DNA from: a virus
Taxonomy: Duplodnaviria > Heunggongvirae > Uroviricota > Caudoviricetes
Direction: 5' to 3' (one strand)
Length of the DNA stretch: 64,000 nucleotides
Virus record (IMG/VR): IMGVR_UViG_3300039208_000529
Location: 112,443 to 176,442 of that record
In this document: piece after piece, positions 1 through 64,000 of the stretch
Layout: each line of letters starts with the position of its first letter
How positions within the stretch are numbered: the first letter of the stretch is position 1
Made by a program: the position numbers and the translations under genes
Notes under the pieces: generated by a model
What the model was told of the DNA's origin: nothing
Database searches by the model: none
Seen by the model: only the letters and a program-made list of their open reading frames with translations

Positions 1-8
1 TTAATGGC

Positions 9-677
9 GTGAAGTGGACGCTAGATTCAAAAGGATCTAGAATTTTAACGAACGCTTCGGTGGAAAGTGTTGCCAGGAATAGTGATGGAACATTGGTTGC
101 AAGTATTCGGAATAGAGGAACAATTCGAGCAAAGAAAATAGTGTATTGTACTAATGCCTACGTGAATACGTTGGTGCCAGAGCTGGCAAATTATATGGGT
201 AGTTTTAGGGGGCAAATGATTGCGACCGATGTGCTACCCGATAATCTTATTGAGATGTTACCTACAACAAGCTTGTCTTGTAATTACGGTTCCGAATATT
301 TTAGATTGCACGGTGGAAGATTGTTAGTTGGTGGTATGAGACATGCTATTAGGGGAAAACAAGAAGGAATTCTTGCAGATGGTGAGATAAGCAAAACCGT
401 CTACAACAGATTACGAGATTTTCTTAGTGATATTTTTCCAGCTTTGAGCAACAGCATCGAGTATACTTGGTCCGGTGTTATGTGTTCTACAAAAGATTCA
501 TTGCCCTTTGTAGGAAAATTACATAATAGACCAAATGAATACGTTATGGCCGGATTTAATGGTTATGGTTTTTCTCATGCTTTTAATGCCTCCTTGATTG
601 TAAAAGATTTGATTGTCAAAGGAAGTTCTGATTTACCTGGGACGAAGCTGTTTGACCCGGCTCGTTATTTATATTGA
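9..677 (+). CDS. FAD-dependent oxidoreductase (DAO family), C-terminal part; 5' end lies outside the window
   Basis: ORF open to the window start. C-terminal DAO-family motifs (GFNGYGFSHAF...). TGA stop at 675-677. Confidence 0.6.
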   Translation: MKWTLDSKGSRILTNASVESVARNSDGTLVASIRNRGTIRAKKIVYCTNAYVNTLVPELANYMGSFRGQMIATDVLPDNLIEMLPTTSLSCNYGSEYFRLHGGRLLVGGMRHAIRGKQEGILADGEISKTVYNRLRDFLSDIFPALSNSIEYTWSGVMCSTKDSLPFVGKLHNRPNEYVMAGFNGYGFSHAFNASLIVKDLIVKGSSDLPGTKLFDPARYLY

Positions 678-688
678 GGAGAAGTGAT

Positions 689-2572
689 ATGTTGATTTTA
701 GATGGACTACAAAAGGAGATTTTTTCTAAGCGTTATGCAATGCCAAACGAAGATGCTTGGGAACAATGTGCCAAAAGAGTCTCTCAACATGTTGCCGCCG
801 TAGAGATAAATGGTTTAGCAGAACAATGGAGTGAAAAATATTACACCAGCATTAGTGCTGGTGATTTTATGCCTGGTGGACGCATTTTATTTGGAGCTGG
901 CCGTCGTCAGTTTAATATGCTAAATTGTTATAGACTTCATCCTGATGACACCGTTGAATCTATTGGTAAAACAATTCGTGACACATATCTTGTGTCTTGT
1001 GGTGGAGGGGGTATTGGATATAATTTTTCCGACATTCGGCCTAAAGGGGATGATATTCAGAACATTCGTTGGTCAGCTCCTGGTGCAGTATCTGTTATGA
1101 AAATGATCAATGAGATTGGAGAGCACGTCAGAAGTGGAAAAAATAGAAGAACTGCGTTGATAGCTATATTAAATGTTACTCATCCAGACTTGATGGAGTT
1201 TCTTCATGTGAAACTTGACTTAGCGGAGCTTAATAACTTTAATATTTCCATTGGTATTACCAGTGAATTTATTAATGCAGTAAAAAAGAACAAGCCATGG
1301 ACGTTCCATTTTAATGGCAGAGAGTACAAAATGTATGAGATGGAACGAAACTCTGACGGACGTTCTGATAAGGTTAGAATTCCAGCTCTGAACGCCGATG
1401 ATGCAATTGGTCGAGCAATGCAACATAACCGCTTGACGCAGAATGATAAATTTGAAAACGTTCGCGAATATAATTTAATGGCCCGTGATATTTGGGACCT
1501 TCTTATTATAAATAGCTGGAAGAGTGGTGATCCCGGCATCTATAATCTAGACTTGGCAAATGAATATACTAACGTTTCCTATTTCGAGGATCTAGACTCT
1601 CCAAACCCATGTGGTGAAATTCCACTTCCAGCATATGGAAACTGTTGCTTAGGACACGTTAATTTGTCTAATATGTATAATGAGAAAACCAACGATGTCA
1701 ATTGGAAAAAGCTGGCTCGTACCATTCGTGTTGGTATTCGATTTTTAGATGATGTTCTTACGTGCAACCACTATCCCATTCCAGAATGCAAAACTATTGG
1801 TGAAAAAAGTAGACGAATAGGTTTGGGAGTAACCGGCTTACACTATCTTCTCTTAAAGATGGGCTACGTTTATGGTGATGAAAGCTGTTTAGAGTTTCTT
1901 GATCGTTTGTTTGCGACATTCCGCAACGAGGCATACAAAGCGTCGGTTGAAATTGCTAAAGAAAAAGGTGCTTTCCCTGCTTTTGATGCTGAGAAGTATT
2001 CCCAAGAAGGATTTTTTGCACAACTGCCTCCACGTCTTCAAAACTCTATTAAAAAACATGGAATTCGCAATGCTGTCATGTTAACTATTGCTCCATGTGG
2101 TACTAATAGCATGGTTTTAGGAGTATCTTCTGGAGTAGAGCCGATTTTTTCTCCAGTATATAAGAGAAGATTCCGTGACGGAAACATTTGGCGTGAAGAA
2201 TTTGTTGCTGACGCTTTGTTTACAGAGTTTTATAAGAGCGACAAGGATTTGTCACATTTCCGTGGTGCCTATGATATTCCCGTCAAGGATCATCTTGCTG
2301 TTCAAGCAACTATTCAAAAATATATTGACTCTGCAATTTCTAAAACAACAAACCTCCCCGAAAACTACAAGGTAGAAGAACTGGGGGAAGTTATTCTGGA
2401 ATATGCATCTTATGTTAAAGGCTTCACCATTTACAGAGAGGGCAGCAAAGGAAAAGAGCCATTGCAGCCAGTTATTATTGATAGTGACGGTCAGCTAAAA
2501 GACGCGATGAGTAAGGCTGGAGTTAGCACGGATGCAATTGAAGCTTGTCGCGGCGGAACTTGTGAATTGTAG
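689..2572 (+). CDS. nrdJ: ribonucleotide reductase, class II (adenosylcobalamin-dependent)
   Basis: NPCGEI active-site motif, SCGGGGIGYNFS motif, C-terminal CRGGTCEL redox tail. ATG 689 with GAGGAG RBS 7 nt upstream; the track start at 674 is an in-frame TTG. Confidence 0.9.
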   Translation: MLILDGLQKEIFSKRYAMPNEDAWEQCAKRVSQHVAAVEINGLAEQWSEKYYTSISAGDFMPGGRILFGAGRRQFNMLNCYRLHPDDTVESIGKTIRDTYLVSCGGGGIGYNFSDIRPKGDDIQNIRWSAPGAVSVMKMINEIGEHVRSGKNRRTALIAILNVTHPDLMEFLHVKLDLAELNNFNISIGITSEFINAVKKNKPWTFHFNGREYKMYEMERNSDGRSDKVRIPALNADDAIGRAMQHNRLTQNDKFENVREYNLMARDIWDLLIINSWKSGDPGIYNLDLANEYTNVSYFEDLDSPNPCGEIPLPAYGNCCLGHVNLSNMYNEKTNDVNWKKLARTIRVGIRFLDDVLTCNHYPIPECKTIGEKSRRIGLGVTGLHYLLLKMGYVYGDESCLEFLDRLFATFRNEAYKASVEIAKEKGAFPAFDAEKYSQEGFFAQLPPRLQNSIKKHGIRNAVMLTIAPCGTNSMVLGVSSGVEPIFSPVYKRRFRDGNIWREEFVADALFTEFYKSDKDLSHFRGAYDIPVKDHLAVQATIQKYIDSAISKTTNLPENYKVEELGEVILEYASYVKGFTIYREGSKGKEPLQPVIIDSDGQLKDAMSKAGVSTDAIEACRGGTCEL

Positions 2573-2613
2573 TTGACGGACAGAGCTACGCTGTCATTAT
2601 GTTATAAAAGCGT

Positions 2614-2660
2614 GGCCACAGATTAGTGGAACACCCACGATAAACTAGTTATCTGTGGTC
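2614..2660 (+). other. stem-loop of about 10 bp (GGCCACAGAT/ATCTGTGGTC) with a 27-nt loop, downstream of nrdJ
   Basis: Inverted repeat read directly. No T-run follows, so it is not a classical terminator. Confidence 0.35.
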
Positions 2661-2773
2661 TGAGCGGGGGAATCAGTATACATGCGTGACCCGTCAATAG
2701 GATATAAGACCCTTGTGGTACCTAGTGAGGTAATACTGAACGCTTTCTCTTTCCTATTTAAAGGAGCATTTAA

Positions 2774-3076
2774 ATGACTGTTGAACCAATACACGATTAC
2801 AACTTCGAGTTTGCTAAAGATGAAAACGGAAACGATATCAAGTACCGTTTTATGTTGACGACCAAAAAACCTCTTAATGAGATCAAAGACGGAATAGAGA
2901 TGAATCTTGTGCAGGTTGGAGGAATTGATTTTATCCAACCTGGTGGGCGTTATACGCTTGAAATAGTTGTGGCTCGCACGTTCGATCCTGAGCAAGTAAT
3001 TGATGCTATCAAAAAAGTTTTGGACGAAATTCAGAGCGATATTATTACTCCCAACAAAACAATTATAACTGCTTAA
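2774..3076 (+). CDS. hypothetical protein
   Basis: ATG with AAGGAG RBS at 2761-2766. 100 aa. Confidence 0.6.
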   Translation: MTVEPIHDYNFEFAKDENGNDIKYRFMLTTKKPLNEIKDGIEMNLVQVGGIDFIQPGGRYTLEIVVARTFDPEQVIDAIKKVLDEIQSDIITPNKTIITA

Positions 3077-3091
3077 TTGAGGATTGCACTA

Positions 3092-3901
3092 ATGAGCAGA
3101 GTCCAGAAGAGCGACGTTCTACCTCCCAACGCGATCCAGCTTTTTAACAACCAAGGTTTTGTTGCCCTTATTGACCATATGGGTGACGATAGAACAGTGG
3201 TTAATGCAGCAAGAGTTTCTTTTGGTAAGCGTATTGAAACCTTTGATCCAGAAAAAGACAGCAAACTGCTAGATTATCTGGCAGAACATAAACATATGTC
3301 GCCATTTAGGCATCCTCAGATATCTTTTCATTTAAAGGCACCCGAAGCTGTTATGAGACAGGCTTATAAACATGTTGTAGGTATTGGATGGACGCCAAAT
3401 GAATGTCCAATAAAAGATCATGCTTGGAATGAAATTAGTGGGCGATATGTCATGTACGAAGATGTATACGAGCCCGCAATGTTTCGTCCCCAAAGCGAGG
3501 ATAATAAGCAAGCCAGCGAAGATGGTGACTTGAGTCAGGTTGAAGCTCCTGCAATTATCGGCGACAGTGAGTTTGTTGAAAAATACGGCAAACTTTTAAT
3601 GTATAATGTTGACGGCCTTAATGTAAGAACTTTATATCAGTTAAGTGTTGATTTTTCCAAGAAGGCTTATCAAGCTCTTGTTGATGCTGGTGTAGCCAAA
3701 GAACAAGCCCGCCTCGTTATGCCCTTTTCCACATTTACAGAAGTTATTTGGACGTGTAGCTTAGAAGCCGTAGTCCATTTTGTTAAACTTAGAACACATG
3801 CTGGAGCCCAGTGGGAGACTAGAGAATTTGCTGAAGCTATACAAAAACTAACTGAGCAGCATTATCCTTATTCTCTAGAGGCTTTGCTGAAGCACTTATA
3901 A
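3092..3901 (+). CDS. thyX: flavin-dependent thymidylate synthase
   Basis: N-terminal LIDHMGDDRTVVNAARVSFGK and RHPQIS motifs typical of ThyX. GAGGA RBS 8 nt upstream of ATG 3092. Confidence 0.85.
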   Translation: MSRVQKSDVLPPNAIQLFNNQGFVALIDHMGDDRTVVNAARVSFGKRIETFDPEKDSKLLDYLAEHKHMSPFRHPQISFHLKAPEAVMRQAYKHVVGIGWTPNECPIKDHAWNEISGRYVMYEDVYEPAMFRPQSEDNKQASEDGDLSQVEAPAIIGDSEFVEKYGKLLMYNVDGLNVRTLYQLSVDFSKKAYQALVDAGVAKEQARLVMPFSTFTEVIWTCSLEAVVHFVKLRTHAGAQWETREFAEAIQKLTEQHYPYSLEALLKHL

Positions 3902-3927
3902 AAATAATTAAACTCTTTATTGATATA

Positions 3928-3960
3928 GCGGGTAGCTAGTTAGCTACCCGCTTTAGTGTA
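3928..3960 (+). terminator. rho-independent terminator after thyX
   Basis: 10-bp GC-rich stem GCGGGTAGCT/AGCTACCCGC followed by TTTAGTGTATT. Confidence 0.6.
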
Positions 3961-4014
3961 TTCATAAGATGCCTTTGTTTTCGTTTGGTGCTTATAAGAT
4001 AAGGAGTTAAGTAA

Positions 4015-4461
4015 ATGGCACGAGAAGTTTTTGCGACTATTGGTTCTGGCACGTTACCTTTTACAAGAGGTATTTTACCTGCTGCTCAGCGAGGAGCTGA
4101 GCCCACTGGAGAAGGGGCTCGCGGCGGAACACAGGTAATGATTGGAAACCCTGAAGATCTTAATTCTGTTGATGTATGGGCTGTTTCTGGTGTTGCTGTT
4201 CCTGACAGCGAAGCTGTGCAGATTATGGGCCCAACATTAAATCCATTGCCAAGAATGAGAACAATTATTCTTCAAAATGTTGGAGCAAATGATGTTGCGA
4301 TTGCTCCAGATAATAACGCTAATCCAGCTGCTACAAATGGCGGGTTTATTCTTGAAACTGGTGCCGCTGCACAAACAATTACGCTTCCATTTTTGCATAA
4401 TGTAGAAATATGGGCCAGAGCCGATTCTGGTGGAGGCACCATTAATATGATCATGTACTAA
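4015..4461 (+). CDS. hypothetical structural protein, paralogue of 4492..4926
   Basis: AAGGAG RBS. Shares the motif GSGxxP...EGA...NPEDL with the next gene. Confidence 0.6.
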   Translation: MAREVFATIGSGTLPFTRGILPAAQRGAEPTGEGARGGTQVMIGNPEDLNSVDVWAVSGVAVPDSEAVQIMGPTLNPLPRMRTIILQNVGANDVAIAPDNNANPAATNGGFILETGAAAQTITLPFLHNVEIWARADSGGGTINMIMY

Positions 4462-4491
4462 GGGATTCCCCTTTGATAAAGGAGGGCCTTA

Positions 4492-4926
4492 GTGTCTAGA
4501 GAATATACAACTGTAGTAGGAAGCGGTCAGATACCGCATTTACAAGGATATCCTACACATCAATTTACTCCAGGAACCTTTCCTGTTCCATGTAAGTCTG
4601 ATCCAAGGACTCGAACTGGAGAAGGTGCTGTTGTATTAAATCCTGAAGATTTTTCTATTAATATTAGTTTAAGATCTCAGGCAATTACGGTAACTACATC
4701 AGCAACACCGTTACCAGCTAATCCGCTGGAAAATAGACGTGCTCTTGTTGTTCACAACAACAGTAATAGTACGGTTTATCTTGGACAGGCTGGAGTTACC
4801 ATTTCGAATGGACTTCCATTACTAGCAAGTGAAAAGATTGCATTTGATATCCAAGGAAATCCAAACGTTGTGGTTTATGCCGTAGGTTCGTCTTCTGTTG
4901 AAGTTAGAATAATGGAGCTTGCATAG
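4492..4926 (+). CDS. hypothetical structural protein, paralogue of 4015..4461
   Basis: GTG start with AAAGGAGGG RBS. Paralogous to the upstream gene. Confidence 0.6.
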   Translation: MSREYTTVVGSGQIPHLQGYPTHQFTPGTFPVPCKSDPRTRTGEGAVVLNPEDFSINISLRSQAITVTTSATPLPANPLENRRALVVHNNSNSTVYLGQAGVTISNGLPLLASEKIAFDIQGNPNVVVYAVGSSSVEVRIMELA

Positions 4927-5468
4927 TGGGTCTTGGTGCTGGAAATATAGTCTCTATTGGCGGAGGAACTGGTGGTACTGGTGGAAGCACAAGCGGTATT
5001 CTTGTTATTGATCCGGGTGGAAACACTGGTACGACCGTAGTTTTTGATGGGGTAAATGGGATCTCTGTAACTTCCCCTTCAACTAATTTGATATTAATTG
5101 ACGGAGCAGGAGCGTCAGGAGTTGGCGGATCTGATGGATCTGGAATCAATGATATCAATGGAGCTTTGGGTCCAAGTATAACTCTTGATGGAGCAAATGG
5201 TGCCAATGTTTTAACTAATGGCAATACCCTTACTGTTGACGTAAGTGCTTTGAGTGGACTAGTACCTACAAAATTTGCCGCATCTTTCGTTGATATTTCT
5301 AGCGGATTGTTTACTCATAACTTGGGAACAGAAGATGTAATTGTTCAAGTTAGGGACGATAGAGTTCCGCCTAGAGTTATTCAACCTGATGATATTATTA
5401 TTGAAAACACTAATCAAGTTAGTATTTTATTTAACCGTTCTCAAACTGGTAGAGCTGTAATTATTTAG
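4926..5468 (+). CDS. Gly-rich tail-fibre-like protein
   Basis: GTG start overlapping the upstream stop. GGxGG repeats. C-terminal 50-aa module shared with 5501..6163. Shares a DGVNGIxVTxPSxNxILIDG repeat with 6351..8762. Confidence 0.6.
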   Translation: MGLGAGNIVSIGGGTGGTGGSTSGILVIDPGGNTGTTVVFDGVNGISVTSPSTNLILIDGAGASGVGGSDGSGINDINGALGPSITLDGANGANVLTNGNTLTVDVSALSGLVPTKFAASFVDISSGLFTHNLGTEDVIVQVRDDRVPPRVIQPDDIIIENTNQVSILFNRSQTGRAVII

Positions 5469-5500
5469 TGTAATTTTATTATGATAAGGGGGTATCAATA

Positions 5501-6163
5501 ATGGTTAGGATCAATGGTGATTTAATCCCGACAAGTAGTGGATTGTCGCATTTAGGTGTCGATGGTGGGGCTGTAGCTAATGCCTTTGATATTGATAGCA
5601 TCTCGCCGTTTGGTCATGTGCATCTAAATAGTGGTGTATTTCATCATGCTCTTGGCCATCAATCTGGTATTATAAGATATAATGAGCCATTAGCATGTTT
5701 TGAAGTTTCAGTTGACGGCGGAGCTTCGTTTGATTGTGTCACTACTACTGCTACAGCTGGAGGAGTGACTTCGGTTGGAGTTATCGGTGGGGCTAATTTA
5801 ACTGGTGCTGTTGATTTTACTAGCACTAGTGGTTTTGTTGTAATTGGAGACACGGCAGGTGCTTCTCCAGTTACTTGGGATGTTGATGTTGCTGCTCTTT
5901 CTGGTTTATGGAATTTTCCGACTGGTGGGTTCGATAGAATTCCAACATGTTTTAACCAGTCCTTTAGTAATTCAACTTCAGTGACTGTTACTCATAATTT
6001 AAATACTTTAAATGTTATAGTTCAGGTTTATGACAACAGTAGCGATCCAGCGATTCAAATTACACCAGACAAGGTTGTAGCAACAGATGTTAACACAACA
6101 ACGATTAGTTTCAATGTATCTCAAACGGGATATGTAGTTGTTATGGCATGTGAGGACAGCTAA
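5501..6163 (+). CDS. tail-fibre-like protein
   Basis: AAGGGGG RBS. N-terminal domain paralogous to the N-terminus of 6351..8762. Confidence 0.65.
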   Translation: MVRINGDLIPTSSGLSHLGVDGGAVANAFDIDSISPFGHVHLNSGVFHHALGHQSGIIRYNEPLACFEVSVDGGASFDCVTTTATAGGVTSVGVIGGANLTGAVDFTSTSGFVVIGDTAGASPVTWDVDVAALSGLWNFPTGGFDRIPTCFNQSFSNSTSVTVTHNLNTLNVIVQVYDNSSDPAIQITPDKVVATDVNTTTISFNVSQTGYVVVMACEDS

Positions 6164-6182
6164 ATTGAGAAATATATATATA

Positions 6183-6347
6183 GTGCTAGCAGATGGCAAT
6201 ATTCGCAATGTATTCTTATCAAGAACATCTGCTGTTGAGTTTATTGGAAATGAGTGGCCCACAGCCGAACAATTGGATGATAATACATGGCATGATAATG
6301 CAACTGGTGTAATCATCGTTATAGAAGAATGGGAATTACTTAGATAA
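6183..6347 (+). CDS. small hypothetical protein between the fibre genes (possible chaperone)
   Basis: In-frame GTG or TTG start after the stop of the upstream gene. No clear RBS. Confidence 0.3.
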   Translation: MLADGNIRNVFLSRTSAVEFIGNEWPTAEQLDDNTWHDNATGVIIVIEEWELLR

Positions 6348-6350
6348 ATT

Positions 6351-8762
6351 ATGGCTAGACGAGTCGGAGATTTATGGCCGTTTGCTAGCGGCACATCGAG
6401 CTTAGGTGTGGACCAACTAGATGGTCCACAGGCGGGATTTACAAATGAAATTCGGCCGTTTAACCATGCTCACATGAATAGTGGCGTATGGCACGATCCT
6501 CAAAGCGGTATTTCTGGAGTCTTTAGATTTAGACAAGCAGAAATTGCTGACGCTGGATTTCAATTGCCACGAGGAAGATATCCTGCTTTTGAAATTTCAT
6601 TCGATGGAGGAAAAACGTTTCCTCTTGAATTTGCTGGCACAATGGAAAACTCTGATCCTGGGTCTCTTTATCCAAATGGTGTGGCATTTATTCAGTCTGG
6701 AAATGATTCTACTCTTGGAGTAAGAGGCAGCGGTCTTATATTCATTTCCGAAGGATCTACGAGATATTTTGCACTCAATGCAGAAACCGGTGGTGTTGGG
6801 TCTATTCAATACTTTGCTGATTCAACCATTACATTTTCTGCTGGTGCCGCAATGCAATTCACTGGTGCAGATGATATCACTATACAAACCAATGGTGTAG
6901 ATGGTGATATTACATTGCTTTCGTCTCCTGGTACTCCAGGTCAAGAGCTTGGTGGACAAATTGCTTTACAGGCATTTGCTGGCAGTGGACAGCTAGAATA
7001 CCGACTTGGTGGTATAGGTGGTCATGAAGCCTGGCATTGGAAGCCAAGTTATGAAAGTGGCGGCGGACCCAACGCGGATGGATTCCATCCTATTCCTAGC
7101 TCTGGTCAGATTTTACGAATGATCAATGATGAAATTGCATCAATTGATGTCGGCATCACAGAATTAACAGATATTAATGCATCTATAGCAGACGATTCCA
7201 GCATTGAATTACAAGGAAATGGTACCGTTGAAGTAGTTGTACAAGATGCAGCAACAGTTAGTTTTGATGCATCTTTTGCTGGAGTTAATGGAATTGAAAT
7301 TACTAATCCCGCTGTTGGATTTTCAGTTTTTAATGGCATTGCATTATCTGGTCTTTTCAGCATAAATAACGAAACGGGCCCCGATATTACAATCGCTGGC
7401 GTCAACGGTATTGATGTTACTGTACCAAGCTCAAATACGATCCTTATCGATGGTATCGCTGCATCAGGTAAGACCGATGCTATCCAAGTAACCTATGACT
7501 CTGGAACTCCTCAAGATATTAATGCTGCGGCAACCGATAATCTAGTTCTATGGAATGTTAATGATTTAATTGAAGGCGACGGTTTAAGTCATTCTACTTC
7601 TACTAATACATCAAGAATTACAGCTAATACTAGTGGAGTATTTGTTGCACATGCTACGCTTGCGTGGAACACGGCAGGTGTTCGTTATAATGGTATAGCT
7701 AGATTTAGGCTTAACGGAACTACAAACATCAATGGAAGAAGTAAATGTGGTTATACTAGAAATACTGGTGGACACAATGAAGCTTCGTTACACTTAGAAG
7801 CACTTGTTCGTATGGTTTCTGGAGATTATCTTGAAGTTCTTGTTGATAGAGAGTCTCTTACCTCAAGTGCCGTAAATTTAAGTAATAATCAATCGTTATT
7901 TGCAGTATACAGACTTGAGGGTGTTGGTGGAGGAGCCAATGATACCCTGCAAAGTGCATATGAAAATGGTACTGATATTTACCTGACTAGAGCTGCCGGT
8001 AGAGACGATTTAGATATTATTTCGGTTGATGGTGCTACAAGATTTTCCACAAATGGTACGCACTCTGAAGTAGGATTATCCGGACTACTTAGTGCTCCCG
8101 GTCTTGCTAATTCTGAAGTTGGAGATATGAATTTCTTTGTTCATAGTCTTGAGCCTAGATCTGGAGGATCTTTCCCTGGAACTTTAGCAGAATCTCAAGC
8201 TAGAGCTTTAGGACCGGGATCTCTTGCCTTTGACACCGGTTCCGGTGTTGCGAACGTAAGAATCGGCTCAGGTATTAGTCAGTTCTTTAATACTAGCAAC
8301 CAGACACTATCAACAAGTCCAACAGCAATTACGTTTACAAATGCCGGAAATACTGTTCCAGACACTCATTTTGTTAGAGCTGCTGGTAACAGCGGAGTAA
8401 AGGTCATGCTTCCTGGAACGTACAGAGTACAATACACTGCAAGCTTTCAAAAGACAGCAGGTAGCACGCCCCAAACTGTTGGGTGCGAATTAACTTTAGC
8501 AAGAGATGATGGTCCAGGACCGCTCGGCCTTATTCCTGGCGGAGTGTCATCTGCCTTTTTGTTTGATTCGTCTGATAATGACACAAATACTGCAAACGGT
8601 TTGGCTATGGTTGATTTGTATCCGGGAGATTGTGTTGTACTAGAAGCAACTCTTACTGCATCTCCGGGAGGAAACACTGTAAGAGCACAAAACCGCGAAG
8701 CTAACTTAATTATTGAATACATTGGCCCAAGAAGAATGAAGCAAACACTATTACCGACATGA
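6351..8762 (+). CDS. large tail-fibre or tail-spike protein (803 aa)
   Basis: Mosaic: N-terminal domain shared with 5501..6163, internal repeat shared with 4926..5468. Gly, Ser and Thr rich. Confidence 0.75.
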   Translation: MARRVGDLWPFASGTSSLGVDQLDGPQAGFTNEIRPFNHAHMNSGVWHDPQSGISGVFRFRQAEIADAGFQLPRGRYPAFEISFDGGKTFPLEFAGTMENSDPGSLYPNGVAFIQSGNDSTLGVRGSGLIFISEGSTRYFALNAETGGVGSIQYFADSTITFSAGAAMQFTGADDITIQTNGVDGDITLLSSPGTPGQELGGQIALQAFAGSGQLEYRLGGIGGHEAWHWKPSYESGGGPNADGFHPIPSSGQILRMINDEIASIDVGITELTDINASIADDSSIELQGNGTVEVVVQDAATVSFDASFAGVNGIEITNPAVGFSVFNGIALSGLFSINNETGPDITIAGVNGIDVTVPSSNTILIDGIAASGKTDAIQVTYDSGTPQDINAAATDNLVLWNVNDLIEGDGLSHSTSTNTSRITANTSGVFVAHATLAWNTAGVRYNGIARFRLNGTTNINGRSKCGYTRNTGGHNEASLHLEALVRMVSGDYLEVLVDRESLTSSAVNLSNNQSLFAVYRLEGVGGGANDTLQSAYENGTDIYLTRAAGRDDLDIISVDGATRFSTNGTHSEVGLSGLLSAPGLANSEVGDMNFFVHSLEPRSGGSFPGTLAESQARALGPGSLAFDTGSGVANVRIGSGISQFFNTSNQTLSTSPTAITFTNAGNTVPDTHFVRAAGNSGVKVMLPGTYRVQYTASFQKTAGSTPQTVGCELTLARDDGPGPLGLIPGGVSSAFLFDSSDNDTNTANGLAMVDLYPGDCVVLEATLTASPGGNTVRAQNREANLIIEYIGPRRMKQTLLPT

Positions 8763-9112
8763 TAACTCAGGATCAATCAGATGTCGTTTCTCAGTCTGTA
8801 CCAACAGATATTGTATCTTACTTACTTCAAGAATATGGTCTTATAGGTGCAGTAGCAGGTATCTTTATAACCTTATATTTGAAGCAAGGAAAACGATTAG
8901 CTCAGCTTGAAAAGAAAAATATAGAGGACGCTGATAAGCATTCGAATAAATATGCAAAAGTTGTTGAACAAAATACTTTACAGCATAAAGAAATGATATC
9001 AGAATATGTAGAGCTGGTGCAAAGTAACATTCAGGTTATAAATAAACTGTCGAACTGTATTGACAGTTTGAAGGGTGCCATTGAGCGTATTGAGCGAAAA
9101 CAGGACAATTAA
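8759..9112 (+). CDS. membrane-anchored coiled-coil protein (one TM segment; holin-like or fibre-associated)
   Basis: ATGA overlap with the upstream gene. TM segment GLIGAVAGIFITLYL followed by a coiled coil. Confidence 0.5.
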   Translation: MITQDQSDVVSQSVPTDIVSYLLQEYGLIGAVAGIFITLYLKQGKRLAQLEKKNIEDADKHSNKYAKVVEQNTLQHKEMISEYVELVQSNIQVINKLSNCIDSLKGAIERIERKQDN

Positions 9113-9116
9113 AAAT

Positions 9117-11453
9117 ATGCAAACAGTAAGTAAAATTAGGCACACAATTGGTACAAAGTCAGAATATGTTTTAAAGGCAACATTGCCGGTTCCAAAAGGA
9201 ACATATCCAAGAACCGATGGTAAGGAGCCACTATCTGTTTTAGATCCATTTGGTAATCCATTTCCTACATCTGTGCACGCAGTATCTTGGTATCCAAACA
9301 AGGCAGCTGATGGAGCAGACGTAGTAGAACTTCAAATTCAGTTTAAGGTTGCCGGCAATCAGACTTCTGGACAAGAAGTTATTCTTGATGTTGTAGAAGA
9401 TCCGCATCCCTTTAAAAGATTAAAGATTGATAGAATTGCACGCCAAGCCATTGCTAGTCCGATGAAAGTTGTGGCTCATGATGTTCACGGAAATAGATAT
9501 CATGCACGAATTTCTTTGCGGCATCGTAAGAAAAACAAAGCAAGATATACTAAAATTGGCCGAGGATCATTACAGATTGAGACATACATAGATATGACTC
9601 CAGTTGATCCGACCGCAAGCAACGTCCTTGAGAAGCTTTTGGGAGTGAAAGCTATCTTTACTTTATGGCATAATGAGAAAGCAATTTCGCTAGATCTATA
9701 TCTACACAATGGTCATAGTGGCTTAAATGGAAACAAAAGACCGAACCACAATGTATATTTTGATTCATTAGAACTATGGGTTCCTACTGGTTGGAATGTT
9801 GTGCACAAGTACAATGAAACTAGTCATGGTGGATATAGAACTGAAAAGAAGTATGAAAAACATACTTTAGTTAAACCACTCTCTGGCGGCAAAATGCATG
9901 TCGTTCGCCAACAGGCACATATAGTGAGAAGAATGGTGCTTGCTCCTTTTGGCGAGGAGCAGGATGGTCAGTTTTATGCTGAAGACAACACGCTAGGTTT
10001 CTGTACTCATTCTCAGGGGCTATGGTCTTGGTGGACATTAGGGGGTTTTCAAAGTCAAGCGACTCATTTGCCATGGGCACCGCACATCGAGCCACTTGTA
10101 AAGAGTAAAAATTCTTTTTGGTTTAACGACATGAAGGATGCTCTTGCTAATGGTACACCAATTAATGGAAGTCCAAACGGAGTTCTCGGTTGGGCCCATC
10201 CTTATGGACCTAATTATGGGGGAGTAACCGGAGGAACCGAAATTGACATGTATCCAGGTTGGTTAGTAACGCAGGCAGCGAGCTTGGCTGGATATAGAAA
10301 ACATGATGTTTATATGCGTGCCAACACGGACAGACAACATCAAGTTATTATTAATGAGAATGGTGAGCATACCAAGCTGTCTGACTGGGTTATCGATGGT
10401 CCAACAGGACGATATTTCCCCGGACACTTTTATCAAACGCCATTTAACACAAATGGAAATGACATCTTTGGTTTTAAAACAGCGAATGCATCACACGATA
10501 CATTTGTTAAGAATAACAATCTATTGCCTCCATACAACAACGCACTGCTCGCTTATAAGCCATATGATTTACAGCACTATATTAGATATACTCGTAGCTT
10601 AAAGTTCTTGGTGTGGATGGGTAACGACCCAATTGCCAAGCATCTCTTGAAGGGAGCTGCCGAGATTGCACGTTTATCACTTAAAGATGTACCGAATGAT
10701 GAAAACGGCAACGCACAAGGGTTCAGTCTGTATTCTCTAAGAAGAAGTGCAACATTCAACCCCAACAAGGCAAATGTTTTTGGTAGAGATCACGGTTGGT
10801 GTGTCGATACTATGGCTGCTGCATATTCTATCAGCGGTAATGTCTGGAGAAACGAGGCATTGCCTTGGTTCCAAGAGGTATCAGACGTAATCAAAATGAT
10901 CCAAGGCGGCTGCAACGGAATGCTTAAAAGTCACTTCGGGTCAAAGATTTTGAACGGCCGATATAGAGGACAACAAATTTTCGAATTAGTTATTGCTACA
11001 AATGCTTTACTGAGCGTAGGAAATCAGGTGCTCGATAGCGTAGATGACAATAGAAAGATGGATGTTGACAACGCTATTGTTGCTGCAACCGATGGCATGA
11101 TGTCTTTGGCGTGTCCTAATTTTCAGCAAGCCCCAAAGCATATCGTTGCTACAGCACCATTAGGTGATTTTAGTCAACCAATGTATTGTACATGGAATGA
11201 CCTACCGCCAAATGGATGGTCTGGAAAAGAAGCAACATATTGTTTCCAGCTATTGGCCATGGCTGCCGGCTTAACTGGCAACCAAGTCTACATGGACAAA
11301 GCATTAAACATTGCCGAAGGTGTCAATACATGGAAGCCTCAGCACCAGACATTGCTTGATTGGCTAGATAGCCTATGGGTCAACAAAGCGAGTGGTCAGA
11401 ATCTTGAGAATCTGGCTTACTTGTACGCCATTGCTCAAGCCGTCCAAACCTAA
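9117..11453 (+). CDS. large hypothetical protein (778 aa), possibly a tail-associated enzyme or depolymerase
   Basis: ATG 5 nt after the upstream stop. No motif I can name with confidence. Confidence 0.6.
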   Translation: MQTVSKIRHTIGTKSEYVLKATLPVPKGTYPRTDGKEPLSVLDPFGNPFPTSVHAVSWYPNKAADGADVVELQIQFKVAGNQTSGQEVILDVVEDPHPFKRLKIDRIARQAIASPMKVVAHDVHGNRYHARISLRHRKKNKARYTKIGRGSLQIETYIDMTPVDPTASNVLEKLLGVKAIFTLWHNEKAISLDLYLHNGHSGLNGNKRPNHNVYFDSLELWVPTGWNVVHKYNETSHGGYRTEKKYEKHTLVKPLSGGKMHVVRQQAHIVRRMVLAPFGEEQDGQFYAEDNTLGFCTHSQGLWSWWTLGGFQSQATHLPWAPHIEPLVKSKNSFWFNDMKDALANGTPINGSPNGVLGWAHPYGPNYGGVTGGTEIDMYPGWLVTQAASLAGYRKHDVYMRANTDRQHQVIINENGEHTKLSDWVIDGPTGRYFPGHFYQTPFNTNGNDIFGFKTANASHDTFVKNNNLLPPYNNALLAYKPYDLQHYIRYTRSLKFLVWMGNDPIAKHLLKGAAEIARLSLKDVPNDENGNAQGFSLYSLRRSATFNPNKANVFGRDHGWCVDTMAAAYSISGNVWRNEALPWFQEVSDVIKMIQGGCNGMLKSHFGSKILNGRYRGQQIFELVIATNALLSVGNQVLDSVDDNRKMDVDNAIVAATDGMMSLACPNFQQAPKHIVATAPLGDFSQPMYCTWNDLPPNGWSGKEATYCFQLLAMAAGLTGNQVYMDKALNIAEGVNTWKPQHQTLLDWLDSLWVNKASGQNLENLAYLYAIAQAVQT

Positions 11454-11698
11454 ACTATTCTAGGTTTTTCATCGTCGGGACTAGCCGTTCCACGTTGCTT
11501 AGCTTTATCAGCAGCTAAGCTAGCTTCTGGAGTCATGACACAAGCTCCGTATGGAGTTCTTTCCGGTCGTGCCAAGACCTGTATAAATTCGTCACGAATA
11601 TTATGCTGAATTTCTCTTGGCACGTTAAAGTCATTTAAGCGTTCCCGCAAGATTCTATCAATAACTGCTTCAATATTATTCTTTGGGTCTGTTGACAT
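11450..11698 (-). CDS. hypothetical protein
   Basis: GGAGGA RBS 5 nt upstream of the internal ATG (MSTDPKNN...). Convergent with the + block. Confidence 0.55.
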   Translation of the reverse strand: MSTDPKNNIEAVIDRILRERLNDFNVPREIQHNIRDEFIQVLARPERTPYGACVMTPEASLAADKAKQRGTASPDDEKPRIV

Positions 11699-12203
11699 CG
11701 TTTCCTCCAAACCAACTATCTTTAAATTTTCTTACCTGTTTTTTCTTAATCTCTTCTTTTTCAGCCTCTATTTTATTAAATAGTTCTGTAAACTTTTCGC
11801 GTTTGAGAGATTGATCTACTGATCCTATAAGAGTATTATGTCCCTGTCGGACATTTTTGTTTATAAACGACGGATCTTTTTTTCTAAAGAGCACTATTCC
11901 CTTAATTAGTGGCAACAGCTGTCTTTTGACATATAGTGCCAACTCTTCAGAATATTCGTTTAAGGCTGAAGCCATACCGTTCAGCTCTTCAATGATTCTT
12001 GTATCATTATATACAAGTATATCTTCTTTTACTTCTCTGTCTTTTAATTCTGCTAAAGCAAAAATAGCTACATAGTATAAGTGGTGTTCTATATCGAACA
12101 GAGGATTTCCACTATCATCTAGAGCCGGAGAGCAGGACCGAGCAATGTCAATCCCCTCTCCGGTTATATAGTAGCCTTTATGATTGAAGTATACTGTTAT
12201 CAC
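11676..12203 (-). CDS. hypothetical protein
   Basis: 175-aa ORF in the operon. Confidence 0.5.
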   Translation of the reverse strand: MITVYFNHKGYYITGEGIDIARSCSPALDDSGNPLFDIEHHLYYVAIFALAELKDREVKEDILVYNDTRIIEELNGMASALNEYSEELALYVKRQLLPLIKGIVLFRKKDPSFINKNVRQGHNTLIGSVDQSLKREKFTELFNKIEAEKEEIKKKQVRKFKDSWFGGNDVNRPKE

Positions 12204-12718
12204 TTACTGGTGAAATGGATTGCTCCATTTACTTCTGCCATTCTTAGCTCTTCGTCGGTGACGATAGTAGCGTCTCGAACAGCATTTGAAATAGTAAGTA
12301 GTAGATCTTGTGTGCGAGGAGACAGTGTGCCTCCAATACCTAGATCGAAACCATTTCTAGCCAAGATCTCTTGCTCAACAATTAGAATGACTAGAAGAGC
12401 TTCATCATTAGTAAAACCATTGTTTTTCAGTGCTTCAGTTAGCAGATTTTCTACTCCACCAATAACTGGATTGGTTGCAACATCTTTAAGAGTTTCTGCT
12501 ACGAGTTCTGCGTCTTCTACACTGATAGTTTCATTAACGATCAATCTATTCATACCAATCTTAACGCCGAGCTGAAGATACAATTTCCATTTGTTGAAAT
12601 CTTGGTCAGACATCTCTTCGATGACAACAACACCGTGCTCGTTCTCTCCAGTGGACACACAGCTAACGCCGCCGAATGCCACTAGACTTAAAAGTAATCC
12701 TATTGCAATATTTTTCAT
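12200..12718 (-). CDS. secreted protein with a signal peptide
   Basis: N-terminal hydrophobic signal MKNIAIGLLLSLVAFGGVSC. Confidence 0.55.
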   Translation of the reverse strand: MKNIAIGLLLSLVAFGGVSCVSTGENEHGVVVIEEMSDQDFNKWKLYLQLGVKIGMNRLIVNETISVEDAELVAETLKDVATNPVIGGVENLLTEALKNNGFTNDEALLVILIVEQEILARNGFDLGIGGTLSPRTQDLLLTISNAVRDATIVTDEELRMAEVNGAIHFTSK

Positions 12719-13225
12719 TTAACGATATCCTTCTCTGGTTCCAGCGGGAGCTTTAGCGTTCATGTAGGCAGCCTTTTCTTCCGCAGAGTGTACAGGCAAT
12801 TTAGTGCCACAATCTTTACATCGATGAAACCAACCCTTTTGTCCGTTGCCAATTTCACCCATAGTTACACGACCTTTGTTTCTGTGAATACATTTACCAT
12901 CATCTTCATGAGATACAGTTGTTTCAACAACGTGATCGTCTCCGTTTCTATCTTTTAGCTCTTGTTTTTTTTGTCTGACAAAAACATCGTCGTCATGATC
13001 TTCTGCGACTTCATTAAGTTCTTGTCTTCTGGAAGACACATCTTTTTCTTTGGGAAGTGGTTTGTCTGAAACTAATTGTTGTTGAATTTTTGAAGCACAT
13101 GCTCCACATAGTTCAAATTTATTCCCCACCCTTTTTCCAGGCTTTTTAAAAGTTAACTGATGTGTGTTGTCAGGATCATATTCTTCTTTACAGAAGTCAC
13201 ATTCCTGTATAGTTCGTTTACCCAT
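12719..13225 (-). CDS. zinc-ribbon protein
   Basis: Two CxxC pairs at the N-terminus (CDFC...CGAC) and two near the C-terminus. Confidence 0.5.
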   Translation of the reverse strand: MGKRTIQECDFCKEEYDPDNTHQLTFKKPGKRVGNKFELCGACASKIQQQLVSDKPLPKEKDVSSRRQELNEVAEDHDDDVFVRQKKQELKDRNGDDHVVETTVSHEDDGKCIHRNKGRVTMGEIGNGQKGWFHRCKDCGTKLPVHSAEEKAAYMNAKAPAGTREGYR

Positions 13226-13226
13226 A

Positions 13227-13895
13227 TTAATACTCTATATTGTGTTCTGAATAGCGTTGTAATATTTTTTTAACAAGCGGATTTCTATGAACAATTTCGT
13301 AGTCTTCCATCGAGACAATTCCAACGCCATCAAGCCCTTCGATTAAATTTATTGCGTTTACTAAGGCACTATTTTTTAATGGAATGTCGCATTGATCAAG
13401 ATCTCCCGCTATAACCATTCTGGTATTTTTGCCGATTCTTGTCAAAATCATTTTCATAGCCCCTCCATCTAGAGGTACGTTTTGTGCCTCTTCTACGATA
13501 ACGAAACAGTTGTTGAAAGATCTGCCTCGGCACATGCTTAGAATAGTAAACTCAATCTGCTCTTTTATTAATCTATTGATCTCCCCTTCGTTATGTATAA
13601 GTTCTCTCATATTATCTTTAATGCCTTCAACGTAAGGTAACACCTTTTCTCGAAGGTCACCGGGCAAAGCTCCTAGATCTTCACCAATATTCGAGTGCAT
13701 GTATGGTCTAATAATAACGATTCTTTTTATCAAGCTCCTGTTGTCATATAATTCTCTTAATCCAGCACTAAGTGCTAAGAATGTTTTTCCCGTGCCTGCA
13801 TAACCGGTGCAAATCGTGATTTCGTTTTCTTGTATAGATTTATAATATTCTTTTTGTCCGTGATGAGGTTTTGCTGGTACGAAGATATTTTTCAT
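13227..13895 (-). CDS. phoH: PhoH-like ATPase
   Basis: Walker A GYAGTGKT and PhoH-family layout. Confidence 0.85.
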   Translation of the reverse strand: MKNIFVPAKPHHGQKEYYKSIQENEITICTGYAGTGKTFLALSAGLRELYDNRSLIKRIVIIRPYMHSNIGEDLGALPGDLREKVLPYVEGIKDNMRELIHNEGEINRLIKEQIEFTILSMCRGRSFNNCFVIVEEAQNVPLDGGAMKMILTRIGKNTRMVIAGDLDQCDIPLKNSALVNAINLIEGLDGVGIVSMEDYEIVHRNPLVKKILQRYSEHNIEY

Positions 13896-14452
13896 TTCTT
13901 CCTCTTCTTTTTTGCCCTCCGCTTCTTAATTACCTTAAGTCTGTGCGGAGTAAGTTTCATTCCAAACTTAGTTCTGCGGACCGTATTACTATATACCTCC
14001 TGTAGATGATGACTTACAAGCGTGCCGTTTAAGTGGTCCATTTCATGCGATACGGCTTGTGCTTGAAACCCAGTAAATGTTCTCTCCTGAATATTTCCAT
14101 CAATATCGAAATATTTTAGAGTAACTCTCTTAGGTCTTCGTGTTGTCACAGCCATACCCGGCAAGGACAGACACGCCTCCTGTCGCTTTCTTATTCCTGT
14201 TTTGTTCACAACAATAGGATTAATGAAAGCTTCATTTTCTCCATTAATTCTAAGCAGAAAAATTCTTTTTGGATATCCAACTTGTACAGCCGCTAAGCCA
14301 GCCGCGTTGTCACCCAATTCATTAAGGAGGTCGTTCATCTGTTCGATAACCATTGCGTCTGCATCACTAATTGGAATGCTACACGATTGAGATTCCATTT
14401 CTAGAAGAGGAAACTTCTCGGAAATAGGAGTTATAATGGGATGCTCATTCAT
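13892..14452 (-). CDS. def: peptide deformylase with a Lys/Arg-rich C-terminal tail
   Basis: GLAAVQVG, EACLSLPG and HEMDHLNG motifs. Confidence 0.85.
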   Translation of the reverse strand: MNEHPIITPISEKFPLLEMESQSCSIPISDADAMVIEQMNDLLNELGDNAAGLAAVQVGYPKRIFLLRINGENEAFINPIVVNKTGIRKRQEACLSLPGMAVTTRRPKRVTLKYFDIDGNIQERTFTGFQAQAVSHEMDHLNGTLVSHHLQEVYSNTVRRTKFGMKLTPHRLKVIKKRRAKKKRKK

Positions 14453-15213
14453 GATAATAAAGTATATCCTTCTTGTTCAACTAAAATACAATGCTCAAAA
14501 TGGGCACAACGAGAACCATCTCTGGTTCGAATTGTCCACCCATCAGAATCAACACTAGTCAGTGTTCCGCCAAACGTAGCGACGGGCTCAAGACAAAGAG
14601 TGTCACCGGTTCTAAAAGTAATTCCACTATACTTTCTTATTAAAAGCTTTTGTCCAAGACTGTTTTTGCTACTGTCAATACTGTTCGGAATAACTGGTTC
14701 TTCGTGAACAGATCTACCTATCTTGTGTCCACAGAAGTCAGCGAAAACATTTACACGATGTTTTGCGGCCCTCTTTTCTGCCGCTACAATAATATCATAT
14801 ATACTAACGCCATCTTTAATAACCTCTAGTTCTGCCAGCAATATATCTAAAGTAGATTCTAATAGCAGACTGTCGCCATCTCCAATTATATCGGTTGACG
14901 CTGCGTCTACATTCCAACCGCCATATTTTGTGCCAATGTCAATGGTTAGATAGTCGCCATCTTGAATTTTATATTCGTTTGGCAATCCATGAATGACGAC
15001 ATCGTTTACTGATAGACATGCAGTGTTCGGATAGTTTAAATAGCCTTTAAAAGCAGGTTCTGCTCCAGCGTTAAGAATAAATTTTTCTAGTTCACTATCC
15101 AATTCGAGCAAGGTCATTCCGGGTTCAACTATCTTAAATCCATACTCAATGGCCTGTCTATTAATGCGGCCAGCATGTTTCATACATTCAATTTTTTCTG
15201 ATTCGTTACCCAT
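14449..15213 (-). CDS. map: methionine aminopeptidase, type I
   Basis: VIHGLP, DIG..GGWNVD, GHKIGRSVHEEP and HFEHCILV motifs. Confidence 0.85.
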   Translation of the reverse strand: MGNESEKIECMKHAGRINRQAIEYGFKIVEPGMTLLELDSELEKFILNAGAEPAFKGYLNYPNTACLSVNDVVIHGLPNEYKIQDGDYLTIDIGTKYGGWNVDAASTDIIGDGDSLLLESTLDILLAELEVIKDGVSIYDIIVAAEKRAAKHRVNVFADFCGHKIGRSVHEEPVIPNSIDSSKNSLGQKLLIRKYSGITFRTGDTLCLEPVATFGGTLTSVDSDGWTIRTRDGSRCAHFEHCILVEQEGYTLLS

Positions 15214-15773
15214 TCCTTAATCATTGTCCAGTGAGGTAAAGTAGTTTTGTAAGCACGATCAGGACTTCGAAGATGGTATGCTGGATGATACGACACCATA
15301 ACTTTTGCAGTATGATCTTTAATTTGATATTCAAGCCATTCTTCTTTTATGTTTTCAGGAAAGAATTGACTTAGAGCACCTTTAAATGTAGAACCTTGTA
15401 GCTGTTGCATAGCAATTCTACCTAGTGCTATAATGAGAGGCGGCCTGAGTATTTGAATTTGTTTATCTAATCGAGCTTTACAGGCGTCAAGCTCGACTTG
15501 ATTTGGATTGCGGTTGTTGGGTGGACGGCACAAGACAGCATTTGTAATATATATTTCGTTTCTATCTACTCCAACGTATGATAATATATTGTCTAGTTTT
15601 TTGCCAGCCTTGCCAACAAAAGGCACGCCTATGTTATCCTCCTCTTCGCCAGGAGCTTCACCTACAATCATAAATAAAGGATTAGAGCTGCCTTCACCAA
15701 ATACTACGCTGTTTCTTGTGTTACATAAATTGCAGTCTGTGCAATCTAGCATTTTATTCTTTAGATCTTGCAT
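15180..15773 (-). CDS. uracil-DNA glycosylase, family 4
   Basis: GEGxx...MIVGEAPGEEEDxxGVPFVGKAG signature. Confidence 0.8.
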   Translation of the reverse strand: MQDLKNKMLDCTDCNLCNTRNSVVFGEGSSNPLFMIVGEAPGEEEDNIGVPFVGKAGKKLDNILSYVGVDRNEIYITNAVLCRPPNNRNPNQVELDACKARLDKQIQILRPPLIIALGRIAMQQLQGSTFKGALSQFFPENIKEEWLEYQIKDHTAKVMVSYHPAYHLRSPDRAYKTTLPHWTMIKEWVTNQKKLNV

Positions 15774-15942
15774 CGTATTTTTCTATTACTTCTTTAGCTG
15801 ATAAATGACCTTCTACGAAGCTTGCATATTCTTCTCTTGTTAATTTAAGAAATGTGTGTAGTGATTCTGGACTATCTCCAGCGTGCCACTCTTCTTCAAG
15901 ATCTAGAAGTCTAATTTCGTGTATGTCCGGTGAAGAATCCAT
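15754..15942 (-). CDS. hypothetical protein
   Basis: Start taken at the internal Met (MDSSPD...). Confidence 0.4.
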   Translation of the reverse strand: MDSSPDIHEIRLLDLEEEWHAGDSPESLHTFLKLTREEYASFVEGHLSAKEVIEKYDARSKE

Positions 15943-16924
15943 TGTGATCGGGATGCCAATTGAATTGATTAGATTTACGTTGCAAACAGAAGCTACCAAA
16001 ATGTAATAGATCTGCCATATGATCTGCGTAAGCCACTATCTTACCTTCAAAGGTTTTAATGTTTGATTCTGGGTTACACATATTTTCAAGTGCTTGTTTA
16101 GACTCTTCTGGAATACTGACTTGCATTGCACTTTCTGTATTCAAGAAAAGATGATCTATGAATCTGCTACTTGCACGATATATACCTGTCATGTAGTAGG
16201 CATCGCGAGGCTGTAAGTAGTCACCTTTAAATATAGTAGTTGTGGACCATCCGATGTTTCTGAGTATACAACCAACTATAATTAAAGATTTATTAACTGG
16301 TGCCTCAATTAGTTTGCATTGTTCTGCGGCAGATAGAGCAATTTTTAAGGAGTGTGTAACATGCATCAATAACCCGCCTCTATATGCTAGCGGGCCTTCG
16401 ATGCCGTATGGACTTGTCTTGAGCATAGATATCAACTCTAAACTATTCATAGCATTACCAATGATATCTCGATAGTGGCTATCGTCGATTTCGTCAACTA
16501 TGCCTTGCAGATCTTCACCAAAAACAGTTAGGACGTTTTCATTTGGTCCTTGTATGTAGTCAGTAATATTGTCTGGGGCGTTACCGAAGGGTTGTATCTT
16601 ATCTTTATTAGAATTAAACTGAAGGTTTCCACGGAAGTTCTTTATTGTTACTTCCATTTTGATGAACTCACCAGGCTCGACTAATCCAGGATTTTGCGTA
16701 ACATCAAAATCCCAGATCGCTCCCTCCATTTTGCCAGTAACATCTTGTACCACAACTTTGGTAAACGACTTGTTTCTTTTTACAGCATATGCTTCAACGA
16801 CCATAAAGACCTGTTCGTAGGTATGACCGTCTTGTAAATGAGCTATAGGGATATATTGATTAACGTTCATGTTTCTTGTTGCGTCCACCGGGCGATCTAT
16901 CTGAACCAAGTTTACATTCGGCAC
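15911..16924 (-). CDS. OB-fold plus HD-domain nuclease (YhaM-like 3'-5' exonuclease)
   Basis: N-terminal OB-like segment, HD motifs (LMHVTHSL..., AYADHMAD). Start may instead be ATG 16870. Confidence 0.5.
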   Translation of the reverse strand: MPNVNLVQIDRPVDATRNMNVNQYIPIAHLQDGHTYEQVFMVVEAYAVKRNKSFTKVVVQDVTGKMEGAIWDFDVTQNPGLVEPGEFIKMEVTIKNFRGNLQFNSNKDKIQPFGNAPDNITDYIQGPNENVLTVFGEDLQGIVDEIDDSHYRDIIGNAMNSLELISMLKTSPYGIEGPLAYRGGLLMHVTHSLKIALSAAEQCKLIEAPVNKSLIIVGCILRNIGWSTTTIFKGDYLQPRDAYYMTGIYRASSRFIDHLFLNTESAMQVSIPEESKQALENMCNPESNIKTFEGKIVAYADHMADLLHFGSFCLQRKSNQFNWHPDHNGFFTGHTRN

Positions 16925-17045
16925 AGCGTGCTACTCTGCGTATTAACTCATAAACTTCGTCGCCATATGCAAACGATACTCGTTTCTCTCCGGCAAAATA
17001 CATTTTTCCGCACTTGCGGCAATTAATAAGTTGGAGCGTTTTCAT
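16860..17045 (-). CDS. small zinc-ribbon protein
   Basis: CRKCG...CAEC pairs. Confidence 0.45.
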   Translation of the reverse strand: MKTLQLINCRKCGKMYFAGEKRVSFAYGDEVYELIRRVARCAECKLGSDRSPGGRNKKHER

Positions 17046-17559
17046 TTTTTAACCTAATACCGAGAATTTCTACCATCTTTTTTATTCTAAGGTGAATCAA
17101 ATTATGTGATACGTTCTGTTCTTCAGCAATTTCTCTGAACGACTTCTTAAGTATAAAATGGTCGTACAGATGCGAGACATGTTCTTGATCGCTTAAAACA
17201 TCAAAAATGGTTTGAATAAGATCATCACTAATTATCTCTTGTTCTATTTTCCCGTTGTCACTAACGGGTACTAATTCAACGTCTTCTATTCCTGGTTTAT
17301 TATTTAATCTATTTGTGACAAAACGACATAAGTGTCCGTTGATATATATCCAAGCAAAGCTACTAAACTTAATGTTCTTAGCTTTGTTAGGATCATAATT
17401 TTCGCATGCTTTTAACAGGGCAATCCATGCTTCTTGTTTAAGGTCTTCAACATCAATAAGCACATCTCTTTTACACAAAGGAATAAACTTTTTGACAATA
17501 CTGAAGATTAAAGCATTCCACTCTTCTTCTGGAAGCTTCTCTAGTAATTCATCATTCAT
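17023..17559 (-). CDS. RNA polymerase sigma factor (sigma-70 family, regions 2 and 4)
   Basis: Region 2 DLKQEAWIALLKACENYDP...FSSFAWIYI. Region 4 HTH SFREIAEEQNVSHNLIHLRIKK. Confidence 0.7.
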   Translation of the reverse strand: MNDELLEKLPEEEWNALIFSIVKKFIPLCKRDVLIDVEDLKQEAWIALLKACENYDPNKAKNIKFSSFAWIYINGHLCRFVTNRLNNKPGIEDVELVPVSDNGKIEQEIISDDLIQTIFDVLSDQEHVSHLYDHFILKKSFREIAEEQNVSHNLIHLRIKKMVEILGIRLKNENAPTY

Positions 17560-17929
17560 ATGATTGTAGTTGGGAGATAAGAATTGTTAGGTAGGTGTTT
17601 TTTTGTTCTTTACTAAATTTGTTCCAATTTTTAACTACATAAGGATTTCCAGTGTTTGGCACTTCTTCTTGGCATTCTGTAATTCTTTTATGTCTGTACA
17701 AGATGGAGCCTTCTTCATCTGTAATAACTAGTCCAGCGATATCTAGTTCTTTAGAATCTGACAGGCTCCACATAAACTGGAGAAAATCTTTAAATTGAAT
17801 GTTGGTTTTCTTATAGTCACCATCATAGTGAAGAATCATAACTCTAAGTTTGGTGTCATCTAAGAAACCTTTGTTGACCAGATCTTCTTTAATCTCATTA
17901 ATTTTCTTCCAATTAACTTTAAGGCCCAT
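17552..17929 (-). CDS. hypothetical protein
   Basis: 125-aa ORF. Confidence 0.5.
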   Translation of the reverse strand: MGLKVNWKKINEIKEDLVNKGFLDDTKLRVMILHYDGDYKKTNIQFKDFLQFMWSLSDSKELDIAGLVITDEEGSILYRHKRITECQEEVPNTGNPYVVKNWNKFSKEQKNTYLTILISQLQSYE

Positions 17930-17958
17930 AATGTAGTTCCTCCCTGTTAGGAATTACA

Positions 17959-19200
17959 CTAATTAGCAACTTTGCCGTCTTCTATATAAACCCCAACTTT
18001 ATCCTTGCTATTTCTTGAGGCATATTCAACCCATATCTGAAAGTCTTTATCTCGTGCCATTTCATCGATGATTTCTATACTTTTATCATCTAAAACGGAC
18101 CCATCTGTGATTCTTATTACCCTCAATTCTGGGTTGGATGCCATCGCAATCGCTAAGGATATTCTAAGTTTTCTTGCAGCTGAAGCTTGAGTGAAAGGAA
18201 CCCACTTTCCCTCTTCGTTCATTACCATGATGCCGTTCTCAGTAATCGTAAATCCTTTGACTGGTAGTGGACAATTTTCTAAAGCCTCAGCTTTATTAAT
18301 ATCCAACAGCTCCATTTCATCGTTAAGGTCTTCAATTTCTTGATTAACATCTTTCAATTGCTTTTGCAGCTTTTTATACTCTTGGACTTCTCTAGCTCTT
18401 TTGTTTGCTTTTTCTAAACCTGCAAGCTGTGTCTTTAGTGGTTCTGGATCAATTTGGCGAAGCTTTGATAACGCTATTCTTTCTCGTTGAGCAGCGTTTC
18501 TAGCTTCTTCAAGCTCTCTTTGTAGTCGATCAATTGTTTCTTGCAATAGCTTCAAGTTTTCAGTACGACGGTCAAATTCTGTATTCTCACTTAGAGTTGT
18601 TCTCAACTTCTCTGCTACATATACCGCAGATAGCTCTTCTTGTGGATCTTGTTGTGTTGGAGGAGCAATGTTGCGTAAACTGTTTTCTATTCTTATTTTA
18701 TCTTTTTTAATTTGAGTACGTTTATCATACGCAACTTTTCTCTTACGATCATATTCCGCTAGATCTGTCTGCCCATTGCTTATATTAAAAACAACATCGG
18801 CTAAAGTGTCACGTTGATCTTGCTCTTTCATATTCGCAAATTCCCAAGGATCAAATGACAAATCTCCAATCAGTCCATCTAATAGCTTTTGTGGAGATGG
18901 GACGATGTTTCCATCTGGAGTAGTAATTTTTAACGTAGTAGAGCCATTAGCTTTAATACATCTAGTTACGATATAATCTCCTAGATCTAGAATCGTAACT
19001 GCCTCAGCTTCTCCAGCTCGAACAGGCTCTGGATTACTTTTCTTTCCAGCCTTATATTGTAACGTTGTCCAAATGGCATCTAAGATAGATGACTTACCGT
19101 TCTCATTTAATCCAGAAATAATCTGAACGTATCCATCTGGCGTGATGTCTACTACCTTAATTCTTTTAAAGTTCTCTGAATGAAATTGTATTATTTTCAT
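17959..19200 (-). CDS. SMC/Rad50-like ABC ATPase with a central coiled coil
   Basis: N-terminal Walker A GLNENGKSS, long coiled coil, C-terminal Walker B/D-loop-like RVIRITDGSVLDD. Confidence 0.6.
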   Translation of the reverse strand: MKIIQFHSENFKRIKVVDITPDGYVQIISGLNENGKSSILDAIWTTLQYKAGKKSNPEPVRAGEAEAVTILDLGDYIVTRCIKANGSTTLKITTPDGNIVPSPQKLLDGLIGDLSFDPWEFANMKEQDQRDTLADVVFNISNGQTDLAEYDRKRKVAYDKRTQIKKDKIRIENSLRNIAPPTQQDPQEELSAVYVAEKLRTTLSENTEFDRRTENLKLLQETIDRLQRELEEARNAAQRERIALSKLRQIDPEPLKTQLAGLEKANKRAREVQEYKKLQKQLKDVNQEIEDLNDEMELLDINKAEALENCPLPVKGFTITENGIMVMNEEGKWVPFTQASAARKLRISLAIAMASNPELRVIRITDGSVLDDKSIEIIDEMARDKDFQIWVEYASRNSKDKVGVYIEDGKVAN

Positions 19201-19827
19201 TTATCTGTTAAATCGATATGTTATGTCTTCTCCAATTTCGGGGACGCCTCCAGACTCCAACATTTCCTGCCATAAGACGTGATCGTGGTTATCACATTCC
19301 TGCCAATAATTTGTTAGCTCAAATATTTCACGGGTATGTGCCATCCCGACGGTTAGTGGATCAGTATAATTTACTTGACCGAGCTTGATTCTTTTTTCTT
19401 TTGATCTGGGGCTCTTACGTTTTAATCTCATCTCCTGGCCGGCGGATCTAAACATATTCGCCTTGTCGTTTAGTCTGCCATATCTCTCGATGGTAGTCAA
19501 GTGGTTTGGCAACCATATGTCATCATCGTCAATGTAAGCAATGACTGGATTGGCAGTTTCTTGTCCACTTTTCAGTATCATAAGGTTTCTAGCCATTGCC
19601 CCTTTAAATCCGAATGACTTTTTATCTTTCTTCTTTTGAACTCCAATAAAAGTAATTCGCCTGTCTTTATAAACATCGATTATATCTGGGACCTCTTCGG
19701 GTTTGAACATGAACCCATCCATACCAATCCACAAATGCCATTCAGTATGTGTTTGTGCTATGACAGATTCTATTGCTGCCCCTAGCGATGGTCTCAAGAC
19801 TGTTGGAAGAATAATATCAAAACGCAT
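19201..19827 (-). CDS. glycosyltransferase family 2-like
   Basis: IILPT N-terminus and IAYIDDDDIWLPNHL DxD motif. Confidence 0.55.
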   Translation of the reverse strand: MRFDIILPTVLRPSLGAAIESVIAQTHTEWHLWIGMDGFMFKPEEVPDIIDVYKDRRITFIGVQKKKDKKSFGFKGAMARNLMILKSGQETANPVIAYIDDDDIWLPNHLTTIERYGRLNDKANMFRSAGQEMRLKRKSPRSKEKRIKLGQVNYTDPLTVGMAHTREIFELTNYWQECDNHDHVLWQEMLESGGVPEIGEDITYRFNR

Positions 19828-20324
19828 TATTTCAAAGATCTCCAGATAAATCTATCAACAGAAATTCGGTATGCAGGCTTCCAGCCAAACCCTGGCCACT
19901 TAACAACCTTGCAATCACCAATAATTTCTTTTAACGTATCGGCAGTCAAGATAGTAAATTGAGGAACGTCTTCATCTGCTCCATTAACCATTAGGATGCT
20001 AGCACCTTGTTCCGCATACGATTTAACTTGTCTAACCTTTAAATGGAATTGTTTTGTTAGCAGAGGTTTGGAGAATTTGACTTCAAGCTTGCCAAACCCC
20101 TCAACATCAAAGTCAGCTTCAGTTGATACCTCATTGTCTTTAAGATAATCACCGTTCTTTCCACAGCCAGTATCTTTATAAGACAATTTGTTGCCAGTTT
20201 CTTGTTCCACACAGTCAAGCCATCGCAAAAACAAAGACCTTTCTATTTCAGTTCTTTCTTTTATATCTTTCTTAAACTCTTCTTCTGATCGCTGATCGAA
20301 CCTATAGCTCTTCTTCTTCGTCAT
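19827..20324 (-). CDS. hypothetical protein
   Basis: 165-aa ORF. Confidence 0.5.
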   Translation of the reverse strand: MTKKKSYRFDQRSEEEFKKDIKERTEIERSLFLRWLDCVEQETGNKLSYKDTGCGKNGDYLKDNEVSTEADFDVEGFGKLEVKFSKPLLTKQFHLKVRQVKSYAEQGASILMVNGADEDVPQFTILTADTLKEIIGDCKVVKWPGFGWKPAYRISVDRFIWRSLK

Positions 20325-20559
20325 AATTAAACATTGCTTTCAAAAGATCGTGGTTATTTTTATACCAATCTTGAGCGGCTTCATCTCCATTGGAATGATA
20401 TGCAGCTATTACGTTGGCATCAGTCGGTGGAACGTCAGACATGATAGTAAAGCTGTCTATGATTTTATAGTCTCCATCCCATAAATTTCCTTCAATGGGA
20501 CAAAAGCAGAATATATTTCCTTGCGATTTCTCTGCAAGGATAATCCAGTTGTTCCACAT
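20302..20559 (-). CDS. hypothetical protein
   Basis: TAATG overlap with the upstream gene. Confidence 0.45.
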   Translation of the reverse strand: MWNNWIILAEKSQGNIFCFCPIEGNLWDGDYKIIDSFTIMSDVPPTDANVIAAYHSNGDEAAQDWYKNNHDLLKAMFNYDEEEEL

Positions 20560-20762
20560 TACAGTCTAACGTGTCGTTTTTGACGACGTTCTTCATATTG
20601 CATTGCTTCTTGTCGCGAGAATGCTCCATTAAATCTTGGATTAATCCATTTCCAGCGGCTCTTAGAACGAACTTGTTTATTAACAAAGCGGTAAATAACG
20701 TCGTAAACCGCGATCCATCCATTCTGTTGAAGATATCTTCTCTCTCTGTCTCTTTTTCTCAT
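20559..20762 (-). CDS. small basic protein
   Basis: 67 aa, Arg and Lys rich. Confidence 0.4.
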   Translation of the reverse strand: MRKRDRERRYLQQNGWIAVYDVIYRFVNKQVRSKSRWKWINPRFNGAFSRQEAMQYEERRQKRHVRL

Positions 20763-21358
20763 TTCTTAATTCTCTCGACAAATTCTGGTAGTGTTAATAC
20801 TTTTCTAAATTTGTGTAAAATTCTAAAAGTAGCGATAGAATCGAACAATGCGGCATGGTATCCACCACTAACATCTTTCATGTCAATTCCTATCGTTTTT
20901 ATAGTTTGACTAAGTGACGCACCCTGTTTCATGCCTTCTACTCCAGAAAACAGACGGATAATAGGCATGCTATCTAGGATTCTATATGTTAGGTTATCTG
21001 TTAACTGTCTGGGAGTTATTTTAAACAGCTGATGTGCAATAAATGGAACATCAAACAGAGGAGCATTGTGTCCAGCTAGCAACGAACAACCGTGTTCGTG
21101 ATACATATCCATGAATTTGTTTTGCATTTCTTCTCTGGAAATACCTTTAGACATACAATCTTCTGCTGTTATTCCATGTACCTCGAACGAACTTGGCGTA
21201 ATATTGTAGTCTTCTATTTTATCAAGTTTTAAGTATCCCTCAAATTGTTCTATAACTTGTCCGGTATCTAAGTCTCCTACAACGATACCAACAGATAATA
21301 ACGAGTTAACTTCTGGATCGAAACCCCCGGTTTCGGTATCAAATACCATTACCCTCAT
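20759..21358 (-). CDS. DEDD 3'-5' exonuclease (DnaQ/epsilon-like)
   Basis: Exo I FDTETGG, Exo II GHNAPLFD, Exo III YHAALFD. Confidence 0.85.
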   Translation of the reverse strand: MRVMVFDTETGGFDPEVNSLLSVGIVVGDLDTGQVIEQFEGYLKLDKIEDYNITPSSFEVHGITAEDCMSKGISREEMQNKFMDMYHEHGCSLLAGHNAPLFDVPFIAHQLFKITPRQLTDNLTYRILDSMPIIRLFSGVEGMKQGASLSQTIKTIGIDMKDVSGGYHAALFDSIATFRILHKFRKVLTLPEFVERIKK

Positions 21359-21789
21359 GTGTTTACTAACTCCCCAAGTTTAATCTTTGAGACAAATGCT
21401 TCGATCTTTGTCCAAGCATCATCAGCGGTTAAAATTGATCTCACTTCAATACCACCATACTCACTAACAACAGAGAATGTCTCATCTTGTTCGTAAGGAT
21501 CTGGCTTGAACATTTGCCGAAGACGATACATAAGCCGTCTGGAACCTACTCCCGGAGGAATATCATCTATTGTCGTGACATAACGAACTCTGTTGTTACC
21601 CTGAATGGCACTGACAATACGTTGACAAATAATTCTTCTTGCCAATCTTACATTAAACATGTCCATTGGATTTCGGAAACACGCAGCAACGAAAGCCCTT
21701 CTTTCATGAATATAAATTCCCACAGAAATTCCGGTCTCTTTCCTATGGGAGAAAGTAGTCCCTTTAATTACGCTGTCCAGTAGAGTCAT
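21355..21789 (-). CDS. hypothetical protein
   Basis: Start taken at the internal Met (MTLLDS...). Confidence 0.45.
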   Translation of the reverse strand: MTLLDSVIKGTTFSHRKETGISVGIYIHERRAFVAACFRNPMDMFNVRLARRIICQRIVSAIQGNNRVRYVTTIDDIPPGVGSRRLMYRLRQMFKPDPYEQDETFSVVSEYGGIEVRSILTADDAWTKIEAFVSKIKLGELVNT

Positions 21790-21947
21790 TGTTATTTTCC
21801 TTTGGTGGTTGCACAAGATTAATTTGATTTAGTTTAAAATACATTTCTATAACTTTGTGCGATGGAAGAGATGCGGTTGATGTAGCCAATGCTGACATCA
21901 GCAATCTTGCTTCATCGCCACTGAGCGACACATTGTTTTCTGACATT

Positions 21948-22679
21948 CTATATTCCTTCGTAATTTATAACCGCCCTTAGGAAGATTTCCAAATCATCTA
22001 AAGAACCATTATTTATATAACTATGTTTGAAGCTAAAGCCATCTAATGCTGTTTCGCTTTCATGAGAGTCATCTAATCTGGTGTCTCGTTCCAGTCTGAT
22101 TATGACGCCTCCCCGTGACTCTGTAACGTCTTTTTCGTTTGGAAACCTACAGTCTGTGATAATCACTACGTCTGCATCCCATTTTTTGTTAAATGGAGAT
22201 TTTGCCCAAATATCCCAGTCAATCATTTGGCGGAAAATATCTGTTCCAATTACTTGTAATACCTCTCTGATGGTCATTGGACCAGAACGCATCTTAGGAA
22301 GCTCATTGTTACAAATCGAATCCATATAGGTTGAGTTACTATATTTCAGCCTGATTTCCTCGGGAAAGTTGTCCCAAATAACATGCGTTAGAGTTTCTTT
22401 ATCTTCGTTGTTGCCATAAATGAGATTCTCATCTAAGCCGATGATATCAATGCACATTCTCTTTAGAGGTTCTGCAAAAGCAGTTAATTCAGCTACAAGC
22501 CCACGTTCCAGCAAGATATTCTTTATCATATTTCCAGACGTATCTTTACCTGTCTGCTTCTTGCCAGAAAGCACTATAAAAACAGTACCGGGGGGTGTTA
22601 TACCTTGGCTTTTTCTAATATGTATTTCGTCGATAGTATTCATATCGTCGTTGATATTCTTTTGTACTTCTTTCACCAT
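21948..22679 (-). CDS. deoxynucleoside monophosphate kinase (T4 gp1-like)
   Basis: P-loop VFIVLSGKKQTGKDT resembling T4 dNMP kinase. Confidence 0.6.
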   Translation of the reverse strand: MVKEVQKNINDDMNTIDEIHIRKSQGITPPGTVFIVLSGKKQTGKDTSGNMIKNILLERGLVAELTAFAEPLKRMCIDIIGLDENLIYGNNEDKETLTHVIWDNFPEEIRLKYSNSTYMDSICNNELPKMRSGPMTIREVLQVIGTDIFRQMIDWDIWAKSPFNKKWDADVVIITDCRFPNEKDVTESRGGVIIRLERDTRLDDSHESETALDGFSFKHSYINNGSLDDLEIFLRAVINYEGI

Positions 22680-22724
22680 TGTAATTCCTAAAAAATTCTG
22701 GAAGTGTCCAAATATTACTTATAG

Positions 22725-23336
22725 TTATCTAGTCCCTCCACCCAGCTGAAAAAACTTGTCTAAAAAAGCCTTCATAATTTTGTCATTATCAATTTTCTCA
22801 ACAGAAAATGGGCTGCTGTAAGAATACATAGCATGATTTGCATTACTTAATTTAAGAATTCCATCTCTGAAATCCATTGAGTATTCAGTAACCCAGTCTG
22901 GAATACGATGAAGTAATGTTTTAGCTTCAAAGATTAGGCAAGCCTTATCAGCTTCTTTCACAATATCGCTGTTAAATATGCCAAACGGCAACTTATATCT
23001 TGCCTCAATTGCTCCCTGAATCCCATCTTCGAGAACAGATATTTCTTTAAGGAATCTTTTGATAGGAGTAGGCACGTCGGCGAAATACGCTTCGCTGGCA
23101 TCATGAAGTAGCCCCGCCAATTGTTCCTCTTCCGTTCCCCCGGCATCCCTGATACGTTGAGCTACCTGTAATGAATGAGCCCCTACAGAATAAGAGAATT
23201 TGCAATGATCGTTCCATCTGCCCTTACGAGACAAAGGCACTACAATATCTAAAATATCCACATGCTCCGCACGCGGAGCAAATGGATAAAATTTCTTACC
23301 TGTATAAGTTGTAATATAAGTTTCTTCTTTTTTCAT
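22725..23336 (-). CDS. HD-domain phosphohydrolase (YfbR-like 5'-deoxynucleotidase family)
   Basis: H...HD motifs (GAHSLQVAQRI, LLHDASEAY). Confidence 0.6.
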   Translation of the reverse strand: MKKEETYITTYTGKKFYPFAPRAEHVDILDIVVPLSRKGRWNDHCKFSYSVGAHSLQVAQRIRDAGGTEEEQLAGLLHDASEAYFADVPTPIKRFLKEISVLEDGIQGAIEARYKLPFGIFNSDIVKEADKACLIFEAKTLLHRIPDWVTEYSMDFRDGILKLSNANHAMYSYSSPFSVEKIDNDKIMKAFLDKFFQLGGGTR

Positions 23337-24397
23337 TTCAACTTTCTTGCTACAAGTTTCCAAACATTGTCTTCAATATCTTTGTTGTCTAAAAGGCTAT
23401 ACAACAATCCTGTTTGTTCTGGATCTGAATTGGCCTGAATCCATAATGCCTGGTCTTTGCGAGTCACGTTGGGTCCTCGCGGAATTTTCTTTGACAGGTC
23501 TTCTGCGTCATATTTTATCTCATAATAAATTTTCTGTACTTGAGCCCTAACATCATCGAAATTAGCTTGAAGGTCTTTAGGAAGCTCAGCTAATAGTCCA
23601 CGATACTCTTTGCCGCGAATTAGATCGATAACTCCCTTAGGAGACAGATGTCCTAAGAGTTTATGAATTCTAAGATACCTAGGATCCTTAATCTTGACTC
23701 TTTGATTGTCCTCATCGAAGTGAACGACAAAACCTTCAAGCAAATCACTTTCAAATGGAGGCTCGCCCGAACAAAGCTCTTCGAATGAAAAAGAATATCT
23801 CTTTGGGCGTTTGAATCCTGCCGCCTCAGCAATCTTAGTAACTCTGTTTGCGTGCCACTCTTTGCCGCCTAGTTCGCGGATAGCGAGCAACGAGAGAAAT
23901 TCCTCACCCTCATAATCGACCACTACCCTGTTTTCAGGATAAACGATCTCAAAGATGGGAGTAACGTCTGTGGGAAGAGCGGCCAAAGCACTTCCATACA
24001 AGCGATACAGCATTTCAGATCCATACTGTGCTTGCTCGGACGCTAGGCTGCCTGGAGTAGCTAATCGCCAACGTCCGTTATAGTGATATCCAATGCCGCA
24101 TGACCCATCTACTTTTTCATAGATGTGAAAACTGCTACTCCAGGGCAAGTTTTCTGGTTGCGTTTTGCTTGTTTCGTAGAGATTGAAGAATTTACTGAAA
24201 GGTCGAGCCATAATGTTTGCGTTCTTATCGAAGATAATTCCCCGACATTCGATATTAACATCGTTCCACTCTGTCTTATTTTCAGCCATCATGGTTGGAT
24301 GATATTTGAAAAGAGTAAGATCACCTTCCGAGCTAGGCATAACCCGACCGGCCTCAACCTCTTTCCAGATCTTATTTAGTAGAATGGGATCATTCAT
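23333..24397 (-). CDS. ATP-dependent RNA ligase (Rnl1-like nucleotidyltransferase)
   Basis: Motif I FHIYEKVDGSCG (KxDG). Size and layout resemble T4 RnlA. Confidence 0.6.
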   Translation of the reverse strand: MNDPILLNKIWKEVEAGRVMPSSEGDLTLFKYHPTMMAENKTEWNDVNIECRGIIFDKNANIMARPFSKFFNLYETSKTQPENLPWSSSFHIYEKVDGSCGIGYHYNGRWRLATPGSLASEQAQYGSEMLYRLYGSALAALPTDVTPIFEIVYPENRVVVDYEGEEFLSLLAIRELGGKEWHANRVTKIAEAAGFKRPKRYSFSFEELCSGEPPFESDLLEGFVVHFDEDNQRVKIKDPRYLRIHKLLGHLSPKGVIDLIRGKEYRGLLAELPKDLQANFDDVRAQVQKIYYEIKYDAEDLSKKIPRGPNVTRKDQALWIQANSDPEQTGLLYSLLDNKDIEDNVWKLVARKLK

Positions 24398-24635
24398 TGT
24401 TAGAGCCAGATCTATATCCTGTAAATGATTGTCCGTTATGACAAAGTTCGTCAGTATTGCCCAACGTGTCTACATAGAAAACACGAACATCTTTGTTTAT
24501 TAATTGTTTAGTTACCAAATCTTTGATAACATCTTCGGCGGCATTCGTAACTGAAGAACACATCTTATTTTCTGATGTATCTTGAATTAGAATTCTGTTT
24601 TCGTCTCTACTAAGAACTCTATATGAAAACTTCAT
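24390..24635 (-). CDS. hypothetical protein
   Basis: 81-aa ORF. Confidence 0.45.
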   Translation of the reverse strand: MKFSYRVLSRDENRILIQDTSENKMCSSVTNAAEDVIKDLVTKQLINKDVRVFYVDTLGNTDELCHNGQSFTGYRSGSNNE

Positions 24636-24859
24636 AGCCGTAACATCTTTTTAACATCTTCGATTCTACGAAAGACATCCTGTGTTTGTTGAGTTTTTTC
24701 CAGGGTGTAAATCATATTACCGATGTATTTACGAATAACATCAGGACCATGTTCGTCAATGATTTCCCAAGACTCCTCTTTATAGCGAGCCTCTTTTTTT
24801 TCTTCAAGGTCGTCAGCCCAAGCCTTTTTACCGTCGCCCATTATTACTACGCTCTTCAA
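24632..24859 (-). CDS. hypothetical protein
   Basis: 75-aa ORF. Confidence 0.45.
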   Translation of the reverse strand: MKSVVIMGDGKKAWADDLEEKKEARYKEESWEIIDEHGPDVIRKYIGNMIYTLEKTQQTQDVFRRIEDVKKMLRL

Positions 24860-25151
24860 CTAAATTGTTTAAGATTGTTCGAAGTCGTTTATTTTTCTTT
24901 CTAAGGTCATTGATGGTCTTGTTGTCACGACGGACTATAACTATCTTTTCGTGTCCTCTGTCGTCAAGAATAGCAACCAATTGATTGACCACTCGTTTTG
25001 CAGCACTACCCGTCCATTGTTTTGTGATCGGGCCATGGTCGTTAATACAACACTTTAAAGCACCACTTACAATTTTTAGTAACTGATCGTTAGTAATCAT
25101 TTTGGGAGCATAAGCATAGTTAGCAGCATTAAAATTGTGGTAACTGGCCAA
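24828..25151 (-). CDS. hypothetical protein
   Basis: 107-aa ORF. Start uncertain. Confidence 0.45.
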   Translation of the reverse strand: MASYHNFNAANYAYAPKMITNDQLLKIVSGALKCCINDHGPITKQWTGSAAKRVVNQLVAILDDRGHEKIVIVRRDNKTINDLRKKNKRLRTILNNLVEERSNNGRR

Positions 25152-25245
25152 ATTAAAAATAATACAATAGATTTTTTACGGTTGTTGTGAAATTCTTCGA
25201 TGGCAAAAATATTACCAAATCCACCAAGAATGTATAATAAGATCA

Positions 25246-25815
25246 CTAACCATAACATGTCATTTCCTCAATATCTTCTATGGAAAGTAGTTTTTTGTTA
25301 GCGTCATATCCTACATCAATACGAAATGCATGATGATTCTTTGAGTATCTACTGTCTTCTATAGGAACTTTTGTCACTGAATACTTCGTATGAAGGTGTC
25401 CATGGAGATGAACTGAAGGTCGCTTGTGGTGCATTCTATTCCAAGAAAACAGAGGATAGTGACACATGACATACCTTTGATGATTATGCTTTAGCTCACA
25501 TAGTGGAGGTAGTACATCTTTAACAACGCCAGGTCCATATTGCTCAATGGCTTGAAGGAATTCTTTGTCGTGATTTCCAGGGACCACATACATACGTCCA
25601 TTCAGCCGTTGTAGAATCTCGTTTACTTCTTCTGGGCGTATTTTCATAGAGAAATCTCCCAGAAAGTATACTTCATCTCTTGGTCTCACTTGATCATTCC
25701 ACATCTTAATCAACCCTTCATTCATTTCCTCTACAGAAGAAAATGGACGATTGGAAAAGTCAATAATGTTCCCATGACCGAAGTGTAGATCTGAAGTAAA
25801 GAAGATGTTATTCAT
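25246..25815 (-). CDS. metallophosphoesterase (YfcE/MJ0936-like)
   Basis: SDLHFGH, GDF and GNHD motifs. Confidence 0.8.
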   Translation of the reverse strand: MNNIFFTSDLHFGHGNIIDFSNRPFSSVEEMNEGLIKMWNDQVRPRDEVYFLGDFSMKIRPEEVNEILQRLNGRMYVVPGNHDKEFLQAIEQYGPGVVKDVLPPLCELKHNHQRYVMCHYPLFSWNRMHHKRPSVHLHGHLHTKYSVTKVPIEDSRYSKNHHAFRIDVGYDANKKLLSIEDIEEMTCYG

Positions 25816-26167
25816 ATTTACGCTTTAATTCTTCTAATTGTTTAAGCTCTTTTTCTTTTTTCTTTTTAGTCAGCGTTGCTCGTCTCTTAGCAGCAGCTTT
25901 CTTTTTTTTGTCTTCTTGCTGTTTGCGTTTGGCAGCACGTTCTCTAGCAAATTTACGAGCTTCTTTTATCATATCAGAGACTTCATCTTTATCTAAGATT
26001 GGAATAAATCTTAGTTCTCCGTATTCATATTTTAGTTCTTCGATTTCGTCGTCGGTTAAATCGATAACATGCTCTGTTGGTACCCCGACACCCGAAATAT
26101 TATGATAGTAATCGTAACTATCATACTCAGTTTCAAAACCAACCGTTCTTAATACTAGATATTTCAT
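25808..26167 (-). CDS. hypothetical protein with a Lys-rich C-terminal tail
   Basis: 119-aa ORF with a poly-K/R tail. Confidence 0.5.
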   Translation of the reverse strand: MKYLVLRTVGFETEYDSYDYYHNISGVGVPTEHVIDLTDDEIEELKYEYGELRFIPILDKDEVSDMIKEARKFARERAAKRKQQEDKKKKAAAKRRATLTKKKKEKELKQLEELKRKYE

Positions 26168-26237
26168 TGGCCTCTAATCCTTACCGAACATAAAAAGAAA
26201 TTACTAAGAAAGAAGTTCTTTTCTGTAAAGCTATCAA

Positions 26238-26708
26238 TCATAGGAAACGAAAATAATGTATTTCAAGTAGTGTATCTAAGTCGTTGTAAAGAGGCAAGCC
26301 ATAGTGGTCGCACACTATTTCGACGTTACCTTTTCTCCAGTATCCATCAGGACATGAGACAACCAGGTCCCTATCTGCAAAAAGACCAAGCTCTAGTAAC
26401 GTAATTGGTGCTTTGGTTGATGGATCAAAATGCATGATGATAGAATCAGCCTTCGCTAAACCTTCAAGTTCCCATTCAACTTGCTGTTTAAACGGAGCAC
26501 AAGTGATTGATTGTTCCCAGTCTGGGTTCCATTCCTTCCGTCGGGGATTAAATATTGTTATATCGTCTCGACGCTGCTGCATTTTTGATATAACGTCTTG
26601 CTGCCATTGTGTTGCGGCTCCCATTTCAATAGATCCTGCCAAGAAGACCCATTCGTTATTTGAGTTATCCACTAACGGTTCAGGAGCAGTAATTACTTTA
26701 AACGTCAT
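26238..26708 (-). CDS. nucleoside 2-deoxyribosyltransferase/DNPH1-like protein
   Basis: VFLAGSI start and a Glu in the ELGLFA motif. Weak family resemblance only. Confidence 0.4.
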   Translation of the reverse strand: MTFKVITAPEPLVDNSNNEWVFLAGSIEMGAATQWQQDVISKMQQRRDDITIFNPRRKEWNPDWEQSITCAPFKQQVEWELEGLAKADSIIMHFDPSTKAPITLLELGLFADRDLVVSCPDGYWRKGNVEIVCDHYGLPLYNDLDTLLEIHYFRFL

Positions 26709-26710
26709 AC

Positions 26711-27985
26711 TTAAAATCCAGCCTGTTTTAGAACTTTAGCTCTTTCTTGTTCAATTTTCTGAGCGATAACCTTGCCATCTTTGAGATGTGCAAACTTGTA
26801 TCCCCTAACTCCTCGGATAATTTGAGCAGCTTTAATTACATTGTCTCGCGAAGGATAGGGCTTATCGATTAAATTTGGTCCACGTCCTTGAGCATCAGCC
26901 TGAGAAGCCAGAGCAATACGACGTAGTAACGTATCGTCTTGAATTGCGTTCAATCTCGTAAGAAGTCTTACTTTTTTAGTGGGCTTCAGGCCACTAAATC
27001 TGTGAATATTCAAGTGTTCTTTTGCGGTCATTGCTGCGGCCACCCGAAAACTATTCGGTGCTTTCAATCTATCACAAACTTTGTGCACCAGAGGAACCCC
27101 CAATGCTTCGTGATTATAGTGGTGTGGTAAATTGTAATCGTCTGTTACTGCCTTTCCAAGATCATGACACATTGCAGCAAACATAGTTTCAGGATCGCCA
27201 CCCAATTCTCTTGCTCTATCAATAACAAGCAGTGTGTGAACGTAGGCATCTCCCTCAGGATGATATTGCGGTGGCTGCACACGACCCTTCAGATTATCAA
27301 TTTCTGGAAATAGAATTGATAGGGCTTGTAGTTTATCTAAGGCTCGAAAGAATCGTGACGGCTTATTTGATGCGAGAGCCTTTGTTAGTTCCATCCATAC
27401 ACGTTCGCCAGACAAAGATTGAAGCTCGTTTAGAACCTTACTTGATTCGTGCACAAGGTTTTCGCCAATTGTCATTTCAAGTTGTGCGGCGAATCTAGCG
27501 GCTCTCATAACTCGCAAAGGGTCTTCGCCAAAGTGAGGTCCGACAGCAGTTAAAACACCATCCTCGATATCTTCTTTTCCATTAAAAGGATCGATAATTT
27601 CGTTGGTAAAGGGGTCCATTGCCATTGCGTTAACTGTTAGGTCGCGTCGGCCTAGATCATCCTTAAGAGTTACGTTATCGGCGGTCCACACGAAGCCTTT
27701 GTGCCCGGGACCGGCTTTCTTTTCTGTGCGTGCTAAAGCTATTTCTGTTTCATTGATAATAAAAACTGGGAACTTGTTTCCTACAACGCTGACTCCTGAT
27801 CCGGGGAATGCGTCAATGAGCTTTCGCCATGCGGACCTAAAATCTTCCGCCAATCCAACAACCACAATATCTACGTCGCTTGATTGTCTTCCCATTAGTA
27901 AATCCCGGACATATCCTCCAACCACATATGGTTGGCCACCAATATCCTTGATTTTGCGACAAAGCTCTAAGTGTTTTTCTAGCAT
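26711..27985 (-). CDS. cca: tRNA nucleotidyltransferase (CCA-adding enzyme) with an HD domain
   Basis: GGYVRDLLMG head motif, RRDLTVNAMA, C-terminal HD (HDLGK). Confidence 0.85.
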   Translation of the reverse strand: MLEKHLELCRKIKDIGGQPYVVGGYVRDLLMGRQSSDVDIVVVGLAEDFRSAWRKLIDAFPGSGVSVVGNKFPVFIINETEIALARTEKKAGPGHKGFVWTADNVTLKDDLGRRDLTVNAMAMDPFTNEIIDPFNGKEDIEDGVLTAVGPHFGEDPLRVMRAARFAAQLEMTIGENLVHESSKVLNELQSLSGERVWMELTKALASNKPSRFFRALDKLQALSILFPEIDNLKGRVQPPQYHPEGDAYVHTLLVIDRARELGGDPETMFAAMCHDLGKAVTDDYNLPHHYNHEALGVPLVHKVCDRLKAPNSFRVAAAMTAKEHLNIHRFSGLKPTKKVRLLTRLNAIQDDTLLRRIALASQADAQGRGPNLIDKPYPSRDNVIKAAQIIRGVRGYKFAHLKDGKVIAQKIEQERAKVLKQAGF

Positions 27986-28085
27986 ACCAGAGTATACTAC
28001 GTTACGCTATGCAGTCAAAACAATAATTAAGAATGTGGCACAGGCTACAAAAATTAGGGTACTGATGGTTCCGACAACCCAAACC

Positions 28086-28406
28086 CTAATTGATTTCTTC
28101 TTCATAGCGATTGCACTGTGTTATTACTGCAATATTTATCGTTGGAGGAATATCTGCTCTGCCAGGAGGAATGTAATGACAAATAGAACATACCTTAGTT
28201 GACCTAATCTCGTGTCGTTCTAGTTCTTCTCCACCACCTTGGGCTTCATCGAATACGTTTGATGGCAGATAATCAGGAGTATTGTTACCGCTGTTTCCAG
28301 GAAACCCTGTGTGTGAAAGATTTGCATGCTCTTCTTGTTTTAGACAAAGGCCATGCTTGCACGTCCAACAGAGACTTTTTTCGGGATCTAAATTGTCTTT
28401 ATTCAT
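28086..28406 (-). CDS. hypothetical Cys-containing protein
   Basis: 106-aa ORF. Confidence 0.45.
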   Translation of the reverse strand: MNKDNLDPEKSLCWTCKHGLCLKQEEHANLSHTGFPGNSGNNTPDYLPSNVFDEAQGGGEELERHEIRSTKVCSICHYIPPGRADIPPTINIAVITQCNRYEEEIN

Positions 28407-28849
28407 ATAGGTTTCTCTAATGGATGTGGTTGATATTTCGCAATCTGTTTTTTCAAGACTTCCATAGGTACATTATGGACATTTCTCTCAAAAAGGATGT
28501 CCGCATCCCAAGGCATTGGAGTGTGCACAATCTCTTTTCTGTAATTGTACATTTCTGCCATTTCTAGATATGGGTTAAGCTCTTTAAGTGTCATTGACGT
28601 ATTCGATACCACAATTGTTTCGTAACCAGCAATCATGGCTTGTTCGACATTAAGTTGACACCATTTATGAGCTTTACCAAGCAAAGCCGGATCAAATTTA
28701 TAGCTTCCGTCAAGACATGTATAAAACATATCTGCTTCAAGATGGACGAAATGTCTACGGATAGTCTTTTGCTGCCCGGCGATAGACCGGGCAGCAGTAG
28801 TCTTACCAGAGCCGCTAGGACCCCTGATAATCACGAGCTTTTTGTTCAA
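28403..28849 (-). CDS. P-loop polynucleotide-kinase-like protein (T4 Pnk kinase-domain-like)
   Basis: GPSGSGKTT Walker A; layout parallels the T4 Pnk kinase domain. Confidence 0.55.
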   Translation of the reverse strand: MNKKLVIIRGPSGSGKTTAARSIAGQQKTIRRHFVHLEADMFYTCLDGSYKFDPALLGKAHKWCQLNVEQAMIAGYETIVVSNTSMTLKELNPYLEMAEMYNYRKEIVHTPMPWDADILFERNVHNVPMEVLKKQIAKYQPHPLEKPI

Positions 28850-29224
28850 TTAAAAAACTTTTTCTTCTTGAGGAGAGTCTTGGTCTTCGCGAGTCGCGTT
28901 ACCAACAAACTCCCAATTATCAGCGACAACATATAGTTTGCTTCGTTTGTTTCCTTGATCGTCTTCCCAGGTATCTAGACGTAGACTGCCCTCGATGAAA
29001 GCTGACTTGCCTTTACTGTGATATTGTGCGAAGGTTTCTGCTCGCTTACCAAACATGGTAACGTCAACAAAAGTGGCTTCGTCTTGCCAATCACCATTGG
29101 CATCTTTGTAGCGGCGATTTGTAGCGATAGCAAAATTAGCCACCGAGGTTCCGCTTCCAGTTTGACGTAGTTCGGGATCTCGGGTAAGATTTCCCATTAA
29201 AATTGTTTTGTTATAACTAGACAT
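28850..29224 (-). CDS. ssb: single-stranded DNA-binding protein
   Basis: Bacterial-type OB fold: ILMGNLTRDPELRQT...FVDVTMFGKRAE...LYVVAD. Confidence 0.85.
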   Translation of the reverse strand: MSSYNKTILMGNLTRDPELRQTGSGTSVANFAIATNRRYKDANGDWQDEATFVDVTMFGKRAETFAQYHSKGKSAFIEGSLRLDTWEDDQGNKRSKLYVVADNWEFVGNATREDQDSPQEEKVF

Positions 29225-29573
29225 TTTCTACTTGCTCCGTTTGATTTGCGGCTACCGCTGAGGCAACCATTTCTGCTAATGCTTCTTGAGGACTGATGCC
29301 TCGCGAAACTTGTTCCTTAGTTCTACGAAAACGACGACCGGTTCTTTCTCTAAAGTTTTCTACGGTGAGACTTGGGTCAAGCAAAACGCTTGATGGAATA
29401 GTTTCACGTTGTTCCGTCATTCTTTTCAAGCCACCACCATCAATAAACTCTTGGAGGGCTTGTTCGCGAGTAATTTCTCCTGCTAAAATTCGGGCATGCT
29501 GTTCTTTTGTTACACGAAATCTGTGCCCAGTTGCTTCGTGAAAGTTATTTAGAGTCAACTTCTCTTCACTCAT
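29217..29573 (-). CDS. hypothetical protein with a tandem duplicated LTxxNFxExTGxRFRxTKEQ motif
   Basis: Two internal repeats. The same motif recurs at the N-terminus of 37750..38211. Confidence 0.5.
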   Translation of the reverse strand: MSEEKLTLNNFHEATGHRFRVTKEQHARILAGEITREQALQEFIDGGGLKRMTEQRETIPSSVLLDPSLTVENFRERTGRRFRRTKEQVSRGISPQEALAEMVASAVAANQTEQVENV

Positions 29574-29640
29574 TTTTTCTCCTTGTCAAACTATAAAACT
29601 AACAGATGTTAGAGTTATAATGACTGTTAGAAGATAACTG

Positions 29641-29874
29641 TCAAGGCCAAAAGACAATAACAGGGATCATTTTGTCCCATTCCGAAGGATCAACTTCGTC
29701 CTCTTCACCATAGATAGAATCGATAAAATAGCGATCGAGATCTTGCTGATAAACCCGAGCCTCACCGAATCCTTCTAGTTTTCCATAACTATTACCTTCG
29801 GGATCACTTGAAATTATTACGGGAGTTTCGTCTGGAATTTTTTCCAGCATTTCTTTCAATTCTTTGACATTCAT
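29641..29874 (-). CDS. hypothetical protein
   Basis: 77-aa ORF. Confidence 0.45.
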   Translation of the reverse strand: MNVKELKEMLEKIPDETPVIISSDPEGNSYGKLEGFGEARVYQQDLDRYFIDSIYGEEDEVDPSEWDKMIPVIVFWP

Positions 29875-30227
29875 TCTAATAGTCCGTATTTTCTTAAGCC
29901 TTCTGAGTATTCCCTAGAGTTTAATGTTTCATTAAGTGTCCGTTCTGGAAAAAAGTGCCTACATTCAGAGAAAACCTTGCACACTAATATTAGACGTTTC
30001 ATTCGTTCTAATGCCTCCTCTAATGTTGCTGCAAAACCATGCATCTTTCGTGGTTCTACTTCGTGGATTAACCATACACAGCTTTCAACTAAGAAATAGT
30101 GTTTGTGCCCCTTCCATTTTTGGTCCGGGTCAATGTAACAATCTCTTTCATATCCAGTGTAGGATACTTTTCCTACATCTTCAATATTAATTGAGCCGGC
30201 AAAATGGTTATAGCCTTCTTCGTTCAT
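29871..30227 (-). CDS. hypothetical protein
   Basis: 118-aa ORF. Confidence 0.5.
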   Translation of the reverse strand: MNEEGYNHFAGSINIEDVGKVSYTGYERDCYIDPDQKWKGHKHYFLVESCVWLIHEVEPRKMHGFAATLEEALERMKRLILVCKVFSECRHFFPERTLNETLNSREYSEGLRKYGLLE

Positions 30228-30231
30228 ATGT

Positions 30232-30307
<76 letters not shown>

Positions 30308-30523
30308 TTATTCCTTAGTTACCATCATAGCGATGCCGCCAATGGTCAAAGCCACTAGCATGACAGAAATTACTAATCCGATTGGAATCCATAGTGGAGA
30401 TAGAACCCACCACCAAGACCAAGTAATATTTCCAGTTAGCTTGAGTCCGATGAAAAGGATCGTCAGCAACCCACAGAAGCCAATACCTCCTCCGCGAACC
30501 TCAGTTTTGTTATTGTTAGACAT
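30308..30523 (-). CDS. small membrane protein (2-3 TM segments)
   Basis: Hydrophobic helices. Start taken at MSNNNK... Confidence 0.45.
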   Translation of the reverse strand: MSNNNKTEVRGGGIGFCGLLTILFIGLKLTGNITWSWWWVLSPLWIPIGLVISVMLVALTIGGIAMMVTKE

Positions 30524-30956
30524 TTTGTTTCTCTTTAATTTGTTTGAATACATTTTCAGCCTTACCGTGGTACAGGGTTTTTAGTCTACGTCTTTTGTAT
30601 CCAGTGACTTCCTGGACCTTTAACATGATTTCTCCACACATATTCATATCGTCTCCACCGACGGTATATACAGTATAAATATACTCTTCCCAAGCATTTC
30701 TGGCCGCCGGAGGATAAAGGTAAATTCCTCCTGGCTCATCTTTAAAGTGAGCAATTATAGAAGCGGCCAAGCAGCCCATGCCATTAGCAACAGATCTATC
30801 ATCGTCTATTCTCAATCCGTTTACAAGCATCCTGTCCTTTAAATAGGAAGACAGATCGATGCCATGGCCACTGGGATAACCATCAAACTGACGGTACATG
30901 TTACAAAGAGTTTTGCCGTGCTCGTCCTTAACGATCGTTAGACTTCTTGTTCCCAT
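30516..30956 (-). CDS. hypothetical protein
   Basis: 146-aa ORF. Confidence 0.5.
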   Translation of the reverse strand: MGTRSLTIVKDEHGKTLCNMYRQFDGYPSGHGIDLSSYLKDRMLVNGLRIDDDRSVANGMGCLAASIIAHFKDEPGGIYLYPPAARNAWEEYIYTVYTVGGDDMNMCGEIMLKVQEVTGYKRRRLKTLYHGKAENVFKQIKEKQNV

Positions 30957-31110
30957 TGAATAAATTAATTAGTGTTAGGGCAGTAAATAGAATAAGTTCT
31001 AGTGCGTAGATCCCGGTATGAAAAAGCCCGATGAAGAAAATTATAATAATAAGGGCTTCAATCATAAAATCGGAGGATAGTAAAATTGGAAAAAATAGCT
31101 ACTCAGGAGA

Positions 31111-31287
31111 TTAGATGTCCACGTTTTCTGCAACGCTTCTAACCAGCGATAAGACAAACAGTGCAATAGCTGTCGCAAAAAACGAAACACCAAGTCCAGC
31201 AAAAACCCAGGTGCCGAAGAATACTGGCACCAAACTGAAGTAGAGCATTTTCGTGCTCGGACTCATATCGTCGAATAGATCTCTCAT
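31111..31287 (-). CDS. small membrane protein (58 aa, below the ORF-track cutoff)
   Basis: ATG..TAA ORF MRDLFDDMSPSTKMLYFSLVPVFFGTWVFAGLGVSFF... with two TM helices. Confidence 0.3.
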   Translation of the reverse strand: MRDLFDDMSPSTKMLYFSLVPVFFGTWVFAGLGVSFFATAIALFVLSLVRSVAENVDI

Positions 31288-31364
31288 GATTCTACTTTAT
31301 CACAGCTTAGACGGATGTCAAGGCGTCTAGGAGATAAATCCCCTAGACGCCGTTTATAGGAAAA

Positions 31365-32630
31365 CTACTGTTGATCAGGAGAAACTTGACGCTTACCTTG
31401 ATCCATAATGCCTGTGGCTTGTAGGAGTAACAGATTCATCATGCTATCCTGAAGACCCGCACCATTGCCGTTAGCGTTTTCGCCTCCGATAAACATTACA
31501 CTTGGAACCTTCACGTTGGCAAGAGCCGTGCCAATCTTGACACGAGCGTTAGCTTCGATCTCGGCTAATACACGATCACGCTCCGTAATAGCACCAGCTT
31601 TGAGAATTCGTTCTTCCTCAGCTGCTGCGGCTACGCGAACCGCTTCAGCGTTTAGACGTTCTGCCGCGAGATCAAGCTCGGCAACAACACGACGAGCGTC
31701 GGCTTCAGTCGTTTGACGGCGTTTGATCTCTTCGGCTTGTAGAGCTTGTTGAGCCGCAACGGCTACTTCCATTTCAGCTTCAATCGTACGACGAGCTTTC
31801 TCTTTGTTGGCTTCGCCTTCTACTTCTGCTTTTTCACGCTCGAATTGTTCCACAACCATGAGACGTTGTTGAACTTGTTCTTCACGCTTAGCTTTAAACT
31901 CTTCTGCCCGTAGGAATGCTTCCTTTTTAGTGTTGAAAAGTTCACGAGTTTTAGGATCGTAAGTTGTGTTCTCAATAGAGAATTGAACAACCTGAATTCC
32001 GTATTGGTTTAGAGGAGATTGTTGAGCCACTTCATACTGGCCGCTTTCGTTAGTTACAATTTCTGTAGCGAAAACTGTAATAGGGTTACCAGATTCATCA
32101 AACTGGTCGTGAAGCTCTCGTTCTACTTTTACTGTACGATAAAGTCCGTTTTCAAGCTGACCGCGTACCAAATTAGTAAAGTCTGATTTGCGAGCCGACT
32201 GGTTTTCGGATGCACTCATAACCGGACCCGTAACTTTGATTGCGTTTACGAGATGCGACATGATTGCTGCATCAACGTTATCAATATTTCCGCTGAATTC
32301 ACGATGTAAAACGCGACGGCTTTCTTCGTCAACCGGAAGTCGATAACGCAGAGTACCATTTAGGTTAGCTGTGCCACCATCGTTAAAGGTGACACTAATT
32401 TCGCCTTCGTCACCGAAACGAGTTTGGTGAGCACGAGGCCAGGTCCAGACGGTAGCAAACCACTTCGGGTACCAACCTGGAATATCACGGACTTCGATGT
32501 TACCGCGAACAGACTGAATCACTTGCCAGTTTTGGTCTTCGTTGTATCCAATGCCTCCGGCGAACAGGCCGATGGCACCGAGAAGAACCATAACTCCTGC
32601 GATAATACTAAATCGTGCTTTATTAGTCAT
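31365..32630 (-). CDS. SPFH/band-7 domain protein (HflK/C or flotillin-like) with a C-terminal Ala/Glu coiled coil
   Basis: N-terminal TM segment, SPFH core, long AE-rich coiled coil. Confidence 0.65.
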   Translation of the reverse strand: MTNKARFSIIAGVMVLLGAIGLFAGGIGYNEDQNWQVIQSVRGNIEVRDIPGWYPKWFATVWTWPRAHQTRFGDEGEISVTFNDGGTANLNGTLRYRLPVDEESRRVLHREFSGNIDNVDAAIMSHLVNAIKVTGPVMSASENQSARKSDFTNLVRGQLENGLYRTVKVERELHDQFDESGNPITVFATEIVTNESGQYEVAQQSPLNQYGIQVVQFSIENTTYDPKTRELFNTKKEAFLRAEEFKAKREEQVQQRLMVVEQFEREKAEVEGEANKEKARRTIEAEMEVAVAAQQALQAEEIKRRQTTEADARRVVAELDLAAERLNAEAVRVAAAAEEERILKAGAITERDRVLAEIEANARVKIGTALANVKVPSVMFIGGENANGNGAGLQDSMMNLLLLQATGIMDQGKRQVSPDQQ

Positions 32631-32886
32631 TTTCTAGAAAATCCTTTGTCGTCTTCAATTCGTTGTCAAGGGCTTTACGGGCCCGCCTTAATTCATTTTG
32701 TTTAGTCTTAACAGAACGCTTGATTTGATCGCTTTCATTAATCAAATCTTTTACGGAATCCTCGTAAGACTCTTCGAGATCCATAAGCGTGTTCGTTTTG
32801 TCGCTTCGCATGAAGCCTCTGATAATAAAGTACCCTCCAACAAGGACGGACACCACAATCAGCAATAGTGAAAAGAGAGGTATCAT
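32623..32886 (-). CDS. small TM protein with a coiled coil, cotranscribed upstream of the SPFH gene
   Basis: N-terminal TM helix and overlapping stop/start. Confidence 0.5.
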   Translation of the reverse strand: MIPLFSLLLIVVSVLVGGYFIIRGFMRSDKTNTLMDLEESYEDSVKDLINESDQIKRSVKTKQNELRRARKALDNELKTTKDFLEND

Positions 32887-32887
32887 A

Positions 32888-33889
32888 TTATTCTCCGTAT
32901 TTCAATAAGAAATCATTGTTAATTACTTTGAAAGATAGTCGGCCTTCGAGAGCTTTAGAATATTGTTCAACCATTGGACGAATTACAATTCCTTCACGAG
33001 GCTGTCCGTTTGGATAAGTACCGCGAGCCATTTCCAGAAACGTTTTCACGTCATGCGACTTCTCATGAATGTAACCGTATTCAATGATGCTAACTGGATC
33101 TAGACGTAACTTAAGCAACACAGTTTCTATAAAGGGCTCAAAGTCGAGAAATTTTTGCTCATCAATATTCCATACGTTGAAAATGCGTAGCTCGTGCTCT
33201 TTTAATCCTAAGCGGTTTCCTTGAATTTGAGGGCCAACAAGCTCTCCCTGGATTGCTGCATTAAATGGCAAGCTAGACAATTTTTCCTCTAGATTTAGTT
33301 TACGAGCCATTTTCCAATACGTGTTGTCGTCGTTCTCTTTCAAGTCTACTTTGCGAGAACATACTCCAAACTCTCCATCTTTGAGATAAGCTGTGAAACT
33401 AGTGCCATCGTCTTTCCGGGTAATGTATAGAGACAGACCTCGAATCTCTTCTAGTACCTCAGGGAAACTTTGTAGGCGAGGCTCGTCCGTTTTGCGAATC
33501 CAGTGTGGGCGAAAACGTTTCATAATTCCACGAAGCTGGATAGGAACGCTTGGTTCCCACTTTTCCACACCAATAATGTCGGTGACATCATCTCCAACAC
33601 TATATTCACCATTTGGTAAGATGCTTAGTGGAAAACAAATACCTTGCGAGATTTGTCCACGAAGACGGATAGTCTTTACGCGAAACTTTGCTTTACGTAG
33701 AAAATCAAATTCTGGACGATCTGGCAACACCGAATCAATTTCAACATAGACACAAAGATCGTCTGGTTTAAAATCGTCCTTGCGAGCAACTACTTGCCAA
33801 CCTAAAACTTGTACTGTCTCGATAGTGTCAGCCTCTTCAATCGGAGACACGTCGAGAATTCGTTGAATAGATGCTAATTTACGTTTCAT
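32888..33889 (-). CDS. RNA ligase (DraRnl/Rnl5-like, PF09414 type)
   Basis: N-terminal MKRKLASIQRIL...GWQVVARKD module. Motif I YITRKDDGTSF (KxDG). Confidence 0.7.
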   Translation of the reverse strand: MKRKLASIQRILDVSPIEEADTIETVQVLGWQVVARKDDFKPDDLCVYVEIDSVLPDRPEFDFLRKAKFRVKTIRLRGQISQGICFPLSILPNGEYSVGDDVTDIIGVEKWEPSVPIQLRGIMKRFRPHWIRKTDEPRLQSFPEVLEEIRGLSLYITRKDDGTSFTAYLKDGEFGVCSRKVDLKENDDNTYWKMARKLNLEEKLSSLPFNAAIQGELVGPQIQGNRLGLKEHELRIFNVWNIDEQKFLDFEPFIETVLLKLRLDPVSIIEYGYIHEKSHDVKTFLEMARGTYPNGQPREGIVIRPMVEQYSKALEGRLSFKVINNDFLLKYGE

Positions 33890-34316
33890 ATTCGATTTCA
33901 GATAGAGAAAAAGCTTCCTCGCAATGTGGACAAGTAATCATATCATCCGGTGTTGGAATATCAACCTTGTGTGCAAAACCATCCTTGCCAATTGCCAAGA
34001 TCCATCGATCAGAAAACCTTTCGCCTTGAGCATGCATTGTGCCTGTCAATCCAAAGTCAGGAATTTCTTTTCTAACATTGGTAATGACTAAATTTACTTT
34101 ATCTACAAGGTCATAAGTTTTTTCCATCCCATTCCACTTGAGCCCATCAAAATCACCCGAGAATTCAAGATCAATCTGTGTTAATCCTGCCGAATCTTCC
34201 CATTCGGGATGGTCTCTACAATCTTCATCGAGGAACTTAGATACAGTAGCAATTTCGCTACCAGTAAGTTCTCGCGTAAATTTTAGCGTACCATTAAAAT
34301 TAGTTGTATATCCCAT
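33879..34316 (-). CDS. hypothetical protein
   Basis: 145-aa ORF. Confidence 0.5.
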   Translation of the reverse strand: MGYTTNFNGTLKFTRELTGSEIATVSKFLDEDCRDHPEWEDSAGLTQIDLEFSGDFDGLKWNGMEKTYDLVDKVNLVITNVRKEIPDFGLTGTMHAQGERFSDRWILAIGKDGFAHKVDIPTPDDMITCPHCEEAFSLSEIEYET

Positions 34317-34981
34317 TACCTTGTTACTTTCTCGTAATAGTGATTCCTGCTTACATATTCCAGCATGCTTCGTAGATTAGTAAATCTTTTTAGTTCTTCT
34401 TCGTGACTGTATGTACATTTCATTAAGCGGAATGTCTTTCTTCTATTCCAGTACAAAAAGTAAATACCGCGTTCCGAAAGAGTGTGCTCAAAGATGTCGA
34501 TATAGATTGGCTTCCATTTCGGAAATTGTTTAGCAATACGAGGAAGTGCCCAGCTAATTTCTTCCTCAGCAGCGTCTAGATCGCTGTCGCAGTTGAGACT
34601 AATCCTAAAAATATTGCGTTGTTCGTTAGATTCTTCGTCATATTGATATGTGCCCGCATGGCTAACAAAGTTGAAAAGCTTACGTTCTACCGCAGACATT
34701 GTGGAGTATTCACGTTGCGGAGTATCATCCCATTCATTTCCTTTTAGGAAAAAATCAAATACTCGCTCACGAGTCATATCTTTCAGGAATCGTTTTTCTT
34801 CTCCTCTTTTCCAGGGACGCTTTTGTTCAACAAAATCTACTAACATCTTGAATTGTCCGTCTTCAATAATAAAACGCTTGAGAGGATCACCGTCAATATT
34901 TTGTTCTACTAACGTTGTTCCTTCAGGAAAAGAGACCTTTTGAAGGAACTCTTTTTCTTTTGTTTCGAATAGAATATGCAT
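34316..34981 (-). CDS. hypothetical protein
   Basis: 221-aa ORF. Confidence 0.5.
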   Translation of the reverse strand: MHILFETKEKEFLQKVSFPEGTTLVEQNIDGDPLKRFIIEDGQFKMLVDFVEQKRPWKRGEEKRFLKDMTRERVFDFFLKGNEWDDTPQREYSTMSAVERKLFNFVSHAGTYQYDEESNEQRNIFRISLNCDSDLDAAEEEISWALPRIAKQFPKWKPIYIDIFEHTLSERGIYFLYWNRRKTFRLMKCTYSHEEELKRFTNLRSMLEYVSRNHYYEKVTR

Positions 34982-35235
34982 TAACTTCTATATTCTCCAT
35001 GATCAAGCCTGTTCGCATATGATTCCATTTGAGACGAATCAAAATCTAGGAATTCTTCGATTATTTTATTAAAGCGAACATCCGGATCCGTAGAGTGATG
35101 ATCTCCGCCCTCGCTTCTATAAGATAAAAGCCAAAGTCGCAGAAGCTCCTCACCCGACATTGTAATAGAAAAATCTTCGTCTAGAAATGCGGGCCGAGTT
35201 GATCCTTTTTTATTAAGTTTTCTTTCAATTTCCAT
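34981..35235 (-). CDS. hypothetical protein
   Basis: 84-aa ORF. Confidence 0.45.
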   Translation of the reverse strand: MEIERKLNKKGSTRPAFLDEDFSITMSGEELLRLWLLSYRSEGGDHHSTDPDVRFNKIIEEFLDFDSSQMESYANRLDHGEYRS

Positions 35236-35251
35236 GTTTAAATTCCTTTTA

Positions 35252-35336
35252 TGGTACCTGGGGCGGGACTCGAACCCGCACGCCTTGCGGCATCAGATTT
35301 TGAGTCTGACGTGTCTGCCGATTTCACCACCCAGGC
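35252..35336 (-). tRNA. tRNA-Leu (anticodon CAA), type II
   Basis: 85 nt, 3-bp D stem, loop CUCAAAA, 13-nt variable arm, T-loop TTCGAGT, CCA encoded. Confidence 0.8.
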
Positions 35337-35684
35337 TCATAATGGCCATTCCGTTACCACGTTGCCCTCTCTATCGGTGTAGACAACTTTGCGAATTCCG
35401 TGTTCTTCGATAATTGCTTGACAACTAGGGCATGGCTTGCTCATTTGTGCATTTTTGCGTGCAACATAAATAACTGACCCCTTGGGGTCAATACCTCTAG
35501 AAATGGCTTTACGGATCACCGCTGCTTCGGCGTGCAATGTTCTCAATGGGCCACCACCCCATTTCGGATGGGTTCTATACGAATTACATGCCTTAGCTAG
35601 TACGCTTCCGCCACGCACAAGAACCGCACCATGTTTAACTCGTGCCGTTGATTTTTTGGATTCTTTCAGTGCCAAATTAATCAT
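35337..35684 (-). CDS. CMP/dCMP-type zinc deaminase
   Basis: HAEAAVI (H-A-E) and PCPSC zinc-ligand motifs. Confidence 0.75.
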   Translation of the reverse strand: MINLALKESKKSTARVKHGAVLVRGGSVLAKACNSYRTHPKWGGGPLRTLHAEAAVIRKAISRGIDPKGSVIYVARKNAQMSKPCPSCQAIIEEHGIRKVVYTDREGNVVTEWPL

Positions 35685-35934
35685 CTATCCAGTCTTCTCC
35701 GTCTGGGTAATCGAGTACATCCATAAGATGCTCTATATCACGAGCTTTGTCAAGTATCTTCTCAAGAACCTTTTTGTTCTTAGCTACAAATACAGACTTC
35801 TCAAGTTCAACGAGATATTCTATGCGGTCCATTATTTCTTCTTCGCGTGCTTCGCGACAACCGCAAACACGCTCAGAAATTCTATTCACGAATTCCGAGA
35901 TGTTCATCATAAAATCTTTCGTAATTATGTGCAA
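35677..35934 (-). CDS. hypothetical protein
   Basis: 85-aa ORF. Confidence 0.45.
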   Translation of the reverse strand: MHIITKDFMMNISEFVNRISERVCGCREAREEEIMDRIEYLVELEKSVFVAKNKKVLEKILDKARDIEHLMDVLDYPDGEDWIDD

Positions 35935-36235
35935 TGTGACCTAAAAGACGATATCCATGGTCTAAGAGATATTTCAGCATTTCTTCTTGATTAATTGGTT
36001 CTTCAAAACTCGCAAAGGTATAAAACGGATTTCGATTTACTCCACCGACCATAAACAATGCATCATTAAACACATCTCTTAGTCTAGATACTTGAATCAA
36101 AACGACAGGCACCGATGTTTCTGATGCGAAAACATTTCCAGCTCTTATATTTTCTAAAGATGGAACAGACTTAGGTTTTGACTTAACGTCTCCCCGCAAG
36201 ACACCTTTAGCCCATGATTTCAGGTTACTATCCAT
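35882..36235 (-). CDS. hypothetical protein, paralogue family member A
   Basis: KxWAKxVL...VPVV...GGxxxNPF...GY..LG signature shared with 36228..36566 and 50650..50973. Confidence 0.55.
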   Translation of the reverse strand: MDSNLKSWAKGVLRGDVKSKPKSVPSLENIRAGNVFASETSVPVVLIQVSRLRDVFNDALFMVGGVNRNPFYTFASFEEPINQEEMLKYLLDHGYRLLGHIAHNYERFYDEHLGIRE

Positions 36236-36566
36236 TTTGAAGCGAATTTAGATCAAATACCAGTTTACCCACACATCGTGCACCAATGGTTTTTAGCCAC
36301 CTATGCATTTCATTTATGGATACTCCGTTAGCAAATGTTCCGTAATCTATGAACGGATTACCGTTAAGCCCAGCAAGAAAATACTTATCTTCGATAGCAT
36401 GATGATGTATTCCAAGAACCATAGGGACGTGACTTTTTTCAAGAAAAACCATGCCCGCTTCCATATCATCTGCGTGTGGCATATTTATTTCTCCCGTTTG
36501 TATCAATTCAAGCTGATACTTTGCCCATTTTTCTAAGTTCACTGTACATCCACCCATTTCATGCAT
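36228..36566 (-). CDS. hypothetical protein, paralogue family member B
   Basis: Same signature (LEKWAKYQL...VPMV...GLNGNPF). Confidence 0.55.
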   Translation of the reverse strand: MHEMGGCTVNLEKWAKYQLELIQTGEINMPHADDMEAGMVFLEKSHVPMVLGIHHHAIEDKYFLAGLNGNPFIDYGTFANGVSINEMHRWLKTIGARCVGKLVFDLNSLQNG

Positions 36567-36778
36567 ACCCTAAGCATGTTATCATAATCACTAGACATAG
36601 CCTCTTTCAAAAAGGCATCAGTTTTGTCTCGCGAAATTCCAGCTCTCTTCATAGCTTTATAAACACGAGATAGAATAGCAATAGCGTTACCATCTTCACC
36701 GGCTAACTTGACGCTAACGTGAGGATACTTGCATGGATTATCCAGCAGCTTCTGAGCCCATTTTTGTATATCATTCAT
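36539..36778 (-). CDS. hypothetical protein; N-terminus MNDIQKWAQKLL resembles the paralogue family
   Basis: 79-aa ORF. Confidence 0.45.
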   Translation of the reverse strand: MNDIQKWAQKLLDNPCKYPHVSVKLAGEDGNAIAILSRVYKAMKRAGISRDKTDAFLKEAMSSDYDNMLRVCMKWVDVQ

Positions 36779-37302
36779 CTTCTAAACCCAGCTTTAATCA
36801 ATTTTTCGAGGTTTTCGTTCTCGTACCATTCACCTGTTAACAAATAATGTCTGCCGCGAGCATATTTCGCTGCAAGTCTTAGCTGTTTTTCTATCGATAA
36901 ATAAGATAATCTTTCTGGTCGAGAGTTATCTTCCATGTCTGCAAGCTTTACCGCCATAGCTGGTCCGCCACATTCATACCGATCTCGAATACGATCTAGA
37001 TATTTTCGATATGGTTCATTCTTACGTTTTGTAACCGCATCTACTTCACAAGAAATATAAGAACCAAACTCTCTTTCGATATCTTCTAAGGTGATCGATG
37101 TGTCTTCGACAACATCGTGTAATACTGCAACAATTTTTGTTGCTTTTATATCGAAAGCACGCGAACCTGGCAGTTCTGTTACCGGTTCTACTGTTTCTAA
37201 TACACGAATAGGATGAAGAATGTATGGAAATCCAGCCTTATCATATTGACCGCTATGAGCATTTACAGCAAACTCCAACGCTTTGTTTAATATTTTATAC
37301 AT
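36775..37302 (-). CDS. HD-domain (p)ppGpp hydrolase (small alarmone hydrolase, SpoT/Mesh1-like)
   Basis: AHSGQYDKAGFPYILHP...VAVLHDVVEDT motif block of the RelA/SpoT HD domain. Confidence 0.8.
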   Translation of the reverse strand: MYKILNKALEFAVNAHSGQYDKAGFPYILHPIRVLETVEPVTELPGSRAFDIKATKIVAVLHDVVEDTSITLEDIEREFGSYISCEVDAVTKRKNEPYRKYLDRIRDRYECGGPAMAVKLADMEDNSRPERLSYLSIEKQLRLAAKYARGRHYLLTGEWYENENLEKLIKAGFRR

Positions 37303-37305
37303 GTA

Positions 37306-37464
37306 TTAATCACCCGATGAATATTTAGCTCTAATAAAAACTATTAATGCAGCCACTCCTGCTATAAGATAATTCCAAGGAAAAAACGGAAAGATTAGAG
37401 AGGATTGGATAGTAAGGAAAGCCAGAAAGATTACTACCGGAAATGGAAGGACTATGTTATTCAT
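37306..37464 (-). CDS. small membrane protein (52 aa, below the cutoff)
   Basis: ATG..TAA ORF MNNIVLPFPVVIFLAFLTIQ... with two hydrophobic helices, 4 nt upstream of the SAH gene. No SD. Confidence 0.25.
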   Translation of the reverse strand: MNNIVLPFPVVIFLAFLTIQSSLIFPFFPWNYLIAGVAALIVFIRAKYSSGD

Positions 37465-37478
37465 TTATTTTAATAATC

Positions 37479-37554
37479 TGGTCGGGAATGGTAGAATCGA
37501 ACTACGTCTTGGGGCTCCCAAGGCCCCCGTGCAAACCATTACACTTCATTCCCG
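37479..37554 (-). tRNA. tRNA-Pro (anticodon UGG)
   Basis: 7-bp acceptor CGGGAAT/ATTCCCG, anticodon arm GGGGC-CUUGGGA-GCCCC, T-loop TTCGATT, CCA encoded. D arm irregular. Confidence 0.6.
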
Positions 37555-37778
37555 TTCTTAAATTTTTCTGCCGTAAACGTACCAGTTTGGACTGTCTCAT
37601 ATTCTACAACAATAATCTCGTCGTCCGGACAATCCTTAAGTGCATAGTTTAACGCCCCCACTGCGTTACACCGACGGCCGTAAGATTTGCCAATTTTACC
37701 CCACGAGGATCGACGCAACGTGTATGCACGATAGAACAAACCAGTAGACTTATTCTTGATTTTCCAAAACTTCTTCAT
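37539..37778 (-). CDS. hypothetical protein; 3' end overlaps tRNA-Pro by 16 nt
   Basis: 79-aa ORF. The overlap with the tRNA lowers confidence. Confidence 0.3.
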   Translation of the reverse strand: MKKFWKIKNKSTGLFYRAYTLRRSSWGKIGKSYGRRCNAVGALNYALKDCPDDEIIVVEYETVQTGTFTAEKFKNGNEV

Positions 37779-45671: not shown

Positions 45672-47134
45672 GATACTGAAACACGCTCACGAATTTCGGC
45701 CAACGTCCAGTCTCGAATTATTTCGCCATTGCGGAACACCGTTTGAAGCATGTTGCCGTTGGCATTATCTTGACCTTGGACAGTGAGGACTTGCCCCTCA
45801 CGTCTTACCAAAGACAGTCTACCACGCTTAGAATTCTTTGTCGAATCCGTTGCCGGTTTCTTGAAAATTTCTCGCCCCTCTTTATTTACTTGCATCCAAG
45901 AACACTTGATGGCGAATCTTTGCGTGTCGCGGTCAAAATCCTGCAATAAGCCTCCACCGCTCCCAAAAGCGATATTATCCGCCGAAATAGTATTTCGGCG
46001 AAATGATTCCAAGATTTGTTCAACGGTATGGCGTGGTTTTCTCTCCGCAAGCATATCAGAAAGTTTTTCAGTTAAGTCAGATGTGTTCCAAGAATTACGT
46101 GTCCACTTAATACCATCGCCCTGAATCATACGAACATATGGAGGCAACACATGATATCCTTTACTATTTACTTCTGTGCCAAATTCCTCGGCTAATGCTT
46201 GGAATACCTGAATATCAATATCGGGAAGCGTTCCGGAATCTGGACGGAATACTACTGTGCCGTTCCGACTGCGGATCATGTCATAAATATCTCTGTTTTT
46301 AGCAATCACTTGATCGATAAAACCAATCGTATCAAACGAGTCGATCACCATGGCCACAAGACCCTCGGGATGCGTAGTCAGAATCTGACGAACAATGTCG
46401 GCTTCGCCTTCTGGACCCCGAGCAGTCATAATAGAGTGCTCCGTAGCAGGGATGGAAAATCCCGCCATAGGCTCATGATAGTAGTTCTTCAAAAGAGAGA
46501 GAGCAGCCATTGTATCTGTGCCCATAGCTCCGGTAGCTAGATGGGCGGCTCCCGCTAGTGCCGCAGTCTCCACAGAGGAAACTCCTCTATAACCAAAATC
46601 ATGAAGCTTGAAATCAAGCCCTGCTGGATCTCCAGTAAGGTCTAAGTATTTCTTAATGATTTTCCTAACTTCGTGACTGCCCGTAGCCACGGTGATAGGA
46701 GACCAAACTTGCATGAGAACTGTTTCAAGGAAGTTGGTAAGCCACGGAACTTGCCAGTCGGTGTTTTCGATAGTGAAAAGCACATTCCCGGTAGGAATAA
46801 TCTCTCCCTCGGGCACTGCTTTAATTACAACAGGAAGATATCCTTTGTGCTTTTTGAGAATGTATTCCCAGCCCTCACGATTGAACACATCTTCTCGCCC
46901 AAAGTGAGCAGCACACAGTTCGGCTGCTTCATCAATTTTAGCTTGAGTTACAACTTGTCCAACTAAATACTTTTTCAGAATATATTGTAACCCAAAAAAT
47001 AGACTTGCGGGGAAGCGAGCACCAACCCTTGATTCACAGTATGAATACACCTTCTCTGTACCAGGAGGATACAGAGAATGATGAGATTGCTTATAACTGT
47101 CAGTGCCAACAGCCAATAAATTGAAATTGTTCAT
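45668..47134 (-). CDS. nadV: nicotinamide phosphoribosyltransferase (NAMPT/NadV)
   Basis: GTDSYK, GFSIPATEHS and FGSGGGLLQ motifs. Confidence 0.9.
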   Translation of the reverse strand: MNNFNLLAVGTDSYKQSHHSLYPPGTEKVYSYCESRVGARFPASLFFGLQYILKKYLVGQVVTQAKIDEAAELCAAHFGREDVFNREGWEYILKKHKGYLPVVIKAVPEGEIIPTGNVLFTIENTDWQVPWLTNFLETVLMQVWSPITVATGSHEVRKIIKKYLDLTGDPAGLDFKLHDFGYRGVSSVETAALAGAAHLATGAMGTDTMAALSLLKNYYHEPMAGFSIPATEHSIMTARGPEGEADIVRQILTTHPEGLVAMVIDSFDTIGFIDQVIAKNRDIYDMIRSRNGTVVFRPDSGTLPDIDIQVFQALAEEFGTEVNSKGYHVLPPYVRMIQGDGIKWTRNSWNTSDLTEKLSDMLAERKPRHTVEQILESFRRNTISADNIAFGSGGGLLQDFDRDTQRFAIKCSWMQVNKEGREIFKKPATDSTKNSKRGRLSLVRREGQVLTVQGQDNANGNMLQTVFRNGEIIRDWTLAEIRERVSVS

Positions 47135-47409
47135 TATCCAAGTCCTTTCATAAATCCAAAAAGAATACGACTTTTCTCGTTATCCTCTCTATTATGAAAA
47201 ATCAAGTAGTTTTTGTACCGACGTTGCTCGCTAACTCTTGATGCCACAAGTAACGCAATAGGCCAATACAATGTATGTAGCATCAGTTTGTTTTGCAATC
47301 TGTATTGCAAAATTCGAGTTGAGATAGATGGCAGTCCAATATTGATGTATGTCAAAAAAACAAGCATACCAAGCAAAACAATAACTAAGGTACTCATAAT
47401 TATCTCCAT
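47134..47409 (-). CDS. small membrane protein (2 TM segments)
   Basis: Hydrophobic helices. Stop/start overlap with nadV. Confidence 0.5.
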   Translation of the reverse strand: MEIIMSTLVIVLLGMLVFLTYINIGLPSISTRILQYRLQNKLMLHTLYWPIALLVASRVSEQRRYKNYLIFHNREDNEKSRILFGFMKGLG

Positions 47410-47870
47410 GCAGGCGGCCTAATCATATATGGCATCAATTCTGCTATTAGACCGGTCTCAAGCGGAATCCCACTTTTGCTCAAAATAAGTCTATTCCAAA
47501 CTTGGTATCTATGATCCCAGTCCTTTTCAGAGATATCATCCGGTCTGTCTGTTGAATTCTGATAGTGAAAGTCTTCAATTTCCCCTACTTTTTCAAGCAA
47601 GGATTCTTCCAACTTATTTAAAGAGCAATGGATTATACCATACCAAGCGTTTGTTACATCGTCCCAATAGACAGAAATAGAAGCGTCATATTCTTCCTTT
47701 AATGCTCTATATACATTAAAGTAGTCCTCTGATTTAGCACTGCATCCATCCAAGAGATCTTCAAAAAACTGTCGTGTGATATCTCTACACTCATCTATAA
47801 CTCTAAAAAGAGCCGGTGTATCAAATGAATCAATATTAAACTTGATCCCACCCCAAATTTTTGTACTCAT
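47400..47870 (-). CDS. hypothetical protein
   Basis: Start taken at the internal Met (MSTKIWGG...), 2 nt after the upstream small ORF stop. Confidence 0.5.
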   Translation of the reverse strand: MSTKIWGGIKFNIDSFDTPALFRVIDECRDITRQFFEDLLDGCSAKSEDYFNVYRALKEEYDASISVYWDDVTNAWYGIIHCSLNKLEESLLEKVGEIEDFHYQNSTDRPDDISEKDWDHRYQVWNRLILSKSGIPLETGLIAELMPYMIRPPAWR

Positions 47871-47872
47871 AG

Positions 47873-48001
47873 TTAATCGCAGAAGCAAATTAGGGCCGCT
47901 AACCCGGCGAGGAACGCACCAAAAACAAACCCTTTGACGATGCACAACACGCAAACACCAATCATTGCGATGCCACCAATTGTGCGTCGTACGTCAATCA
48001 T
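47873..48001 (-). CDS. small membrane protein (42 aa, below the cutoff)
   Basis: ATGA overlap with the Nudix gene stop. MIDVRRTIGGIAMIGVCVLCIVKGFVFGAFLAGLAALICFCD. Confidence 0.4.
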   Translation of the reverse strand: MIDVRRTIGGIAMIGVCVLCIVKGFVFGAFLAGLAALICFCD

Positions 48002-48489
48002 TCTCTTGTTGGCCAATTTTTATACTCACTCTTTTTCCAGGTCATATAGTCTACAATCATCTGACCGTGATCAAAACAAATGTTATTAATTGCTGGACCC
48101 TCAAGGCTTGCAACGAATCCACCACCATTCATATTGCCGTCGAAACAGAAATCTTTAGTATTAAACAGCACAATATTTTTAGCATCATCTGCTGCTTTAG
48201 GTTCACCAAGAGCTTGTGCCACATAACAGACTGTTACACAATGTTCTCGGGGATCCCTGTTTGGATTAGAATACGTATGAAATTGCACAATATCCGTAAT
48301 CAAAAGACCAGTTTCCTCCTCCGCCTCACGGATAGCCGCTTGCATTGTAGTTTCTCCGATATCCACAAACCCGCCAGGCAAAGCATATCCGTGAGGCGGA
48401 TTCTTCCGTTCAATCATTACAATATGATCTTCTTTGTGAGCCAATTCAATAATGATATCGACGGTTAGCTTAGGAGTTTTGTGAGACAT
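47998..48489 (-). CDS. Nudix hydrolase
   Basis: Nudix box GGFVDIGETTMQAAIREAEEETGL. Start taken at the internal Met. Confidence 0.8.
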   Translation of the reverse strand: MSHKTPKLTVDIIIELAHKEDHIVMIERKNPPHGYALPGGFVDIGETTMQAAIREAEEETGLLITDIVQFHTYSNPNRDPREHCVTVCYVAQALGEPKAADDAKNIVLFNTKDFCFDGNMNGGGFVASLEGPAINNICFDHGQMIVDYMTWKKSEYKNWPTRE

Positions 48490-48838
48490 CAGGACGTTTC
48501 TCCGTTTTGCTTCTCGACAAAATTTTCCACCTGTCAACCGGATCTGTACCGATCAGATCTCTTACCGTAGGTTTTATATCGCCCTTATATGCTTTTGGTT
48601 TAGTCCACCTATTACCACTTTTCATACCAACCAAGCCCATGATCCTAAAAGGACAATCTTCTTTAATGTCAAAAAATCTATCCATAAATACTACAATATA
48701 TTTGTCGCCATCTGTCCTTTGGAGAATTGCCCCCTCCGACAAACCCTCGGTGTGATCGAGCGGCTCTAATTGCTTTAACAAGTCTTCTGCCCAAACATGT
48801 AACTTGTCATTCCCAGCTGCATTCAATTGATTTTCCAT
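48470..48838 (-). CDS. hypothetical protein
   Basis: 122-aa ORF. Confidence 0.45.
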   Translation of the reverse strand: MENQLNAAGNDKLHVWAEDLLKQLEPLDHTEGLSEGAILQRTDGDKYIVVFMDRFFDIKEDCPFRIMGLVGMKSGNRWTKPKAYKGDIKPTVRDLIGTDPVDRWKILSRSKTEKRPDVSQNS

Positions 48839-49520
48839 TCCAAATTACGTAGTGAAACAATTCAATGATTGGGCAACAGACCCACTCTGTTTGTCCTACT
48901 ATACCACGGTCAGGCTCATGATGATGTCCGAAAAACCAGAATTTCGGCTGAAATTGGTCCATGACAGCCTGAAGGCACTGACGATCACCCTTACTACTTA
49001 TGTCTGGACTACTATATCGCGTGTCCGAGTAAGGAATCGAAAGAGGATGGTCGTGACTGAAAATGGCATCAATTGGTCCATCTTGAGACAACGCTTTCTT
49101 GGTTTCTTCGTATGTGATACTTTCTTCTGGCCACCAGTTTAATCCTTCGGTACGATATTCTTTATCATATGAAGTAGCACCACCAAAGAACATAGCTCGC
49201 GTTGCTTCGCCAAATTCCATTACGTCACCACGAGGATGATATCTAGTCCACTTATTTCCAGATCCGCCTTTTGCTCGCAAAAGCGGATGGTTGTCGTGAT
49301 TTCCGTCGCACCAATCAATCACAATGTTAGGAGGACCATCATGTTTATAAAAGCTTTTCTTGTACTTGAAAAATTTATTATAAAGATTTGGCCAACCGTC
49401 AGCAAAATCTCCCACTTGAACAATGTGCGTAATATCGGAATGCTGCTTCATTGCTTTAGCAATAGTAATATTCATAGCGGTCCAATCACCATGAACGTCT
49501 CCTAGAACTAAAGCTTTCAT
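48807..49520 (-). CDS. Ser/Thr protein phosphatase (lambda-PPase/ApaH-like metallophosphoesterase)
   Basis: VLGDVHGD, GDFADG, DGNHD and GHHHE motifs. Confidence 0.8.
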   Translation of the reverse strand: MKALVLGDVHGDWTAMNITIAKAMKQHSDITHIVQVGDFADGWPNLYNKFFKYKKSFYKHDGPPNIVIDWCDGNHDNHPLLRAKGGSGNKWTRYHPRGDVMEFGEATRAMFFGGATSYDKEYRTEGLNWWPEESITYEETKKALSQDGPIDAIFSHDHPLSIPYSDTRYSSPDISSKGDRQCLQAVMDQFQPKFWFFGHHHEPDRGIVGQTEWVCCPIIELFHYVIWNGKSIECSWE

Positions 49521-49897
49521 CCTAAGATCCCAGGTAAATCATTTACCAAAATCGTGTATGGAACATATCTAACGGACCAAAATCCGGCATGATCTAGGTG
49601 ATCTACCATACCTAAAGCTGCTGGTTGGTTAACTGAGTGAATTACGATTGTAGTTTCTCTATGTTTTTCTTGCTCAGCAAGCCAGAAAGCAACTTTGCTA
49701 CCGGAGTTTTTATCACCGCAGTCAACATGTTCCTGACCCAGATCATGGTCCAAAAACATCATATCATACTTTCCTTTAGAAAGAAAGCGGATAGCGTCAT
49801 TTGCTGTGGTGGCATGATCAATTGAATGACCTCTTAGAGCATCGCGAAACACTTCCATACGATACTCGCTGTCCTCAAGAATAAGAATATTCATCAC
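49517..49897 (-). CDS. CheY-like receiver-domain protein (stand-alone)
   Basis: ILILEDSE...YDMMFLDHDLG pattern with conserved acidic residues. 126 aa. Confidence 0.5.
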   Translation of the reverse strand: MMNILILEDSEYRMEVFRDALRGHSIDHATTANDAIRFLSKGKYDMMFLDHDLGQEHVDCGDKNSGSKVAFWLAEQEKHRETTIVIHSVNQPAALGMVDHLDHAGFWSVRYVPYTILVNDLPGILG

Positions 49898-50085
49898 ATT
49901 TTCCAGAGTGTAGCTAGACCAGACTTCACACCTTTAGCAAGCAAGATCACAAGAGCAATGGGCCAAATTACAGCGAGACCAGCCCATTCCCAAAAGCTAT
50001 AATCCATTTTATCAAGCCATAAGATCATGTTCGTAATGTTCAATACAGCTACTCCCACCAAATAGATCTCAACTATCATTTGCAT
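49894..50085 (-). CDS. small membrane protein (2 TM segments)
   Basis: Hydrophobic 63-aa ORF. Confidence 0.45.
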   Translation of the reverse strand: MQMIVEIYLVGVAVLNITNMILWLDKMDYSFWEWAGLAVIWPIALVILLAKGVKSGLATLWKM

Positions 50086-50269
50086 CTAGCTCCATTTTGA
50101 TATTCTCGATCATATGTACTATTCGTCTGTAAGCTAAAAGTTGCCCGCGATAAATATCGAGAGTTTCTTGATGAGGCTTAGTATTTCCCTCTTGCATTTT
50201 ATTCACAAGAGATTCCGCCAGCAACATTCCTTCAATACAGGTTTTTCTTATTTCTGAGAACGATGCCAT
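50069..50269 (-). CDS. hypothetical protein
   Basis: 66-aa ORF. Confidence 0.4.
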   Translation of the reverse strand: MASFSEIRKTCIEGMLLAESLVNKMQEGNTKPHQETLDIYRGQLLAYRRIVHMIENIKMELDANDS

Positions 50270-50574
50270 GCTTCAGCCTGCTCTTCTGTCATGAAATAAC
50301 ATTCTTCCTCTGATTCAGTATCCCACGTAGAAGAAATATACCCAGCTTCTACAAGGTCGTCAAGAGTCTGTTTCATTTTGGCATCCATCAGAGCCTCTTG
50401 AAGCTCTTTAGCAGAAATCTTGTCGCCAATGTTCCATCGTGCAATCGCAAAAGCAAAAGCCCATTCAGAAAACCCACTGGGATTATCGGGATCATACTCT
50501 TCGCCAGTGCTCCAGTCGACATCCTTGCGTGCTTTTTCCAGAGGAATTTTTCTTGAAATAACGAAGTGTTCCAT
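50248..50574 (-). CDS. hypothetical acidic protein
   Basis: 108-aa ORF. Confidence 0.45.
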   Translation of the reverse strand: MEHFVISRKIPLEKARKDVDWSTGEEYDPDNPSGFSEWAFAFAIARWNIGDKISAKELQEALMDAKMKQTLDDLVEAGYISSTWDTESEEECYFMTEEQAEAWHRSQK

Positions 50575-50649
50575 TAGTTTTTCACATCAATCCAGGGTCG
50601 CGGCGGTTCGGGCTCGATACAAATCCAGCCCTCGTCTTGAATGAAATCG

Positions 50650-50973
50650 TTAGCTGCTGAAGGAATCATAATTAGTAGTTATTTGTCCTAAGTAGGCGTA
50701 TCCACCCTTTTTAAACTTTTCAAAGAGTTCTTTTTGAGTTTTTGGTCTCCGATAATTGGAAAACGCGAGAAACGGATTTGCTCCAAGCCCGCCAGCAACA
50801 AAAAGATCTGGCATACTGCTGTCTGACCAAAGTCTAAATATGACTACAGGAACACTTCTCTTAGCTTTAAATACAGCACCAGGAGTGATCAGGTCAATAC
50901 TTAGCGGTTCAGTCTTTGGCTTGAGTTTTCCATCCAGGACATTCTTCGCCCATTTTTTTATATCATCGTTCAT
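50650..50973 (-). CDS. hypothetical protein, paralogue family member C
   Basis: MNDDIKKWAKNVL...VPVV...GGLGANPF...GYAYLG signature. Confidence 0.55.
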   Translation of the reverse strand: MNDDIKKWAKNVLDGKLKPKTEPLSIDLITPGAVFKAKRSVPVVIFRLWSDSSMPDLFVAGGLGANPFLAFSNYRRPKTQKELFEKFKKGGYAYLGQITTNYDSFSS

Positions 50974-51136
50974 CGGGCCACAGATCCTCCGCCATCAGCA
51001 TCGCTCTTAAAATCTTAACTTCCAACTTCCACACTGGAATCGGAGTATTCAGAGTATACCCTTCTCGAAGGACTTCGGCAAGAATTTTCATCTCTGCCTC
51101 AGTCAAATCCAGAGTTACTCGTTTTTTCTTCGTCAC
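50963..51136 (-). CDS. small RHH-like protein (57 aa, GTG start, below the cutoff)
   Basis: GTG..TGA ORF MTKKKRVTLDLTEAEMKILAEVL... overlapping the start of 50650..50973. Confidence 0.25.
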   Translation of the reverse strand: MTKKKRVTLDLTEAEMKILAEVLREGYTLNTPIPVWKLEVKILRAMLMAEDLWPDER

Positions 51137-51249
51137 GTATATTACCTACATAAACCCATTTTTCAGCCAAACCACTCCAAAGCTCAATAATCCCACAAAC
51201 AATACACATTCTGCGGGAAATATCGTCATTGGTAAATATATGATTACAG

Positions 51250-51462
51250 CTAGGCATTTTGTTGTGGAAAAACGATAGATATTTCTACTTTAACTGGCTT
51301 AAAATGGGAAAGGCTGTAGATGTTGCTGAATTTCTGGGCGTCTTCCTGCGACACAAATAGTCTGGCCGCCTGCGGATTTCCAGTTTCGACGAATCGGCCT
51401 CGCGATCCTTCTGAAACGTACTTTCCAAGCTCACGAGTGCTCTGTAACAAATATCGTATCAT
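51250..51462 (-). CDS. hypothetical protein, first gene of the minus-strand block
   Basis: 70-aa ORF bordering the divergent intergenic region. Confidence 0.45.
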   Translation of the reverse strand: MIRYLLQSTRELGKYVSEGSRGRFVETGNPQAARLFVSQEDAQKFSNIYSLSHFKPVKVEISIVFPQQNA

Positions 51463-51683
51463 TCAAAGTTTTCCTCGACTACCTGTTTTTTAAAAAAAGC
51501 TTTCAGCTTACTAGGATGTCTGGAAATGGGCCTTCTGTCAACTGCCAATGTGGCAGCCAACGATAAGCTTGGCGTTCACAGCTGTTTACAGCTGGCTGGA
51601 AATCGAAAGATAAATTTTAGTTTCACTACCAAACGTACCTTATATATCTAACGAGTCAACCAAGAAATTCCAAAAATTTCTGT

Positions 51684-51711
51684 TTGACGATCAGAGGATT
51701 AGGTGTAGTAT
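51684..51711 (+). promoter_or_regulatory. sigma70-like promoter (TTGACG-16-TAGTAT)
   Basis: Hexamers read directly; located in the ORF-free divergent region. Confidence 0.45.
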
Positions 51712-51719
51712 AGAGGCAC

Positions 51720-51911
51720 ACGAACGAAAGAACGTGGGTTTGAAAAGTAGGAAGATGGAGTGCGGGACTAGCATCTCGCTGCAAAAAGATTGCCCCAACC
51801 GGATTGCTACTCCGGACCAAAGAGTACCAGCGGGCCAGAGCTGAGGAAAATGGTGAGTAAAGAGATCACCGCCGACCTTCGGAACTCTTGGGGCAATCAC
51901 TCGTTTTTTTT
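51720..51911 (+). ncRNA. candidate structured sRNA of about 190 nt
   Basis: Downstream of the 51684 promoter. 9-bp long-range stem GATTGCCCC (51788-96)/GGGGCAATC (51890-98) enclosing local hairpins, followed by T8 at 51904-51911. Confidence 0.35.
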
Positions 51912-51912
51912 C

Positions 51913-51940
51913 TTGACATCTTGGAACAACGTGCTATTAT
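51913..51940 (+). promoter_or_regulatory. near-consensus sigma70 promoter (TTGACA-16-TATTAT) preceded by a T-tract
   Basis: -35 at 51913-51918, -10 at 51935-51940. Drives the tRNA-like gene and the downstream structured RNA. Confidence 0.6.
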
Positions 51941-51991
51941 AGCATTACCTTCGGCGGGTCCGAGGGCATCTTTGACAATAAGGGAACACAT

Positions 51992-52065
51992 GACCCTGTA
52001 GTTTAATGGAGAACATCGGCGTTAATCTGCCGACGGCATAGGTTTGAATCCTGTCGGGGTCGCCA
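51992..52065 (+). ncRNA. atypical tRNA-like gene with an 8-nt anticodon loop (GUUAAUCU), 3-bp D stem and short variable loop
   Basis: 7-bp acceptor GACCCTG/CGGGGTC, anticodon stem TCGGC/GCCGA, T arm ATAGG-TTTGAAT-CCTGT, CCA encoded. 71 nt plus CCA. Confidence 0.45.
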
Positions 52066-53030
52066 TGACTCGATCGTCTAACTTAATAGGACACTTCCCA
52101 GCACGGGAAGAAATAGTGGAGAATGACCATTTCGAGTCACCAGAATACGTCCCTGTCACTGGGACGTTAAACCTTGTGCTTTTTTCTAGCCGGGCCGGGC
52201 ACTCTTCGGAGTGATAGGTGGAAGCTGGCTGATTGTTGGACGGTACCTACTGGAGGGCAATCACTAGGTCAGTGAGATGATGGACGGGTGGTGACACACT
52301 CTAAGTTATCGAGTAACTGGAGGTAAGAGCTTGTATGTCGCTACAAGAATACTGCCAAAGGAAGAGTGGATTTCTTCATTTATCAGAACAACGGTTGGGA
52401 AAGAACTTTATTGTAAAAAGTATCTTGGGAAAATGGCTGAAAAGCCATAAAATGGAACTATGTGAAGCAGAAGCGTCTAATCTTGTTTCCGAAAGGAAAT
52501 GAGGGTCCCGCGAGGGGTATTGCGGAGATTATCCCAAGTAATCAAAGTGATACGTGCTATTGAGAAGAGGTTGATCGCCTTGTTCAAGAAAACACAGAAT
52601 GTTTTGCATATTACTGGCCTGCTGTTGGGTGCCGCGAGGTAACGACAGGGATGAAGCTAGTGAAGGGATTAATACCCCCGTTCACAGACACCTAACCATG
52701 TATAACGTCACGTACTTATCGGTGGTCACTAGCAAAAAGGGTTAGATCTTGTGATAGCCTGAATCAAGCACTCACCGGAAAACCGAGTGAGAGGCTGTTT
52801 TAGCATCGGCACGAATGGCGGACAGCAGGTAATCATGGTGCAAAGAGATTACCATTTATGCGTCGGACGTATCCTGATCGATCTATTAGGATAGGAGTAA
52901 GTGGAAACCTTACCTGACGCACCATACAAAACGGGGGCTGCGGCCCGCGTGGATAGCCCGGCAAAGGGTGGTCCACGAAGGCGTGAAATCCTTAGAAATT
53001 AAAACGCAGATGATTAACAAAGGAATAAAA
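52066..53030 (+). ncRNA. large non-coding structured RNA candidate of about 950 nt (GOLLD/ROOL-like or degenerate group I intron-like). No ORF of 60 aa or more on either strand.
   Basis: Many short GC stems capped by tetraloops: UUCG at 52200-52213, GAAA at 52486-52499, GCGA at 52507-52516 and 52632-52639. Perfect hairpins at 52147-52167 and 52828-52853. Confidence 0.45.
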
Positions 53031-53480
53031 ATGAATCTTCTTACAACTTTACTTTTTTGCCTTGTTTGTCAAGGCAATCCATATGAACCAGCTGACTGTA
53101 GTCTTCTAGCTTTTTCATGCCCTCCGGAAAAACCACATATGAGTATTCCATGTATTATGGCGTGCGATGCTGCATATCTAGAAACATGCGAAGCGATCTT
53201 TGCAGCTTCGAGTGAAGCATGGGGAGATGTTCTTGATTTTTTGATGGAATCTGACGCAGCTTGTAGGCTGCTTCCGGTTGGTGAACAAGCCGAGTGTTTT
53301 GCTAGTAATCTAAGAATTGCTCAAGATAGCTGGTATAATATTGCAATTGCTCATAGCAATGAAATGGTACAAGCAATTGTTGATTTTCAGGAATGTGCTG
53401 AAAAATGTTGCTTTCCTGACTTGACGTTCAATCCTAAAGTTCTATTTAAAGGAACCACGCTTACCGTTCGTTCACAATGA
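53031..53480 (+). CDS. secreted Cys-rich protein, paralogue of 59351..59836
   Basis: AAGGA RBS before the internal ATG (MNLLTTLLFCLVCQG...), signal peptide. NPYEPADC...CPPEKP motif shared with the paralogue. Confidence 0.6.
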   Translation: MNLLTTLLFCLVCQGNPYEPADCSLLAFSCPPEKPHMSIPCIMACDAAYLETCEAIFAASSEAWGDVLDFLMESDAACRLLPVGEQAECFASNLRIAQDSWYNIAIAHSNEMVQAIVDFQECAEKCCFPDLTFNPKVLFKGTTLTVRSQ

Positions 53481-53671
53481 CCAATTTAATACAGTGGGCT
53501 AAAGAACAATTGTATAGGCCACGCTGTGAAAATTGCGATAGTTATGAAATGATTTGGTGGGGTGGAATAAAACACAAAGAAGAATGGTGGTGCTGTCTTG
53601 AGTGCAACGATCTTCTTTTTAGAGAATTCGATTGCGGGGTGGAGCAGTCTGGTAGCTCGTCAGTCTCATAA
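53477..53671 (+). CDS. small zinc-ribbon-like protein; 3' end overlaps tRNA-Met by about 39 nt
   Basis: ATGA coupling with the upstream gene. CENC...CCLEC pairs. Confidence 0.4.
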   Translation: MTNLIQWAKEQLYRPRCENCDSYEMIWWGGIKHKEEWWCCLECNDLLFREFDCGVEQSGSSSVS

Positions 53672-53710
53672 ACTGAAGGTTCACGGGTTCAAATCCCGTC
53701 CCCGTTACCA
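53633..53710 (+). tRNA. tRNA-Met (anticodon CAU) with an unpaired 1-72, initiator-like
   Basis: Close to E. coli tRNA-fMet (TGCGGGGTGGAGCAG...CTCATAA...GGTTCAAATCC), but the anticodon stem lacks the three consecutive G-C pairs. Confidence 0.7.
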
Positions 53711-53711
53711 T

Positions 53712-54182
53712 TTAAGATTTCACTAGATGTTCAATTGCATGACAGTTTGGACATAGTATTTCTAAATTTGACAACTTGTTATTTTTGTGGTTATGATCTA
53801 TATGATGCACCTGTAGTATTTTTTTATATTTATTGTAGTTACATCTATTACATTTATTTGGAAGCTTACTCCACGCTAAAGCACGATATCCTGTACCATA
53901 GTGATTAGGTTGAATGGCTTTTATTCCACCGATGCGTTGAGCCTGATCTTTATGTTGTCGGCAACAAAAGAATAAACCGCTTTTTGAATTACGCTGTTTG
54001 CTGCGGTTAAGATAAAACGGTTTCTTACACTGAGCACATTTAACATTGGGTACAGGATCTCGTTTACGGAATCTATTTGAACAAGAAATGGAACAAAACC
54101 GACCGTTGCCTCGATTGACTTCTTTCAACGATGCTTTAAATAGTTGGTGACAATACTCACATAAGCGATTTGTCGTTTTCAT
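53712..54182 (-). CDS. HNH homing endonuclease
   Basis: HHIDHNHKNN...LEILCPNCH motif. Lone minus-strand gene between tRNAs. Confidence 0.8.
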   Translation of the reverse strand: MKTTNRLCEYCHQLFKASLKEVNRGNGRFCSISCSNRFRKRDPVPNVKCAQCKKPFYLNRSKQRNSKSGLFFCCRQHKDQAQRIGGIKAIQPNHYGTGYRALAWSKLPNKCNRCNYNKYKKILQVHHIDHNHKNNKLSNLEILCPNCHAIEHLVKS

Positions 54183-54197
54183 TATATAAATATCTCC

Positions 54198-54273
54198 GGG
54201 GGTATAGTGCTAATTGGTAACACACGGCCCTTGCAAGGCCGAATACGGGGATCATAACCCCGTGCCTCCACCA
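54198..54273 (+). tRNA. tRNA-Ala (anticodon UGC) with a non-canonical T-loop (ATCATAA)
   Basis: Acceptor GGGGGTA/TGCCTCC, anticodon arm CGGCC-CUUGCAA-GGCCG, CCA encoded. Confidence 0.6.
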
Positions 54274-54318
54274 GTATATTACACTAATGCAGACTGAACT
54301 CGCTCCACCATAAAACAA

Positions 54319-54403
54319 GTGCAATGCCCAGGGCGGATCTTCGACGGAAGATGCCGGTTCGACTCCGGAGGGACTGTAGAGGTTCGAATCCTTAATTGCA
54401 CTT
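54319..54403 (+). ncRNA. tRNA-like element: perfect 7-bp acceptor GTGCAAT/ATTGCAC, no CCA, two T-arm-like hairpins; it does not fold as a canonical cloverleaf
   Basis: Hairpins CCGG-TTCGACT-CCGG, GAGG-TTCGAAT-CCTT and ATCTTC-GACG-GAAGAT read directly. Confidence 0.35.
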
Positions 54404-54438
54404 TTAGAACGCATCCGATCCCGGGGTAGCAGCTAGCA

Positions 54439-54675
54439 ATGTCATTGGACAAAAAGATCAGGGACGAGCAAGTGGAAGGCTTGTATTACAAGTATTTTAC
54501 GGAAGATGGCGGACAATATATCACCATACCTACAAAATTTGAAGATGAGTGGTATGTTGGTGTTTATGATGCTTTTACGGGAATGGAACTAAAAGACCCA
54601 AAAGCAAGATTGCTTAGGTTCTATAACGTTACTGCTTCTGAAGCTTCAGACGAAGCCGTTAAACTAGTCACATGA
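54439..54675 (+). CDS. hypothetical protein
   Basis: 78-aa ORF. Confidence 0.5.
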   Translation: MSLDKKIRDEQVEGLYYKYFTEDGGQYITIPTKFEDEWYVGVYDAFTGMELKDPKARLLRFYNVTASEASDEAVKLVT

Positions 54676-54983
54676 AAACCAAAATCTATTACAGTGTACA
54701 AAATTATGGCGATGGCACTGCTCATCCTGTGTTTTTTAGTTCACAAGAATTAGCTGATCTGCATCAAAAACATCAATGTGAAGGTTGGGCTGAAGATTGT
54801 GTTGGTTTTATCGAAATTGAATCCGATAATCCTATTCAATGCGTTCAGGTGCAAACTCGCAAAGATATGCTCAAAGAGCTTCACGAAGATTTGTTTGATG
54901 AAAACGGTGAATTAGAGTCCTGGGTTGACGACGACGACGAGTCGTGGAAATTCTATCAAGACATTCTAATGTTGGATCAATAA
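54672..54983 (+). CDS. hypothetical acidic protein
   Basis: ATGA overlap with the upstream gene. Confidence 0.5.
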   Translation: MKTKIYYSVQNYGDGTAHPVFFSSQELADLHQKHQCEGWAEDCVGFIEIESDNPIQCVQVQTRKDMLKELHEDLFDENGELESWVDDDDESWKFYQDILMLDQ

Positions 54984-55576
54984 TATTGAAGCAGTATCCC
55001 TCAATCCCATCGAAGATCATTTACAGCACTCCTATTTATGCTTTCGATAAACTGGACGGCTCGAATATTCGCGTCGAATGGACGAGAAAACGCGGGTTTC
55101 ACAAATTTGGCCGCAGAAACGGATTGTTGGACGACTCAAATCCAATCCTAAAAAAATCGATCCCCATATTTGAAGATAAATATTCTGATGATCTGGAAAA
55201 GATATTCTGCAAGCAAGGCTGGGACAAGACAATTGCTTACGTAGAATTTTATGGATCCAATTCCTTTGCCGGATTTCACGATGAATCCGACGACCACACG
55301 GTAACACTCTTTGATGTGTGGGTCCATAAGAAAGGCTTCGTACTTCCAAACCACTTTCTTTCTCTATTTAAAGATGTTGATATTCCTAATGTTGTGCATC
55401 GTGGTAAGGTCAATAAAGAAGTAGAAGGAAACATTCGTCAATCCACACTTGACGGAGTTACCTTTGAAGGTGTAGTGTGTAAGGGGCCGGGCATCTCTTT
55501 CAAGATTAAGACTAGAGCCTGGCTTGAAAAATTGAAGGCCGTGTATAGTGATCAGGAGTTTGAGCGTCTCAAATGA
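54944..55576 (+). CDS. minimal ATP-dependent RNA ligase-like nucleotidyltransferase (Rnl2-type NTase core)
   Basis: Motif I AFDKLDGSN; motif IV DGVTFEGVVCK; motif V SFKIKTRAW. Start position uncertain. Confidence 0.6.
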   Translation: MEILSRHSNVGSIILKQYPSIPSKIIYSTPIYAFDKLDGSNIRVEWTRKRGFHKFGRRNGLLDDSNPILKKSIPIFEDKYSDDLEKIFCKQGWDKTIAYVEFYGSNSFAGFHDESDDHTVTLFDVWVHKKGFVLPNHFLSLFKDVDIPNVVHRGKVNKEVEGNIRQSTLDGVTFEGVVCKGPGISFKIKTRAWLEKLKAVYSDQEFERLK

Positions 55577-55718
55577 GACAGTACGGGAAAACTAAGATTA
55601 AGTGTAAGGTGCCTGGTCACGGACACGGTTGCAGTATTTGTGTTCCAGATACCGATAAAAAAATAGGGCGGGCCCGTGCTCGTCGCAAAGGAAAAAAAGA
55701 ATGTCTCGGTGGTGTTTA
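55573..55718 (+). CDS. small Cys/His-rich basic protein (48 aa, below the cutoff); 3' end overlaps tRNA-Gly
   Basis: ATGA coupling to the ligase stop. MRQYGKTKIKCKVPGHGHGCSICVPD...RARARRKGKK. Confidence 0.3.
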
Positions 55719-55778
55719 ATGGTAGCACAAGGGATTTCCAATCCTTTAGTCTGAGTTCAAATCTCAGTCGGGACTCCA
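55703..55778 (+). tRNA. tRNA-Gly (anticodon UCC)
   Basis: Acceptor GTCTCGG/TCGGGAC, anticodon arm AGGGA-UUUCCAA-TCCTT, T-loop TTCAAAT, CCA encoded. Confidence 0.8.
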
Positions 55779-55788
55779 AATTTTTATT

Positions 55789-56238
55789 ATGAAAGAAAAA
55801 ATCGACGGCCTGAGGGAGCAAGCGAAAGACTTGGAAGAGAGAGCGTCGCTGCTCGAAGCATACAGCGTCTTGCGGGAAGCAAGTCATCTAGAATGGCGAG
55901 CAAGAGAAATGCTTGGTTTTCCAAACGACATGCTTCATGTGTGTCGTGCTCTTGATAAAGCTAAACACAACATTGCGATCAAGCTTGGTCACAGCGAGAG
56001 AGCAGAAAAACTTATTCAATGCGGTATGACTCCTGAGTTTGTTGAAGGTTGTAATTTTGTCGACGATGATACTGCTGCTGCATGTCTCGCTACGTGGCTG
56101 TTTGATCAATTTGGATTATTTGAGTACCTGTCTGATGCATCAGATTATAAACAGGACTATCAGGGAGTTTTTGATAAAGTTTCAGAGATTTTCCCGTTAG
56201 GATTAGAGTTTTATAAAACAGCTAATCACGATACCTAA
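55789..56238 (+). CDS. hypothetical protein
   Basis: 149-aa ORF starting 11 nt after the tRNA-Gly CCA. Confidence 0.55.
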   Translation: MKEKIDGLREQAKDLEERASLLEAYSVLREASHLEWRAREMLGFPNDMLHVCRALDKAKHNIAIKLGHSERAEKLIQCGMTPEFVEGCNFVDDDTAAACLATWLFDQFGLFEYLSDASDYKQDYQGVFDKVSEIFPLGLEFYKTANHDT

Positions 56239-56503
56239 GTAATGACGAAAAAATGAGTCGTTCTACGTTGTCAGTAGGATACCTTCTCGTGGGCGGAAGC
56301 CTCCCATTGGGAGAAACTTGATCCACGGTTGAAATGACAAGCTATTTAAAAAACCCACAGTATATATTTGGGTGCCTATAATCAAGTAGCTTCTACTGGA
56401 AATCGGTAGAATTGAAAATAAATACCGGTCAGTTTATAGGATAGCATTCCGGATGAGGTCGTGTAAACCGGCCAGAAAGCGGAGTATCTTACACGTCATT
56501 ACG

Positions 56504-56531
56504 CTTGACTGGCACGCAAAGTGTGCTAGAA
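56504..56531 (+). promoter_or_regulatory. sigma70-like promoter (TTGACT-16-TAGAAT) upstream of 56542..56796
   Basis: Hexamers read directly, in a 300-nt intergenic region. Confidence 0.5.
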
Positions 56532-56541
56532 TGTACTTACT

Positions 56542-56796
56542 ATGAGTGATCTAGACAAATGGATCGAGGGCCATATCGCAGGATGGCAAAGAGTGCTGCC
56601 ATCCATTTTCAGCGATCTTGTTTCTGACGATCAGCTTGTTTATGAAGATGGCAAGCAACAAATTCTCGGCATGGTTCAATGTCTTGAGGTTCTTAGGAGG
56701 CTGAAGCTTCGCGAGACAACCCTTGAGGATGAATGGGAAAAACCGATGCCTGGACCTCACGTAGAAGCTATGTTGGAGGAAGTATGCAGTCCGTAG
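56542..56796 (+). CDS. hypothetical protein
   Basis: 84-aa ORF. Confidence 0.5.
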   Translation: MSDLDKWIEGHIAGWQRVLPSIFSDLVSDDQLVYEDGKQQILGMVQCLEVLRRLKLRETTLEDEWEKPMPGPHVEAMLEEVCSP

Positions 56797-57014
56797 ATTG
56801 GATTTACGATTGGGTGGATCTTAAATTTCGCAGCAGCGAGTTTGCTGATGTTGATAAAAGATTGGCGTCTATTGATTTGCAGAAAACTAATATGACAATC
56901 TTATTGACTTGGCTCACGGCAACATTTTCAGCTAGGTCTAAATTGCCATCGCGTGAAGCTATTTTTAATTATGTGGATGAAAATTCTCACGATGCAGCAA
57001 GGGGCCTGAAATGA
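56733..57014 (+). CDS. hypothetical protein
   Basis: 93-aa ORF. Confidence 0.4.
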   Translation: MGKTDAWTSRRSYVGGSMQSVDWIYDWVDLKFRSSEFADVDKRLASIDLQKTNMTILLTWLTATFSARSKLPSREAIFNYVDENSHDAARGLK

Positions 57015-57202
57015 CCAAAGAGGAATTTATTCAACAATATATTGTCCAGTTTATGGCATCGTATGCGGCTGTAAATTATGCAGATGCGTGTTGTATGGGA
57101 GCGTTTGGACATTTACATAGATCGGAAGATGCTGAACGTCTAGCTGAAAAAGCTTGGGATGATTATGTTTTGTACACTACTCGTGGAAGAAAAACAAAAT
57201 GA
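57011..57202 (+). CDS. hypothetical protein
   Basis: ATGA overlap with the upstream gene. Confidence 0.45.
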   Translation: MTKEEFIQQYIVQFMASYAAVNYADACCMGAFGHLHRSEDAERLAEKAWDDYVLYTTRGRKTK

Positions 57203-57603
57203 ATAAGCAGTACGTTTGTAGAATTCACACCAACAGATATTCTGGCACTTTCGTTAGAGAGATTGGTGCATACATTACTGGCCAGTCTGGTGAGTTAGGC
57301 TCACATGAAAACGCAGAAATCGCTGAAGCAGAGTTAAGCGAATTTGTTTTTGACTGGTTTGACGAAAATATGCTTTTTGTTGGTCCAGAAGGTGAAACAG
57401 AGGTCGCAATTATTGCTCCTACTGATCAGTGCGTACAGATTGAGTTTTATGAGCCCGTGCCCGACGATATCCGTGAGGTTATTAAAGAACGTGCTAGATC
57501 ATTCACTCAAATTGATGATGTTTTTGGAATCCGGAAGGATCTGGAGATTACCGACATTGAATTCTTGACTCTTGAAACGCAAGTGACAGAAAAACCGCAA
57601 TGA
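57199..57603 (+). CDS. hypothetical protein
   Basis: ATGA overlap with the upstream gene. Confidence 0.5.
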   Translation: MNKQYVCRIHTNRYSGTFVREIGAYITGQSGELGSHENAEIAEAELSEFVFDWFDENMLFVGPEGETEVAIIAPTDQCVQIEFYEPVPDDIREVIKERARSFTQIDDVFGIRKDLEITDIEFLTLETQVTEKPQ

Positions 57604-57995
57604 AAAAAGTGACGATTAAACGCTCTCAGTGGCAACGTGGAGGCAGCGACAATACTTATGAACTCTTTGAAGAGAAGGACACCAATCTATGGGGAGCAAA
57701 GACTAGCTCTGGTTGCTGTCTCGGTCATGTTTTGCATCAAGCACACGGTAAATCATATAAGTCTATGCGTGGAGTTTATGCTCCGGATTCACTTGCTGAA
57801 AAAGAGGACAAAAATAATCCTCTAACACATAAAACCAAAAGTCTTGTTTTTGATAGATGCGACTATAACTGTACTGATTTTGCAGAAGAAGCTATCCGAA
57901 TCAATGATGATAATATGATCTCGGATAAGATGCGTGAATACAGACTGAAGCTTCTTTTCAAGCGAAATGGTTATGAACTAGAGTTTGTAGACTGA
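57600..57995 (+). CDS. hypothetical protein
   Basis: ATGA overlap with the upstream gene. Confidence 0.5.
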   Translation: MKKVTIKRSQWQRGGSDNTYELFEEKDTNLWGAKTSSGCCLGHVLHQAHGKSYKSMRGVYAPDSLAEKEDKNNPLTHKTKSLVFDRCDYNCTDFAEEAIRINDDNMISDKMREYRLKLLFKRNGYELEFVD

Positions 57996-58852
57996 TGATG
58001 GTTTTAATTGGTTCCAGAGCTTTGTCTCATTGGAAGCCTGAGCACAATTCTAAAGGCAAAGATTGGGATATCATTGCTTCTCCCGAGGAAGTTGAAGAGT
58101 ATATTGGTAAGTCGATTAATCGTTTTGCCTATTCGTGGAAGCATGGAGACATTGAGTTCCATAATGAAAATTACTTTGACAACTGGTTTGTTAAAAAGCA
58201 CTATAATAGTAATAGTGTGCTTGATGTTGGCAATGTTTCTGTGCTAGTTTGTTCACTGCGTGGCTTGGCTGCCATTAAACGTAGCCATTTGTGGCGACGC
58301 AAAGATTTTGCGAAACACATGATCCAGTATCAATTAATGGATCGCAACTTTGATGTATTTGACCTGGGATTTATCGAGGAACGTAAAAAGTTAATCGAAG
58401 AAGCTTTTCCTCAGCCTACGGCTCCACGAAACGTAAGTAACGAAGATTTTTTCAAAGACAACGTGCAACGTGTATTTGTGCACGACGACATTCATCCGAT
58501 CGTATCATACTACGGTGTTCCTCTTTATGAGGCTCTTAAATATGACTCAAGTATGGCTGAGTGTGAGCTAAATTTGTGGAACAGTATTTCTGCTTTAGAT
58601 CGTCATAGGGCAGTTCTCGAAGAAACTTATGTGATTGCACTTGAAAGATGGATCATTCCTGCTAGAATAGAAGGAAGGAACTATCCCACCAGGATGGCTC
58701 TATTTAAAGCATTAGAAAAATGCTGTACAACGTTAGGAGAAGGATTCTTTAGAGAACACGCAATCGACCATTGGGGCGAGATTGTAAAACTGTTCGATAC
58801 AACAAAAGTAGACAAATTTTTCGAATCGCAGTTATGGAAAAATCGATCTTAA
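57995..58852 (+). CDS. putative Pol-beta-superfamily nucleotidyltransferase
   Basis: N-terminal LIGSRAL...GKDWDII, resembling the hG[GS]-x(9-13)-[DE]h[DE]h motif. The C-terminal domain is unknown. Confidence 0.35.
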   Translation: MMVLIGSRALSHWKPEHNSKGKDWDIIASPEEVEEYIGKSINRFAYSWKHGDIEFHNENYFDNWFVKKHYNSNSVLDVGNVSVLVCSLRGLAAIKRSHLWRRKDFAKHMIQYQLMDRNFDVFDLGFIEERKKLIEEAFPQPTAPRNVSNEDFFKDNVQRVFVHDDIHPIVSYYGVPLYEALKYDSSMAECELNLWNSISALDRHRAVLEETYVIALERWIIPARIEGRNYPTRMALFKALEKCCTTLGEGFFREHAIDHWGEIVKLFDTTKVDKFFESQLWKNRS

Positions 58853-59178
58853 ACACTATTCCTGACGAAGTTGAAGACTTCCTTGGCGAAGGAGATATTG
58901 CTACAGAATTTTTTCATGAAGCAGAGTGGTCATTAGGCAAGCATGCAACCGAAGAGAATATTCAAAAGTTTAGTCCTGATGGTTGGTTGGTTAGGCTTGT
59001 AGCTCATCATGGGGGAGAAGGTCAAGGTGACGATTATTGGACCGTCGTATCATTTGAAAATGATATAGAGATTGTGTACGTAAAATTCCACGGATGGTAT
59101 GCATCTTATGAAGGCTCTACGTTCGAAGGCTTCAAGTGCGTCCAGCCCATAGTCCGAACAGTTACTTTTTACGAATGA
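58834..59178 (+). CDS. hypothetical protein
   Basis: Start taken at the internal Met (MEKSILNT...). Confidence 0.45.
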   Translation: MEKSILNTIPDEVEDFLGEGDIATEFFHEAEWSLGKHATEENIQKFSPDGWLVRLVAHHGGEGQGDDYWTVVSFENDIEIVYVKFHGWYASYEGSTFEGFKCVQPIVRTVTFYE

Positions 59179-59274
59179 CACGAAAAGAATTTGTACTAGT
59201 TATAGTGTTAGCTTTCATGGCATTTATTGCTATGTTGCTTTTTGGATCTTATCCTACTTCACCTTCAGAACAAA

Positions 59275-59349
59275 TCCGGCGTAGTTCAACGGTAGAACGC
59301 GAAGCTGTTAACTTCGTTGCTGGAGGTTCGATTCCTTCCGCCGGAGCCA
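59275..59349 (+). tRNA. tRNA-Asn (anticodon GUU)
   Basis: Acceptor TCCGGCG/CGCCGGA, anticodon arm CGAAG-CUGUUAA-CTTCG, T-loop TTCGATT, CCA encoded. Confidence 0.85.
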
Positions 59350-59350
59350 A

Positions 59351-59836
59351 ATGAAAACTCTTATTGCACTTTGTTTGCTTTGTCTACCTGCTTTTTCTAT
59401 CAACTCAACACCATTTGAAGGAAATGTTCTCAGGATCAAAGCAAAGTCCACCTACGTAAGTGGTAATCCTTACAGCGAACCAGACTGTACTCCTCCTGCG
59501 TGGGAAGGTTGTCCTCCTGAGAGACCTTACCTTGATTTCGTTTGTCTTTTTAAGTGTAGTCTTAAATACACTGACGCATGCGAAGATTTAAGTGCTATCT
59601 ATGAGATCATCTATGATCAGCTTACGTTGGGCTTACAGAATGACTTAAACCTTTGCGACTTAGATTATGAATTAGGAAATATTACAAACGCTGATTGGCT
59701 CCAATGTCGTCATGATGCTGGAGATGAGTTTAATAGAGAGGCTGAAAAACTCGAACAGGGATATAGACGAGAGCTTCGTTTTTTAACTGGCGACTATTTT
59801 GAATGTTGCAGCGAGTGTTGTTACGATGAACTATAA
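59351..59836 (+). CDS. secreted Cys-rich protein, paralogue of 53031..53480
   Basis: ATG 1 nt after the tRNA-Asn CCA, with the GGAG SD inside the tRNA acceptor stem. Signal peptide MKTLIALCLLCLPAFS and 14 Cys. Confidence 0.6.
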   Translation: MKTLIALCLLCLPAFSINSTPFEGNVLRIKAKSTYVSGNPYSEPDCTPPAWEGCPPERPYLDFVCLFKCSLKYTDACEDLSAIYEIIYDQLTLGLQNDLNLCDLDYELGNITNADWLQCRHDAGDEFNREAEKLEQGYRRELRFLTGDYFECCSECCYDEL

Positions 59837-60035
59837 CGGAGATAAATATCAGATCGTTCTTGGCAATCTCTTGACTACGTTGTATACTATGGCATACGAC
59901 GAGAAACCTATCTACAAGATTGAACTAGAGCAAGCCTTGTTACGGGCTAGAGAATCTTTAGGTGACAGAGATTATATCGAACTCATGAATGAGTTTGGAG
60001 TATTTATTAATGCAAACGTTCCTACCGACTCCTAG
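59826..60035 (+). CDS. hypothetical protein
   Basis: Start uncertain (59799 or 59826). Confidence 0.4.
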   Translation: MNYNGDKYQIVLGNLLTTLYTMAYDEKPIYKIELEQALLRARESLGDRDYIELMNEFGVFINANVPTDS

Positions 60036-60465
60036 TTTTCTGAAATCTGCTAGGTGTCTTGATTATCGTAGGCTTGGAAAGCAACGCACCGAAGCATTTC
60101 AACTTTTGATTGCAAATCAGGACGAGTGGGCTCTCGCTGAGCGTCAATGGCGAATTGATAGTGGCTTAATGAAGGACAAGCCACTAAAAAAAGGTTGGAA
60201 AACGCATCCTGCTGCTAAGATGTGGGCTCCGTATCCAGATGCTCTTAAGGAATATATGAATGTAACGATTGCCGAATGGGTCGGTAGAGGGTACAATAAC
60301 ACGATGCGTGTTGCTCCTCTGTCTGATACAATCGAGATGCCGCATTGGCTTGGTGATCATAGGTTCCATGCCTCTCATCGTTCTAATCTGCTCCGCAAAG
60401 ACTTTGACTACTACAGTCAGTTCGGTTGGACAGAATCACCAGATATGGAGTACGTATGGCCTTGA
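59989..60465 (+). CDS. hypothetical protein; weak resemblance to the pyrimidine-dimer glycosylase (DenV/Pyr_excise) N-terminus
   Basis: 158-aa ORF; the MQTFLPTPSFLKSARCLDYRRLGKQRTEA N-terminus resembles the h-x-P...L.D.+L..+.EA pattern of the DenV/Pyr_excise N-terminus only weakly. Confidence 0.45.
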   Translation: MSLEYLLMQTFLPTPSFLKSARCLDYRRLGKQRTEAFQLLIANQDEWALAERQWRIDSGLMKDKPLKKGWKTHPAAKMWAPYPDALKEYMNVTIAEWVGRGYNNTMRVAPLSDTIEMPHWLGDHRFHASHRSNLLRKDFDYYSQFGWTESPDMEYVWP

Positions 60466-60779
60466 TGTGGCGTTCTATCGTACATTTTGTTACCAGAATA
60501 GATGATAGATGGTACGTATCTGTTCCCGGCTGGGGTTTGCAAGCCTTGGTCGGACTTAAAATAGATGAGATACCTGAGTTTATTCTTGGTAAGGTAGAGG
60601 ATGGCTTTAGATGTTTCGCTAAAGTCAATCTTGGTGAGGAAGATCCTCTTAACCTCCGTTTCGAAGACTGGGAAACTCCAATTTTGTGTGAAATGTGTAA
60701 ACGAGGAGTATTTACAGGAGCAGGTTTCGATCTACTCACCTTGAAATGTTGTAAATGTGGCTGTTTAGTTAAGAATTAA
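60456..60779 (+). CDS. hypothetical protein with a C-terminal Cys cluster
   Basis: Start taken at the internal Met (MALMWRS...). Confidence 0.45.
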   Translation: MALMWRSIVHFVTRIDDRWYVSVPGWGLQALVGLKIDEIPEFILGKVEDGFRCFAKVNLGEEDPLNLRFEDWETPILCEMCKRGVFTGAGFDLLTLKCCKCGCLVKN

Positions 60780-60784
60780 GTATT

Positions 60785-60982
60785 ATGGGACGAAAAGAAC
60801 TTATTGAAGAGAAGGTTTCAAAATTCCTAATGGATCGCGGGTTTACTATGGCAACTTGGACCAACAAGCTTACTTGCGATGGTGAATCTGGAAATGACAA
60901 GGAATGGAAAGAGCTTGAGGCTTACTTGCTGTGCTCATGTGGTATTTTTACAGAAGATCGTCCACTTAAGATTTTAGCATAA
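60785..60982 (+). CDS. hypothetical protein
   Basis: 65-aa ORF. Confidence 0.45.
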   Translation: MGRKELIEEKVSKFLMDRGFTMATWTNKLTCDGESGNDKEWKELEAYLLCSCGIFTEDRPLKILA

Positions 60983-61281
60983 TGATAAATTCAGAAACAA
61001 AAAGATTAAAGAAAATAGAAGAGCTAGAGAAGCAAATTTCTGATCTTAAAAGAGAGCAAAAAGAATACGAATCTCTAGCTGATAATCAACGTCTAGCTGA
61101 ATTAATTCATGAAGTAACTTGTCATTATAACCATACGGATGGATGTAGCTGGTATTACGATTCATGGAAAACTCCAAATGTTCCACATAGTGATAGATTT
61201 AGGCATCTTAAAAAAGCAAATGCCGTTCTGGCACTTGTAAATTTTGAAGACGCCAAAAAAATTATTCTTTGCTTAAAATGA
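60982..61281 (+). CDS. hypothetical coiled-coil protein
   Basis: TAATG overlap with the upstream gene. Confidence 0.5.
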   Translation: MINSETKRLKKIEELEKQISDLKREQKEYESLADNQRLAELIHEVTCHYNHTDGCSWYYDSWKTPNVPHSDRFRHLKKANAVLALVNFEDAKKIILCLK

Positions 61282-61493
61282 AACAACAACTATCAATGTG
61301 GGTTGATGTCTACCGCTCTGACGACGGAGAGATGTTCGTTGGCATTGAATGCGACGACCCGGAAGTAACGTTCGATGGACACTATGTGTGTATCTTTCCA
61401 AGGCACGAGAATGAAAATGACTTAGAGGGTGCTATGGAGAGAGCTGAATTTATGTTGTCATATATGAAAGGCCAGAGGCAAATTAAAAGATGA
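61269..61493 (+). CDS. hypothetical protein
   Basis: 74-aa ORF. Confidence 0.45.
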   Translation: MLKMKQQLSMWVDVYRSDDGEMFVGIECDDPEVTFDGHYVCIFPRHENENDLEGAMERAEFMLSYMKGQRQIKR

Positions 61494-61672
61494 TCCCGGA
61501 AATTAAAGATCGTAATATTTTGGCAGAATTGTTTTGGCTCCTTGTCACTGCTGTATTTTTCAGCATCTTAATGGCTTCTTTTGGCTGGTGGAAACTACCC
61601 TTCTTTCTTGCTCTTGGTTGGTTTTGGCCTGAGATCTATTATAGAGTTAAAGACTTCTTTTCAAGAGAATAG
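61490..61672 (+). CDS. small membrane protein (2 TM segments)
   Basis: ATGA overlap with the upstream gene; hydrophobic. Confidence 0.45.
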   Translation: MIPEIKDRNILAELFWLLVTAVFFSILMASFGWWKLPFFLALGWFWPEIYYRVKDFFSRE

Positions 61673-61855
61673 ATGTACCAATACGGAGATTTTATAAAAC
61701 AAGTGCTAAGGGCCGTATTTCAACTTACTGATGCCCAGCTAAGATCACTCATCACTGCACTTGAATTAGAATTACAGGATAGAGCTAAAAATGGAAAGCA
61801 AAGCAGACAAGCTGGTGGAAGTCCTGAGGAGATTGCTGGAACCGAAGCCGAATGA
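61673..61855 (+). CDS. hypothetical protein
   Basis: 60-aa ORF. Confidence 0.4.
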   Translation: MYQYGDFIKQVLRAVFQLTDAQLRSLITALELELQDRAKNGKQSRQAGGSPEEIAGTEAE

Positions 61856-61979
61856 CGTGAGCGGAAAAGACTTTGCTGCCGTCAGTCAGTTTCGTCGCAA
61901 GATTCTACTTTCTCTATTTTCAGATATTGTTTTATCTGATAAAGACTCTAAAGAATTACTAGATCGATTGAGAGATTGA
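61791..61979 (+). CDS. hypothetical protein
   Basis: 62-aa ORF overlapping the previous gene in another frame; only one of the two is likely to be real. Confidence 0.3.
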   Translation: MESKADKLVEVLRRLLEPKPNDVSGKDFAAVSQFRRKILLSLFSDIVLSDKDSKELLDRLRD

Positions 61980-62479
61980 TGAAGCGATTCTGGGACAAGG
62001 TTTGTAAATCCTCGGATCCGAATGGTTGTTGGATTTGGACTGGTAGTAAAACGAGAGATGGTTATGGTCAGTTTAAACTTGACGGTAAGGTATTAAGAGC
62101 ACATCAAGTTAGCTGGAAACTGCATAACTTAAAATATGCTACATATTTATGTCATACATGCCATAATACTTCATGCGTGAATCCCGCACACTTATATGAA
62201 GGAAACCACGAAAGCAATATGCGAGATAAAGCTAATCGTGGTCTTAGATGGAGTAAATACGACGAACATTTAGTTAGACGTATTAGAAGAATGTATTTTG
62301 TTGGATTTTCCAGTAACGATATTTCTGAAAAGTTTCAGATAAATAAACGTACCGTATTATACATACTTAATGGAGATATGTGTAAAGACATGGGGGGGCC
62401 AATTAGGGATAAGAACTTTCGCTATTATGGCAATCGGTTTAAAAGGGGAATAAGAAAAAGTTCTAAAAGTGTGAGTTAA
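61976..62479 (+). CDS. HNH homing endonuclease (HNH_3/AP2-like)
   Basis: CWIWTGS...DGYGQF...AHQVSW...HTCHNTSCVNPAHL motif block. Confidence 0.8.
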   Translation: MMKRFWDKVCKSSDPNGCWIWTGSKTRDGYGQFKLDGKVLRAHQVSWKLHNLKYATYLCHTCHNTSCVNPAHLYEGNHESNMRDKANRGLRWSKYDEHLVRRIRRMYFVGFSSNDISEKFQINKRTVLYILNGDMCKDMGGPIRDKNFRYYGNRFKRGIRKSSKSVS

Positions 62480-63197
62480 TTCCTTACTATATGTAAAAAA
62501 CTTAGAAGTCTCTGGTTTTTCCTTACTTATAATTTGCCCCCAAAGGGGCGGGCCACGCCGCTCGCGGCGGCTACTCGAAGCCGGGCAGGCCCCCTGCCAA
62601 AATGGCAGTCCCGACTGCGGGAAAAATGTTCGCACCATTTACAGAACCCGCATGGGCGACGCCTTGATCGAACATATGTATAATACACCGTATGGCGGTG
62701 TAGTCAAGTTGTTTTCAAAGAAAATGGGCAGGGGAGTTTAGCCCTTGGGGCTTTGCCCCCCTGCCACTATGACGCAATAATTTCAAAAAATATCGCTATC
62801 GGTTAGATTCCCGGGACGGCTAGCTCCGATCACCACCTAACAAATAGCCACTATATAATAGGCACGTTCCCCCGATTCATTTCGGGGCGGGGGTTTCCGC
62901 CGACTGGCGTGTCTAAATATGAAACAGCCAGATTCTCACTTGTAAAATATCTAAAATCTGTGAAATTCGCCGGTGGACTTATGATCTACTGCCTTTCCGG
63001 CTCACATTCATAATAACCCATCCGGCAAAGTTGGCAAATGGATTTCTGGCTTTCTCTTCCCCACCTTATATACAGGGAACAGCCGAAAGGTTTTTTGGAT
63101 TTTCGTTTGCCACCTTGCGGAAAATGATTATACTGCTAGTGAACCTATTTCAAGCCCCCTTGAGGGGTAGTAACCAAAAAACAGAGGTATAAATAAA

Positions 63198-63401
63198 ATG
63201 ACTGAAAAATCTCGCGGCCGGGGTCGTCCGGCGTCTTTCCCGGGTCAGAAAACCGTCAAGCTTCTGACGAATCTTCCGGCCAGTACCCGTGAGGCTCTTT
63301 CGGCTCTCGCGGAAAAGCGGGGCCAAAACCTGAATCAGGTCCTGGATTCCGCTATTCGTCAGCTAGCGACGAAATCCAAAATTTCGGTCTCCGATAGTTG
63401 A
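63198..63401 (+). CDS. AT-hook plus ribbon-helix-helix DNA-binding protein
   Basis: RGRGRPA AT-hook, then KTVKLLTNLPASTREALSALAEKRGQNLNQVLDSAIRQ in an RHH pattern. Inside the GC-rich island. Confidence 0.5.
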   Translation: MTEKSRGRGRPASFPGQKTVKLLTNLPASTREALSALAEKRGQNLNQVLDSAIRQLATKSKISVSDS

Positions 63402-63478
63402 CAAACCCCTAGCGGGGGTTAGAATGTAGGTAATCGCGGGCGGCAATAGGGCCGCCCGCAAAACCAGACTACAAATAT

Positions 63479-64000
63479 ATGACTTCAACTATTCTTAGGC
63501 ATCGGGACAAAAAGAATTTCTTTGGGCTCGATTCGAACGAGGAAGGCATTTCGGACCTTCGGCAATTCATTGAGTCCCGAAAAATGGACTACAATGTTAT
63601 TCCCGTTGCCTCTTCCTTTTCTTGGAAGGGCGAGACGAAATCGGCGGATGGCCAATTTCATCTCGTGCGGGAATCGGACGGCGTGAATGTTGAGCCTCAC
63701 ACCGTTTCTAAGGACTACAGCGTAATCACCCCCCTTGACATGATTGAGGAATTGATTCCTTTTGTGGATCAAGGGTGGGCTATGCCGGAAGCGGCTTTCC
63801 AGCTTCGCGGGGGGCAAACCGAAATTATTTCGCTACTATTGGATCCGGGAGAACTGCCGGCGGAAATCGCCGGTAACGAGGATATCCGGTGGTACATCGT
63901 TGCAAAAAATAAGCACGGTCGCGGGGCGGCGGAATGTTCCGTTTATGGCGAGCGGATTATTTGCGGCAACGGTATGACGGCACTCGCTCGACTGTCGACT
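63479..64000 (+). CDS. hypothetical protein, partial (runs off the 3' end of the window; not in the ORF track)
   Basis: ATG at 63479 followed by 174 sense codons with no stop. The composition is more protein-like than the antisense ORF 63485..63817. Confidence 0.4.
   Translation, partial: MTSTILRHRDKKNFFGLDSNEEGISDLRQFIESRKMDYNVIPVASSFSWKGETKSADGQFHLVRESDGVNVEPHTVSKDYSVITPLDMIEELIPFVDQGWAMPEAAFQLRGGQTEIISLLLDPGELPAEIAGNEDIRWYIVAKNKHGRGAAECSVYGERIICGNGMTALARLST

Follow-up and report, generated by a model that had tools for sequence, protein, structure and literature searches.

Why should a phage carry the enzymes of N-terminal methionine excision? The reason why viruses carry even a peptide deformylase (PDF) has been called an "enthralling issue" (Grzela et al. 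2017), and in the 64,000-nucleotide stretch of phage DNA analysed here (the window) a PDF gene directly follows a gene for a methionine aminopeptidase (MAP). An earlier note on this DNA had described the two genes as adjacent, with a 4-nt overlap. We confirm this arrangement: the coordinates of both genes agree with those found here, the overlap is an ATGA, and all the motifs quoted in the note are present (Table 1). Here, we ask whether the two enzymes look functional, whether they belong together, and what their role in infection could be.

The two enzymes and their gene block

MAP, PDF and a PhoH-like ATPase follow one another in this order on the minus strand, and the PhoH gene is found 3′ of the PDF in most relatives. 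The ATGA sequence shared by MAP and PDF is likely to couple their translation. The start of MAP is ambiguous (residue 1 or residue 11), since with Met11 (15183) as its first residue the gene would share an ATGA at 15180-15183 with the stop of the upstream UDG gene. No terminator-like site was found on the minus strand between 20500 and 11000, and a sigma-70 promoter scan returned 30 sites for 28.4 expected, which is not above chance. For the timing of expression the neighbouring genes are the only guide, and they suggest an early/middle type.

Table 1. Features of the MAP-PDF locus (positions in the window).
Feature	Position	Strand	Basis
PhoH-like ATPase, conserved downstream neighbour	13227..13895	-	PF02562, E 1e-55
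PDF, peptide deformylase, type 1B-like core, 186 aa	13892..14452	-	PF01327, phrog_2890, AF2
PDF stop / PhoH start, sharing ATGA	13892..13895	-	sequence
Extended basic C-terminal module of PDF, residues 146-186	13895..14017	-	alignment, AF2
MAP stop (TGA) / PDF start (ATG), sharing ATGA	14449..14452	-	sequence; ATGA in 12/21 lineage genomes
MAP, type I (Ia-like) methionine aminopeptidase, 254 aa	14449..15213	-	PF00557, TIGR00500, AF2, Foldseek
Lineage-specific MAP insertion, about residues 181-197, between the H178 and E204 equivalents	14623..14673	-	alignment, AF2
UDG-superfamily protein, frequent upstream neighbour	15180..15773	-	PF03167, E 2e-33; synteny
Conserved upstream part of the block	15911..17559	-	profile search; order identical in every related locus
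337-aa protein, function unassigned	15911-16924	-	upstream part of block
61-aa ORF	within 15911..17559	-	upstream part of block
Small sigma-70 region-2 protein	17023-17559	-	upstream part of block

The MAP matches PF00557 (E 2e-36) and scores 195.8 bits against TIGR00500, the type I MetAP family, above the trusted cutoff of 171.35. Its metal ligands D92, D103, H163, E209 and E240 do not vary among 72 sequences, nor among the 21 of the lineage, and H75 and H170, which align with the catalytic/substrate histidines H79 and H178 of E. coli, are also conserved. The loss of metal ligands, which the earlier note had named as a possible objection, therefore did not take place. Moreover, Y58, Y61, C66, H75 and W226 align with positions of the E. 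coli methionine-binding pocket (Y62, Y65, C70 and W221, together with the histidine H79). Independently of this comparison, a PDB alignment with the T. maritima MetAP (1o0x) finds the pocket region conserved, including the two histidines. The same structure is the best Foldseek match of the AF2 model (pLDDT 97.3), with a TM of 0.88/0.90 over 252 columns, and the modelled fold is of the pita-bread type, with neither the type II insert nor the N-terminal extension of types Ib and Ic. We thus predict that the MAP is catalytically intact and active.

The phage enzyme also carries an insertion, which stands opposite a 13-residue gap in 1o0x. Its length is 13 or 8 residues in each of the 21 lineage genomes, and neither the E. 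coli enzyme nor the cellular MAPs carry it. AF2 predicts that it forms an extra α-helix (residues 185-197, pLDDT >90), which the definition of the family does not include. The lineage MAPs are monophyletic and form a phage-only clade to whose members the insertion is common. Searching the literature for inserts already described within the catalytic domain of MetAPs yielded nothing useful.

The PDF is a divergent member of its family, since it clears the Pfam threshold (PF01327, E 2e-32, 112.3 bits for a cutoff of 22.8) but remains under the NCBIfam equivalog cutoffs (90.0 bits against TIGR00079, for a cutoff of 103.95). It matches phrog_2890 (E 5e-30), its closest PDB sequence match is the P. 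aeruginosa PDF 1ix1 (E 6e-17), and the top Foldseek matches of its AF2 model (pLDDT 93.8) are class I type b PDFs, with a core rmsd of about 2 Å. All the catalytic residues are present, and deformylase activity is predicted. Indeed, in motif 1 (AAGLAAVQ, for G-φ-G-φ-A-A-x-Q in the family), 78 sequences agree without exception on G52, A54, A55 and the catalytic Q57, while the first Gly is replaced by Ala or Val throughout the lineage. Motif 2 reads EACLS where the textbook form is EGCLS; E92, the metal ligand C94, L95 and S96 are invariant, and EACLS is found in 98 of 110 homologues, the form EGCLS being kept in 12. Motif 3 is HEMDH (H-E-x-x-H), with the His ligands H136 and H140 and the catalytic E137 invariant and the Asp replaced in 9 of 120 homologues. 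Every catalytic residue of both enzymes is strictly conserved throughout the lineage, an argument for selection acting on catalysis itself.

The basic C-terminal module of the PDF

The earlier note had drawn attention to a Lys/Arg-rich end of the PDF, RRAKKKRKK, and had suggested that it could tether the enzyme to the ribosome or to RNA. This tail is real and larger than noted. Conservation extends beyond the plain Lys/Arg run to a module of about 40-57 residues, which comprises a first helix (residues 146-155), a conserved R-T-K-F-G-M-K-L-T-P linker and a second, strongly basic helix (residues 169-185). Both helices have a high pLDDT in the AF2 model, the type 1 C-terminal α-helix being assigned by prediction only. 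About 120 homologues share the module; over their last 30 residues the median net charge is +12, and F163, G164, M165, R178 and R179 are invariant or nearly so. In the window PDF 46 residues follow the HExDH motif (lineage median 54), for about 32 in E. coli, which places this protein outside the group of truncated viral PDFs. The charge of the tail is +10 to +16 in the lineage versus about +5 in E. coli, and 75 other viral PDFs have a median of 0 and a maximum of +11. A Pfam scan of the isolated tail, with E values up to 10, gave no match.

[quoted passage not shown] The E. coli residues K150 and K157, which contact uL22 (PMC12690207), fall in this alignment opposite R171 and the invariant R178 of the window PDF. 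In the AF2 model the tail helix departs from the crystal position, the rmsd being about 10 Å when the helix is included. Most likely, the basic helix corresponds to an enlarged version of the E. coli exit-tunnel docking helix and would raise the affinity for the ribosome. The tethering idea is strengthened by the conservation of the tail, its predicted helicity and its alignment with the ribosome-binding helix. Catalysis does not depend on the tail, since those viral PDFs that have been characterised lack a C-terminal helix and are nevertheless active (PMC5591237, PMC3660681). We also considered the tail as a mere by-product of the downstream ribosome-binding site and rejected this explanation, as the tail is kept in front of a different 3′ gene or of spacers.

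Occurrence of the pair and comparison with known systems

The window comes from a large phage genome that has no cultured relative. It encodes a ribonucleotide reductase (RNR), a thymidylate synthase, PhoH, a T4 Rnl1-like ligase, a CCA-adding enzyme and a small sigma factor, with 10 tRNAs scattered among tightly packed genes. This phage-type gene set, together with relatives that are IMG/VR viral contigs (76-183 kb), supports the phage origin assumed in the earlier note; the lineage consists of uncultured phages of about 170 kb. Searched by megablast, 20 kb of the window had no match in INPHARED. In tblastn, the 337-aa and 413-aa proteins encoded nearby had their best matches (22% and 37% identity) in unrelated phages, and no cultured phage proved to be a close relative. 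A tRNA with anticodon CTA had raised the question of stop-codon recoding, which we rejected: the standard code reads best, and TAG ends 19 of 90 ORFs. When GTDB genomes were scanned for DNA encoding FGMKLTP, none of the 30 matches encoded the lineage PDF or MAP, so that we attribute them to chance, and no clue to a prophage or a host was obtained.

The MAP-PDF pair is a trait of this lineage and not a single occurrence. In all 21 related genomes examined, MAP lies 5′ of PDF on one strand and in one syntenic block, and the pair is still kept at identities of only 36-47% for MAP and 46-66% for PDF. The junction itself varies: 12 of the 21 genomes have the ATGA, three have spacers of 21-65 nt, and six have an inserted ORF or a spacer of 192-742 nt.

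Outside the lineage, we found the pair to be scarce, in agreement with the earlier statement that a co-encoded MAP is much less common than a phage PDF. Indeed, only five of 80 IMG/VR PDF loci have a MAP within 6 kb, and these are the five from the present lineage (0 of the other 75). PHROGs v4 contains no type I MAP family, and our literature searches found no description of a phage MAP or of a phage MAP-PDF pair. A survey of phage databases, which the note had proposed, yielded a MAP on at least 80 IMG/VR contigs, and both genes in one isolate and in three further lineages; a MAP in phages is thus rare, not unique. These three lineages, also uncultured large phages from IMG/VR (L028, L086 and L089), have PDF and MAP adjacent, with overlapping or abutting ends and a phage-like context, but in the reversed order, with PDF directly 5′ of MAP. 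At the level of lineages their proteins are unrelated to the present ones: the MAPs are 26-33% identical, and the PDFs (158-187 aa) reach only 46-52 bits against that of the window. The isolate, Vibrio phage V6Aob (PV454620.1), is annotated as here with a type I methionyl aminopeptidase and a polypeptide deformylase; however, its genes lie about 13 kb apart and are uncoupled, its proteins share only 26% and 33% identity with the window proteins, and its genome (about 99 kb) is unrelated.

Compared with the PDF and MetAP of E. coli, the phage pair has the same enzyme families, the same order of reactions and a Lys/Arg-rich C-terminal helix on the PDF, but the phage PDF tail contains an insertion of 17 residues and has roughly double the net charge, and the phage MAP has an extra helix. 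In bacteria, where def usually lies beside fmt, the two genes are unlinked, whereas in the present phage they are adjacent and overlap.

Among viral enzymes, the marine viral and cyanophage PDFs ("type 4"; Synechococcus phage S-SSM7) are regarded as auxiliary genes that support protein maturation (PMC3660681, PMC5591237). The window PDF resembles them in being phage-borne and in having the three catalytic motifs, but they lack the C-terminal helix where the present lineage has a longer and far more basic module. More generally, [quoted passage not shown] (PMC5591237). The PDF of Vibrio phage Vp16, the smallest active PDF, is of type 1B, to which the window PDF is related, and is active in vivo with a broad, E. 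coli-like specificity (PMC5591237); it lacks a C-domain, its last residue corresponding to E. coli Phe143, whereas the window PDF runs about 45 residues further. Finally, the accessory PDFs of mobile elements (Vibrio Def2, integron cassettes) diverge mainly in the C-terminal ribosome-binding region (PMC12690207). The window PDF is likewise an extra PDF on a mobile genome, but the accessory enzymes are bacterial, are linked to inhibitor resistance and, unlike the present one, have no MAP partner.

Proposed role of the pair during infection

We consider it probable that the pair forms a phage-encoded module for N-terminal methionine excision, with ATGA-coupled translation and a basic tail that aids ribosome affinity. 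An intact type I MAP and a type 1B-like PDF would be produced from one tight gene unit of early/middle type, in which the ATGA overlaps probably couple translation. During infection, nascent chains at the ribosome exit would be processed first by the PDF, which takes off the formyl group, and then by the MAP, which cuts the methionine if the second residue is small. The long basic helix of the PDF would dock near the exit tunnel and so raise ribosome affinity. N-terminal processing could thereby be kept up or raised during heavy phage protein output, without reliance on the host supply. We infer enzyme activity, co-expression and ribosome docking in this proposal, and likewise the benefit to the phage. 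A host MetAP is required for a late step of some phages (PMC6761271), and this dependence provides a rationale for a phage-borne copy. It seems unlikely that the lineage has gone as far as a dedicated exit docking, in which the PDF tail and the MAP helix would occupy the exit together, possibly as a complex, outcompete the host PDF, MAP and trigger factor, and rewire processing toward phage chains.

The pair could instead serve a selective maturation, processing one or a few phage proteins that need a free or trimmed N-terminus (for instance in the capsid or its assembly) and adding no general capacity. A MetAP mutation in S. thermophilus blocks cos-type phages late, with DNA replication and protein expression unaffected (PMC6761271), a cyanophage PDF favours D1-like substrates (PMC3660681), and the lineage-specific MAP helix could change substrate access. 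However, the MAP active site and the aligned methionine-pocket positions are canonical, and the specificity of the Vp16 PDF is broad (PMC5591237). We therefore hold this explanation to be doubtful.

It is less probable still that catalysis is secondary and that the hyper-basic PDF tail, perhaps with the MAP helix, serves to displace the host PDF, MAP, trigger factor or SRP from the exit, so that the phage would mainly disturb the biogenesis of host proteins. The strict conservation of the catalytic residues in the lineage, with the selection on catalysis that it implies, speaks against such a takeover, even though the tail charge is far above that of E. coli and of the other viral PDFs, the competing factors use a common exit site (PMC12690207), and competition with the host enzyme was raised as a possibility by Frank et al.

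We regard as very improbable a bypass of inhibitors or defence, in which the phage copies would replace a host PDF or MAP blocked by actinonin-like or bengamide-like compounds or by a host response. Plasmid and integron accessory PDFs do lower actinonin susceptibility (PMC12690207), and the PDF motif deviations, such as EACLS, lie near the inhibitor-binding cleft. Nevertheless, the block shows no link to defence or anti-defence genes, and the partnership with MAP and DNA-metabolism genes better fits housekeeping support.

That the MAP is a passenger without function, a recently captured host fragment, as the earlier note had allowed, or cellular DNA mis-assembled into a phage contig is contradicted by the evidence and can practically be dismissed: many "phage" records with MAP matches do resemble bacterial contigs (Listeria, Salmonella and Acinetobacter entries), but the present MAP is full length and belongs to the phage-only clade with its common insertion, the pair recurs in divergent genomes from independent samples within one common phage block, the exact sequence is present on 4 contigs, and the nearest cellular MAPs lie in a secY-adk-map-infA operon, unlike the phage locus (the three map genes examined are all beside adk, two of them in a secY-map-infA ribosomal-protein cluster).

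In conclusion, the pair is real and is a functional-looking variant of a known theme. This lineage contradicts the generalisation that viral PDFs have lost their ribosome-binding C-terminus, since here the region is both larger and more highly charged. As a natural variant it lends itself to the study of factor competition at the ribosomal exit, and it supplies compact enzymes for biotechnology. At least in this lineage, selection maintains both steps of the pathway, linked to one another, and not just the deformylation. This suggests that the capacity for N-terminal processing truly limits phage production, in agreement with the dependence of some phages on the host MetAP.

The MAP-PDF gene pair and its distribution

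The peptide deformylase (PDF) and type I methionine aminopeptidase (MAP) genes were found exactly where the earlier note had placed them, and the 4-nt overlap that it described was borne out as an ATGA junction shared by the MAP stop and the PDF start (Table). Two further junctions of this type are absent from that note, one of them depending on the MAP start, which is ambiguous since the gene callers choose Met1 while the Met11 position is the start in one relative. MAP reaches 195.8 bits against the type I MetAP equivalog TIGR00500, above the trusted cutoff of 171.35. PDF obtains 90.0 bits against TIGR00079 (cutoff 103.95), and is considered a divergent PDF because it falls under the NCBIfam equivalog cutoffs.

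Together with MAP/PDF homologue loci from JGI, Logan, NCBI and IMG/VR, the window forms a lineage set of 21 genomes, of which L014 and L015 are near-duplicates; in each of the 21, MAP and PDF share a strand, with MAP upstream. The surrounding block also has one order in 21/21: AAA_23 ATPase, small ORF, sigma factor, a protein of ~310-340 aa, often a uracil-DNA-glycosylase-superfamily gene (UDG), MAP, PDF, and often the ATPase gene PhoH. Identity is 36-47% for MAP and 46-66% for PDF, and this large divergence indicates that the arrangement is old and maintained. The two genes overlap through ATGA in 12 genomes and are 21-65 nt apart in three; in the other six, an additional ORF or a longer spacer (192-742 nt) lies between them. 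The search returned at least 160 PDF homologues, and the 120 listed are 46-66% identical, many being carried on contigs of 150-183 kb; the lineage is therefore a large one. The protein always found directly upstream of UDG/MAP, 337 aa long in the window, is conserved; a weak OB-fold match (E 0.009) is all that hints at its family, and no relatives were found in cultured phages. In one relative, L177, the UDG-family gene is split by an intein that includes a LAGLIDADG endonuclease domain.

A phage MAP is uncommon, as the earlier note had supposed of one co-encoded with PDF. PHROGs v4 holds no type I MAP family, and many of the 27 INPHARED records matching MAP resemble bacterial contigs filed as phage, the credible cases being Vibrio phage V6Aob and a 595-kb uncultured phage. 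The annotated MAP and PDF of V6Aob are ~13 kb apart, whereas those of the window overlap. Among 80 IMG/VR PDF loci, MAP occurs within 6 kb of PDF in five, all from the lineage. At least 80 IMG/VR contigs encode MAP; among those listed, nine belong to the lineage, and none of the other 71 loci has ribosomal-operon neighbours. In three of these 71, all in a phage-like context, PDF lies directly upstream of MAP, the reverse of the lineage order. These pairs suggest that PDF-MAP linkage arose more than once, with independent origins. We found no description of a phage MAP-PDF module in the literature.

Features of the window and of compared loci (window positions unless a locus is named)
Feature	Position	Strand	Remarks
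PDF	13892-14452	minus	186 aa; PF01327, E 2e-32 (Pfam)
MAP	14449-15213	minus	254 aa; PF00557, E 2e-36 (Pfam)
ATGA, MAP stop TGA/PDF start ATG	14449-14452	minus	four bases common to both codons
ATGA, PDF stop/PhoH start	13892-13895	minus	
ATGA, UDG stop/MAP start	15180-15183	minus	only if MAP starts at Met11
337-aa protein	15911-16924	minus	
Intein-split UDG-family gene	L177 3565-5262		
MAP-PDF intervening ORFs/spacers	L014/L015 5774-6385; L095 5246-5945; L097 5643-5834; L174 5793-6008; L176 5258-6043		overlap broken
Reversed-order PDF-MAP pairs	L028 4436-5750; L086 4001-5792; L089 4522-5762		uncultured phage-like IMG/VR contigs
tRNA/RNA repair and maturation set	23333-24397; 25246-25815; 26711-27985; 28403-28849; 32888-33889	minus	
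NAD salvage pair	44523-47134	minus	
ORFs of 803 and 792 aa	6351-8762; 9075-11453	plus	no Pfam or PHROG match
tRNA, two-base anticodon call	51992-52065	plus	identity not fixed by ARAGORN
tRNA, anticodon CTA	40450-40525	minus	amber suppressor; ARAGORN label Pyl
tRNA-Met	53633-53710	plus	

Catalytic cores and the basic tail of PDF

As enzymes, MAP and PDF are ordinary representatives of families already known. The five MAP metal ligands, whose loss the earlier note had considered, are all kept: D92, D103, H163, E209 and E240 are invariant in alignments of 14, 72 and 21 sequences, and so are the two histidines H75 and H170. Moreover, Y58, Y61, C66 and W226 are conserved opposite the methionine-pocket positions of E. 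coli. The very confident AF2 model (pLDDT 97.3) superposes on the type I MetAPs of T. maritima, E. coli and human with TM 0.88-0.90. An unbootstrapped neighbour-joining tree puts the phage MAPs in a single clade separate from every cellular MAP retrieved. The closest of these cellular MAPs (38-40% identity, three examined) adjoin adk, two belonging to the secY-map-infA ribosomal-protein cluster and one lying between adk and ftsA-ftsZ. The phage clade has in common an insertion between the positions equivalent to H178 and E204, 13 residues long (8 in one sub-lineage), where AF2 predicts a helix (residues 185-197).

In PDF, Q57, C94, H136, E137 and H140 are invariant (n=78). The textbook first Gly of motif 1 is replaced by Ala or Val, motif 2 reads EACLS instead of EGCLS in 98/110 homologues, and the Asp of HExDH is substituted in 9/120. 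The AF2 model (pLDDT 93.8) agrees with class I type b PDFs to a core rmsd of ~2 A.

The Lys/Arg run noticed earlier at the PDF C-terminus is present; it is not merely a run but the end of a conserved module, with consensus R-[TS]-x-F-G-M-K-L-T-P-x-R-x-K-x-I-A-x-R-R-A-K-N-K-R-A-K, in which F163, G164, M165, R178 and R179 are invariant or nearly so. The homologues carry a median of 54 residues after HExDH, the last 30 having a median net charge of +12. The tail is kept in relatives with a different downstream gene, so a ribosome-binding site downstream does not explain it. The isolated tail has no Pfam match. MAFFT aligns it, after a ~17-residue insertion, to the C-terminal helix of E. coli PDF (P148-A168), placing R171 and the invariant R178 opposite K150 and K157, which contact uL22 (PMC12690207). 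AF2 predicts tail helices at 146-155 and 169-185, the last of which fails to superpose on the crystal position in E. coli PDF. The enlarged basic helix probably strengthens exit-tunnel docking. Characterised viral PDFs have been described as lacking the C-terminal region (PMC3660681), and [quoted passage not shown] (PMC5591237). In 75 other viral PDFs from IMG/VR the tail is shorter (median 35 residues) and neutral (median net charge 0, maximum +11). The lineage PDFs are an exception in the opposite direction, with an extended C-terminus.

Genome setting

The window is phage DNA, with close-set genes for ribonucleotide reductase, thymidylate synthase, PhoH and a UDG-family protein, and others for a small sigma-70 region-2 protein, a dNMP kinase and NAMPT. 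A metagenomic contig of 177,556 bp carries an identical MAP protein; 20 kb of the window gave no nucleotide match among 50,697 phage records, and the neighbouring proteins have no close cultured relatives. The minus strand shows no terminator-like site from 20500 to 11000, which fits a single long transcription unit.

The tRNA/RNA repair and maturation set comprises a T4 Rnl1-like ligase, a metallophosphatase, a CCA-adding enzyme, an AAA_33 kinase and a further RNA ligase, which has an OB domain. In the NAD salvage pair, a cytidylyltransferase-like (NMNAT-like) protein follows nicotinamide phosphoribosyltransferase. Ten tRNAs are scattered in the window. Despite the CTA tRNA there is no sign of recoding, since the standard code reads best and TAG terminates 19/90 ORFs. 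The tRNA-Met has a U1 x U72 mismatch in its acceptor stem, an anticodon stem without the three G:C pairs, and a D-arm much like that of the E. coli initiator tRNA. Possibly it is an initiator-like tRNA of the phage, which would match the phage's investment in N-terminal processing.

Role of the MAP-PDF pair

The earlier observation of the pair is confirmed and its interpretation supported. The best-supported reading is that the pair would be a phage module that functions in N-terminal methionine excision. Other proposals are that it serves the selective maturation of particular phage proteins, that the phage enzymes competitively take over the ribosome exit site, or that the pair bypasses inhibitors. 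That it is a functionless passenger is contradicted by its conservation.

What is new here is that a large lineage of uncultured phages keeps MAP and PDF as a conserved, linked module of two genes, that its PDF has an extended hyper-basic C-terminal domain, and that its MAP has a lineage-specific predicted helix. As a methionine excision module, MAP and PDF would be produced together, as coupled genes of an early/middle-type block, and would keep deformylation and Met removal running through the burst of phage protein synthesis. Such a role would fit the requirement of some phages for host MetAP at a late step (PMC6761271).

Follow-up and report, generated by a model that had tools for sequence, protein, structure and literature searches.

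We found that a window of 64,000 nucleotides (64 kb), the whole stretch of DNA analysed here, comes from a large uncultured phage that probably encodes a modular RNA break-repair system, for which we propose substrates, an order of reactions and a counter-defence role against tRNA-cleaving host systems. The gene set comprises a T4-type RNA kinase, a phosphoesterase, three RNA ligases and a CCA-repair enzyme, and lies near 11 tRNA genes. All six ORFs named in a first-pass annotation are present at the positions and on the strands given below, and each fits its proposed family, the 'DraRnl-type' and 'T4-Pnk-like' assignments included: Pfam, phrog, PDB and NCBIfam matches agree, the domain-level matches far exceed chance, and the Pfam profiles PF09414, PF09511 and AAA_33 were matched by the respective proteins.

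23333..24397, minus strand: Rnl1-like ATP-dependent RNA ligase, 354 aa (PF09511, phrog_562, 2c5u), the proposed sealing enzyme
25246..25815, minus strand: small metallophosphoesterase (MPE), 189 aa (PF00149, phrog_547), proposed 2',3'-cyclic-phosphate or 3'-phosphate end-healing enzyme
26711..27985, minus strand: class II CCA-adding/repair enzyme with C-terminal HD domain, 424 aa (PF01743, PF12627, PF01966)
28086..28406, minus strand: Cys-rich ORF (CxxC...CxxC), 106 aa (ORF106), possible accessory protein, between the kinase and CCA genes
28403..28849, minus strand: stand-alone T4-Pnk-like polynucleotide 5'-kinase, 148 aa (P-loop G10-PSGSGKT, catalytic D40, lid R122)
32888..33889, minus strand: Rnl5-family (DraRnl/NgrRnl) nick-sealing RNA ligase, 333 aa (PF21189, PF09414, 5cot, TIGR02306)
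54986..55576, plus strand (ORF opens with GTG at 54944): NTase-only mini RNA ligase, 196 aa, inside the tRNA array (PF09414, motifs)

The scheme that we propose follows the T4 Pnkp-Rnl1 logic, with healing split over two proteins and a metallophosphoesterase in place of the HAD phosphatase. The stand-alone Pnk-like kinase would phosphorylate the 5'-OH end, the small MPE would take off the 2',3'-cyclic or 3' phosphate, and the Rnl1-like ligase would then seal the single-stranded break, which would typically lie in the anticodon loop of a tRNA; the same three steps (5' phosphorylation, 2',3'-cyclic or 3' phosphate removal and ATP-dependent Rnl1-type sealing) are implied for the T4 pair, which counters the anticodon nuclease PrrC. 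In a second arm, damaged tRNA 3' ends would be rebuilt by the bacterial-type CCA-adding/repair enzyme. Base-paired RNA nicks would most likely be sealed by the Rnl5 ligase and the NTase-only mini-ligase.

The idea put forward earlier, that end healing and sealing are the joint work of the kinase, the phosphoesterase and Rnl1, is independently supported by their conserved linkage in unrelated phages, and also by the match of the kinase-family profile to T4 Pnk described below. Among IMG/VR viral contigs, in which a same-strand MPE-kinase-Rnl1 cassette recurs, we compared locus sets that are phylogenetically non-independent and include many contigs incomplete at their ends: 43 of 80 kinase loci have the MPE next to the kinase (median distance 241 nt), 18 have Rnl1 and 17 have Rnl5, in every case on the same strand, and control genes from the window turn up in only 0-2 of them. 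Seen from the ligase, 44 of 80 Rnl1 loci carry the kinase (median 304 nt), 37 the MPE, 26 both together and 12 the CCA gene. After de-replication at 60% identity, the kinase is present in 17/32 Rnl1 clusters and the MPE in 13/32 kinase clusters. The three genes are contiguous in Vibrio phage 184E37-3b (MPE-Rnl1-kinase) and follow the order Rnl1-kinase-x-MPE in the T5-like phage Brizo, while the closest relatives of the window phage maintain the order SSB-kinase-ORF106-CCA-Rnl1. In the window itself these linked genes lie within 6.1 kb of one strand, with frames that overlap or nearly abut. The reading frame of ORF106, which gave zero matches in a Pfam search, has 4 nt in common with the kinase gene, and the kinase-ORF-CCA arrangement is kept in the closest relative (L007/L167; 26% identity). 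Small uncharacterised ORFs and nucleotide-metabolism genes are interspersed with the repair genes.

The individual proteins bear out the family assignments, and all of them keep their catalytic residues. The kinase matched AAA_33 (2.9e-12), and when the profile of its family was compared with solved structures, T4 polynucleotide kinase was the best match (E 1e-10) with the catalytic Asp kept. It is homologous to the kinase domain of T4 Pnk but, unlike T4 Pnkp, stands alone without an HAD phosphatase domain, the phosphatase candidate being the separate MPE; moreover, its family carries Phe in place of T4 Pnk R38 and of Cth R41. The Rnl1-like ligase, homologous to T4 Rnl1 and carrying the KVDG motif first noticed (motif I, K95-VDG), matched PF09511 RNA_lig_T4_1 (3.8e-21), phrog_562 'RNA ligase and tail fiber protein attachment catalyst' (2e-60, residues 22-352) and the T4 Rnl1 structure 2c5u (9e-11). 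Residues R52, K69, F71, K95, G98, E150, E221, G222, K235 and K237 are invariant in its family. It differs from the T4 enzyme in its low identity and in having Pro where T4 has K119, and it scores far under the NCBIfam equivalog cut-off for T4 RnlA. The MPE, likewise identified correctly at the outset, matched PF00149 and phrog_547 (1.4e-49) and has complete metal-binding motifs with invariant D9, H11, D54, N81, H82, H119, H140 and H142. Its nearest solved structure is that of aq_1665 (1xm7), an uncharacterised Aquifex protein, and no sequence relation of its family to known RNA 2',3'-phosphoesterases, CthPnkp or the lambda-phosphatase clade was detectable. Enzymes of the MPE superfamily are capable of healing 2',3'-cyclic phosphate ends (PMC2190708), and the end-healing role that we propose here is predicted solely from gene context.

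The same region could alternatively be regarded as a nucleotide salvage or modification block made up of the kinase, the MPE, an HD protein, a Nuc_deoxyri_tr2 protein and a dNMP kinase, with Rnl5 and the mini-ligase sealing not tRNA but RNA-terminated DNA nicks, such as RNA-primed or RNA-patched replication or repair intermediates. The block does hold the dNMP kinase (PF21448), the Nuc_deoxyri_tr2 protein and a YfbR/Dmp-like HD phosphatase (phrog_318 3e-40; PDB matches YfbR and Atu1052), its neighbours include an SSB and a DnaQ-like exonuclease, and Rnl5 enzymes require RNA just on the 3'-OH strand, a DNA repair role having been suggested (PMC4408790). We nevertheless consider this reading unlikely, since the kinase-family profile picks out T4 Pnk together with other polynucleotide or tRNA kinases, the kinase and the MPE accompany Rnl1 across lineages whereas the HD protein does so in 0/80 Rnl1 loci and the dNMP kinase in 1-2/80, and the mini-ligase is linked to tRNA arrays and not to replication genes. 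The HD protein, which resembles a dNMP phosphatase and lacks that Rnl1 linkage, was also considered as a member of the repair kit and rejected.

Returning to the repair system, a full CCA-adding enzyme with an HD domain had been recognised in the window, and its PolyA_pol head, RNA-binding and HD domains were all found with Pfam. It matched phrog_2244 (1e-105), and its best NCBIfam model was NF008137, 'multifunctional CCA addition/repair protein' (3.9e-108, profile positions 3-403 of 409). Like E. coli Cca, it has the class II head motifs, an RNA-binding region and the HD domain (GGYVRD23, DVD37, RRD113, EDPLR154, HD274) and aligns with NF008137 end to end; its score of 362 bits falls below the 451-bit equivalog cut-off, and CCA- versus A-adding and HD phosphoesterase activities are predictions. 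The enzyme appears to serve in repair and not in maturation, because CCA is encoded in all 11 of the tRNA genes in the window, which, with an adjoining candidate extra part of the kit, are as follows.

30232..30307, minus strand: tRNA-Arg(UCU), CCA encoded
35252..35336, minus strand: tRNA-Leu(CAA), CCA encoded
37483..37553, minus strand: tRNA, Rfam match only, ACCA directly after
39359..39450, minus strand: tRNA-Tyr(GUA), CCA encoded
40450..40525, minus strand: tRNA with CUA anticodon (amber-suppressor type; ARAGORN label 'Pyl'), CCA encoded
40535..41017, minus strand: candidate SpoU-class RNA 2'-O-methyltransferase, TrmH/TrmL-like, 160 aa (PF00588 3e-19)
44455..44532, minus strand: tRNA-Ile(UAU), CCA encoded
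51992..52065, plus strand: tRNA-like gene with a 6-nt anticodon loop, CCA encoded
53633..53710, plus strand: tRNA-Met(CAU), CCA encoded
54198..54273, plus strand: tRNA-Ala(UGC), CCA encoded
55703..55778, plus strand: tRNA-Gly(UCC), CCA encoded, 127 nt downstream of the mini-ligase
59275..59349, plus strand: tRNA-Asn(GUU), CCA encoded

These genes raise the question of whether the ligases, the kinase and the CCA enzyme mature the phage's own tRNA-array or other RNAs by end trimming, fragment joining or circularisation, and do not respond to a host attack. The position of the mini-ligase within the tRNA array, widely shared by its homologues, would suit such a role, as would an HNH endonuclease gene between tRNA-Met and tRNA-Ala, the aberrant anticodon loop of the tRNA-like gene and the methyltransferase adjoining the suppressor tRNA (its gene begins 10 nt from the tRNA gene and has weak TrmH and TrmL matches in NCBIfam). 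However, the tRNA genes already carry CCA, none of the 11 showed an intron or split structure with ARAGORN or Rfam, and the mini-ligase has no conserved partner gene. Moreover, normal bacterial tRNA maturation yields 5'-phosphate and 3'-OH ends, which need neither a kinase nor a phosphoesterase, and we hold RNA processing to be quite improbable.

As for the nick-sealing part of the proposed repair system, the DraRnl-type ligase with a KDDG motif (motif I, K159-DDG) proved to be just that: it matched PF21189, the OB-like N-domain (8e-33), PF09414 (1.7e-23), NgrRnl 5cot over its full length (3.4e-54) and TIGR02306 RNA_lig_DRB0094 (179.9 bits, above the cut-off of 151). Like Deinococcus DraRnl and Naegleria NgrRnl, it combines the OB-like N-domain with an NTase lacking a C-terminal appendage; it passes the curated threshold, with no sequence-level difference from either. 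The third ligase had been described as a minimal Rnl2-type NTase, a label that applies to its NTase fold only. With T4 Rnl2 and kinetoplastid REL1 it shares the RNA-ligase NTase fold (PF09414, 30.7 bits against a cut-off of 27) and motifs I (K22-LDG), III (E87), IIIa (D110), IV (E161-G162) and V (K173/K175), but it stops about 20 residues past motif V without any appended domain, thus lacking the signature Rnl2 C-domain needed for complete nick sealing, and unlike the Rnl5 family it has no Rnl5 N-domain. Translation most likely begins with TTG at 54986, because the product then corresponds to an identical metagenomic protein (P0001) and to every homologue. NTase domains on their own perform complete ligation poorly. 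To our knowledge, every characterised polynucleotide ligase is larger than the 196 aa of this protein. The family has about 2,000 metagenomic homologues of about 200 aa each and occurs in huge phages; of 80 loci, 64 lie in tRNA arrays (25 of 38 clusters after de-replication), and a search of the homologue loci found no conserved partner gene.

It is equally improbable, in our view, that there is no pathway at all and that independently acquired accessory genes, at least some of them non-catalytic or unrelated in role, merely share one long co-directional block of a very large genome. In favour of this reading, T4 Rnl1 (gp63) also aids tail-fibre attachment, a function included in the phrog_562 annotation; 21.9-35.2 kb is a single minus-strand block in which 26 or more mainly unrelated genes are closely packed; promoter and terminator scans gave no operon boundaries above chance; and the mini-ligase lies 21 kb from its nearest other ligase gene, Rnl5, on the opposite strand and is kinase-linked in 0/80 loci. 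Against it, chance would not be expected to bring the MPE, the kinase and Rnl1 together repeatedly, on one strand and at short distances, in many lineages, and the catalytic residues of all the enzymes are intact.

Compared with the Pnkp-Hen1 and Pnkp1-Rnl-Hen1 systems of Clostridium thermocellum and Capnocytophaga, the window carries its three activities on separate polypeptides, its ligase is Rnl1-type and not Rnl4-type, Hen1 is missing, the MPE is not detectably CthPnkp-related, and the SpoU gene is 12 kb off without sign of acting at repair junctions. A search of the 64-kb window for sirtuin, KptA, 2H, RtcB, RlaP and HAD phosphatase found none. RNA heal-and-seal kits have already been described for jumbo phages, in which tRNA repair draws on RNA ligases, kinases, CCA enzymes and phosphatases of the calcineurin-like or HD type (PMC7824862; PMC9503650), and the present phage, whose lineage was absent from isolate databases, is a fresh example and no new type of system. 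The toolkit hypothesis of the first-pass annotation stands as regards the gene identities, the kinase/MPE/Rnl1 linkage and CCA repair, and the PrrC, RloC, colicin-like and CCA-trimming enzymes that it names are candidate targets of a counter-defence. Its claim that three ligase families in one genome is unusual is not borne out for jumbo phages, among which genomes with several RNA ligases are on record (PMC7824862). The repertoires of XacN1, BcepSauron and the rV5/Mydo neighbourhoods also hold multiple RNA ligases, cREC and many tRNAs (PMC7824862, PMC9503650); XacN1 has three reported Rnl2-family paralogues (PMC7824862), and its ORF354 is the closest isolate homologue of the mini-ligase (43% identity). 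A neighbourhood of 'T4-like tRNA ligase + cREC + nucleotide kinase + occasional calcineurin-like phosphoesterase' was described previously (PMC9503650), and, unlike in those kits, the window phage and its relatives have the CCA enzyme inserted between the kinase and Rnl1. Two further candidate parts were found.

48807..49520, minus strand: second metallophosphoesterase (MPE2), 237 aa (PF00149 3.6e-12, phrog_1649 6e-25)
49517..49897, minus strand: cREC (cyclic-phosphate-processing receiver) domain protein, 126 aa (PF20274 1.2e-13)

The phosphate-removal step might be aided by this pair or by the HD domain of the CCA enzyme. From its predicted role (PMC7824862; PMC9503650), the cREC protein could process either RNA 2',3'-cyclic phosphate ends or derivatives of cyclic ADP-ribose, and its assignment to RNA repair is uncertain because of its NAD-salvage neighbourhood. 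The MPE2 and cREC genes overlap by 4 nt.

All six open reading frames of the RNA end-healing and tRNA-repair set proposed in the first-pass annotation were found in the window as described, and we refer to them by the following names and positions:

23333-24397, minus strand: Rnl1-like ligase, 354 aa
25246-25815, minus strand: small metallophosphoesterase (MPE), 189 aa
26711-27985, minus strand: CCA-adding/repair enzyme with an HD domain (CCA enzyme)
28403-28849, minus strand: stand-alone Pnk-like kinase, 148 aa
32888-33889, minus strand: Rnl5 ligase, 333 aa
54986-55576, plus strand: NTase-only RNA ligase (mini-ligase), 196 aa

We consider this gene set real and its reading as an RNA-repair set, judged from sequence, reasonable. 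The Rnl1-like protein matched PF09511 (3.8e-21), the T4 Rnl1 crystal structure (9e-11) and, over almost its whole length, phrog_562 (2e-60), where it aligned up to residue 352 (profile position 363 of 377), and these matches uphold its identity; the direct alignment with T4 Rnl1 ends at residue 251. Its motifs I, III, IV and V, at K95-VDG, E150, E221-G222 and K235/K237, correspond to T4 K99, E159, E227-G228 and K240/K242, and their residues are invariant across the family alignment. Upstream of motif I, residues R52, K69 and F71 are also conserved, and in all the protein keeps counterparts of T4 R54, K75, F77, K99, G102, E159, E227, G228, K240 and K242. We take R54, K75 and F77, which lie upstream of motif I in the T4 enzyme, together with K119, to be the Rnl1-specific essential residues of the T4 mutational studies; the K119 position is occupied by proline in the window's protein and its closest relative, and by lysine, arginine or threonine in other family members. 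The C-terminal helical domain of T4 Rnl1 gives that enzyme its tRNA specificity. With a score of 72.5 bits against a TIGR02308 equivalog cut-off of 242 bits, the protein is predicted to be a divergent relative of T4 RnlA and not an equivalog. The second ligase had been called DraRnl-type, and this held: it matches NgrRnl over the full length (3.4e-54), exceeds the TIGR02306 cut-off (179.9 against 151 bits), and consists of an OB-like PF21189 N-domain (8e-33, residues 5-88) followed by PF09414 (residues 154-323 of 333), so that the NTase domain comes last, with no C-terminal appendage. Its motif I lysine, K159, aligned with K170 of NgrRnl, its nearest relative is found in the 735-kb uncultured phage LR756501 (48% identity), and we predict a bona fide Rnl5 enzyme. 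Enzymes of this type seal nicks in duplexes whose 3'-OH strand is RNA (PMC4408790).

The kinase is an AAA_33 match, and since a single-sequence search of solved structures returned P-loop matches only, we aligned 51 metagenomic homologues and used their profile instead. Invariant in this family are the P-loop G10-PSGSGKT, D40 within an EAD motif, H61, an SNT motif and H125. Searched against the whole PDB, the profile placed T4 polynucleotide kinase first (1.1e-10, aligned end to end), followed by CthPnkp (2.8e-8) and then by PSTK, fungal RNA kinases and mammalian PNKP; the T4-Pnk-like call thus stands ahead of every other P-loop kinase in that database. In the alignment, D40 corresponds to the catalytic D35 of T4 and D38 of Cth, and R122 of the lid to T4 R126, whereas three residues after the catalytic aspartate the family consensus (EADxFF) has phenylalanine in place of the arginine found in T4 (R38) and Cth (R41), so that substrate binding may differ. 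We therefore speak of a predicted polynucleotide kinase relative. In contrast to T4 Pnkp, which carries a fused C-terminal HAD (DxDxT) 3'-phosphatase domain, the window's kinase is one 148-aa domain with no phosphatase module. Overlapping its gene by 4 nt is an ORF of 106 aa (ORF106; 28086-28406, minus strand), which is cysteine-rich, with two CxxC pairs, has no family match and is found at the corresponding place in the closest relative.

A scan of all ORFs of at least 130 aa in the window yielded no RtcB, 2H, Tpt1/KptA, RlaP (PF10127) or HAD phosphatase. The one protein considered as RlaP, a 285-aa DUF7277 + DUF7275 protein (57995-58852, plus strand; phrog_2141), was left unassigned, as it had no PF10127, PDB or NCBIfam match; its N-terminus, LIGSRAL...DWDII, is reminiscent of the GS...DxD signature of Pol-beta-type nucleotidyltransferases. 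The MPE, by comparison with PF00149, is a metallophosphoesterase with intact binuclear metal motifs, as first proposed, and the metal-site motifs D9-x-H11, G53-D54, G80-N-H-D83, H119 and G139-H-x-H142 are invariant among 36 sequences. Its family profile matched in the PDB the uncharacterised Aquifex protein aq_1665 (8e-16) and then, weakly, other phosphohydrolases such as GpdQ and YfcE, and this search found no homology to the CthPnkp/lambda-phosphatase clade; a role of the MPE at RNA ends would consequently rest on gene linkage and on precedent in the superfamily. Such precedent exists, for metallophosphoesterase-superfamily enzymes can open 2',3'-cyclic phosphates and then take off the phosphate (PMC2190708). 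We thus regard the MPE, from its linkage and this analogy, as a candidate 3'-end healing enzyme.

Gene linkage was counted at 80 IMG/VR loci per anchor gene, within 10 kb on either side, with de-replication at 60% identity; the Rnl1 loci were retrieved with a family alignment, a single Rnl1 protein query having given none. Since the loci do not represent independent samples and contigs are often cut short, the following counts are indicative only:

Kinase anchor, 80 loci: MPE 43 (median 241 nt), Rnl1-like ligase 18, Rnl5 ligase 17, any ligase 32, all on the same strand
Kinase anchor, de-replicated: MPE in 13 of 32 clusters
Rnl1 anchor, 80 loci: kinase 44 (median 304 nt), MPE 37, both 26, Rnl5 ligase 18, CCA enzyme 12, HD protein 0
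Rnl1 anchor, de-replicated, 32 clusters: kinase 17, MPE 11, CCA enzyme 6

Unrelated window genes taken as controls, namely SSB, dNMP kinase, NAMPT and Nudix, occurred at 0-2 of the 80 kinase loci. On these indicative counts MPE, kinase and Rnl1 form a recurrent cassette, most commonly in that order. Of the two closest relatives, a 76-kb contig keeps SSB-kinase-ORF106-CCA-Rnl1-dNMP kinase and a 164-kb contig keeps kinase-CCA-Rnl1-dNMP kinase. Among isolates, Vibrio phage 184E37-3b has contiguous genes annotated 'phosphoesterase', 'RNA ligase' and 'ATPase', and the T5-like phage Brizo has the order phosphatase, RNA ligase, ATPase, hypothetical, phosphoesterase; the phosphoesterases of these two phages are 36-37% identical to the MPE. 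As many uncultured phages carry the cassette and cultivable Vibrio T5-like phages have it too, it is directly testable, and we found no biochemical study of a split MPE-Pnk-Rnl1 cassette in the literature. With its stand-alone Pnk, metallophosphoesterase and Rnl1, it would constitute a compact three-gene alternative to Pnkp-Rnl1 of T4, which to our knowledge is the sole phage repair answer to tRNA cleavage that is understood experimentally.

Another candidate for the 3'-healing step was the HD protein encoded at 22725-23363, whose ATG start shares bases with the stop codon of Rnl1 (ATGA), an arrangement that first suggested coupling. As a conserved part of the system it was rejected, because no homologue occurs near Rnl1 or the kinase at any of the 160 loci. 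The protein resembles YfbR, Atu1052 and T5 Dmp, of which YfbR and T5 Dmp are 5'-deoxynucleotidases, and it is more likely that it serves nucleotide metabolism together with the adjacent dNMP kinase.

For the mini-ligase, the start is most likely the TTG at 54986, since this start agrees with an identical protein from metagenomes and with every homologue, and the predicted product then has 196 aa. It scores narrowly over the PF09414 cut-off (30.7 against 27 bits), and its motifs I, III, IIIa, IV and V show no variation among family members. A structure model (pLDDT 95) ends shortly after motif V, with two short helices. That the protein might instead be a DNA ligase or a capping enzyme found no support, as DNA ligases (at most 11.7) and a capping enzyme (8.1) ranked below the top matches in the comparison of this model. 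The first-pass label 'Rnl2-type' was right as to an RNA-ligase-type NTase domain with these motifs, but the signature C-terminal domain is absent, as is the N-domain of Rnl5. Because the protein has 196 aa, its homologues are uniformly about 200 aa and the C-domain is lacking, it is to be seen as an NTase-only relative and not as a canonical Rnl2. In Rnl2 the C-domain is needed for complete nick sealing, and isolated NTase domains of Rnl2 and Rnl5 are efficient in the final sealing step only (PMC4408790).

The mini-ligase family comprises about 2,000 proteins from metagenomes, almost all of about 200 aa and many on contigs of 300-790 kb. In the protein-level comparison of the region, the mini-ligase was found only in the jumbo phage XacN1 of Xanthomonas, in four huge phages from metagenomes (485-642 kb) and in Lak megaphages. 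At 64 of 80 mini-ligase loci tRNAs are present (658 in total), at 34 of the 80 within 2 kb, and after de-replication tRNAs were found in 25 of 38 mini-ligase clusters as against 14 of 32 for Rnl1 and 9 of 32 for the kinase. Clustering of neighbour ORFs at the 80 loci gave no conserved partner gene; what it turned up were antisense shadow ORFs and neighbours restricted to particular lineages. Taking these results together, we put forward, tentatively and as a rather doubtful proposition, that this mainly huge-phage family may comprise either self-sufficient RNA ligases, which would be the smallest known, or trans-acting sealing subunits dedicated to tRNA, and that, in parallel, the split MPE/Pnk-like kinase/Rnl1 cassette might be a widespread phage RNA-repair system whose 3'-healing chemistry is unlike that of T4. 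Dedication to tRNA would explain why the mini-ligase is retained in tRNA gene arrays, and the predicted NTase-only family would have practical value as a minimal enzyme for joining RNA.

The window contains 11 tRNA genes, 10 detected by ARAGORN and one by Rfam. The CCA enzyme, as first described, has the head (PF01743), RNA-binding (PF12627) and HD (PF01966) domains, and its class II motifs are intact (GGYVRD23, DVD37 (A), RRD113 (B), EDPLR154 (D) and HD274). Its best curated model is NF008137, the E. coli-type multifunctional CCA addition/repair protein, matched end to end (3.9e-108), with 361.9 bits against an equivalog cut-off of 451, compared with 115.6 bits for PcnB and 74 bits for the A-adding model. 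A function in maturation was rejected: CCA is encoded after 11 of 11 tRNA genes, so that the enzyme is unnecessary for maturing the phage's own tRNAs, and the simpler reading is that it would repair damaged 3' ends. In E. coli Cca the HD domain acts both as a 2',3'-cyclic phosphodiesterase and as a phosphatase, and that of the phage enzyme could add to end healing. Starting 2 nt past the CCA gene is a Nuc_deoxyri_tr2 protein (26238-26708, minus strand; PF15891, 1e-32; phrog_30579), whose role may lie in nucleotide salvage or modification, or in NAD/ADP-ribose chemistry.

Several features lie within or beside the tRNA genes. A tRNA with a CUA anticodon, of the amber-suppressor type (40450-40525, minus strand), is 10 nt from the start of a SpoU-class 2'-O-methyltransferase gene (40535-41017, minus strand); recoding of TAG in connection with this tRNA was dismissed, since TAG still stops 23 of 115 predicted genes in the window and coding density under the standard code is normal. 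The tRNA-like gene at 51992-52065 (plus strand; Rfam, 52 bits), in which ARAGORN saw a 6-nt anticodon loop (ttaatc) and assigned no anticodon, encodes CCA and may represent a decoy, a frameshift-type tRNA or a pseudogene. On the opposite strand between tRNA-Met and tRNA-Ala lies a gene for an HNH endonuclease with zinc-finger motifs (53712-54182, minus strand), which resembles an insertion of a homing endonuclease into the tRNA array. Abutting the tRNA-Leu gene is a 115-aa protein of the cytidine/dCMP-deaminase fold (35337-35684, minus strand), where mechanically choosing the longest ORF gives instead a plus-strand ORF that is probably spurious.

Besides the SpoU methyltransferase gene, the first-pass annotation had missed a cREC ('cyclic-phosphate processing receiver') gene (49517-49897) and a second metallophosphoesterase gene (48807-49520), which overlap by 4 nt. 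Both belong to an NAD-centred block:

44523-49897, minus strand: cREC, second metallophosphoesterase, Nudix, two ORFs of unknown type, NAMPT (phrog_448, 1e-144) and a 382-aa protein whose C-terminal domain is cytidylyltransferase-like (NMNAT-like)

The block may be a system for NAD+ reconstitution or for degrading an ADP-ribose signal. For cREC, clearance of RNA 2',3'-cyclic ends or processing of cyclic ADP-ribose derivatives has been predicted (PMC7824862, PMC9503650); given its NAD-salvage neighbours, either could be its role here. An HD_4 (RelA/SpoT-type hydrolase-like) protein at 36775-37302 (minus strand) could degrade alarmones.

The first-pass view that three ligase families in one genome are unusual is contradicted by jumbo-phage surveys, which report several RNA ligases per genome, among them three Rnl2 paralogues in XacN1 and all three RNA ligase types in BcepSauron, accompanied by kinases and HAD, calcineurin-like or HD phosphatases, as well as CCA-adding enzymes in several jumbo-phage groups (PMC7824862). 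A neighbourhood of T4-like tRNA ligase, cREC, nucleotide kinase and at times a calcineurin-like phosphoesterase has also been described (PMC9503650). Since such repertoires are already reported, the window is a further instance of them; still of interest are the linkage counts for the split MPE-Pnk-Rnl1 cassette, the NTase-only ligase family tied to huge-phage tRNA arrays, and the fact that tRNA maturation cannot account for the CCA enzyme. Defences that cleave tRNA form a major bacterial anti-phage class, comprising anticodon nucleases, HEPN toxins, Cas13 collateral cleavage, PARIS and some retron effectors. A counter-defence role for the gene set, like the identity of the host nucleases, is something we infer.

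The window has a GC content of about 41% and long co-directional gene blocks, with strand switches near 11.5 kb and 52 kb, and a promoter and terminator scan gave nothing operon-defining above chance. Megablast against 50,697 isolate phage records matched a tRNA-Arg gene of the window and nothing else, and the public read set SRR4039776 yielded a 20-kb contig essentially identical to part of the region. At the protein level, the predicted gene content is clearly phage-like, and genes typical of huge phages include ribonucleotide reductase, ThyX, PhoH, peptide deformylase, methionine aminopeptidase, a sigma factor, NAMPT and a Nudix hydrolase. Three large ORFs have no Pfam or PHROG match:

6351-8762, plus strand: 803 aa
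9075-11453, plus strand: 792 aa
15911-16924, minus strand: 337 aa

The peptide deformylase and methionine aminopeptidase genes adjoin each other (13892-15213, minus strand), near PhoH, a UDG-family glycosylase and a sigma-70 region-2 protein, and the phage thus has enzymes for N-terminal protein processing.

What the first reader, a model, noticed from the sequence alone, without database searches (positions are those of the whole stretch)
51684..51911. Candidate small RNA with its own promoter and terminator in the divergent control region
TTGACG-16-TAGTAT at 51684-51711 is followed by about 190 nt. In that stretch a 9-bp long-range stem (GATTGCCCC at 51788-96 with GGGGCAATC at 51890-98) closes internal hairpins (CCGGA/TCCGG, CAGC/GCTG, CCGA/TCGG). 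A run of eight T follows at 51904-51911, immediately before the next promoter. The only ORF-track entry in this region is the weak antisense ORF 51691..51900.
Basis: seen in the sequence. Interest (0 to 1): 0.5.

Follow-up and report, generated by a model that had tools for sequence, protein, structure and literature searches.

The report
Short early non-coding RNA unit in phage
A conserved early promoter in an uncultured tRNA-rich phage drives a roughly 190-base structured non-coding stretch that ends in a stem plus eight U, most likely a small early RNA of an ordinary kind, and it lies beside a much more unusual, previously undescribed large structured RNA.

Summary
TTGACG-16-TAGTAT, the long-range stem (a perfect 11 bp), the inner hairpins, T8 and the next promoter are all at the stated coordinates.

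The promoter match alone is at chance level. However, six related uncultured phage genomes have the same layout at the same place: leftward promoter, A-tract, P1 ending in GGTG-TAsTAT, a short non-coding stretch of 69-194 nt, a run of 5-8 T, then a second promoter. The window's P1 is 24/28 identical to that of L011.

The stretch is non-coding and folds better than shuffles (z -2.6 to -3.3). It matches no Rfam family.

Its body sequence is not conserved across the family, so covariation cannot be tested. The terminator is non-canonical: an 89-nt multi-branched "loop" and a 5-nt non-U spacer before U8. No expression data exist.

Best reading (about 0.45): a discrete early non-coding RNA whose stem plus U8 also shields the next promoter. 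The main rival is a leader or tandem-promoter spacer that is read through.

By kind it is a new member of a known class, of modest interest.

Immediately downstream, promoter P2 drives an aberrant tRNA, then a cloverleaf with no anticodon loop, fused to a roughly 700-nt RNA. That RNA is conserved in one other phage, with 50 doubly compensated pairs. It is the more novel object.

The parts
51654..51659 (-). Putative -35 (TTGACT) of the leftward promoter, back to back with P1. A weak -10 (TACGTT) lies at 51637-51632.
   Evidence: Sequence. The same 'GTCAAG, A-tract, TTGAC' arrangement occurs in six relatives, where the leftward -10 is followed 6-7 nt later by the ATG of the first leftward gene. 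The function here is inferred.
51684..51711 (+). Promoter P1: TTGACG, 16-nt spacer ending in GGTG, TAGTAT.
   Evidence: A regex for TTGACn..GTGTAsTAT hits once at the divergent region of each of L001, L009/L010, L011, L012 and L013; L002 has GGGTACTAT. The alignment shows 24/28 identity with L011, spacer included.
51718..51911 (+). Predicted transcript of about 190 nt (start inferred 7 nt after the -10; end within U8).
   Evidence: Fold -62.5 kcal/mol, z -2.6; z -2.9 without the U run. No Rfam match at E up to 10. No credible ORF. Start and end are inferred, not measured.
51719..51782 (+). 5' part: small hairpin CACG/CGUG (51719-36), an A-rich linker containing UUUGAAAAG, and hairpin 51747-51782.
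   Evidence: the 70-nt 5' part has z -2.1.
51788..51798 (+). 5' arm of the closing stem (GAUUGCCCCAA), preceded by A5 at 51783-87.
   Evidence: I5: 11 nt, 100% complementary.
51799..51887 (+). Enclosed multi-branched domain: hairpin 51799-51815 with a 7-nt loop; helix 51820-25/51884-89 closing three hairpins (51828-43, 51852-70, 51872-82).
   Evidence: Minimum-energy and centroid folds agree. All pairs are Watson-Crick, so the fold alone does not tell the strand.
51888..51898 (+). 3' arm of the closing stem (UUGGGGCAAUC).
51899..51911 (+). Spacer ACUCG plus U8: the presumed termination site, 1 nt before the -35 of the next promoter.
   Evidence: A run of 5-8 T ends the equivalent stretch in all six relatives. 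Not called by the terminator scan, because the 'loop' is 89 nt.
51913..51940 (+). Promoter P2 (TTGACA-16-TATTAT with TG), the start of the next unit. It marks the boundary and is not part of the RNA.
   Evidence: 11 of 12. It drives the odd tRNA at 51992-52065 and the tRNA-like element plus large RNA at 52066-52770.

Best explanation
The stretch is the first rightward transcription unit of the divergent early control region of an uncultured, tRNA-rich phage (source contig 110 kb; a second contig carrying the same neighbouring gene is 178 kb).

Proposed mechanism, step by step:
1. Host sigma-70-type RNA polymerase starts at P1 (TTGACG-16-TAGTAT), at about 51718. This is inferred from the consensus match and from conservation.
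2. The roughly 190-nt transcript is not translated. This is shown as far as sequence can show it.
3. It folds into two 5' hairpins and a 111-nt multi-branched domain closed by a perfect 9-11-bp stem. This is predicted.
4. When the 3' arm of that stem emerges, followed by ACUCG-U8, a good fraction of polymerases stop within the U run. This is inferred.
5. Termination releases a discrete, stably folded, non-coding early RNA. It also keeps P1 transcription from running over the strong P2 promoter, which begins 1 nt later.

What the RNA does in trans is not determined. The promoter, the closing stem plus U-run ending and the position are conserved in the family, but the body sequence is not. I therefore infer that the RNA does not act through a conserved base-pairing seed. 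It is either fast-evolving (a host- or defence-specific decoy or regulator) or valued mainly as a structured, terminated 'stopper' unit.
For: Promoter:
- The P1 type and the layout (leftward promoter, A-tract, P1, 69-194 nt, T run, second promoter) recur in L001, L002, L009/L010, L011, L012 and L013. The phosphoesterase of these genomes is only 47-55% identical to the window's.
- P1 with its spacer is 24/28 identical to L011.
- TTGACA-16-TAnnAT promoters also precede tRNA genes elsewhere in the window, for example at 40561 (12 of 12) and at 39550 (TAGTAT).

Non-coding:
- No gene is called there.
- Stops of every kind occur in all frames.
- The ORFs have no family hit.
- A frame-shifting indel lies inside the only alignable pair of counterparts, L009 and L011.

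Structure:
- z is -2.6, -3.3 and -2.9 depending on the bounds used.
- The L011 counterpart has z -3.9 and the same plan: a 5' hairpin, a closing stem spanning 89 nt, a 7-nt spacer and U5.
- L002 (span 91, spacer 0), L013 (span 45, spacer 6) and, read by eye, L009 also end in a long-range closing stem before the U run.
- In L009, L011 and L013 that stem reads GAG..CUC-AU, with inner pairs that differ on both sides.

Ending:
- T8 is one of four such runs on the + strand.
- A T run ends all seven units. By my own rough estimate, a run of 5 or more T in about 150 nt has a chance of 0.15-0.35 per genome, so seven of seven is unlikely by chance.

Independence from the downstream RNA: in L013 the homologous P2, tRNA-like element and large-RNA module lies elsewhere, behind a protein gene's terminator, with no such small unit in front of it.
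Against: - There are no expression data.
- P1 alone matches 9 of 12, which is at chance level.
- The terminator is non-canonical. Its 'loop' is an 89-nt branched domain, and five non-U bases (ACUCG) separate the stem from U8. The RNA-DNA hybrid at the expected release point would therefore be only partly rU:dA. The scan did not call it.
- The T run could instead be an A/T-rich upstream element of P2.
- The RNA body has no alignable homologue, so the fold has no covariation support.
- The counterparts in L001, L002, L012 and L013 fold no better than shuffles.
- All pairs of the 3' domain are Watson-Crick, and A5 precedes the stem, so the element would look like a stem plus T5 on the minus strand as well.
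- A promoter that is better conserved than the RNA it makes is not the usual pattern for trans-acting small RNAs.
- No target-like complementarity was found in the window or to the neighbouring large RNA.
Confidence: 0.45

Rival explanations
1. Leader or tandem-promoter spacer. P1 and P2 are tandem promoters for the same downstream RNA genes, as with the rrn P1-P2 pairs of bacteria. P1 transcripts mostly read through the weak stem plus U8. The 190 nt are then a 5' leader that RNase P cuts off at the tRNA and that is degraded. The T run is a leaky attenuator or an A/T-rich upstream element of P2.
For: - The terminator is non-canonical and was not called.
- T8 abuts the -35 of P2.
- In the relatives P1 and P2 lie 70-190 nt apart in front of tRNA-Met.
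- The body sequence is unconserved and of variable length.
- Several counterparts fold no better than shuffles.
- A tRNA that would provide a processing site follows within 80 nt of T8.
Against: - In L001, L002 and L012 the T run follows a stem at 0-3 nt, the canonical terminator spacing.
- The distance from the T run to the -35 of P2 varies from 1 to more than 20 nt, which does not fit an upstream promoter element.
- The window and L011 RNAs are clearly more stable than shuffles.
- An unselected spacer would not be expected to keep a closing stem with changes on both sides, as in L009, L011 and L013.
Confidence: 0.25
2. Promoter-level function. What is selected is initiation at P1 itself. Possibilities are coupling with the back-to-back leftward promoter through supercoiling, binding of polymerase or a regulator, or transcriptional activation of a nearby origin. 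The transcript is a by-product that only has to be short and to stop before P2.
For: - The promoter, spacer included, is far better conserved than the transcript: 24/28 identity with L011 against an unalignable body.
- The back-to-back arrangement with the leftward promoter is invariant.
- The cumulative GC skew turns at this point.
- Relatives carry iteron-like repeats just downstream of the tRNA-Met that follows.
Against: - In the window the iteron and GC-rich block lies 10 kb away, at 62480-62720, so no origin is at hand.
- This reading does not explain the excess folding stability of the window and L011 RNAs.
- It does not explain the conserved block shared by L009 and L011.
Confidence: 0.15
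3. DNA-level palindrome or bidirectional stop (A5, stem, ACTCG, T8) that merely separates the two divergent halves. There is no P1 transcript of its own, or the RNA lies on the minus strand.
For: - All pairs of the 3' domain are Watson-Crick.
- On the minus strand the stem is followed directly by T5.
- Sliding-window z scores are -2.4 on the plus strand and -1.6 on the minus strand.
Against: - No promoter points leftward through this stretch. The leftward promoter lies to its left.
- P1 is conserved and points into it.
- The 5' hairpin contains a G-U pair that works only on the plus strand.
Confidence: 0.05
4. The stretch encodes a small protein: 29-36 aa from 51734 or 51755, 31-50 aa from 51790 or 51850, or the 69-aa antisense ORF.
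For: The ORFs exist. AGGAAG and GAGGA lie just before two of the ATGs.
Against: - The Shine-Dalgarno-like motifs lie only 2-3 nt from the ATGs.
- One ORF would run through U8 and the next promoter.
- None has a Pfam hit.
- None was called in the source annotation.
- No ORF is shared with the relatives, and L009 and L011 differ by a frame-shifting indel.
Confidence: 0.03
5. Chance. An ordinary intergenic sequence happens to contain a 9-of-12 promoter match, an inverted repeat and a T run.
For: The promoter match is at the shuffle level. z scores of -2.6 to -3.3 are not extreme.
Against: The same promoter signature, layout and T run occur in seven genomes. The 11-bp perfect repeat was not matched by any of 200 shuffles in folding energy.
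Confidence: 0.05

Closest known systems
Short PR'-tR' transcript of lambdoid phages (lambda '6S' RNA; StxS of Stx phages; PMC7547250)
   Same: A constitutive sigma-70 promoter is followed within about 200 nt by a terminator. This gives a short non-coding RNA at the head of a long transcription unit, and that by-product can act as a small RNA.
   Different: In the lambdoid case the unit is late, read-through is controlled by the Q antiterminator, and the terminator is a canonical hairpin. Here the setting is a divergent early region, a second strong promoter follows at once (so read-through is not needed), no antiterminator has been identified, and the stem closes an 89-nt branched domain.
5'UTR-derived, prematurely terminated ncRNA candidates of virulent Pseudomonas phages (ONT-cappable-seq; PMC10914365)
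   Same: Short phage transcripts that start at a mapped promoter and end by early termination, without an ORF. Many occur per genome and their function is mostly unknown.
   Different: Those are defined by transcript ends and northern blots and lie ahead of protein genes. This one is defined by sequence only and lies ahead of RNA genes.
Small stable RNAs of the T4 tRNA region (species 1 and 2, rnaC and rnaD) (my own knowledge, not checked here)
   Same: Structured phage RNAs of 120-140 nt and unknown function, encoded next to phage tRNA genes.
   Different: The T4 RNAs are cut out of the tRNA precursor rather than having their own promoter and terminator. No sequence or Rfam match links them to this RNA.
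Tandem P1-P2 promoters of bacterial rRNA and tRNA operons (my own knowledge)
   Same: Two strong sigma-70 promoters 100-200 bp apart in front of stable-RNA genes.
   Different: Those have no stem plus U run between the two promoters.
phi29-family pRNA (my own knowledge)
   Same: An RNA of about 170 nt from an early promoter at the edge of the genome map. Its sequence diverges fast among relatives while its architecture is kept.
   Different: pRNA belongs to small protein-primed podoviruses and is part of the packaging motor. Nothing here points to packaging, and no shared fold was demonstrated.

Membership tests
Intrinsic (Rho-independent) terminator | G+C-rich stem | tested here: met
   Perfect 9-11-bp stem with a GCCCC/GGGGC core.
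Intrinsic (Rho-independent) terminator | Short loop (about 3-8 nt), simple hairpin | tested here: not met
   The stem encloses 89 nt with five further helices. The scan, which allows loops of 3-8 nt, did not report it.
Intrinsic (Rho-independent) terminator | U tract directly (0-2 nt) after the stem | tested here: not met
   Five non-U bases (ACUCG) lie between the stem and U8. The counterparts in L002, L001 and L012 have 0-3 nt; those in L011 and L013 have 6-7 nt.
Hfq-type trans-acting small RNA | Own promoter, and a 3' stem followed by a long U tail | tested here: inconclusive
   The promoter is conserved and U8 is present. The 3' stem is not a simple hairpin, and the host and its Hfq are unknown.
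Hfq-type trans-acting small RNA | A conserved single-stranded seed with complementary targets | tested here: not met
   The body is not conserved among relatives. It has no complementarity longer than 11 nt within the window. Host targets could not be searched.
Lambdoid PR'-tR' leader RNA | Terminator read-through controlled by a Q-type antiterminator encoded nearby, with late genes downstream | not tested
   No antiterminator was sought. Downstream lie RNA genes with their own strong promoter, which makes that logic unnecessary.
Any described RNA family (Rfam 15, including riboswitches, 6S, tmRNA, Y RNA, ribozymes) | Covariance-model match | tested here: not met
   No match at gathering score or at E up to 10, other than chance snoRNA hits at E 0.1-0.8. 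ARAGORN finds no tmRNA.
6S RNA | Long irregular rod with a central open-promoter-like bubble | tested here: not met
   The predicted fold is multi-branched, not a rod.
Positional family 'P1 RNA' of this phage group (defined here) | Follows the GGTG-TAsTAT promoter, which lies back to back with the leftward promoter | tested here: met
Positional family 'P1 RNA' of this phage group (defined here) | No ORF; ends in a run of 5 or more T before the next promoter | tested here: met
Positional family 'P1 RNA' of this phage group (defined here) | Homologous sequence or shared fold | tested here: inconclusive
   Only L009 and L011 align clearly (z 11.7). A weak chain links L011-L013 (3.7), L013-L002 (3.3) and window-L011 (2.2). 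A closing stem before the U run is present in five of seven.

The most novel reading that the evidence does not exclude
The small RNA is the first gene of a purely non-coding 'RNA island' of 1.57 kb (51463-53031). The island holds the small RNA, an aberrant tRNA with an 8-nt anticodon loop, and a cloverleaf with no anticodon loop fused to a roughly 700-nt ornate RNA. In this reading the small RNA works together with these others, for example as one of a set of early RNA decoys or regulators directed against host tRNA- or RNA-targeting defences. The phage also carries three RNA ligases and a CCA-adding enzyme. The P1 RNAs of the family would then be a fast-evolving, position-conserved class of early phage RNAs.
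Probability: 0.1. Interest if true: 0.7.

Novelty: new member of a known kind. Interest (0 to 1): 0.35.

Why it matters
The small RNA on its own is a modest finding. Phages are known to make short, promoter-proximal, terminated non-coding RNAs, and most have no known role.

Two points give it some value:
- It is not a one-off. A whole group of uncultured large tRNA-rich phages keeps a strong promoter, a short non-coding body and a T run at the same spot, with the promoter better conserved than the RNA. That poses a clear question, whether the RNA or the act of transcription is what is selected, and it can be tested in vitro with sigma-70 polymerase alone.
- It marks the edge of an unusual 1.57-kb gene-free stretch. 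The main occupant of that stretch, a tRNA-like cloverleaf fused to a roughly 700-nt RNA with dense compensatory changes and no Rfam family, is a good candidate for a new large structured phage RNA and deserves its own follow-up.

Tried and rejected
- Rfam at gathering score on the whole window, and at E up to 10 on 51400-52500, 51900-53200 and 51300-53300: only the tRNA and chance hits.
- ARAGORN: no tmRNA.
- BLASTN of 51400-52400 and 52300-53050, and megablast of 44000-58000, against 50,697 GenBank phages: nothing, or only tRNA.
- Exact 28-mer of the RNA in IMG/VR: none.
- Homologues of the adjacent 70-aa protein among 5.8 billion proteins: only itself, on two contigs. Closer relatives therefore do not seem to exist in public data.
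- Relatives found through the phosphoesterase gene in IMG/VR and JGI metagenomes are all 47-55% identical. BLASTN and nhmmer of the non-coding region against them gave nothing for the small RNA.
- L007, the best partial match, does not reach the divergent region.
- Pairwise local alignment of the seven P1 RNA bodies: only L009 and L011 are clearly related.
- Coding readings: Pfam on all the small ORFs and a stop-codon census to test for a recoded genetic code. Both rejected.
- Antisense-target search within the window, and duplex prediction against the neighbouring large RNA, in the window and in L013: no signal above shuffles. Global duplexfold on sequences this long is not informative.
- The 11-nt direct repeat GGGCAATCACT (51891 and 52255) is within chance expectation.
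- Hammerhead-like CUGAGGA at 51841-47: the remaining core elements are absent and Rfam is negative.
- The anticodon-like 7-nt loop UUGCUAC in hairpin 51799-51815 is likely coincidence.
- No covariance model of the small RNA was built. With a single sequence it would add little.
- Nearest cultured phages by protein are only about 29-37% identical, so no transcriptome from a relative can be borrowed.

Full report
SETTING

The window comes from a JGI metagenome contig (3300038492, Ga0169446_00002, 110 kb). It belongs to a phage-like genome with:
- at least ten tRNA genes;
- ribonucleotide reductase and thymidylate synthase;
- three RNA ligases and a tRNA nucleotidyltransferase.

No cultured phage is close. 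The best protein identities are 29-37%, and there is no DNA match in GenBank phages.

Genes run leftward up to 51462 and rightward from about 53031. GC skew turns at about 52000. The source annotation calls no gene between 51463 and 52967. All six frames there carry stops of all three kinds. The finding therefore lies at the left edge of a 1.57-kb gene-free divergent region.

THE OBSERVATION

Every element is at the stated coordinates:
- TTGACG-16-TAGTAT at 51684-51711.
- A perfect inverted repeat, 11 bp rather than 9 (51788-98 with 51888-98).
- The three listed hairpins, plus two more helices.
- ACTCG-T8 at 51899-51911.
- One base later, a much stronger promoter at 51913-40 (11 of 12, with TG).

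The predicted RNA (51718-51911) folds into:
- two 5' hairpins;
- a domain in which the long stem stacks on helix 51820-25/51884-89;
- a side hairpin at 51799-51815;
- three small hairpins on that inner helix.

Minimum-energy and centroid folds agree. Stability exceeds shuffles moderately: z -2.6 for the whole RNA, -3.3 for the 3' domain (0 of 200 shuffles as good), and -2.9 without the U run. In a sliding-window scan of the neighbourhood this is one of several local minima, not an outlier.

The promoter match by itself is at chance level. The terminator scan does not report the stem plus T8, because the 'loop' is 89 nt.

COMPARATIVE EVIDENCE

Close relatives do not exist in the searchable collections.
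- The adjacent 70-aa protein has no homologue apart from itself, on two contigs.
- A 28-mer of the RNA is absent from IMG/VR.

Through the phosphoesterase gene 2 kb away I obtained seven related contigs at 47-55% protein identity: L001, L002 (the same contig as L008; L004 is 99.8% identical over this region), L009/L010, L011, L012 and L013.

None aligns with the small RNA. All, however, show the same plan at the same place:
1. The -35 of a leftward promoter. In L013, L002 and L001 its -10 is followed 6-7 nt later by the ATG, suggesting leaderless mRNAs.
2. An A-tract.
3. P1, whose spacer ends in GGTG and whose -10 is TAsTAT.
4. A stretch of 69-194 nt without a shared ORF.
5. A run of 5-8 T.
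6. A second sigma-70-type promoter in front of tRNA-Met.

The window's P1, spacer included, is 24/28 identical to that of L011.

The transcribed bodies behave differently.
- Only L009 and L011 are clearly related (local alignment z 11.7). Weak links join L011-L013, L013-L002 and window-L011.
- Between L009 and L011 an indel shifts the reading frame inside the conserved block, which argues against coding.
- Five of the seven end in a long-range stem that closes most of the RNA just before the U run. Four come from the folds: window (span 111 nt, 5-nt spacer), L011 (span 89, spacer 7; z -3.9), L002 (span 91, spacer 0) and L013 (span 45, spacer 6).
- L009 is the fifth, read by eye from the sequence.
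- In L009, L011 and L013 this stem reads GAG..CUC-AU, with inner pairs that differ on both sides.
- L001 and L012 end in small canonical hairpins.
- L001, L002, L012 and L013 fold no better than shuffles.

INTERPRETATION

The conserved promoter, the absence of coding capacity and the invariable T run directly before the next promoter make a short P1-driven, non-coding transcription unit the best reading.

That it yields a discrete RNA depends on termination at the stem plus U8. This is plausible but not canonical. A closing stem of this strength forming just behind the polymerase could release the transcript at the second to fourth U. However, the five non-U bases weaken the case.

Main rival: P1 transcripts read on, and the 190 nt are a leader removed at the tRNA.

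Second rival: initiation at P1, not the RNA, is what matters. This draws on the unusual fact that the promoter is far better conserved than its product.

Rejected or unlikely readings:
- Coding.
- A minus-strand element. This is unlikely because no promoter points that way and the 5' hairpin needs a G-U pair.
- Any described RNA family.

I found no target-like complementarity.

RELATION TO THE NEIGHBOURS

P2 drives a tRNA with an 8-nt anticodon loop at 51992-52065. It scores 52 bits in Rfam, and ARAGORN cannot name its anticodon.

Directly abutting it is a cloverleaf that neither tool calls, at 52066-52142. It is followed by a hairpin, a U-rich stretch and about 600 nt more.

This whole module is homologous to L013 15603-16320:
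- The core is 76% identical, E 8e-51.
- Each cloverleaf folds on its own (z -4.1 and -3.7). Both end in CCA and lack an anticodon loop; L013 has a GUAA tetraloop instead.
- By my reading, six of the seven acceptor-stem pairs differ on both sides.
- The consensus fold of the roughly 700 nt has 155 pairs. Of these, 50 changed on both sides and kept pairing, and none is broken. The slid controls give 3-7.
- The structure was derived from these same two sequences, which inflates the contrast but hardly by tenfold.
- No Rfam family matches in either genome.
- No further copy was found in IMG/VR or in GTDB genomes.

In L013 the module lies elsewhere, behind a protein gene's terminator, and has no small unit in front of it. 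The small RNA is therefore not an integral part of the large RNA. In the window the module appears to have been placed between the ancestral P1 unit and tRNA-Met, which is now at 53633.

VERDICT

The unit is real in the comparative sense and is non-coding. Whether it gives a discrete, functional small RNA is open (about 0.45).
- By kind it is a new member of the known class of short promoter-proximal phage RNAs, of modest interest (0.35).
- The neighbouring tRNA-like element plus large RNA is the more novel object and should be followed up separately.

Noticed in passing
window 52066-52770 (+); L013 15603-16320 (+): Candidate new large structured RNA of about 700 nt. It is 76% identical between two phages whose proteins are about 48% identical. 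The consensus fold has 155 pairs, 50 of them changed on both sides and kept (slid controls 3-7), with GNRA-capped hairpins. No Rfam match. Found in only these two contigs..
   Followed up: partly
window 52066-52142 (+); L013 15603-15672 (+): A cloverleaf tRNA mimic at the 5' end of the large RNA. It has acceptor, D-like and T-like arms and ends in CCA, but the 'anticodon' arm carries a 5-nt loop (window) or a GUAA tetraloop (L013). Six of the seven acceptor pairs differ on both sides. Neither ARAGORN nor the Rfam tRNA model calls it. It may be a processing signal..
   Followed up: partly
window 51992-52065 (+): A tRNA gene with a good overall score (52 bits) but an 8-nt anticodon loop, GUUAAUCU. 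ARAGORN reports no valid anticodon. It sits directly in front of the cloverleaf mimic and behind the strong promoter at 51913-40..
   Followed up: partly
window 40450-40525 (-), promoter 40561-40534 (-); also L011 17850-17925: A tRNA with anticodon CUA (amber-suppressor type, labelled 'Pyl' by ARAGORN) behind a perfect 12-of-12 sigma-70 promoter. TAG is still used as a stop by 10 of 56 long ORFs in the window..
   Followed up: no
window 62480-62720; L002 3300-3700 (-); L001 2200-2450 (-): TCCTTACT-type iteron-like repeats plus a G+C-rich block (..GGGGCGGGCC.CGCCGCT..GCGGCTACTCG..), shared with the relatives. There the repeats lie just downstream of tRNA-Met and recur 3-4 times at 50-60 nt. A P1-type promoter (TTGACT..GGTGTATTAT, 62707, minus strand) reads into the block. 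It may be an origin or another RNA..
   Followed up: no
relatives L013, L002, L001 (divergent region); window 51463-51653: In three relatives the leftward promoter's -10 is followed 6-7 nt later by the start codon, suggesting leaderless mRNAs. The window instead has about 170 nt with palindromes (CTGCCAATGTGGCAG; GTTCACAGCT/GTTTACAGCT), and the minus strand folds with z -2.2 to -2.6..
   Followed up: no
window-wide; relatives near P1 and P2: The motif CTTGAAAA occurs 13 times in the window against 6.7 expected (1 of 100 shuffles reaches this), mostly on the transcribed strand. It recurs next to promoters in the relatives, for example L013 CTTGAAAAagagggTATAAT. A one-mismatch copy (TTTGAAAAG) lies inside the small RNA at 51740-48. 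It may be a phage-specific promoter or regulator site..
   Followed up: no
L002, L012, L013, L009, L001 (end of the P1 units); window 52172-52186; L013 about 15700: The T runs often carry the prefix CCTG(C/T), as in CCTGCTTTTT and CCTGTTTTTT; after the cloverleaf hairpin it is TGTGCTTTT. This may be a sequence-specific stop or processing signal rather than a plain U tract. The window's T8 lacks the prefix..
   Followed up: no
L013 16742-16825 (+): A further tRNA-like element at the 3' end of L013's non-coding stretch. It has a weak hit to the Tymovirus tRNA-like model (E 1.8) and reads by eye like a tRNA-His-type cloverleaf. ARAGORN does not call it..
   Followed up: no
window 23333-24397, 32888-33889, 54944-55576, 26711-27985: Three RNA ligase genes and a tRNA nucleotidyltransferase, alongside the many tRNAs. 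This is an RNA-repair toolkit that fits a phage under pressure from host tRNA- or RNA-cleaving defences..
   Followed up: no

Follow-up and report, generated by a model that had tools for sequence, protein, structure and literature searches.

An odd anticodon loop in a tRNA-like gene of a large phage, and its tandem partner: a possible non-decoding tRNA mimic

It is a long-standing question why phages carry tRNA genes, and another what role is played by the stable, tRNA-like RNAs that their tRNA clusters contain. The locus studied here raises both of them in a single place: a tRNA-like gene of a large phage, called TL1 below, has an anticodon loop that departs from the usual 7 nt, and the question is what such a gene may serve for. 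It lies in a stretch of 64,000 nucleotides, which was analysed as a whole and is called the window. The sequence-only reading had put forward TL1 as a natural +1 frameshift suppressor. In our analysis a different reading comes out as the most likely one, and we hold it tentatively, namely that TL1 is processed like a tRNA and acts as a non-decoding tRNA mimic. The locus offers a simple test case, with two tRNA-shaped and CCA-ended RNA genes behind one strong promoter, neither of them apparently fit for normal decoding.

The genes of the phage include ribonucleotide reductase, NAMPT, a CCA-adding enzyme, an RNA ligase together with a second that is ligase-like, and further a SpoU methylase, an HD_4 protein, and NUDIX and metallophosphatase genes; Thg1-like and Ro60-like genes are found in relatives of the phage. 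On the whole, the genome and its relatives are heavily invested in tRNA and RNA-end biology. Rfam-level tRNA genes number 11 in the window, including one of the amber-suppressor type, and are scattered among the ORFs all along it. The minus-strand genes stop at about 51462 and the plus-strand genes start at 52335, and TL1 is located in the divergent gap between the two transcription blocks. Since the first small ORFs of the rightward unit lie downstream, at 52335-52642, TL1 and its tandem partner, called TL2, belong to the 5' part of this unit. The window sequence is also contained in the JGI metagenome contig Ga0169446_00002 (110 kb) of sample 3300038492, and an identical NAMPT protein is present on a further contig of 177.5 kb. 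The features of the locus are as follows.

51913-51940, plus strand: sigma-70-type promoter, with the -35 element TTGACA at 51913-51918, a 16-nt spacer and the extended -10 element TG-TATTAT at 51935-51940
51948-51966, plus strand: leader hairpin CCTTCGG-CGGGT-CCGAGGG between promoter and TL1, from the sequence
51992-52065, plus strand: TL1, tRNA-like gene by Rfam RF00005, ARAGORN and cloverleaf fold; in segments GACCCTG TA GTTT AATGGA GAAC A TCGGC GTTAATCT GCCGA CGGC ATAGG TTTGAAT CCTGT CGGGGTC G CCA
51992-51998 and 52055-52061, plus strand: TL1 acceptor GACCCTG/CGGGGTC, 7 bp with one T.G
52001-52014, plus strand: TL1 D arm, stem GTTT/GAAC, loop AATGGA
52016-52020 and 52029-52033, plus strand: TL1 anticodon stem TCGGC/GCCGA, perfect 5 bp
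52021-52028, plus strand: TL1 anticodon loop GTTAATCT, 8 nt
52034-52037, plus strand: TL1 variable loop CGGC, 4 nt
52038-52054, plus strand: TL1 T arm ATAGG-TTTGAAT-CCTGT
52062, plus strand: TL1 discriminator G
52063-52065, plus strand: TL1 encoded CCA
52066, plus strand: single U between the CCA of TL1 and G1 of TL2, thus the -1 nucleotide of TL2
52067-52142, plus strand: TL2, second cloverleaf tRNA-like gene with CCA, as minimum-energy fold
52147-52167, plus strand: hairpin ACGTCCC-TGTCACT-GGGACGT, from folding and sequence
52335-52642, plus strand: two small ORFs (55 aa and 47 aa, overlap ATGA) with which the rightward unit opens, GGAGG upstream, called on Logan contig L009

By its body, TL1 is a regular tRNA. 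The Rfam model RF00005, with its gathering score of 29, matches 51992-52062 over model positions 1-71 and reaches 52.2 bits (window-wide E 2.5e-8), and ARAGORN, which had been suggested as a check, concurs in calling 51992-52065 a tRNA, labelled 'tRNA-???' and also tRNA-?(Leu|Ile)(aa), with the anticodon left open. A tmRNA is detected in the window by neither program. The cloverleaf is the minimum-energy fold of TL1, and the folding-energy z-score of TL1 alone, -1.2, is unremarkable. Among the bases for tertiary contacts, U8, A14, G18, G19, G53, T54, T55, A58 and C61 are present, while position 56 is U, not C. The 7-bp acceptor, the T arm, the encoded CCA and the 4-nt variable loop are read directly, as in the earlier description of the gene; the D stem, given there as 3 bp, is in fact 4 bp, since GTTT/GAAC forms three Watson-Crick pairs plus U13.G22. 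TL1 is therefore like a canonical elongator tRNA (RF00005) in its 7/4/5/5-bp helices, its 4-nt variable loop and its discriminator with encoded CCA, and unlike it in the U at position 56 and in an anticodon loop that has 8 nt, or 6 nt once the G.U pair is closed, where 7 are usual. An error of assembly is rejected as a source of the loop: two independent Logan assemblies, SRR4039775 and SRR4039776, whose study is possibly shared with the source contig, are 100% identical over the region, and the loop has no homopolymer. TL1 is a genuine tRNA-derived gene with a body of the Asp/Asn/Glu class and an intact elbow.

The promoter upstream of TL1, as reported before, is confirmed; it matches at 11/12 positions plus the TG, and ends 52 nt before the gene. 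The same layout of promoter and tRNA is seen at the amber-suppressor tRNA (12/12, 40561-40534), at tRNA-Tyr and at tRNA-Ile. The promoter is thus not peculiar to TL1, and several genuine tRNAs of the phage are also preceded by strong sigma-70-type promoters. In this regard TL1 is organised like the phage's real tRNA genes, and its transcription and processing are very probable. When more of the surrounding sequence is folded, the leader is able to pair with the TL1 anticodon arm instead.

It is the anticodon loop that separates TL1 from an ordinary tRNA. The perfect stem TCGGC/GCCGA stands as described earlier, whereas its enclosing 8 nt holds for only one of two equally stable forms: the first G and the last U of the loop can pair, leaving the 6-nt loop UUAAUC, with energies of -23.5 kcal/mol for the 8-nt form and -23.8 kcal/mol for the 6-nt form, 0.3 apart, and a P(G.U) of 0.54. 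The drawing by ARAGORN is the 6-nt version. In tRNAs, position 37 is a purine, usually a modified A where the codon begins with U. Read in the U33 register, the loop GUUAAUCU would offer UAA as anticodon, or UAAU as a quadruplet, with U or C at position 37. A register that puts a purine at 37 forfeits U33, and the two never occur together. TL1 thus does not have the canonical loop, taken as 7 nt with U33 and a purine at 37. Deleting single bases does not bring it back, as all six distinct derivatives (6/6) have a pyrimidine at 37. TL1 therefore does not derive from a canonical tRNA by the insertion of one base, a scenario that had been named before as one that would overturn the frameshift reading. 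An antisense target of the loop is not found in the window. In all, the loop is a poor fit to the standard decoding rules, from which we infer that TL1 does not decode.

This bears directly on the frameshift suppressor, that is, TL1 as a natural +1 suppressor or quadruplet decoder, for example with the anticodon UAAU reading AUUA, which serves a frameshifted phage gene. A loop of 8 nt whose second base is U is possible within the perfect 5-bp stem, the promoter is strong and the body intact, and in the possibility of an 8-membered loop on a tRNA-like body TL1 is like the engineered and mutant 8-nt-loop tRNAs that can shift the frame (PMC9094753, PMC7803779). However, the +1 suppressors of the sufD, SufA6, SufB2 and SufJ type are canonical isoacceptors with one inserted base and a purine beside the anticodon (PMC7803779, PMC4238358), whereas the TL1 loop is derived by one inserted base from no canonical loop, has a pyrimidine at 37 and is half closed to 6 nt. 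No target gene is found, the ORFs are tightly packed and the standard code reads well; stop-codon recoding is rejected as well, with no single recoding standing out. Natural tRNAs with non-standard loops are few and are reviewed by Atkins et al. 2016 as yeast mitochondrial, 'tRNAs in a phage' and glass-sponge mitochondrial, none of them known to frameshift (PMC5009743). TL1, in its 8-nt form, shares with these the extra loop base, and no sequence relationship is found; the cluster M mycobacteriophage Bongo was tried as the odd-loop phage of the review and is unconfirmed, with all its loops 7 nt in ARAGORN. In addition, TL2 and the other odd-loop elements of the clade, reported below, have loops of 5-9 nt with unrelated sequences and cannot all be frameshifters. 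The headline of the sequence-only reading is thus not borne out, and we regard frameshift suppression by TL1 as very improbable.

The loop may also be read in triplets. With G32-U33 and the anticodon U34-A35-A36, TL1 would be a working expanded-loop decoder of UUA (and UUG) that has its extra base 3' of the anticodon, which we consider unlikely. In this register U33 is in place, and the ARAGORN label '?(Leu|Ile)' agrees with it. The canonical tRNAs of the phage in the window serve its favoured A-ending codons AGA, GGA, GCA, CCA and AUA, and a canonical tRNA(UAA) is missing in the 64-kb window though UUA makes up 23% of the Leu codons; such a tRNA is carried by the relatives L002/L003 and L026. 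Moreover, nature offers a mitochondrial tRNA with an 8-nt loop for which no role in frameshifting is known (PMC5009743). On the other side, the base at 37 would be U and the open loop has a competitor in the G.U closure; and as the window covers 64 kb out of the roughly 110-177 kb of the genome, a canonical tRNA-Leu(UAA) may be present outside it. By the identity rules of E. coli, the discriminator G73 and the short variable arm of TL1 would not suit leucine. Should TL1 decode after all, it would be one of the rare expanded-loop tRNAs in nature.

The search for relatives of TL1 gives an overall negative picture. No orthologue is identified in the viral, metagenome, genome, annotated-phage and E. 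coli collections searched, in which TL1 is therefore a singleton. In the viral contigs, there are 0 matches for its exact arm/T-arm pattern, for its D arm with T loop and for its loops alone; the 18-mer of the anticodon arm has a single chance match, inside coding DNA of L007. By blastn against annotated phages and E. coli, nothing is matched beyond T-arm fragments in phage records, and the loop-free purine/pyrimidine pattern has 0 matches in bacterial and archaeal genomes. Several candidates were rejected: the loop 8-mer with a generic T arm matches an ordinary tRNA-Asn (L019) and two non-tRNA sites, and the loop-free pattern in metagenomes matches an ordinary tRNA-Gly (L010) and a defective suppressor-like element (L011). 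The comparison with related phages, proposed earlier as a check, does not provide a counterpart. The closest phages have 55-67% NAMPT identity, TL1 is absent from the equivalent place in the 13 related phage loci scanned, no homologue with a 7- or 8-nt loop is present in the data searched, and a scan of all retrieved loci for hairpins and for the arm with 3 mismatches allowed finds none in a tRNA context. For the neighbouring 170-aa ORF, no homologues are found. The best overall match of TL1 is the phage's own tRNA-Arg(UCU), with 51/66 positions outside the loop. A canonical tRNA-Asp of a related phage in the same sample (L005) has the same anticodon stem as TL1, and GUUAA of the TL1 loop equals positions 34-38 of tRNA-Asn.

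These results leave room for a pseudo-tRNA, a decaying or recently inactivated tRNA paralogue that is transcribed through the operon promoter and has no function of its own. It is a fallback that the sequence-only reading had kept and that still is viable; we consider it a serious possibility, yet a rather doubtful one. TL1 is a singleton in all these collections, relatives at 55-67% NAMPT identity have no TL1 at the equivalent site, the aberration is confined to the anticodon loop as would be expected shortly after a disabling mutation, and the joining of an Asp-type stem with the GUUAA of tRNA-Asn suggests a rearranged Asp/Asn-type arm. Yet no single-nucleotide change links the loop to a canonical one, so that several loop events must have happened while the helices and the tertiary bases stayed intact. 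In addition, useless DNA is quickly deleted from phage genomes, and the family of the partner TL2, to which we now turn, has anticodon-less cloverleaves that are clearly under selection, which are thus not junk in this clade.

TL2 and its family are the unexpected and new result of the analysis. When both strands of the window are scanned for a 7-bp acceptor helix followed by N-CCA, 25 sites are found, and nine of them form cloverleaves: eight Rfam tRNAs, TL1 among them, and TL2. The other sites have no cloverleaf fold (0/16). TL2 has the acceptor GACTCGA/TCGAGTC (7 bp) followed by TC, a 4-bp D stem GTCT/GGAC with the loop AACTTAATA that has no GG, a 6-bp anticodon stem CTTCCC/GGGAAG with the 5-nt loop AGCAC, the variable loop AAAT, a 5-bp T stem AGTGG/CCATT with the 7-nt loop AGAATGA, the discriminator A and CCA. 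This perfect cloverleaf is the minimum-energy fold in three folding contexts. TL2 is called neither by ARAGORN in any mode nor by Rfam (E<=5), the reason being that GG is missing from the D loop and TTC from the T loop. The downstream RNA that the sequence-only reading had noted as structured is indeed structured, and what it opens with is this second tRNA-like cloverleaf at 52067-52142. Rfam families other than tRNA, including GOLLD, ROOL, Y RNA and tmRNA, have no match at 51400-53700 (E<=5). The hairpin at 52147-52167, behind TL2, has a loop that is similar, with a shift of one position, to CUGUCAC, the heptamer of the tRNA-Asp anticodon loop; the likeness may be due to chance.

The scan for an acceptor with N-CCA in related phage contigs also finds cloverleaf genes with CCA that had not been called, and the TL2 family is kept in at least eight of these contigs. 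Its body is of the tRNA-Glu type, with ...CCTG TC GTCT AAC.TAATA GGAC A, the variable loop A[A/G]AT, the T loop TGAAATA and the end ...CGGG N CCA. The members and their anticodon loops are listed below.

Window TL2: anticodon loop AGCAC
L022 18034: anticodon loop ATCGG
L022 17823: anticodon loop GTTTCA
L002 17633: anticodon loop ATTTAC
L025 19758: anticodon loop ATTACG
L027 19710: anticodon loop TACCCA
L024 13862: anticodon loop ACCGTAC
L001 20316: anticodon loop CTTTGGG
L023 13587: anticodon loop TCTAATCCT

The loops thus have 5, 5, 6, 6, 6, 6, 7, 7 and 9 nt and unrelated sequences, while the D, variable and T loops are conserved. Loops of this kind are not explicable by decoding. In the alignment of the family, 98.6% of the cloverleaf cells are paired, against 37-59% with the 3' partners slid; both sides are changed in 18/21 pairs, and the observed values are reached in 0/500 shuffles. 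A covariance model of the family also found a member outside its training set, L027 19710, with 73 bits. As a distant phage (L015) has the body type of the family with a canonical Glu loop, the family is taken as an offshoot of tRNA-Glu that has kept the shape with an unusual elbow and lost the fixed anticodon loop. Selection in the TL2 family preserves the tRNA shape, not the anticodon. Besides the family, further uncalled tRNA-likes with odd loops are present in the clade (L027 18482 with 8 nt, L025 18431 with 6 nt), and the anticodon arm of L002 15999 is nearly identical to that of TL2.

The two genes of the window differ in their relation to this family. With R2, one of the two models (R1 and R2) that define the family and one built without any window sequence, TL2 is the top match at 62.8 bits, above every canonical tRNA, and by this score it belongs to the variable-loop family. 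TL1 has 47.4 bits with R2, within the range of canonical tRNA-Asp and tRNA-Glu (46.6-52.4); the model groups it among Asp/Glu-type bodies, and TL1 is not demonstrably a family member by sequence. Like the family, TL1 has a loop other than 7 nt on a well-paired arm and an encoded CCA, and it adjoins the member TL2; with several members it also shares G73 and, in the acceptor CCTG...CGGG, the wobble pair U6.G67. Unlike the family with its AAC.TAATA and TGAAATA, it has a canonical D loop with GG and the T loop TTTGAAT. Of the signature loops, TL2 has the D arm and the variable loop, whereas TL1, with TA-GTTT, AATGGA, CGGC and TTTGAAT, lacks the signature.

The tandem layout could in principle serve the transcript in cis. 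TL1 and TL2 would then be mainly a module for processing or stability, in which RNase P cuts the early transcript and sets the 5' end of the downstream mRNA, and the released RNA has no role. This reading as a tRNA-derived leader or processing signal had also been held in reserve, and it survives here as quite an unlikely one. TL1 lies at the extreme 5' end of the rightward unit with the small ORFs downstream, the nucleotide at -1 is U in both TL1 and TL2 and, together with the encoded CCA, favours cleavage by RNase P, the sequence of the anticodon loop would be irrelevant, which fits the variability of the TL2-family loops, and tRNAs are interspersed with ORFs throughout the phage. However, the TL2-family genes of the relatives lie within tRNA clusters and not at operon heads, so a specific leader role is not conserved; the conserved non-canonical D and T loops of the family are unnecessary for mere cleavage by RNase P; and one tRNA-like unit would suffice where two are present.

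The non-decoding tRNA mimic remains the best single explanation of TL1, because its loop fails the decoding rules and its partner cannot decode, and because the clade maintains anticodon-less cloverleaves by selection in a genome rich in tRNA-end and RNA-repair functions. According to it, host RNA polymerase would start at the promoter 51913-51940 and make a precursor with the leader, TL1, one U, TL2, the hairpin and the small ORFs. RNase P would cleave 5' of TL1 and 5' of TL2, each with U at -1; the cut before TL2 would leave TL1 with its CCA plus one U, possibly trimmed by an exonuclease. The products would be L-shaped, CCA-ended RNAs of about 74 and 76 nt, which as mimics read no codons in the normal way and may engage factors that recognise the tRNA body or the acceptor end. 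Their likeliest use would be in the conflict of phage and host over tRNAs, as decoys or competitors for host tRNA-directed nucleases, toxins or tRNA-handling enzymes. Such a decoy role and its target are speculative; phage tRNAs have been proposed to counter host anticodon nucleases (PMC10264068). If TL1 and TL2 are indeed mimics or decoys, an RNA-based layer would be added to this conflict. Several points count against the mimic. TL1 has an R2 score in the range of canonical tRNAs, an unremarkable z-score of its folding energy, and an anticodon arm with which the leader can pair in a longer context. As TL1, unlike the family, has a D loop that is canonical and a T loop that is nearly so, it may be a recently damaged ordinary tRNA, and with its singleton status selection on TL1 itself is not demonstrable from the sequences compared.

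A wider form of the mimic reading may be considered for the whole clade, which would maintain anticodon-less mimics (the TL2 family, at least one further family, and TL1) whose loops are free or driven to vary and which absorb host tRNA-targeting nucleases or toxins. The Y-G-U anticodon loops of the Tyr/His/Asn/Asp group are the targets of colicin-E5-type enzymes. Such loops would be mimicked by C-GUUAA in the TL1 loop, as at tRNA-Asn 34-38, and by the Asp-like UGUCAC of the hairpin at 52147-52167, and the strong early promoter would supply the mimics from the start of infection. Taken with all these parts, the wider form seems rather unlikely to us.

Known phage and bacterial RNAs offer partial parallels. 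In phage T4, rnaC and rnaD (species 1 and 2) are small stable RNAs directly beside a tRNA gene, at distances of 1 and 6 nt, in the phage tRNA cluster, and rnaC carries a tRNA-like T arm; to our knowledge, the function of the two RNAs is still unexplained. They differ from TL1 in a length of 119-139 nt, in a fold that is no simple cloverleaf and in the absence of an encoded CCA, and there is no similarity in sequence; they are rejected as homologues, the layout alone being alike. Another parallel is the tRNA-like domain of the bacterial Y RNA YrlA, a non-decoding tRNA mimic associated with Ro60. That domain is one module of a longer RNA, whereas TL1 by itself makes up a complete cloverleaf of 74 nt. 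No Y RNA match is found at TL1 and TL2 in Rfam (E<=5, 51400-53700), and no TROVE/Ro60-like protein among the 30 window proteins scanned. In the relative L026, a gene for a Ro60/TROVE-like protein is present with a cloverleaf and CCA element just upstream. Genes such as TL1 and TL2 are missed or mislabelled by the standard tRNA finders, and hence go uncounted in phage annotation.

One nucleotide 3' of TL1, the tRNA-like gene with the odd anticodon loop, there is a second cloverleaf tRNA-like gene, TL2 (window 52067-52142, plus strand), which is called by neither ARAGORN nor Rfam. TL2 is a member of a conserved family that derives from tRNA-Glu; among related phages, the anticodon loops of this family range in length from 5 to 9 nt. 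Two elements bear a likeness to known or neighboring anticodon arms:

Window 52147-52167, plus strand: 7-bp hairpin with the 7-nt loop TGTCACT, directly 3' of TL2
L002 (related phage contig) 15999-16073: uncalled tRNA-like gene with a TL2-resembling anticodon arm

The hairpin loop is a one-base shift of the tRNA-Asp anticodon-loop heptamer CUGUCAC, while the anticodon arm in L002 (CTTCCC-AGCGG-GGGGAG) is almost the same as that of TL2 (CTTCCC-AGCAC-GGGAAG), the body of the L002 gene being Gly-like, unlike that of TL2.

Odd or uncalled tRNA-like genes are also present in relatives and in a metagenome contig, L011:

L027 18482-18551: uncalled, 8-nt anticodon loop UACAAUCC, just 5' of tRNA-Tyr
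L025 18431-18501: uncalled, 6-nt anticodon loop AUAAGA, just 5' of tRNA-Tyr
L011 531-592, minus strand: tRNA-like element, Rfam 41 bits
L002 19147-19235 and L005 6257-6346: genes of 89-90 nt called tRNA-Asn(GUU), with long variable arms

The first two are apparently an orthologous pair. The metagenomic element has an anticodon-loop heptamer of amber-suppressor type (CUCUAAA) and a T loop, TTTGAA, resembling that of TL1, with an anticodon stem of 4 bp (no position 39) and an acceptor stem of 4 bp only. The long variable arms in L002 and L005 are atypical of Asn.

Three further tRNA genes in the window are as follows:

Window 40450-40525, minus strand: amber-suppressor-type tRNA(CUA)
Window 37479-37554, minus strand: tRNA-Pro(UGG)-like gene, Rfam 55.9 bits, not called by ARAGORN
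Window 54198-54273, plus strand: tRNA with a normal anticodon loop and a non-canonical T loop

The tRNA(CUA) has a perfect promoter, TTGACA-16-TATAAT (40561-40534), and a weak anticodon stem bearing a C31.A39 mismatch. In nearly all relatives tRNA(CUA) adjoins tRNA-Tyr, and the genome is nonetheless in the standard code. Non-canonical T loops with normal anticodon loops recur in relatives (L001 20316 and 20391, L002 18609, L004 20368). One example of such a T loop is ATCATAA in tRNA-Ala. In this clade of phages, tRNAs often have unusual elbows.

Two structured stretches are found in the window:

Window 52793-52850, plus strand: in a gene-free 330-nt stretch 5' of a 170-aa ORF
Window 51715-51906, plus strand: z = -2.2, flanked by a weaker promoter (51684-51711) and an eight-T run

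The former, without any Rfam match, is 86% identical over 59 nt to L004 18441-18499 of a related phage, with compensatory changes in two helices (GCTGT/ACAGC versus GCTAT/ATAGC, and GGTAATC/GATTACC versus GGAATC/GATTCC). The latter may be a small RNA.

RNA-related genes in relatives and protein-coding genes in the window include:

L026 4396-4473: cloverleaf element with CCA and T-arm-like GCTGGTTCGAGCCCAGC, immediately 5' of the Ro60/TROVE-like gene
L026 4763-6283: Ro60/TROVE-like gene
L025 12754-13491 and L027 12565-13302: Thg1-like genes (tRNA 5'-end 3'-5' polymerase family), adjoining NAMPT
Window 9-677, plus strand: 222-aa ORF
Window 674-2572, plus strand: ribonucleotide reductase large subunit, by profile match
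Window 53712-54182, minus strand: HNH endonuclease gene, with tRNA-Met and tRNA-Ala on either side

The L026 cloverleaf is a candidate Y-RNA-like partner of the Ro60/TROVE-like gene. The reductase profile is matched from position 204 onward only, and the 222-aa ORF overlaps the start of the reductase in a different frame; the reductase gene may be split, or its N-terminal part may be encoded separately. The HNH endonuclease amid tRNAs is reminiscent of the homing endonuclease segB within the T4 tRNA cluster.
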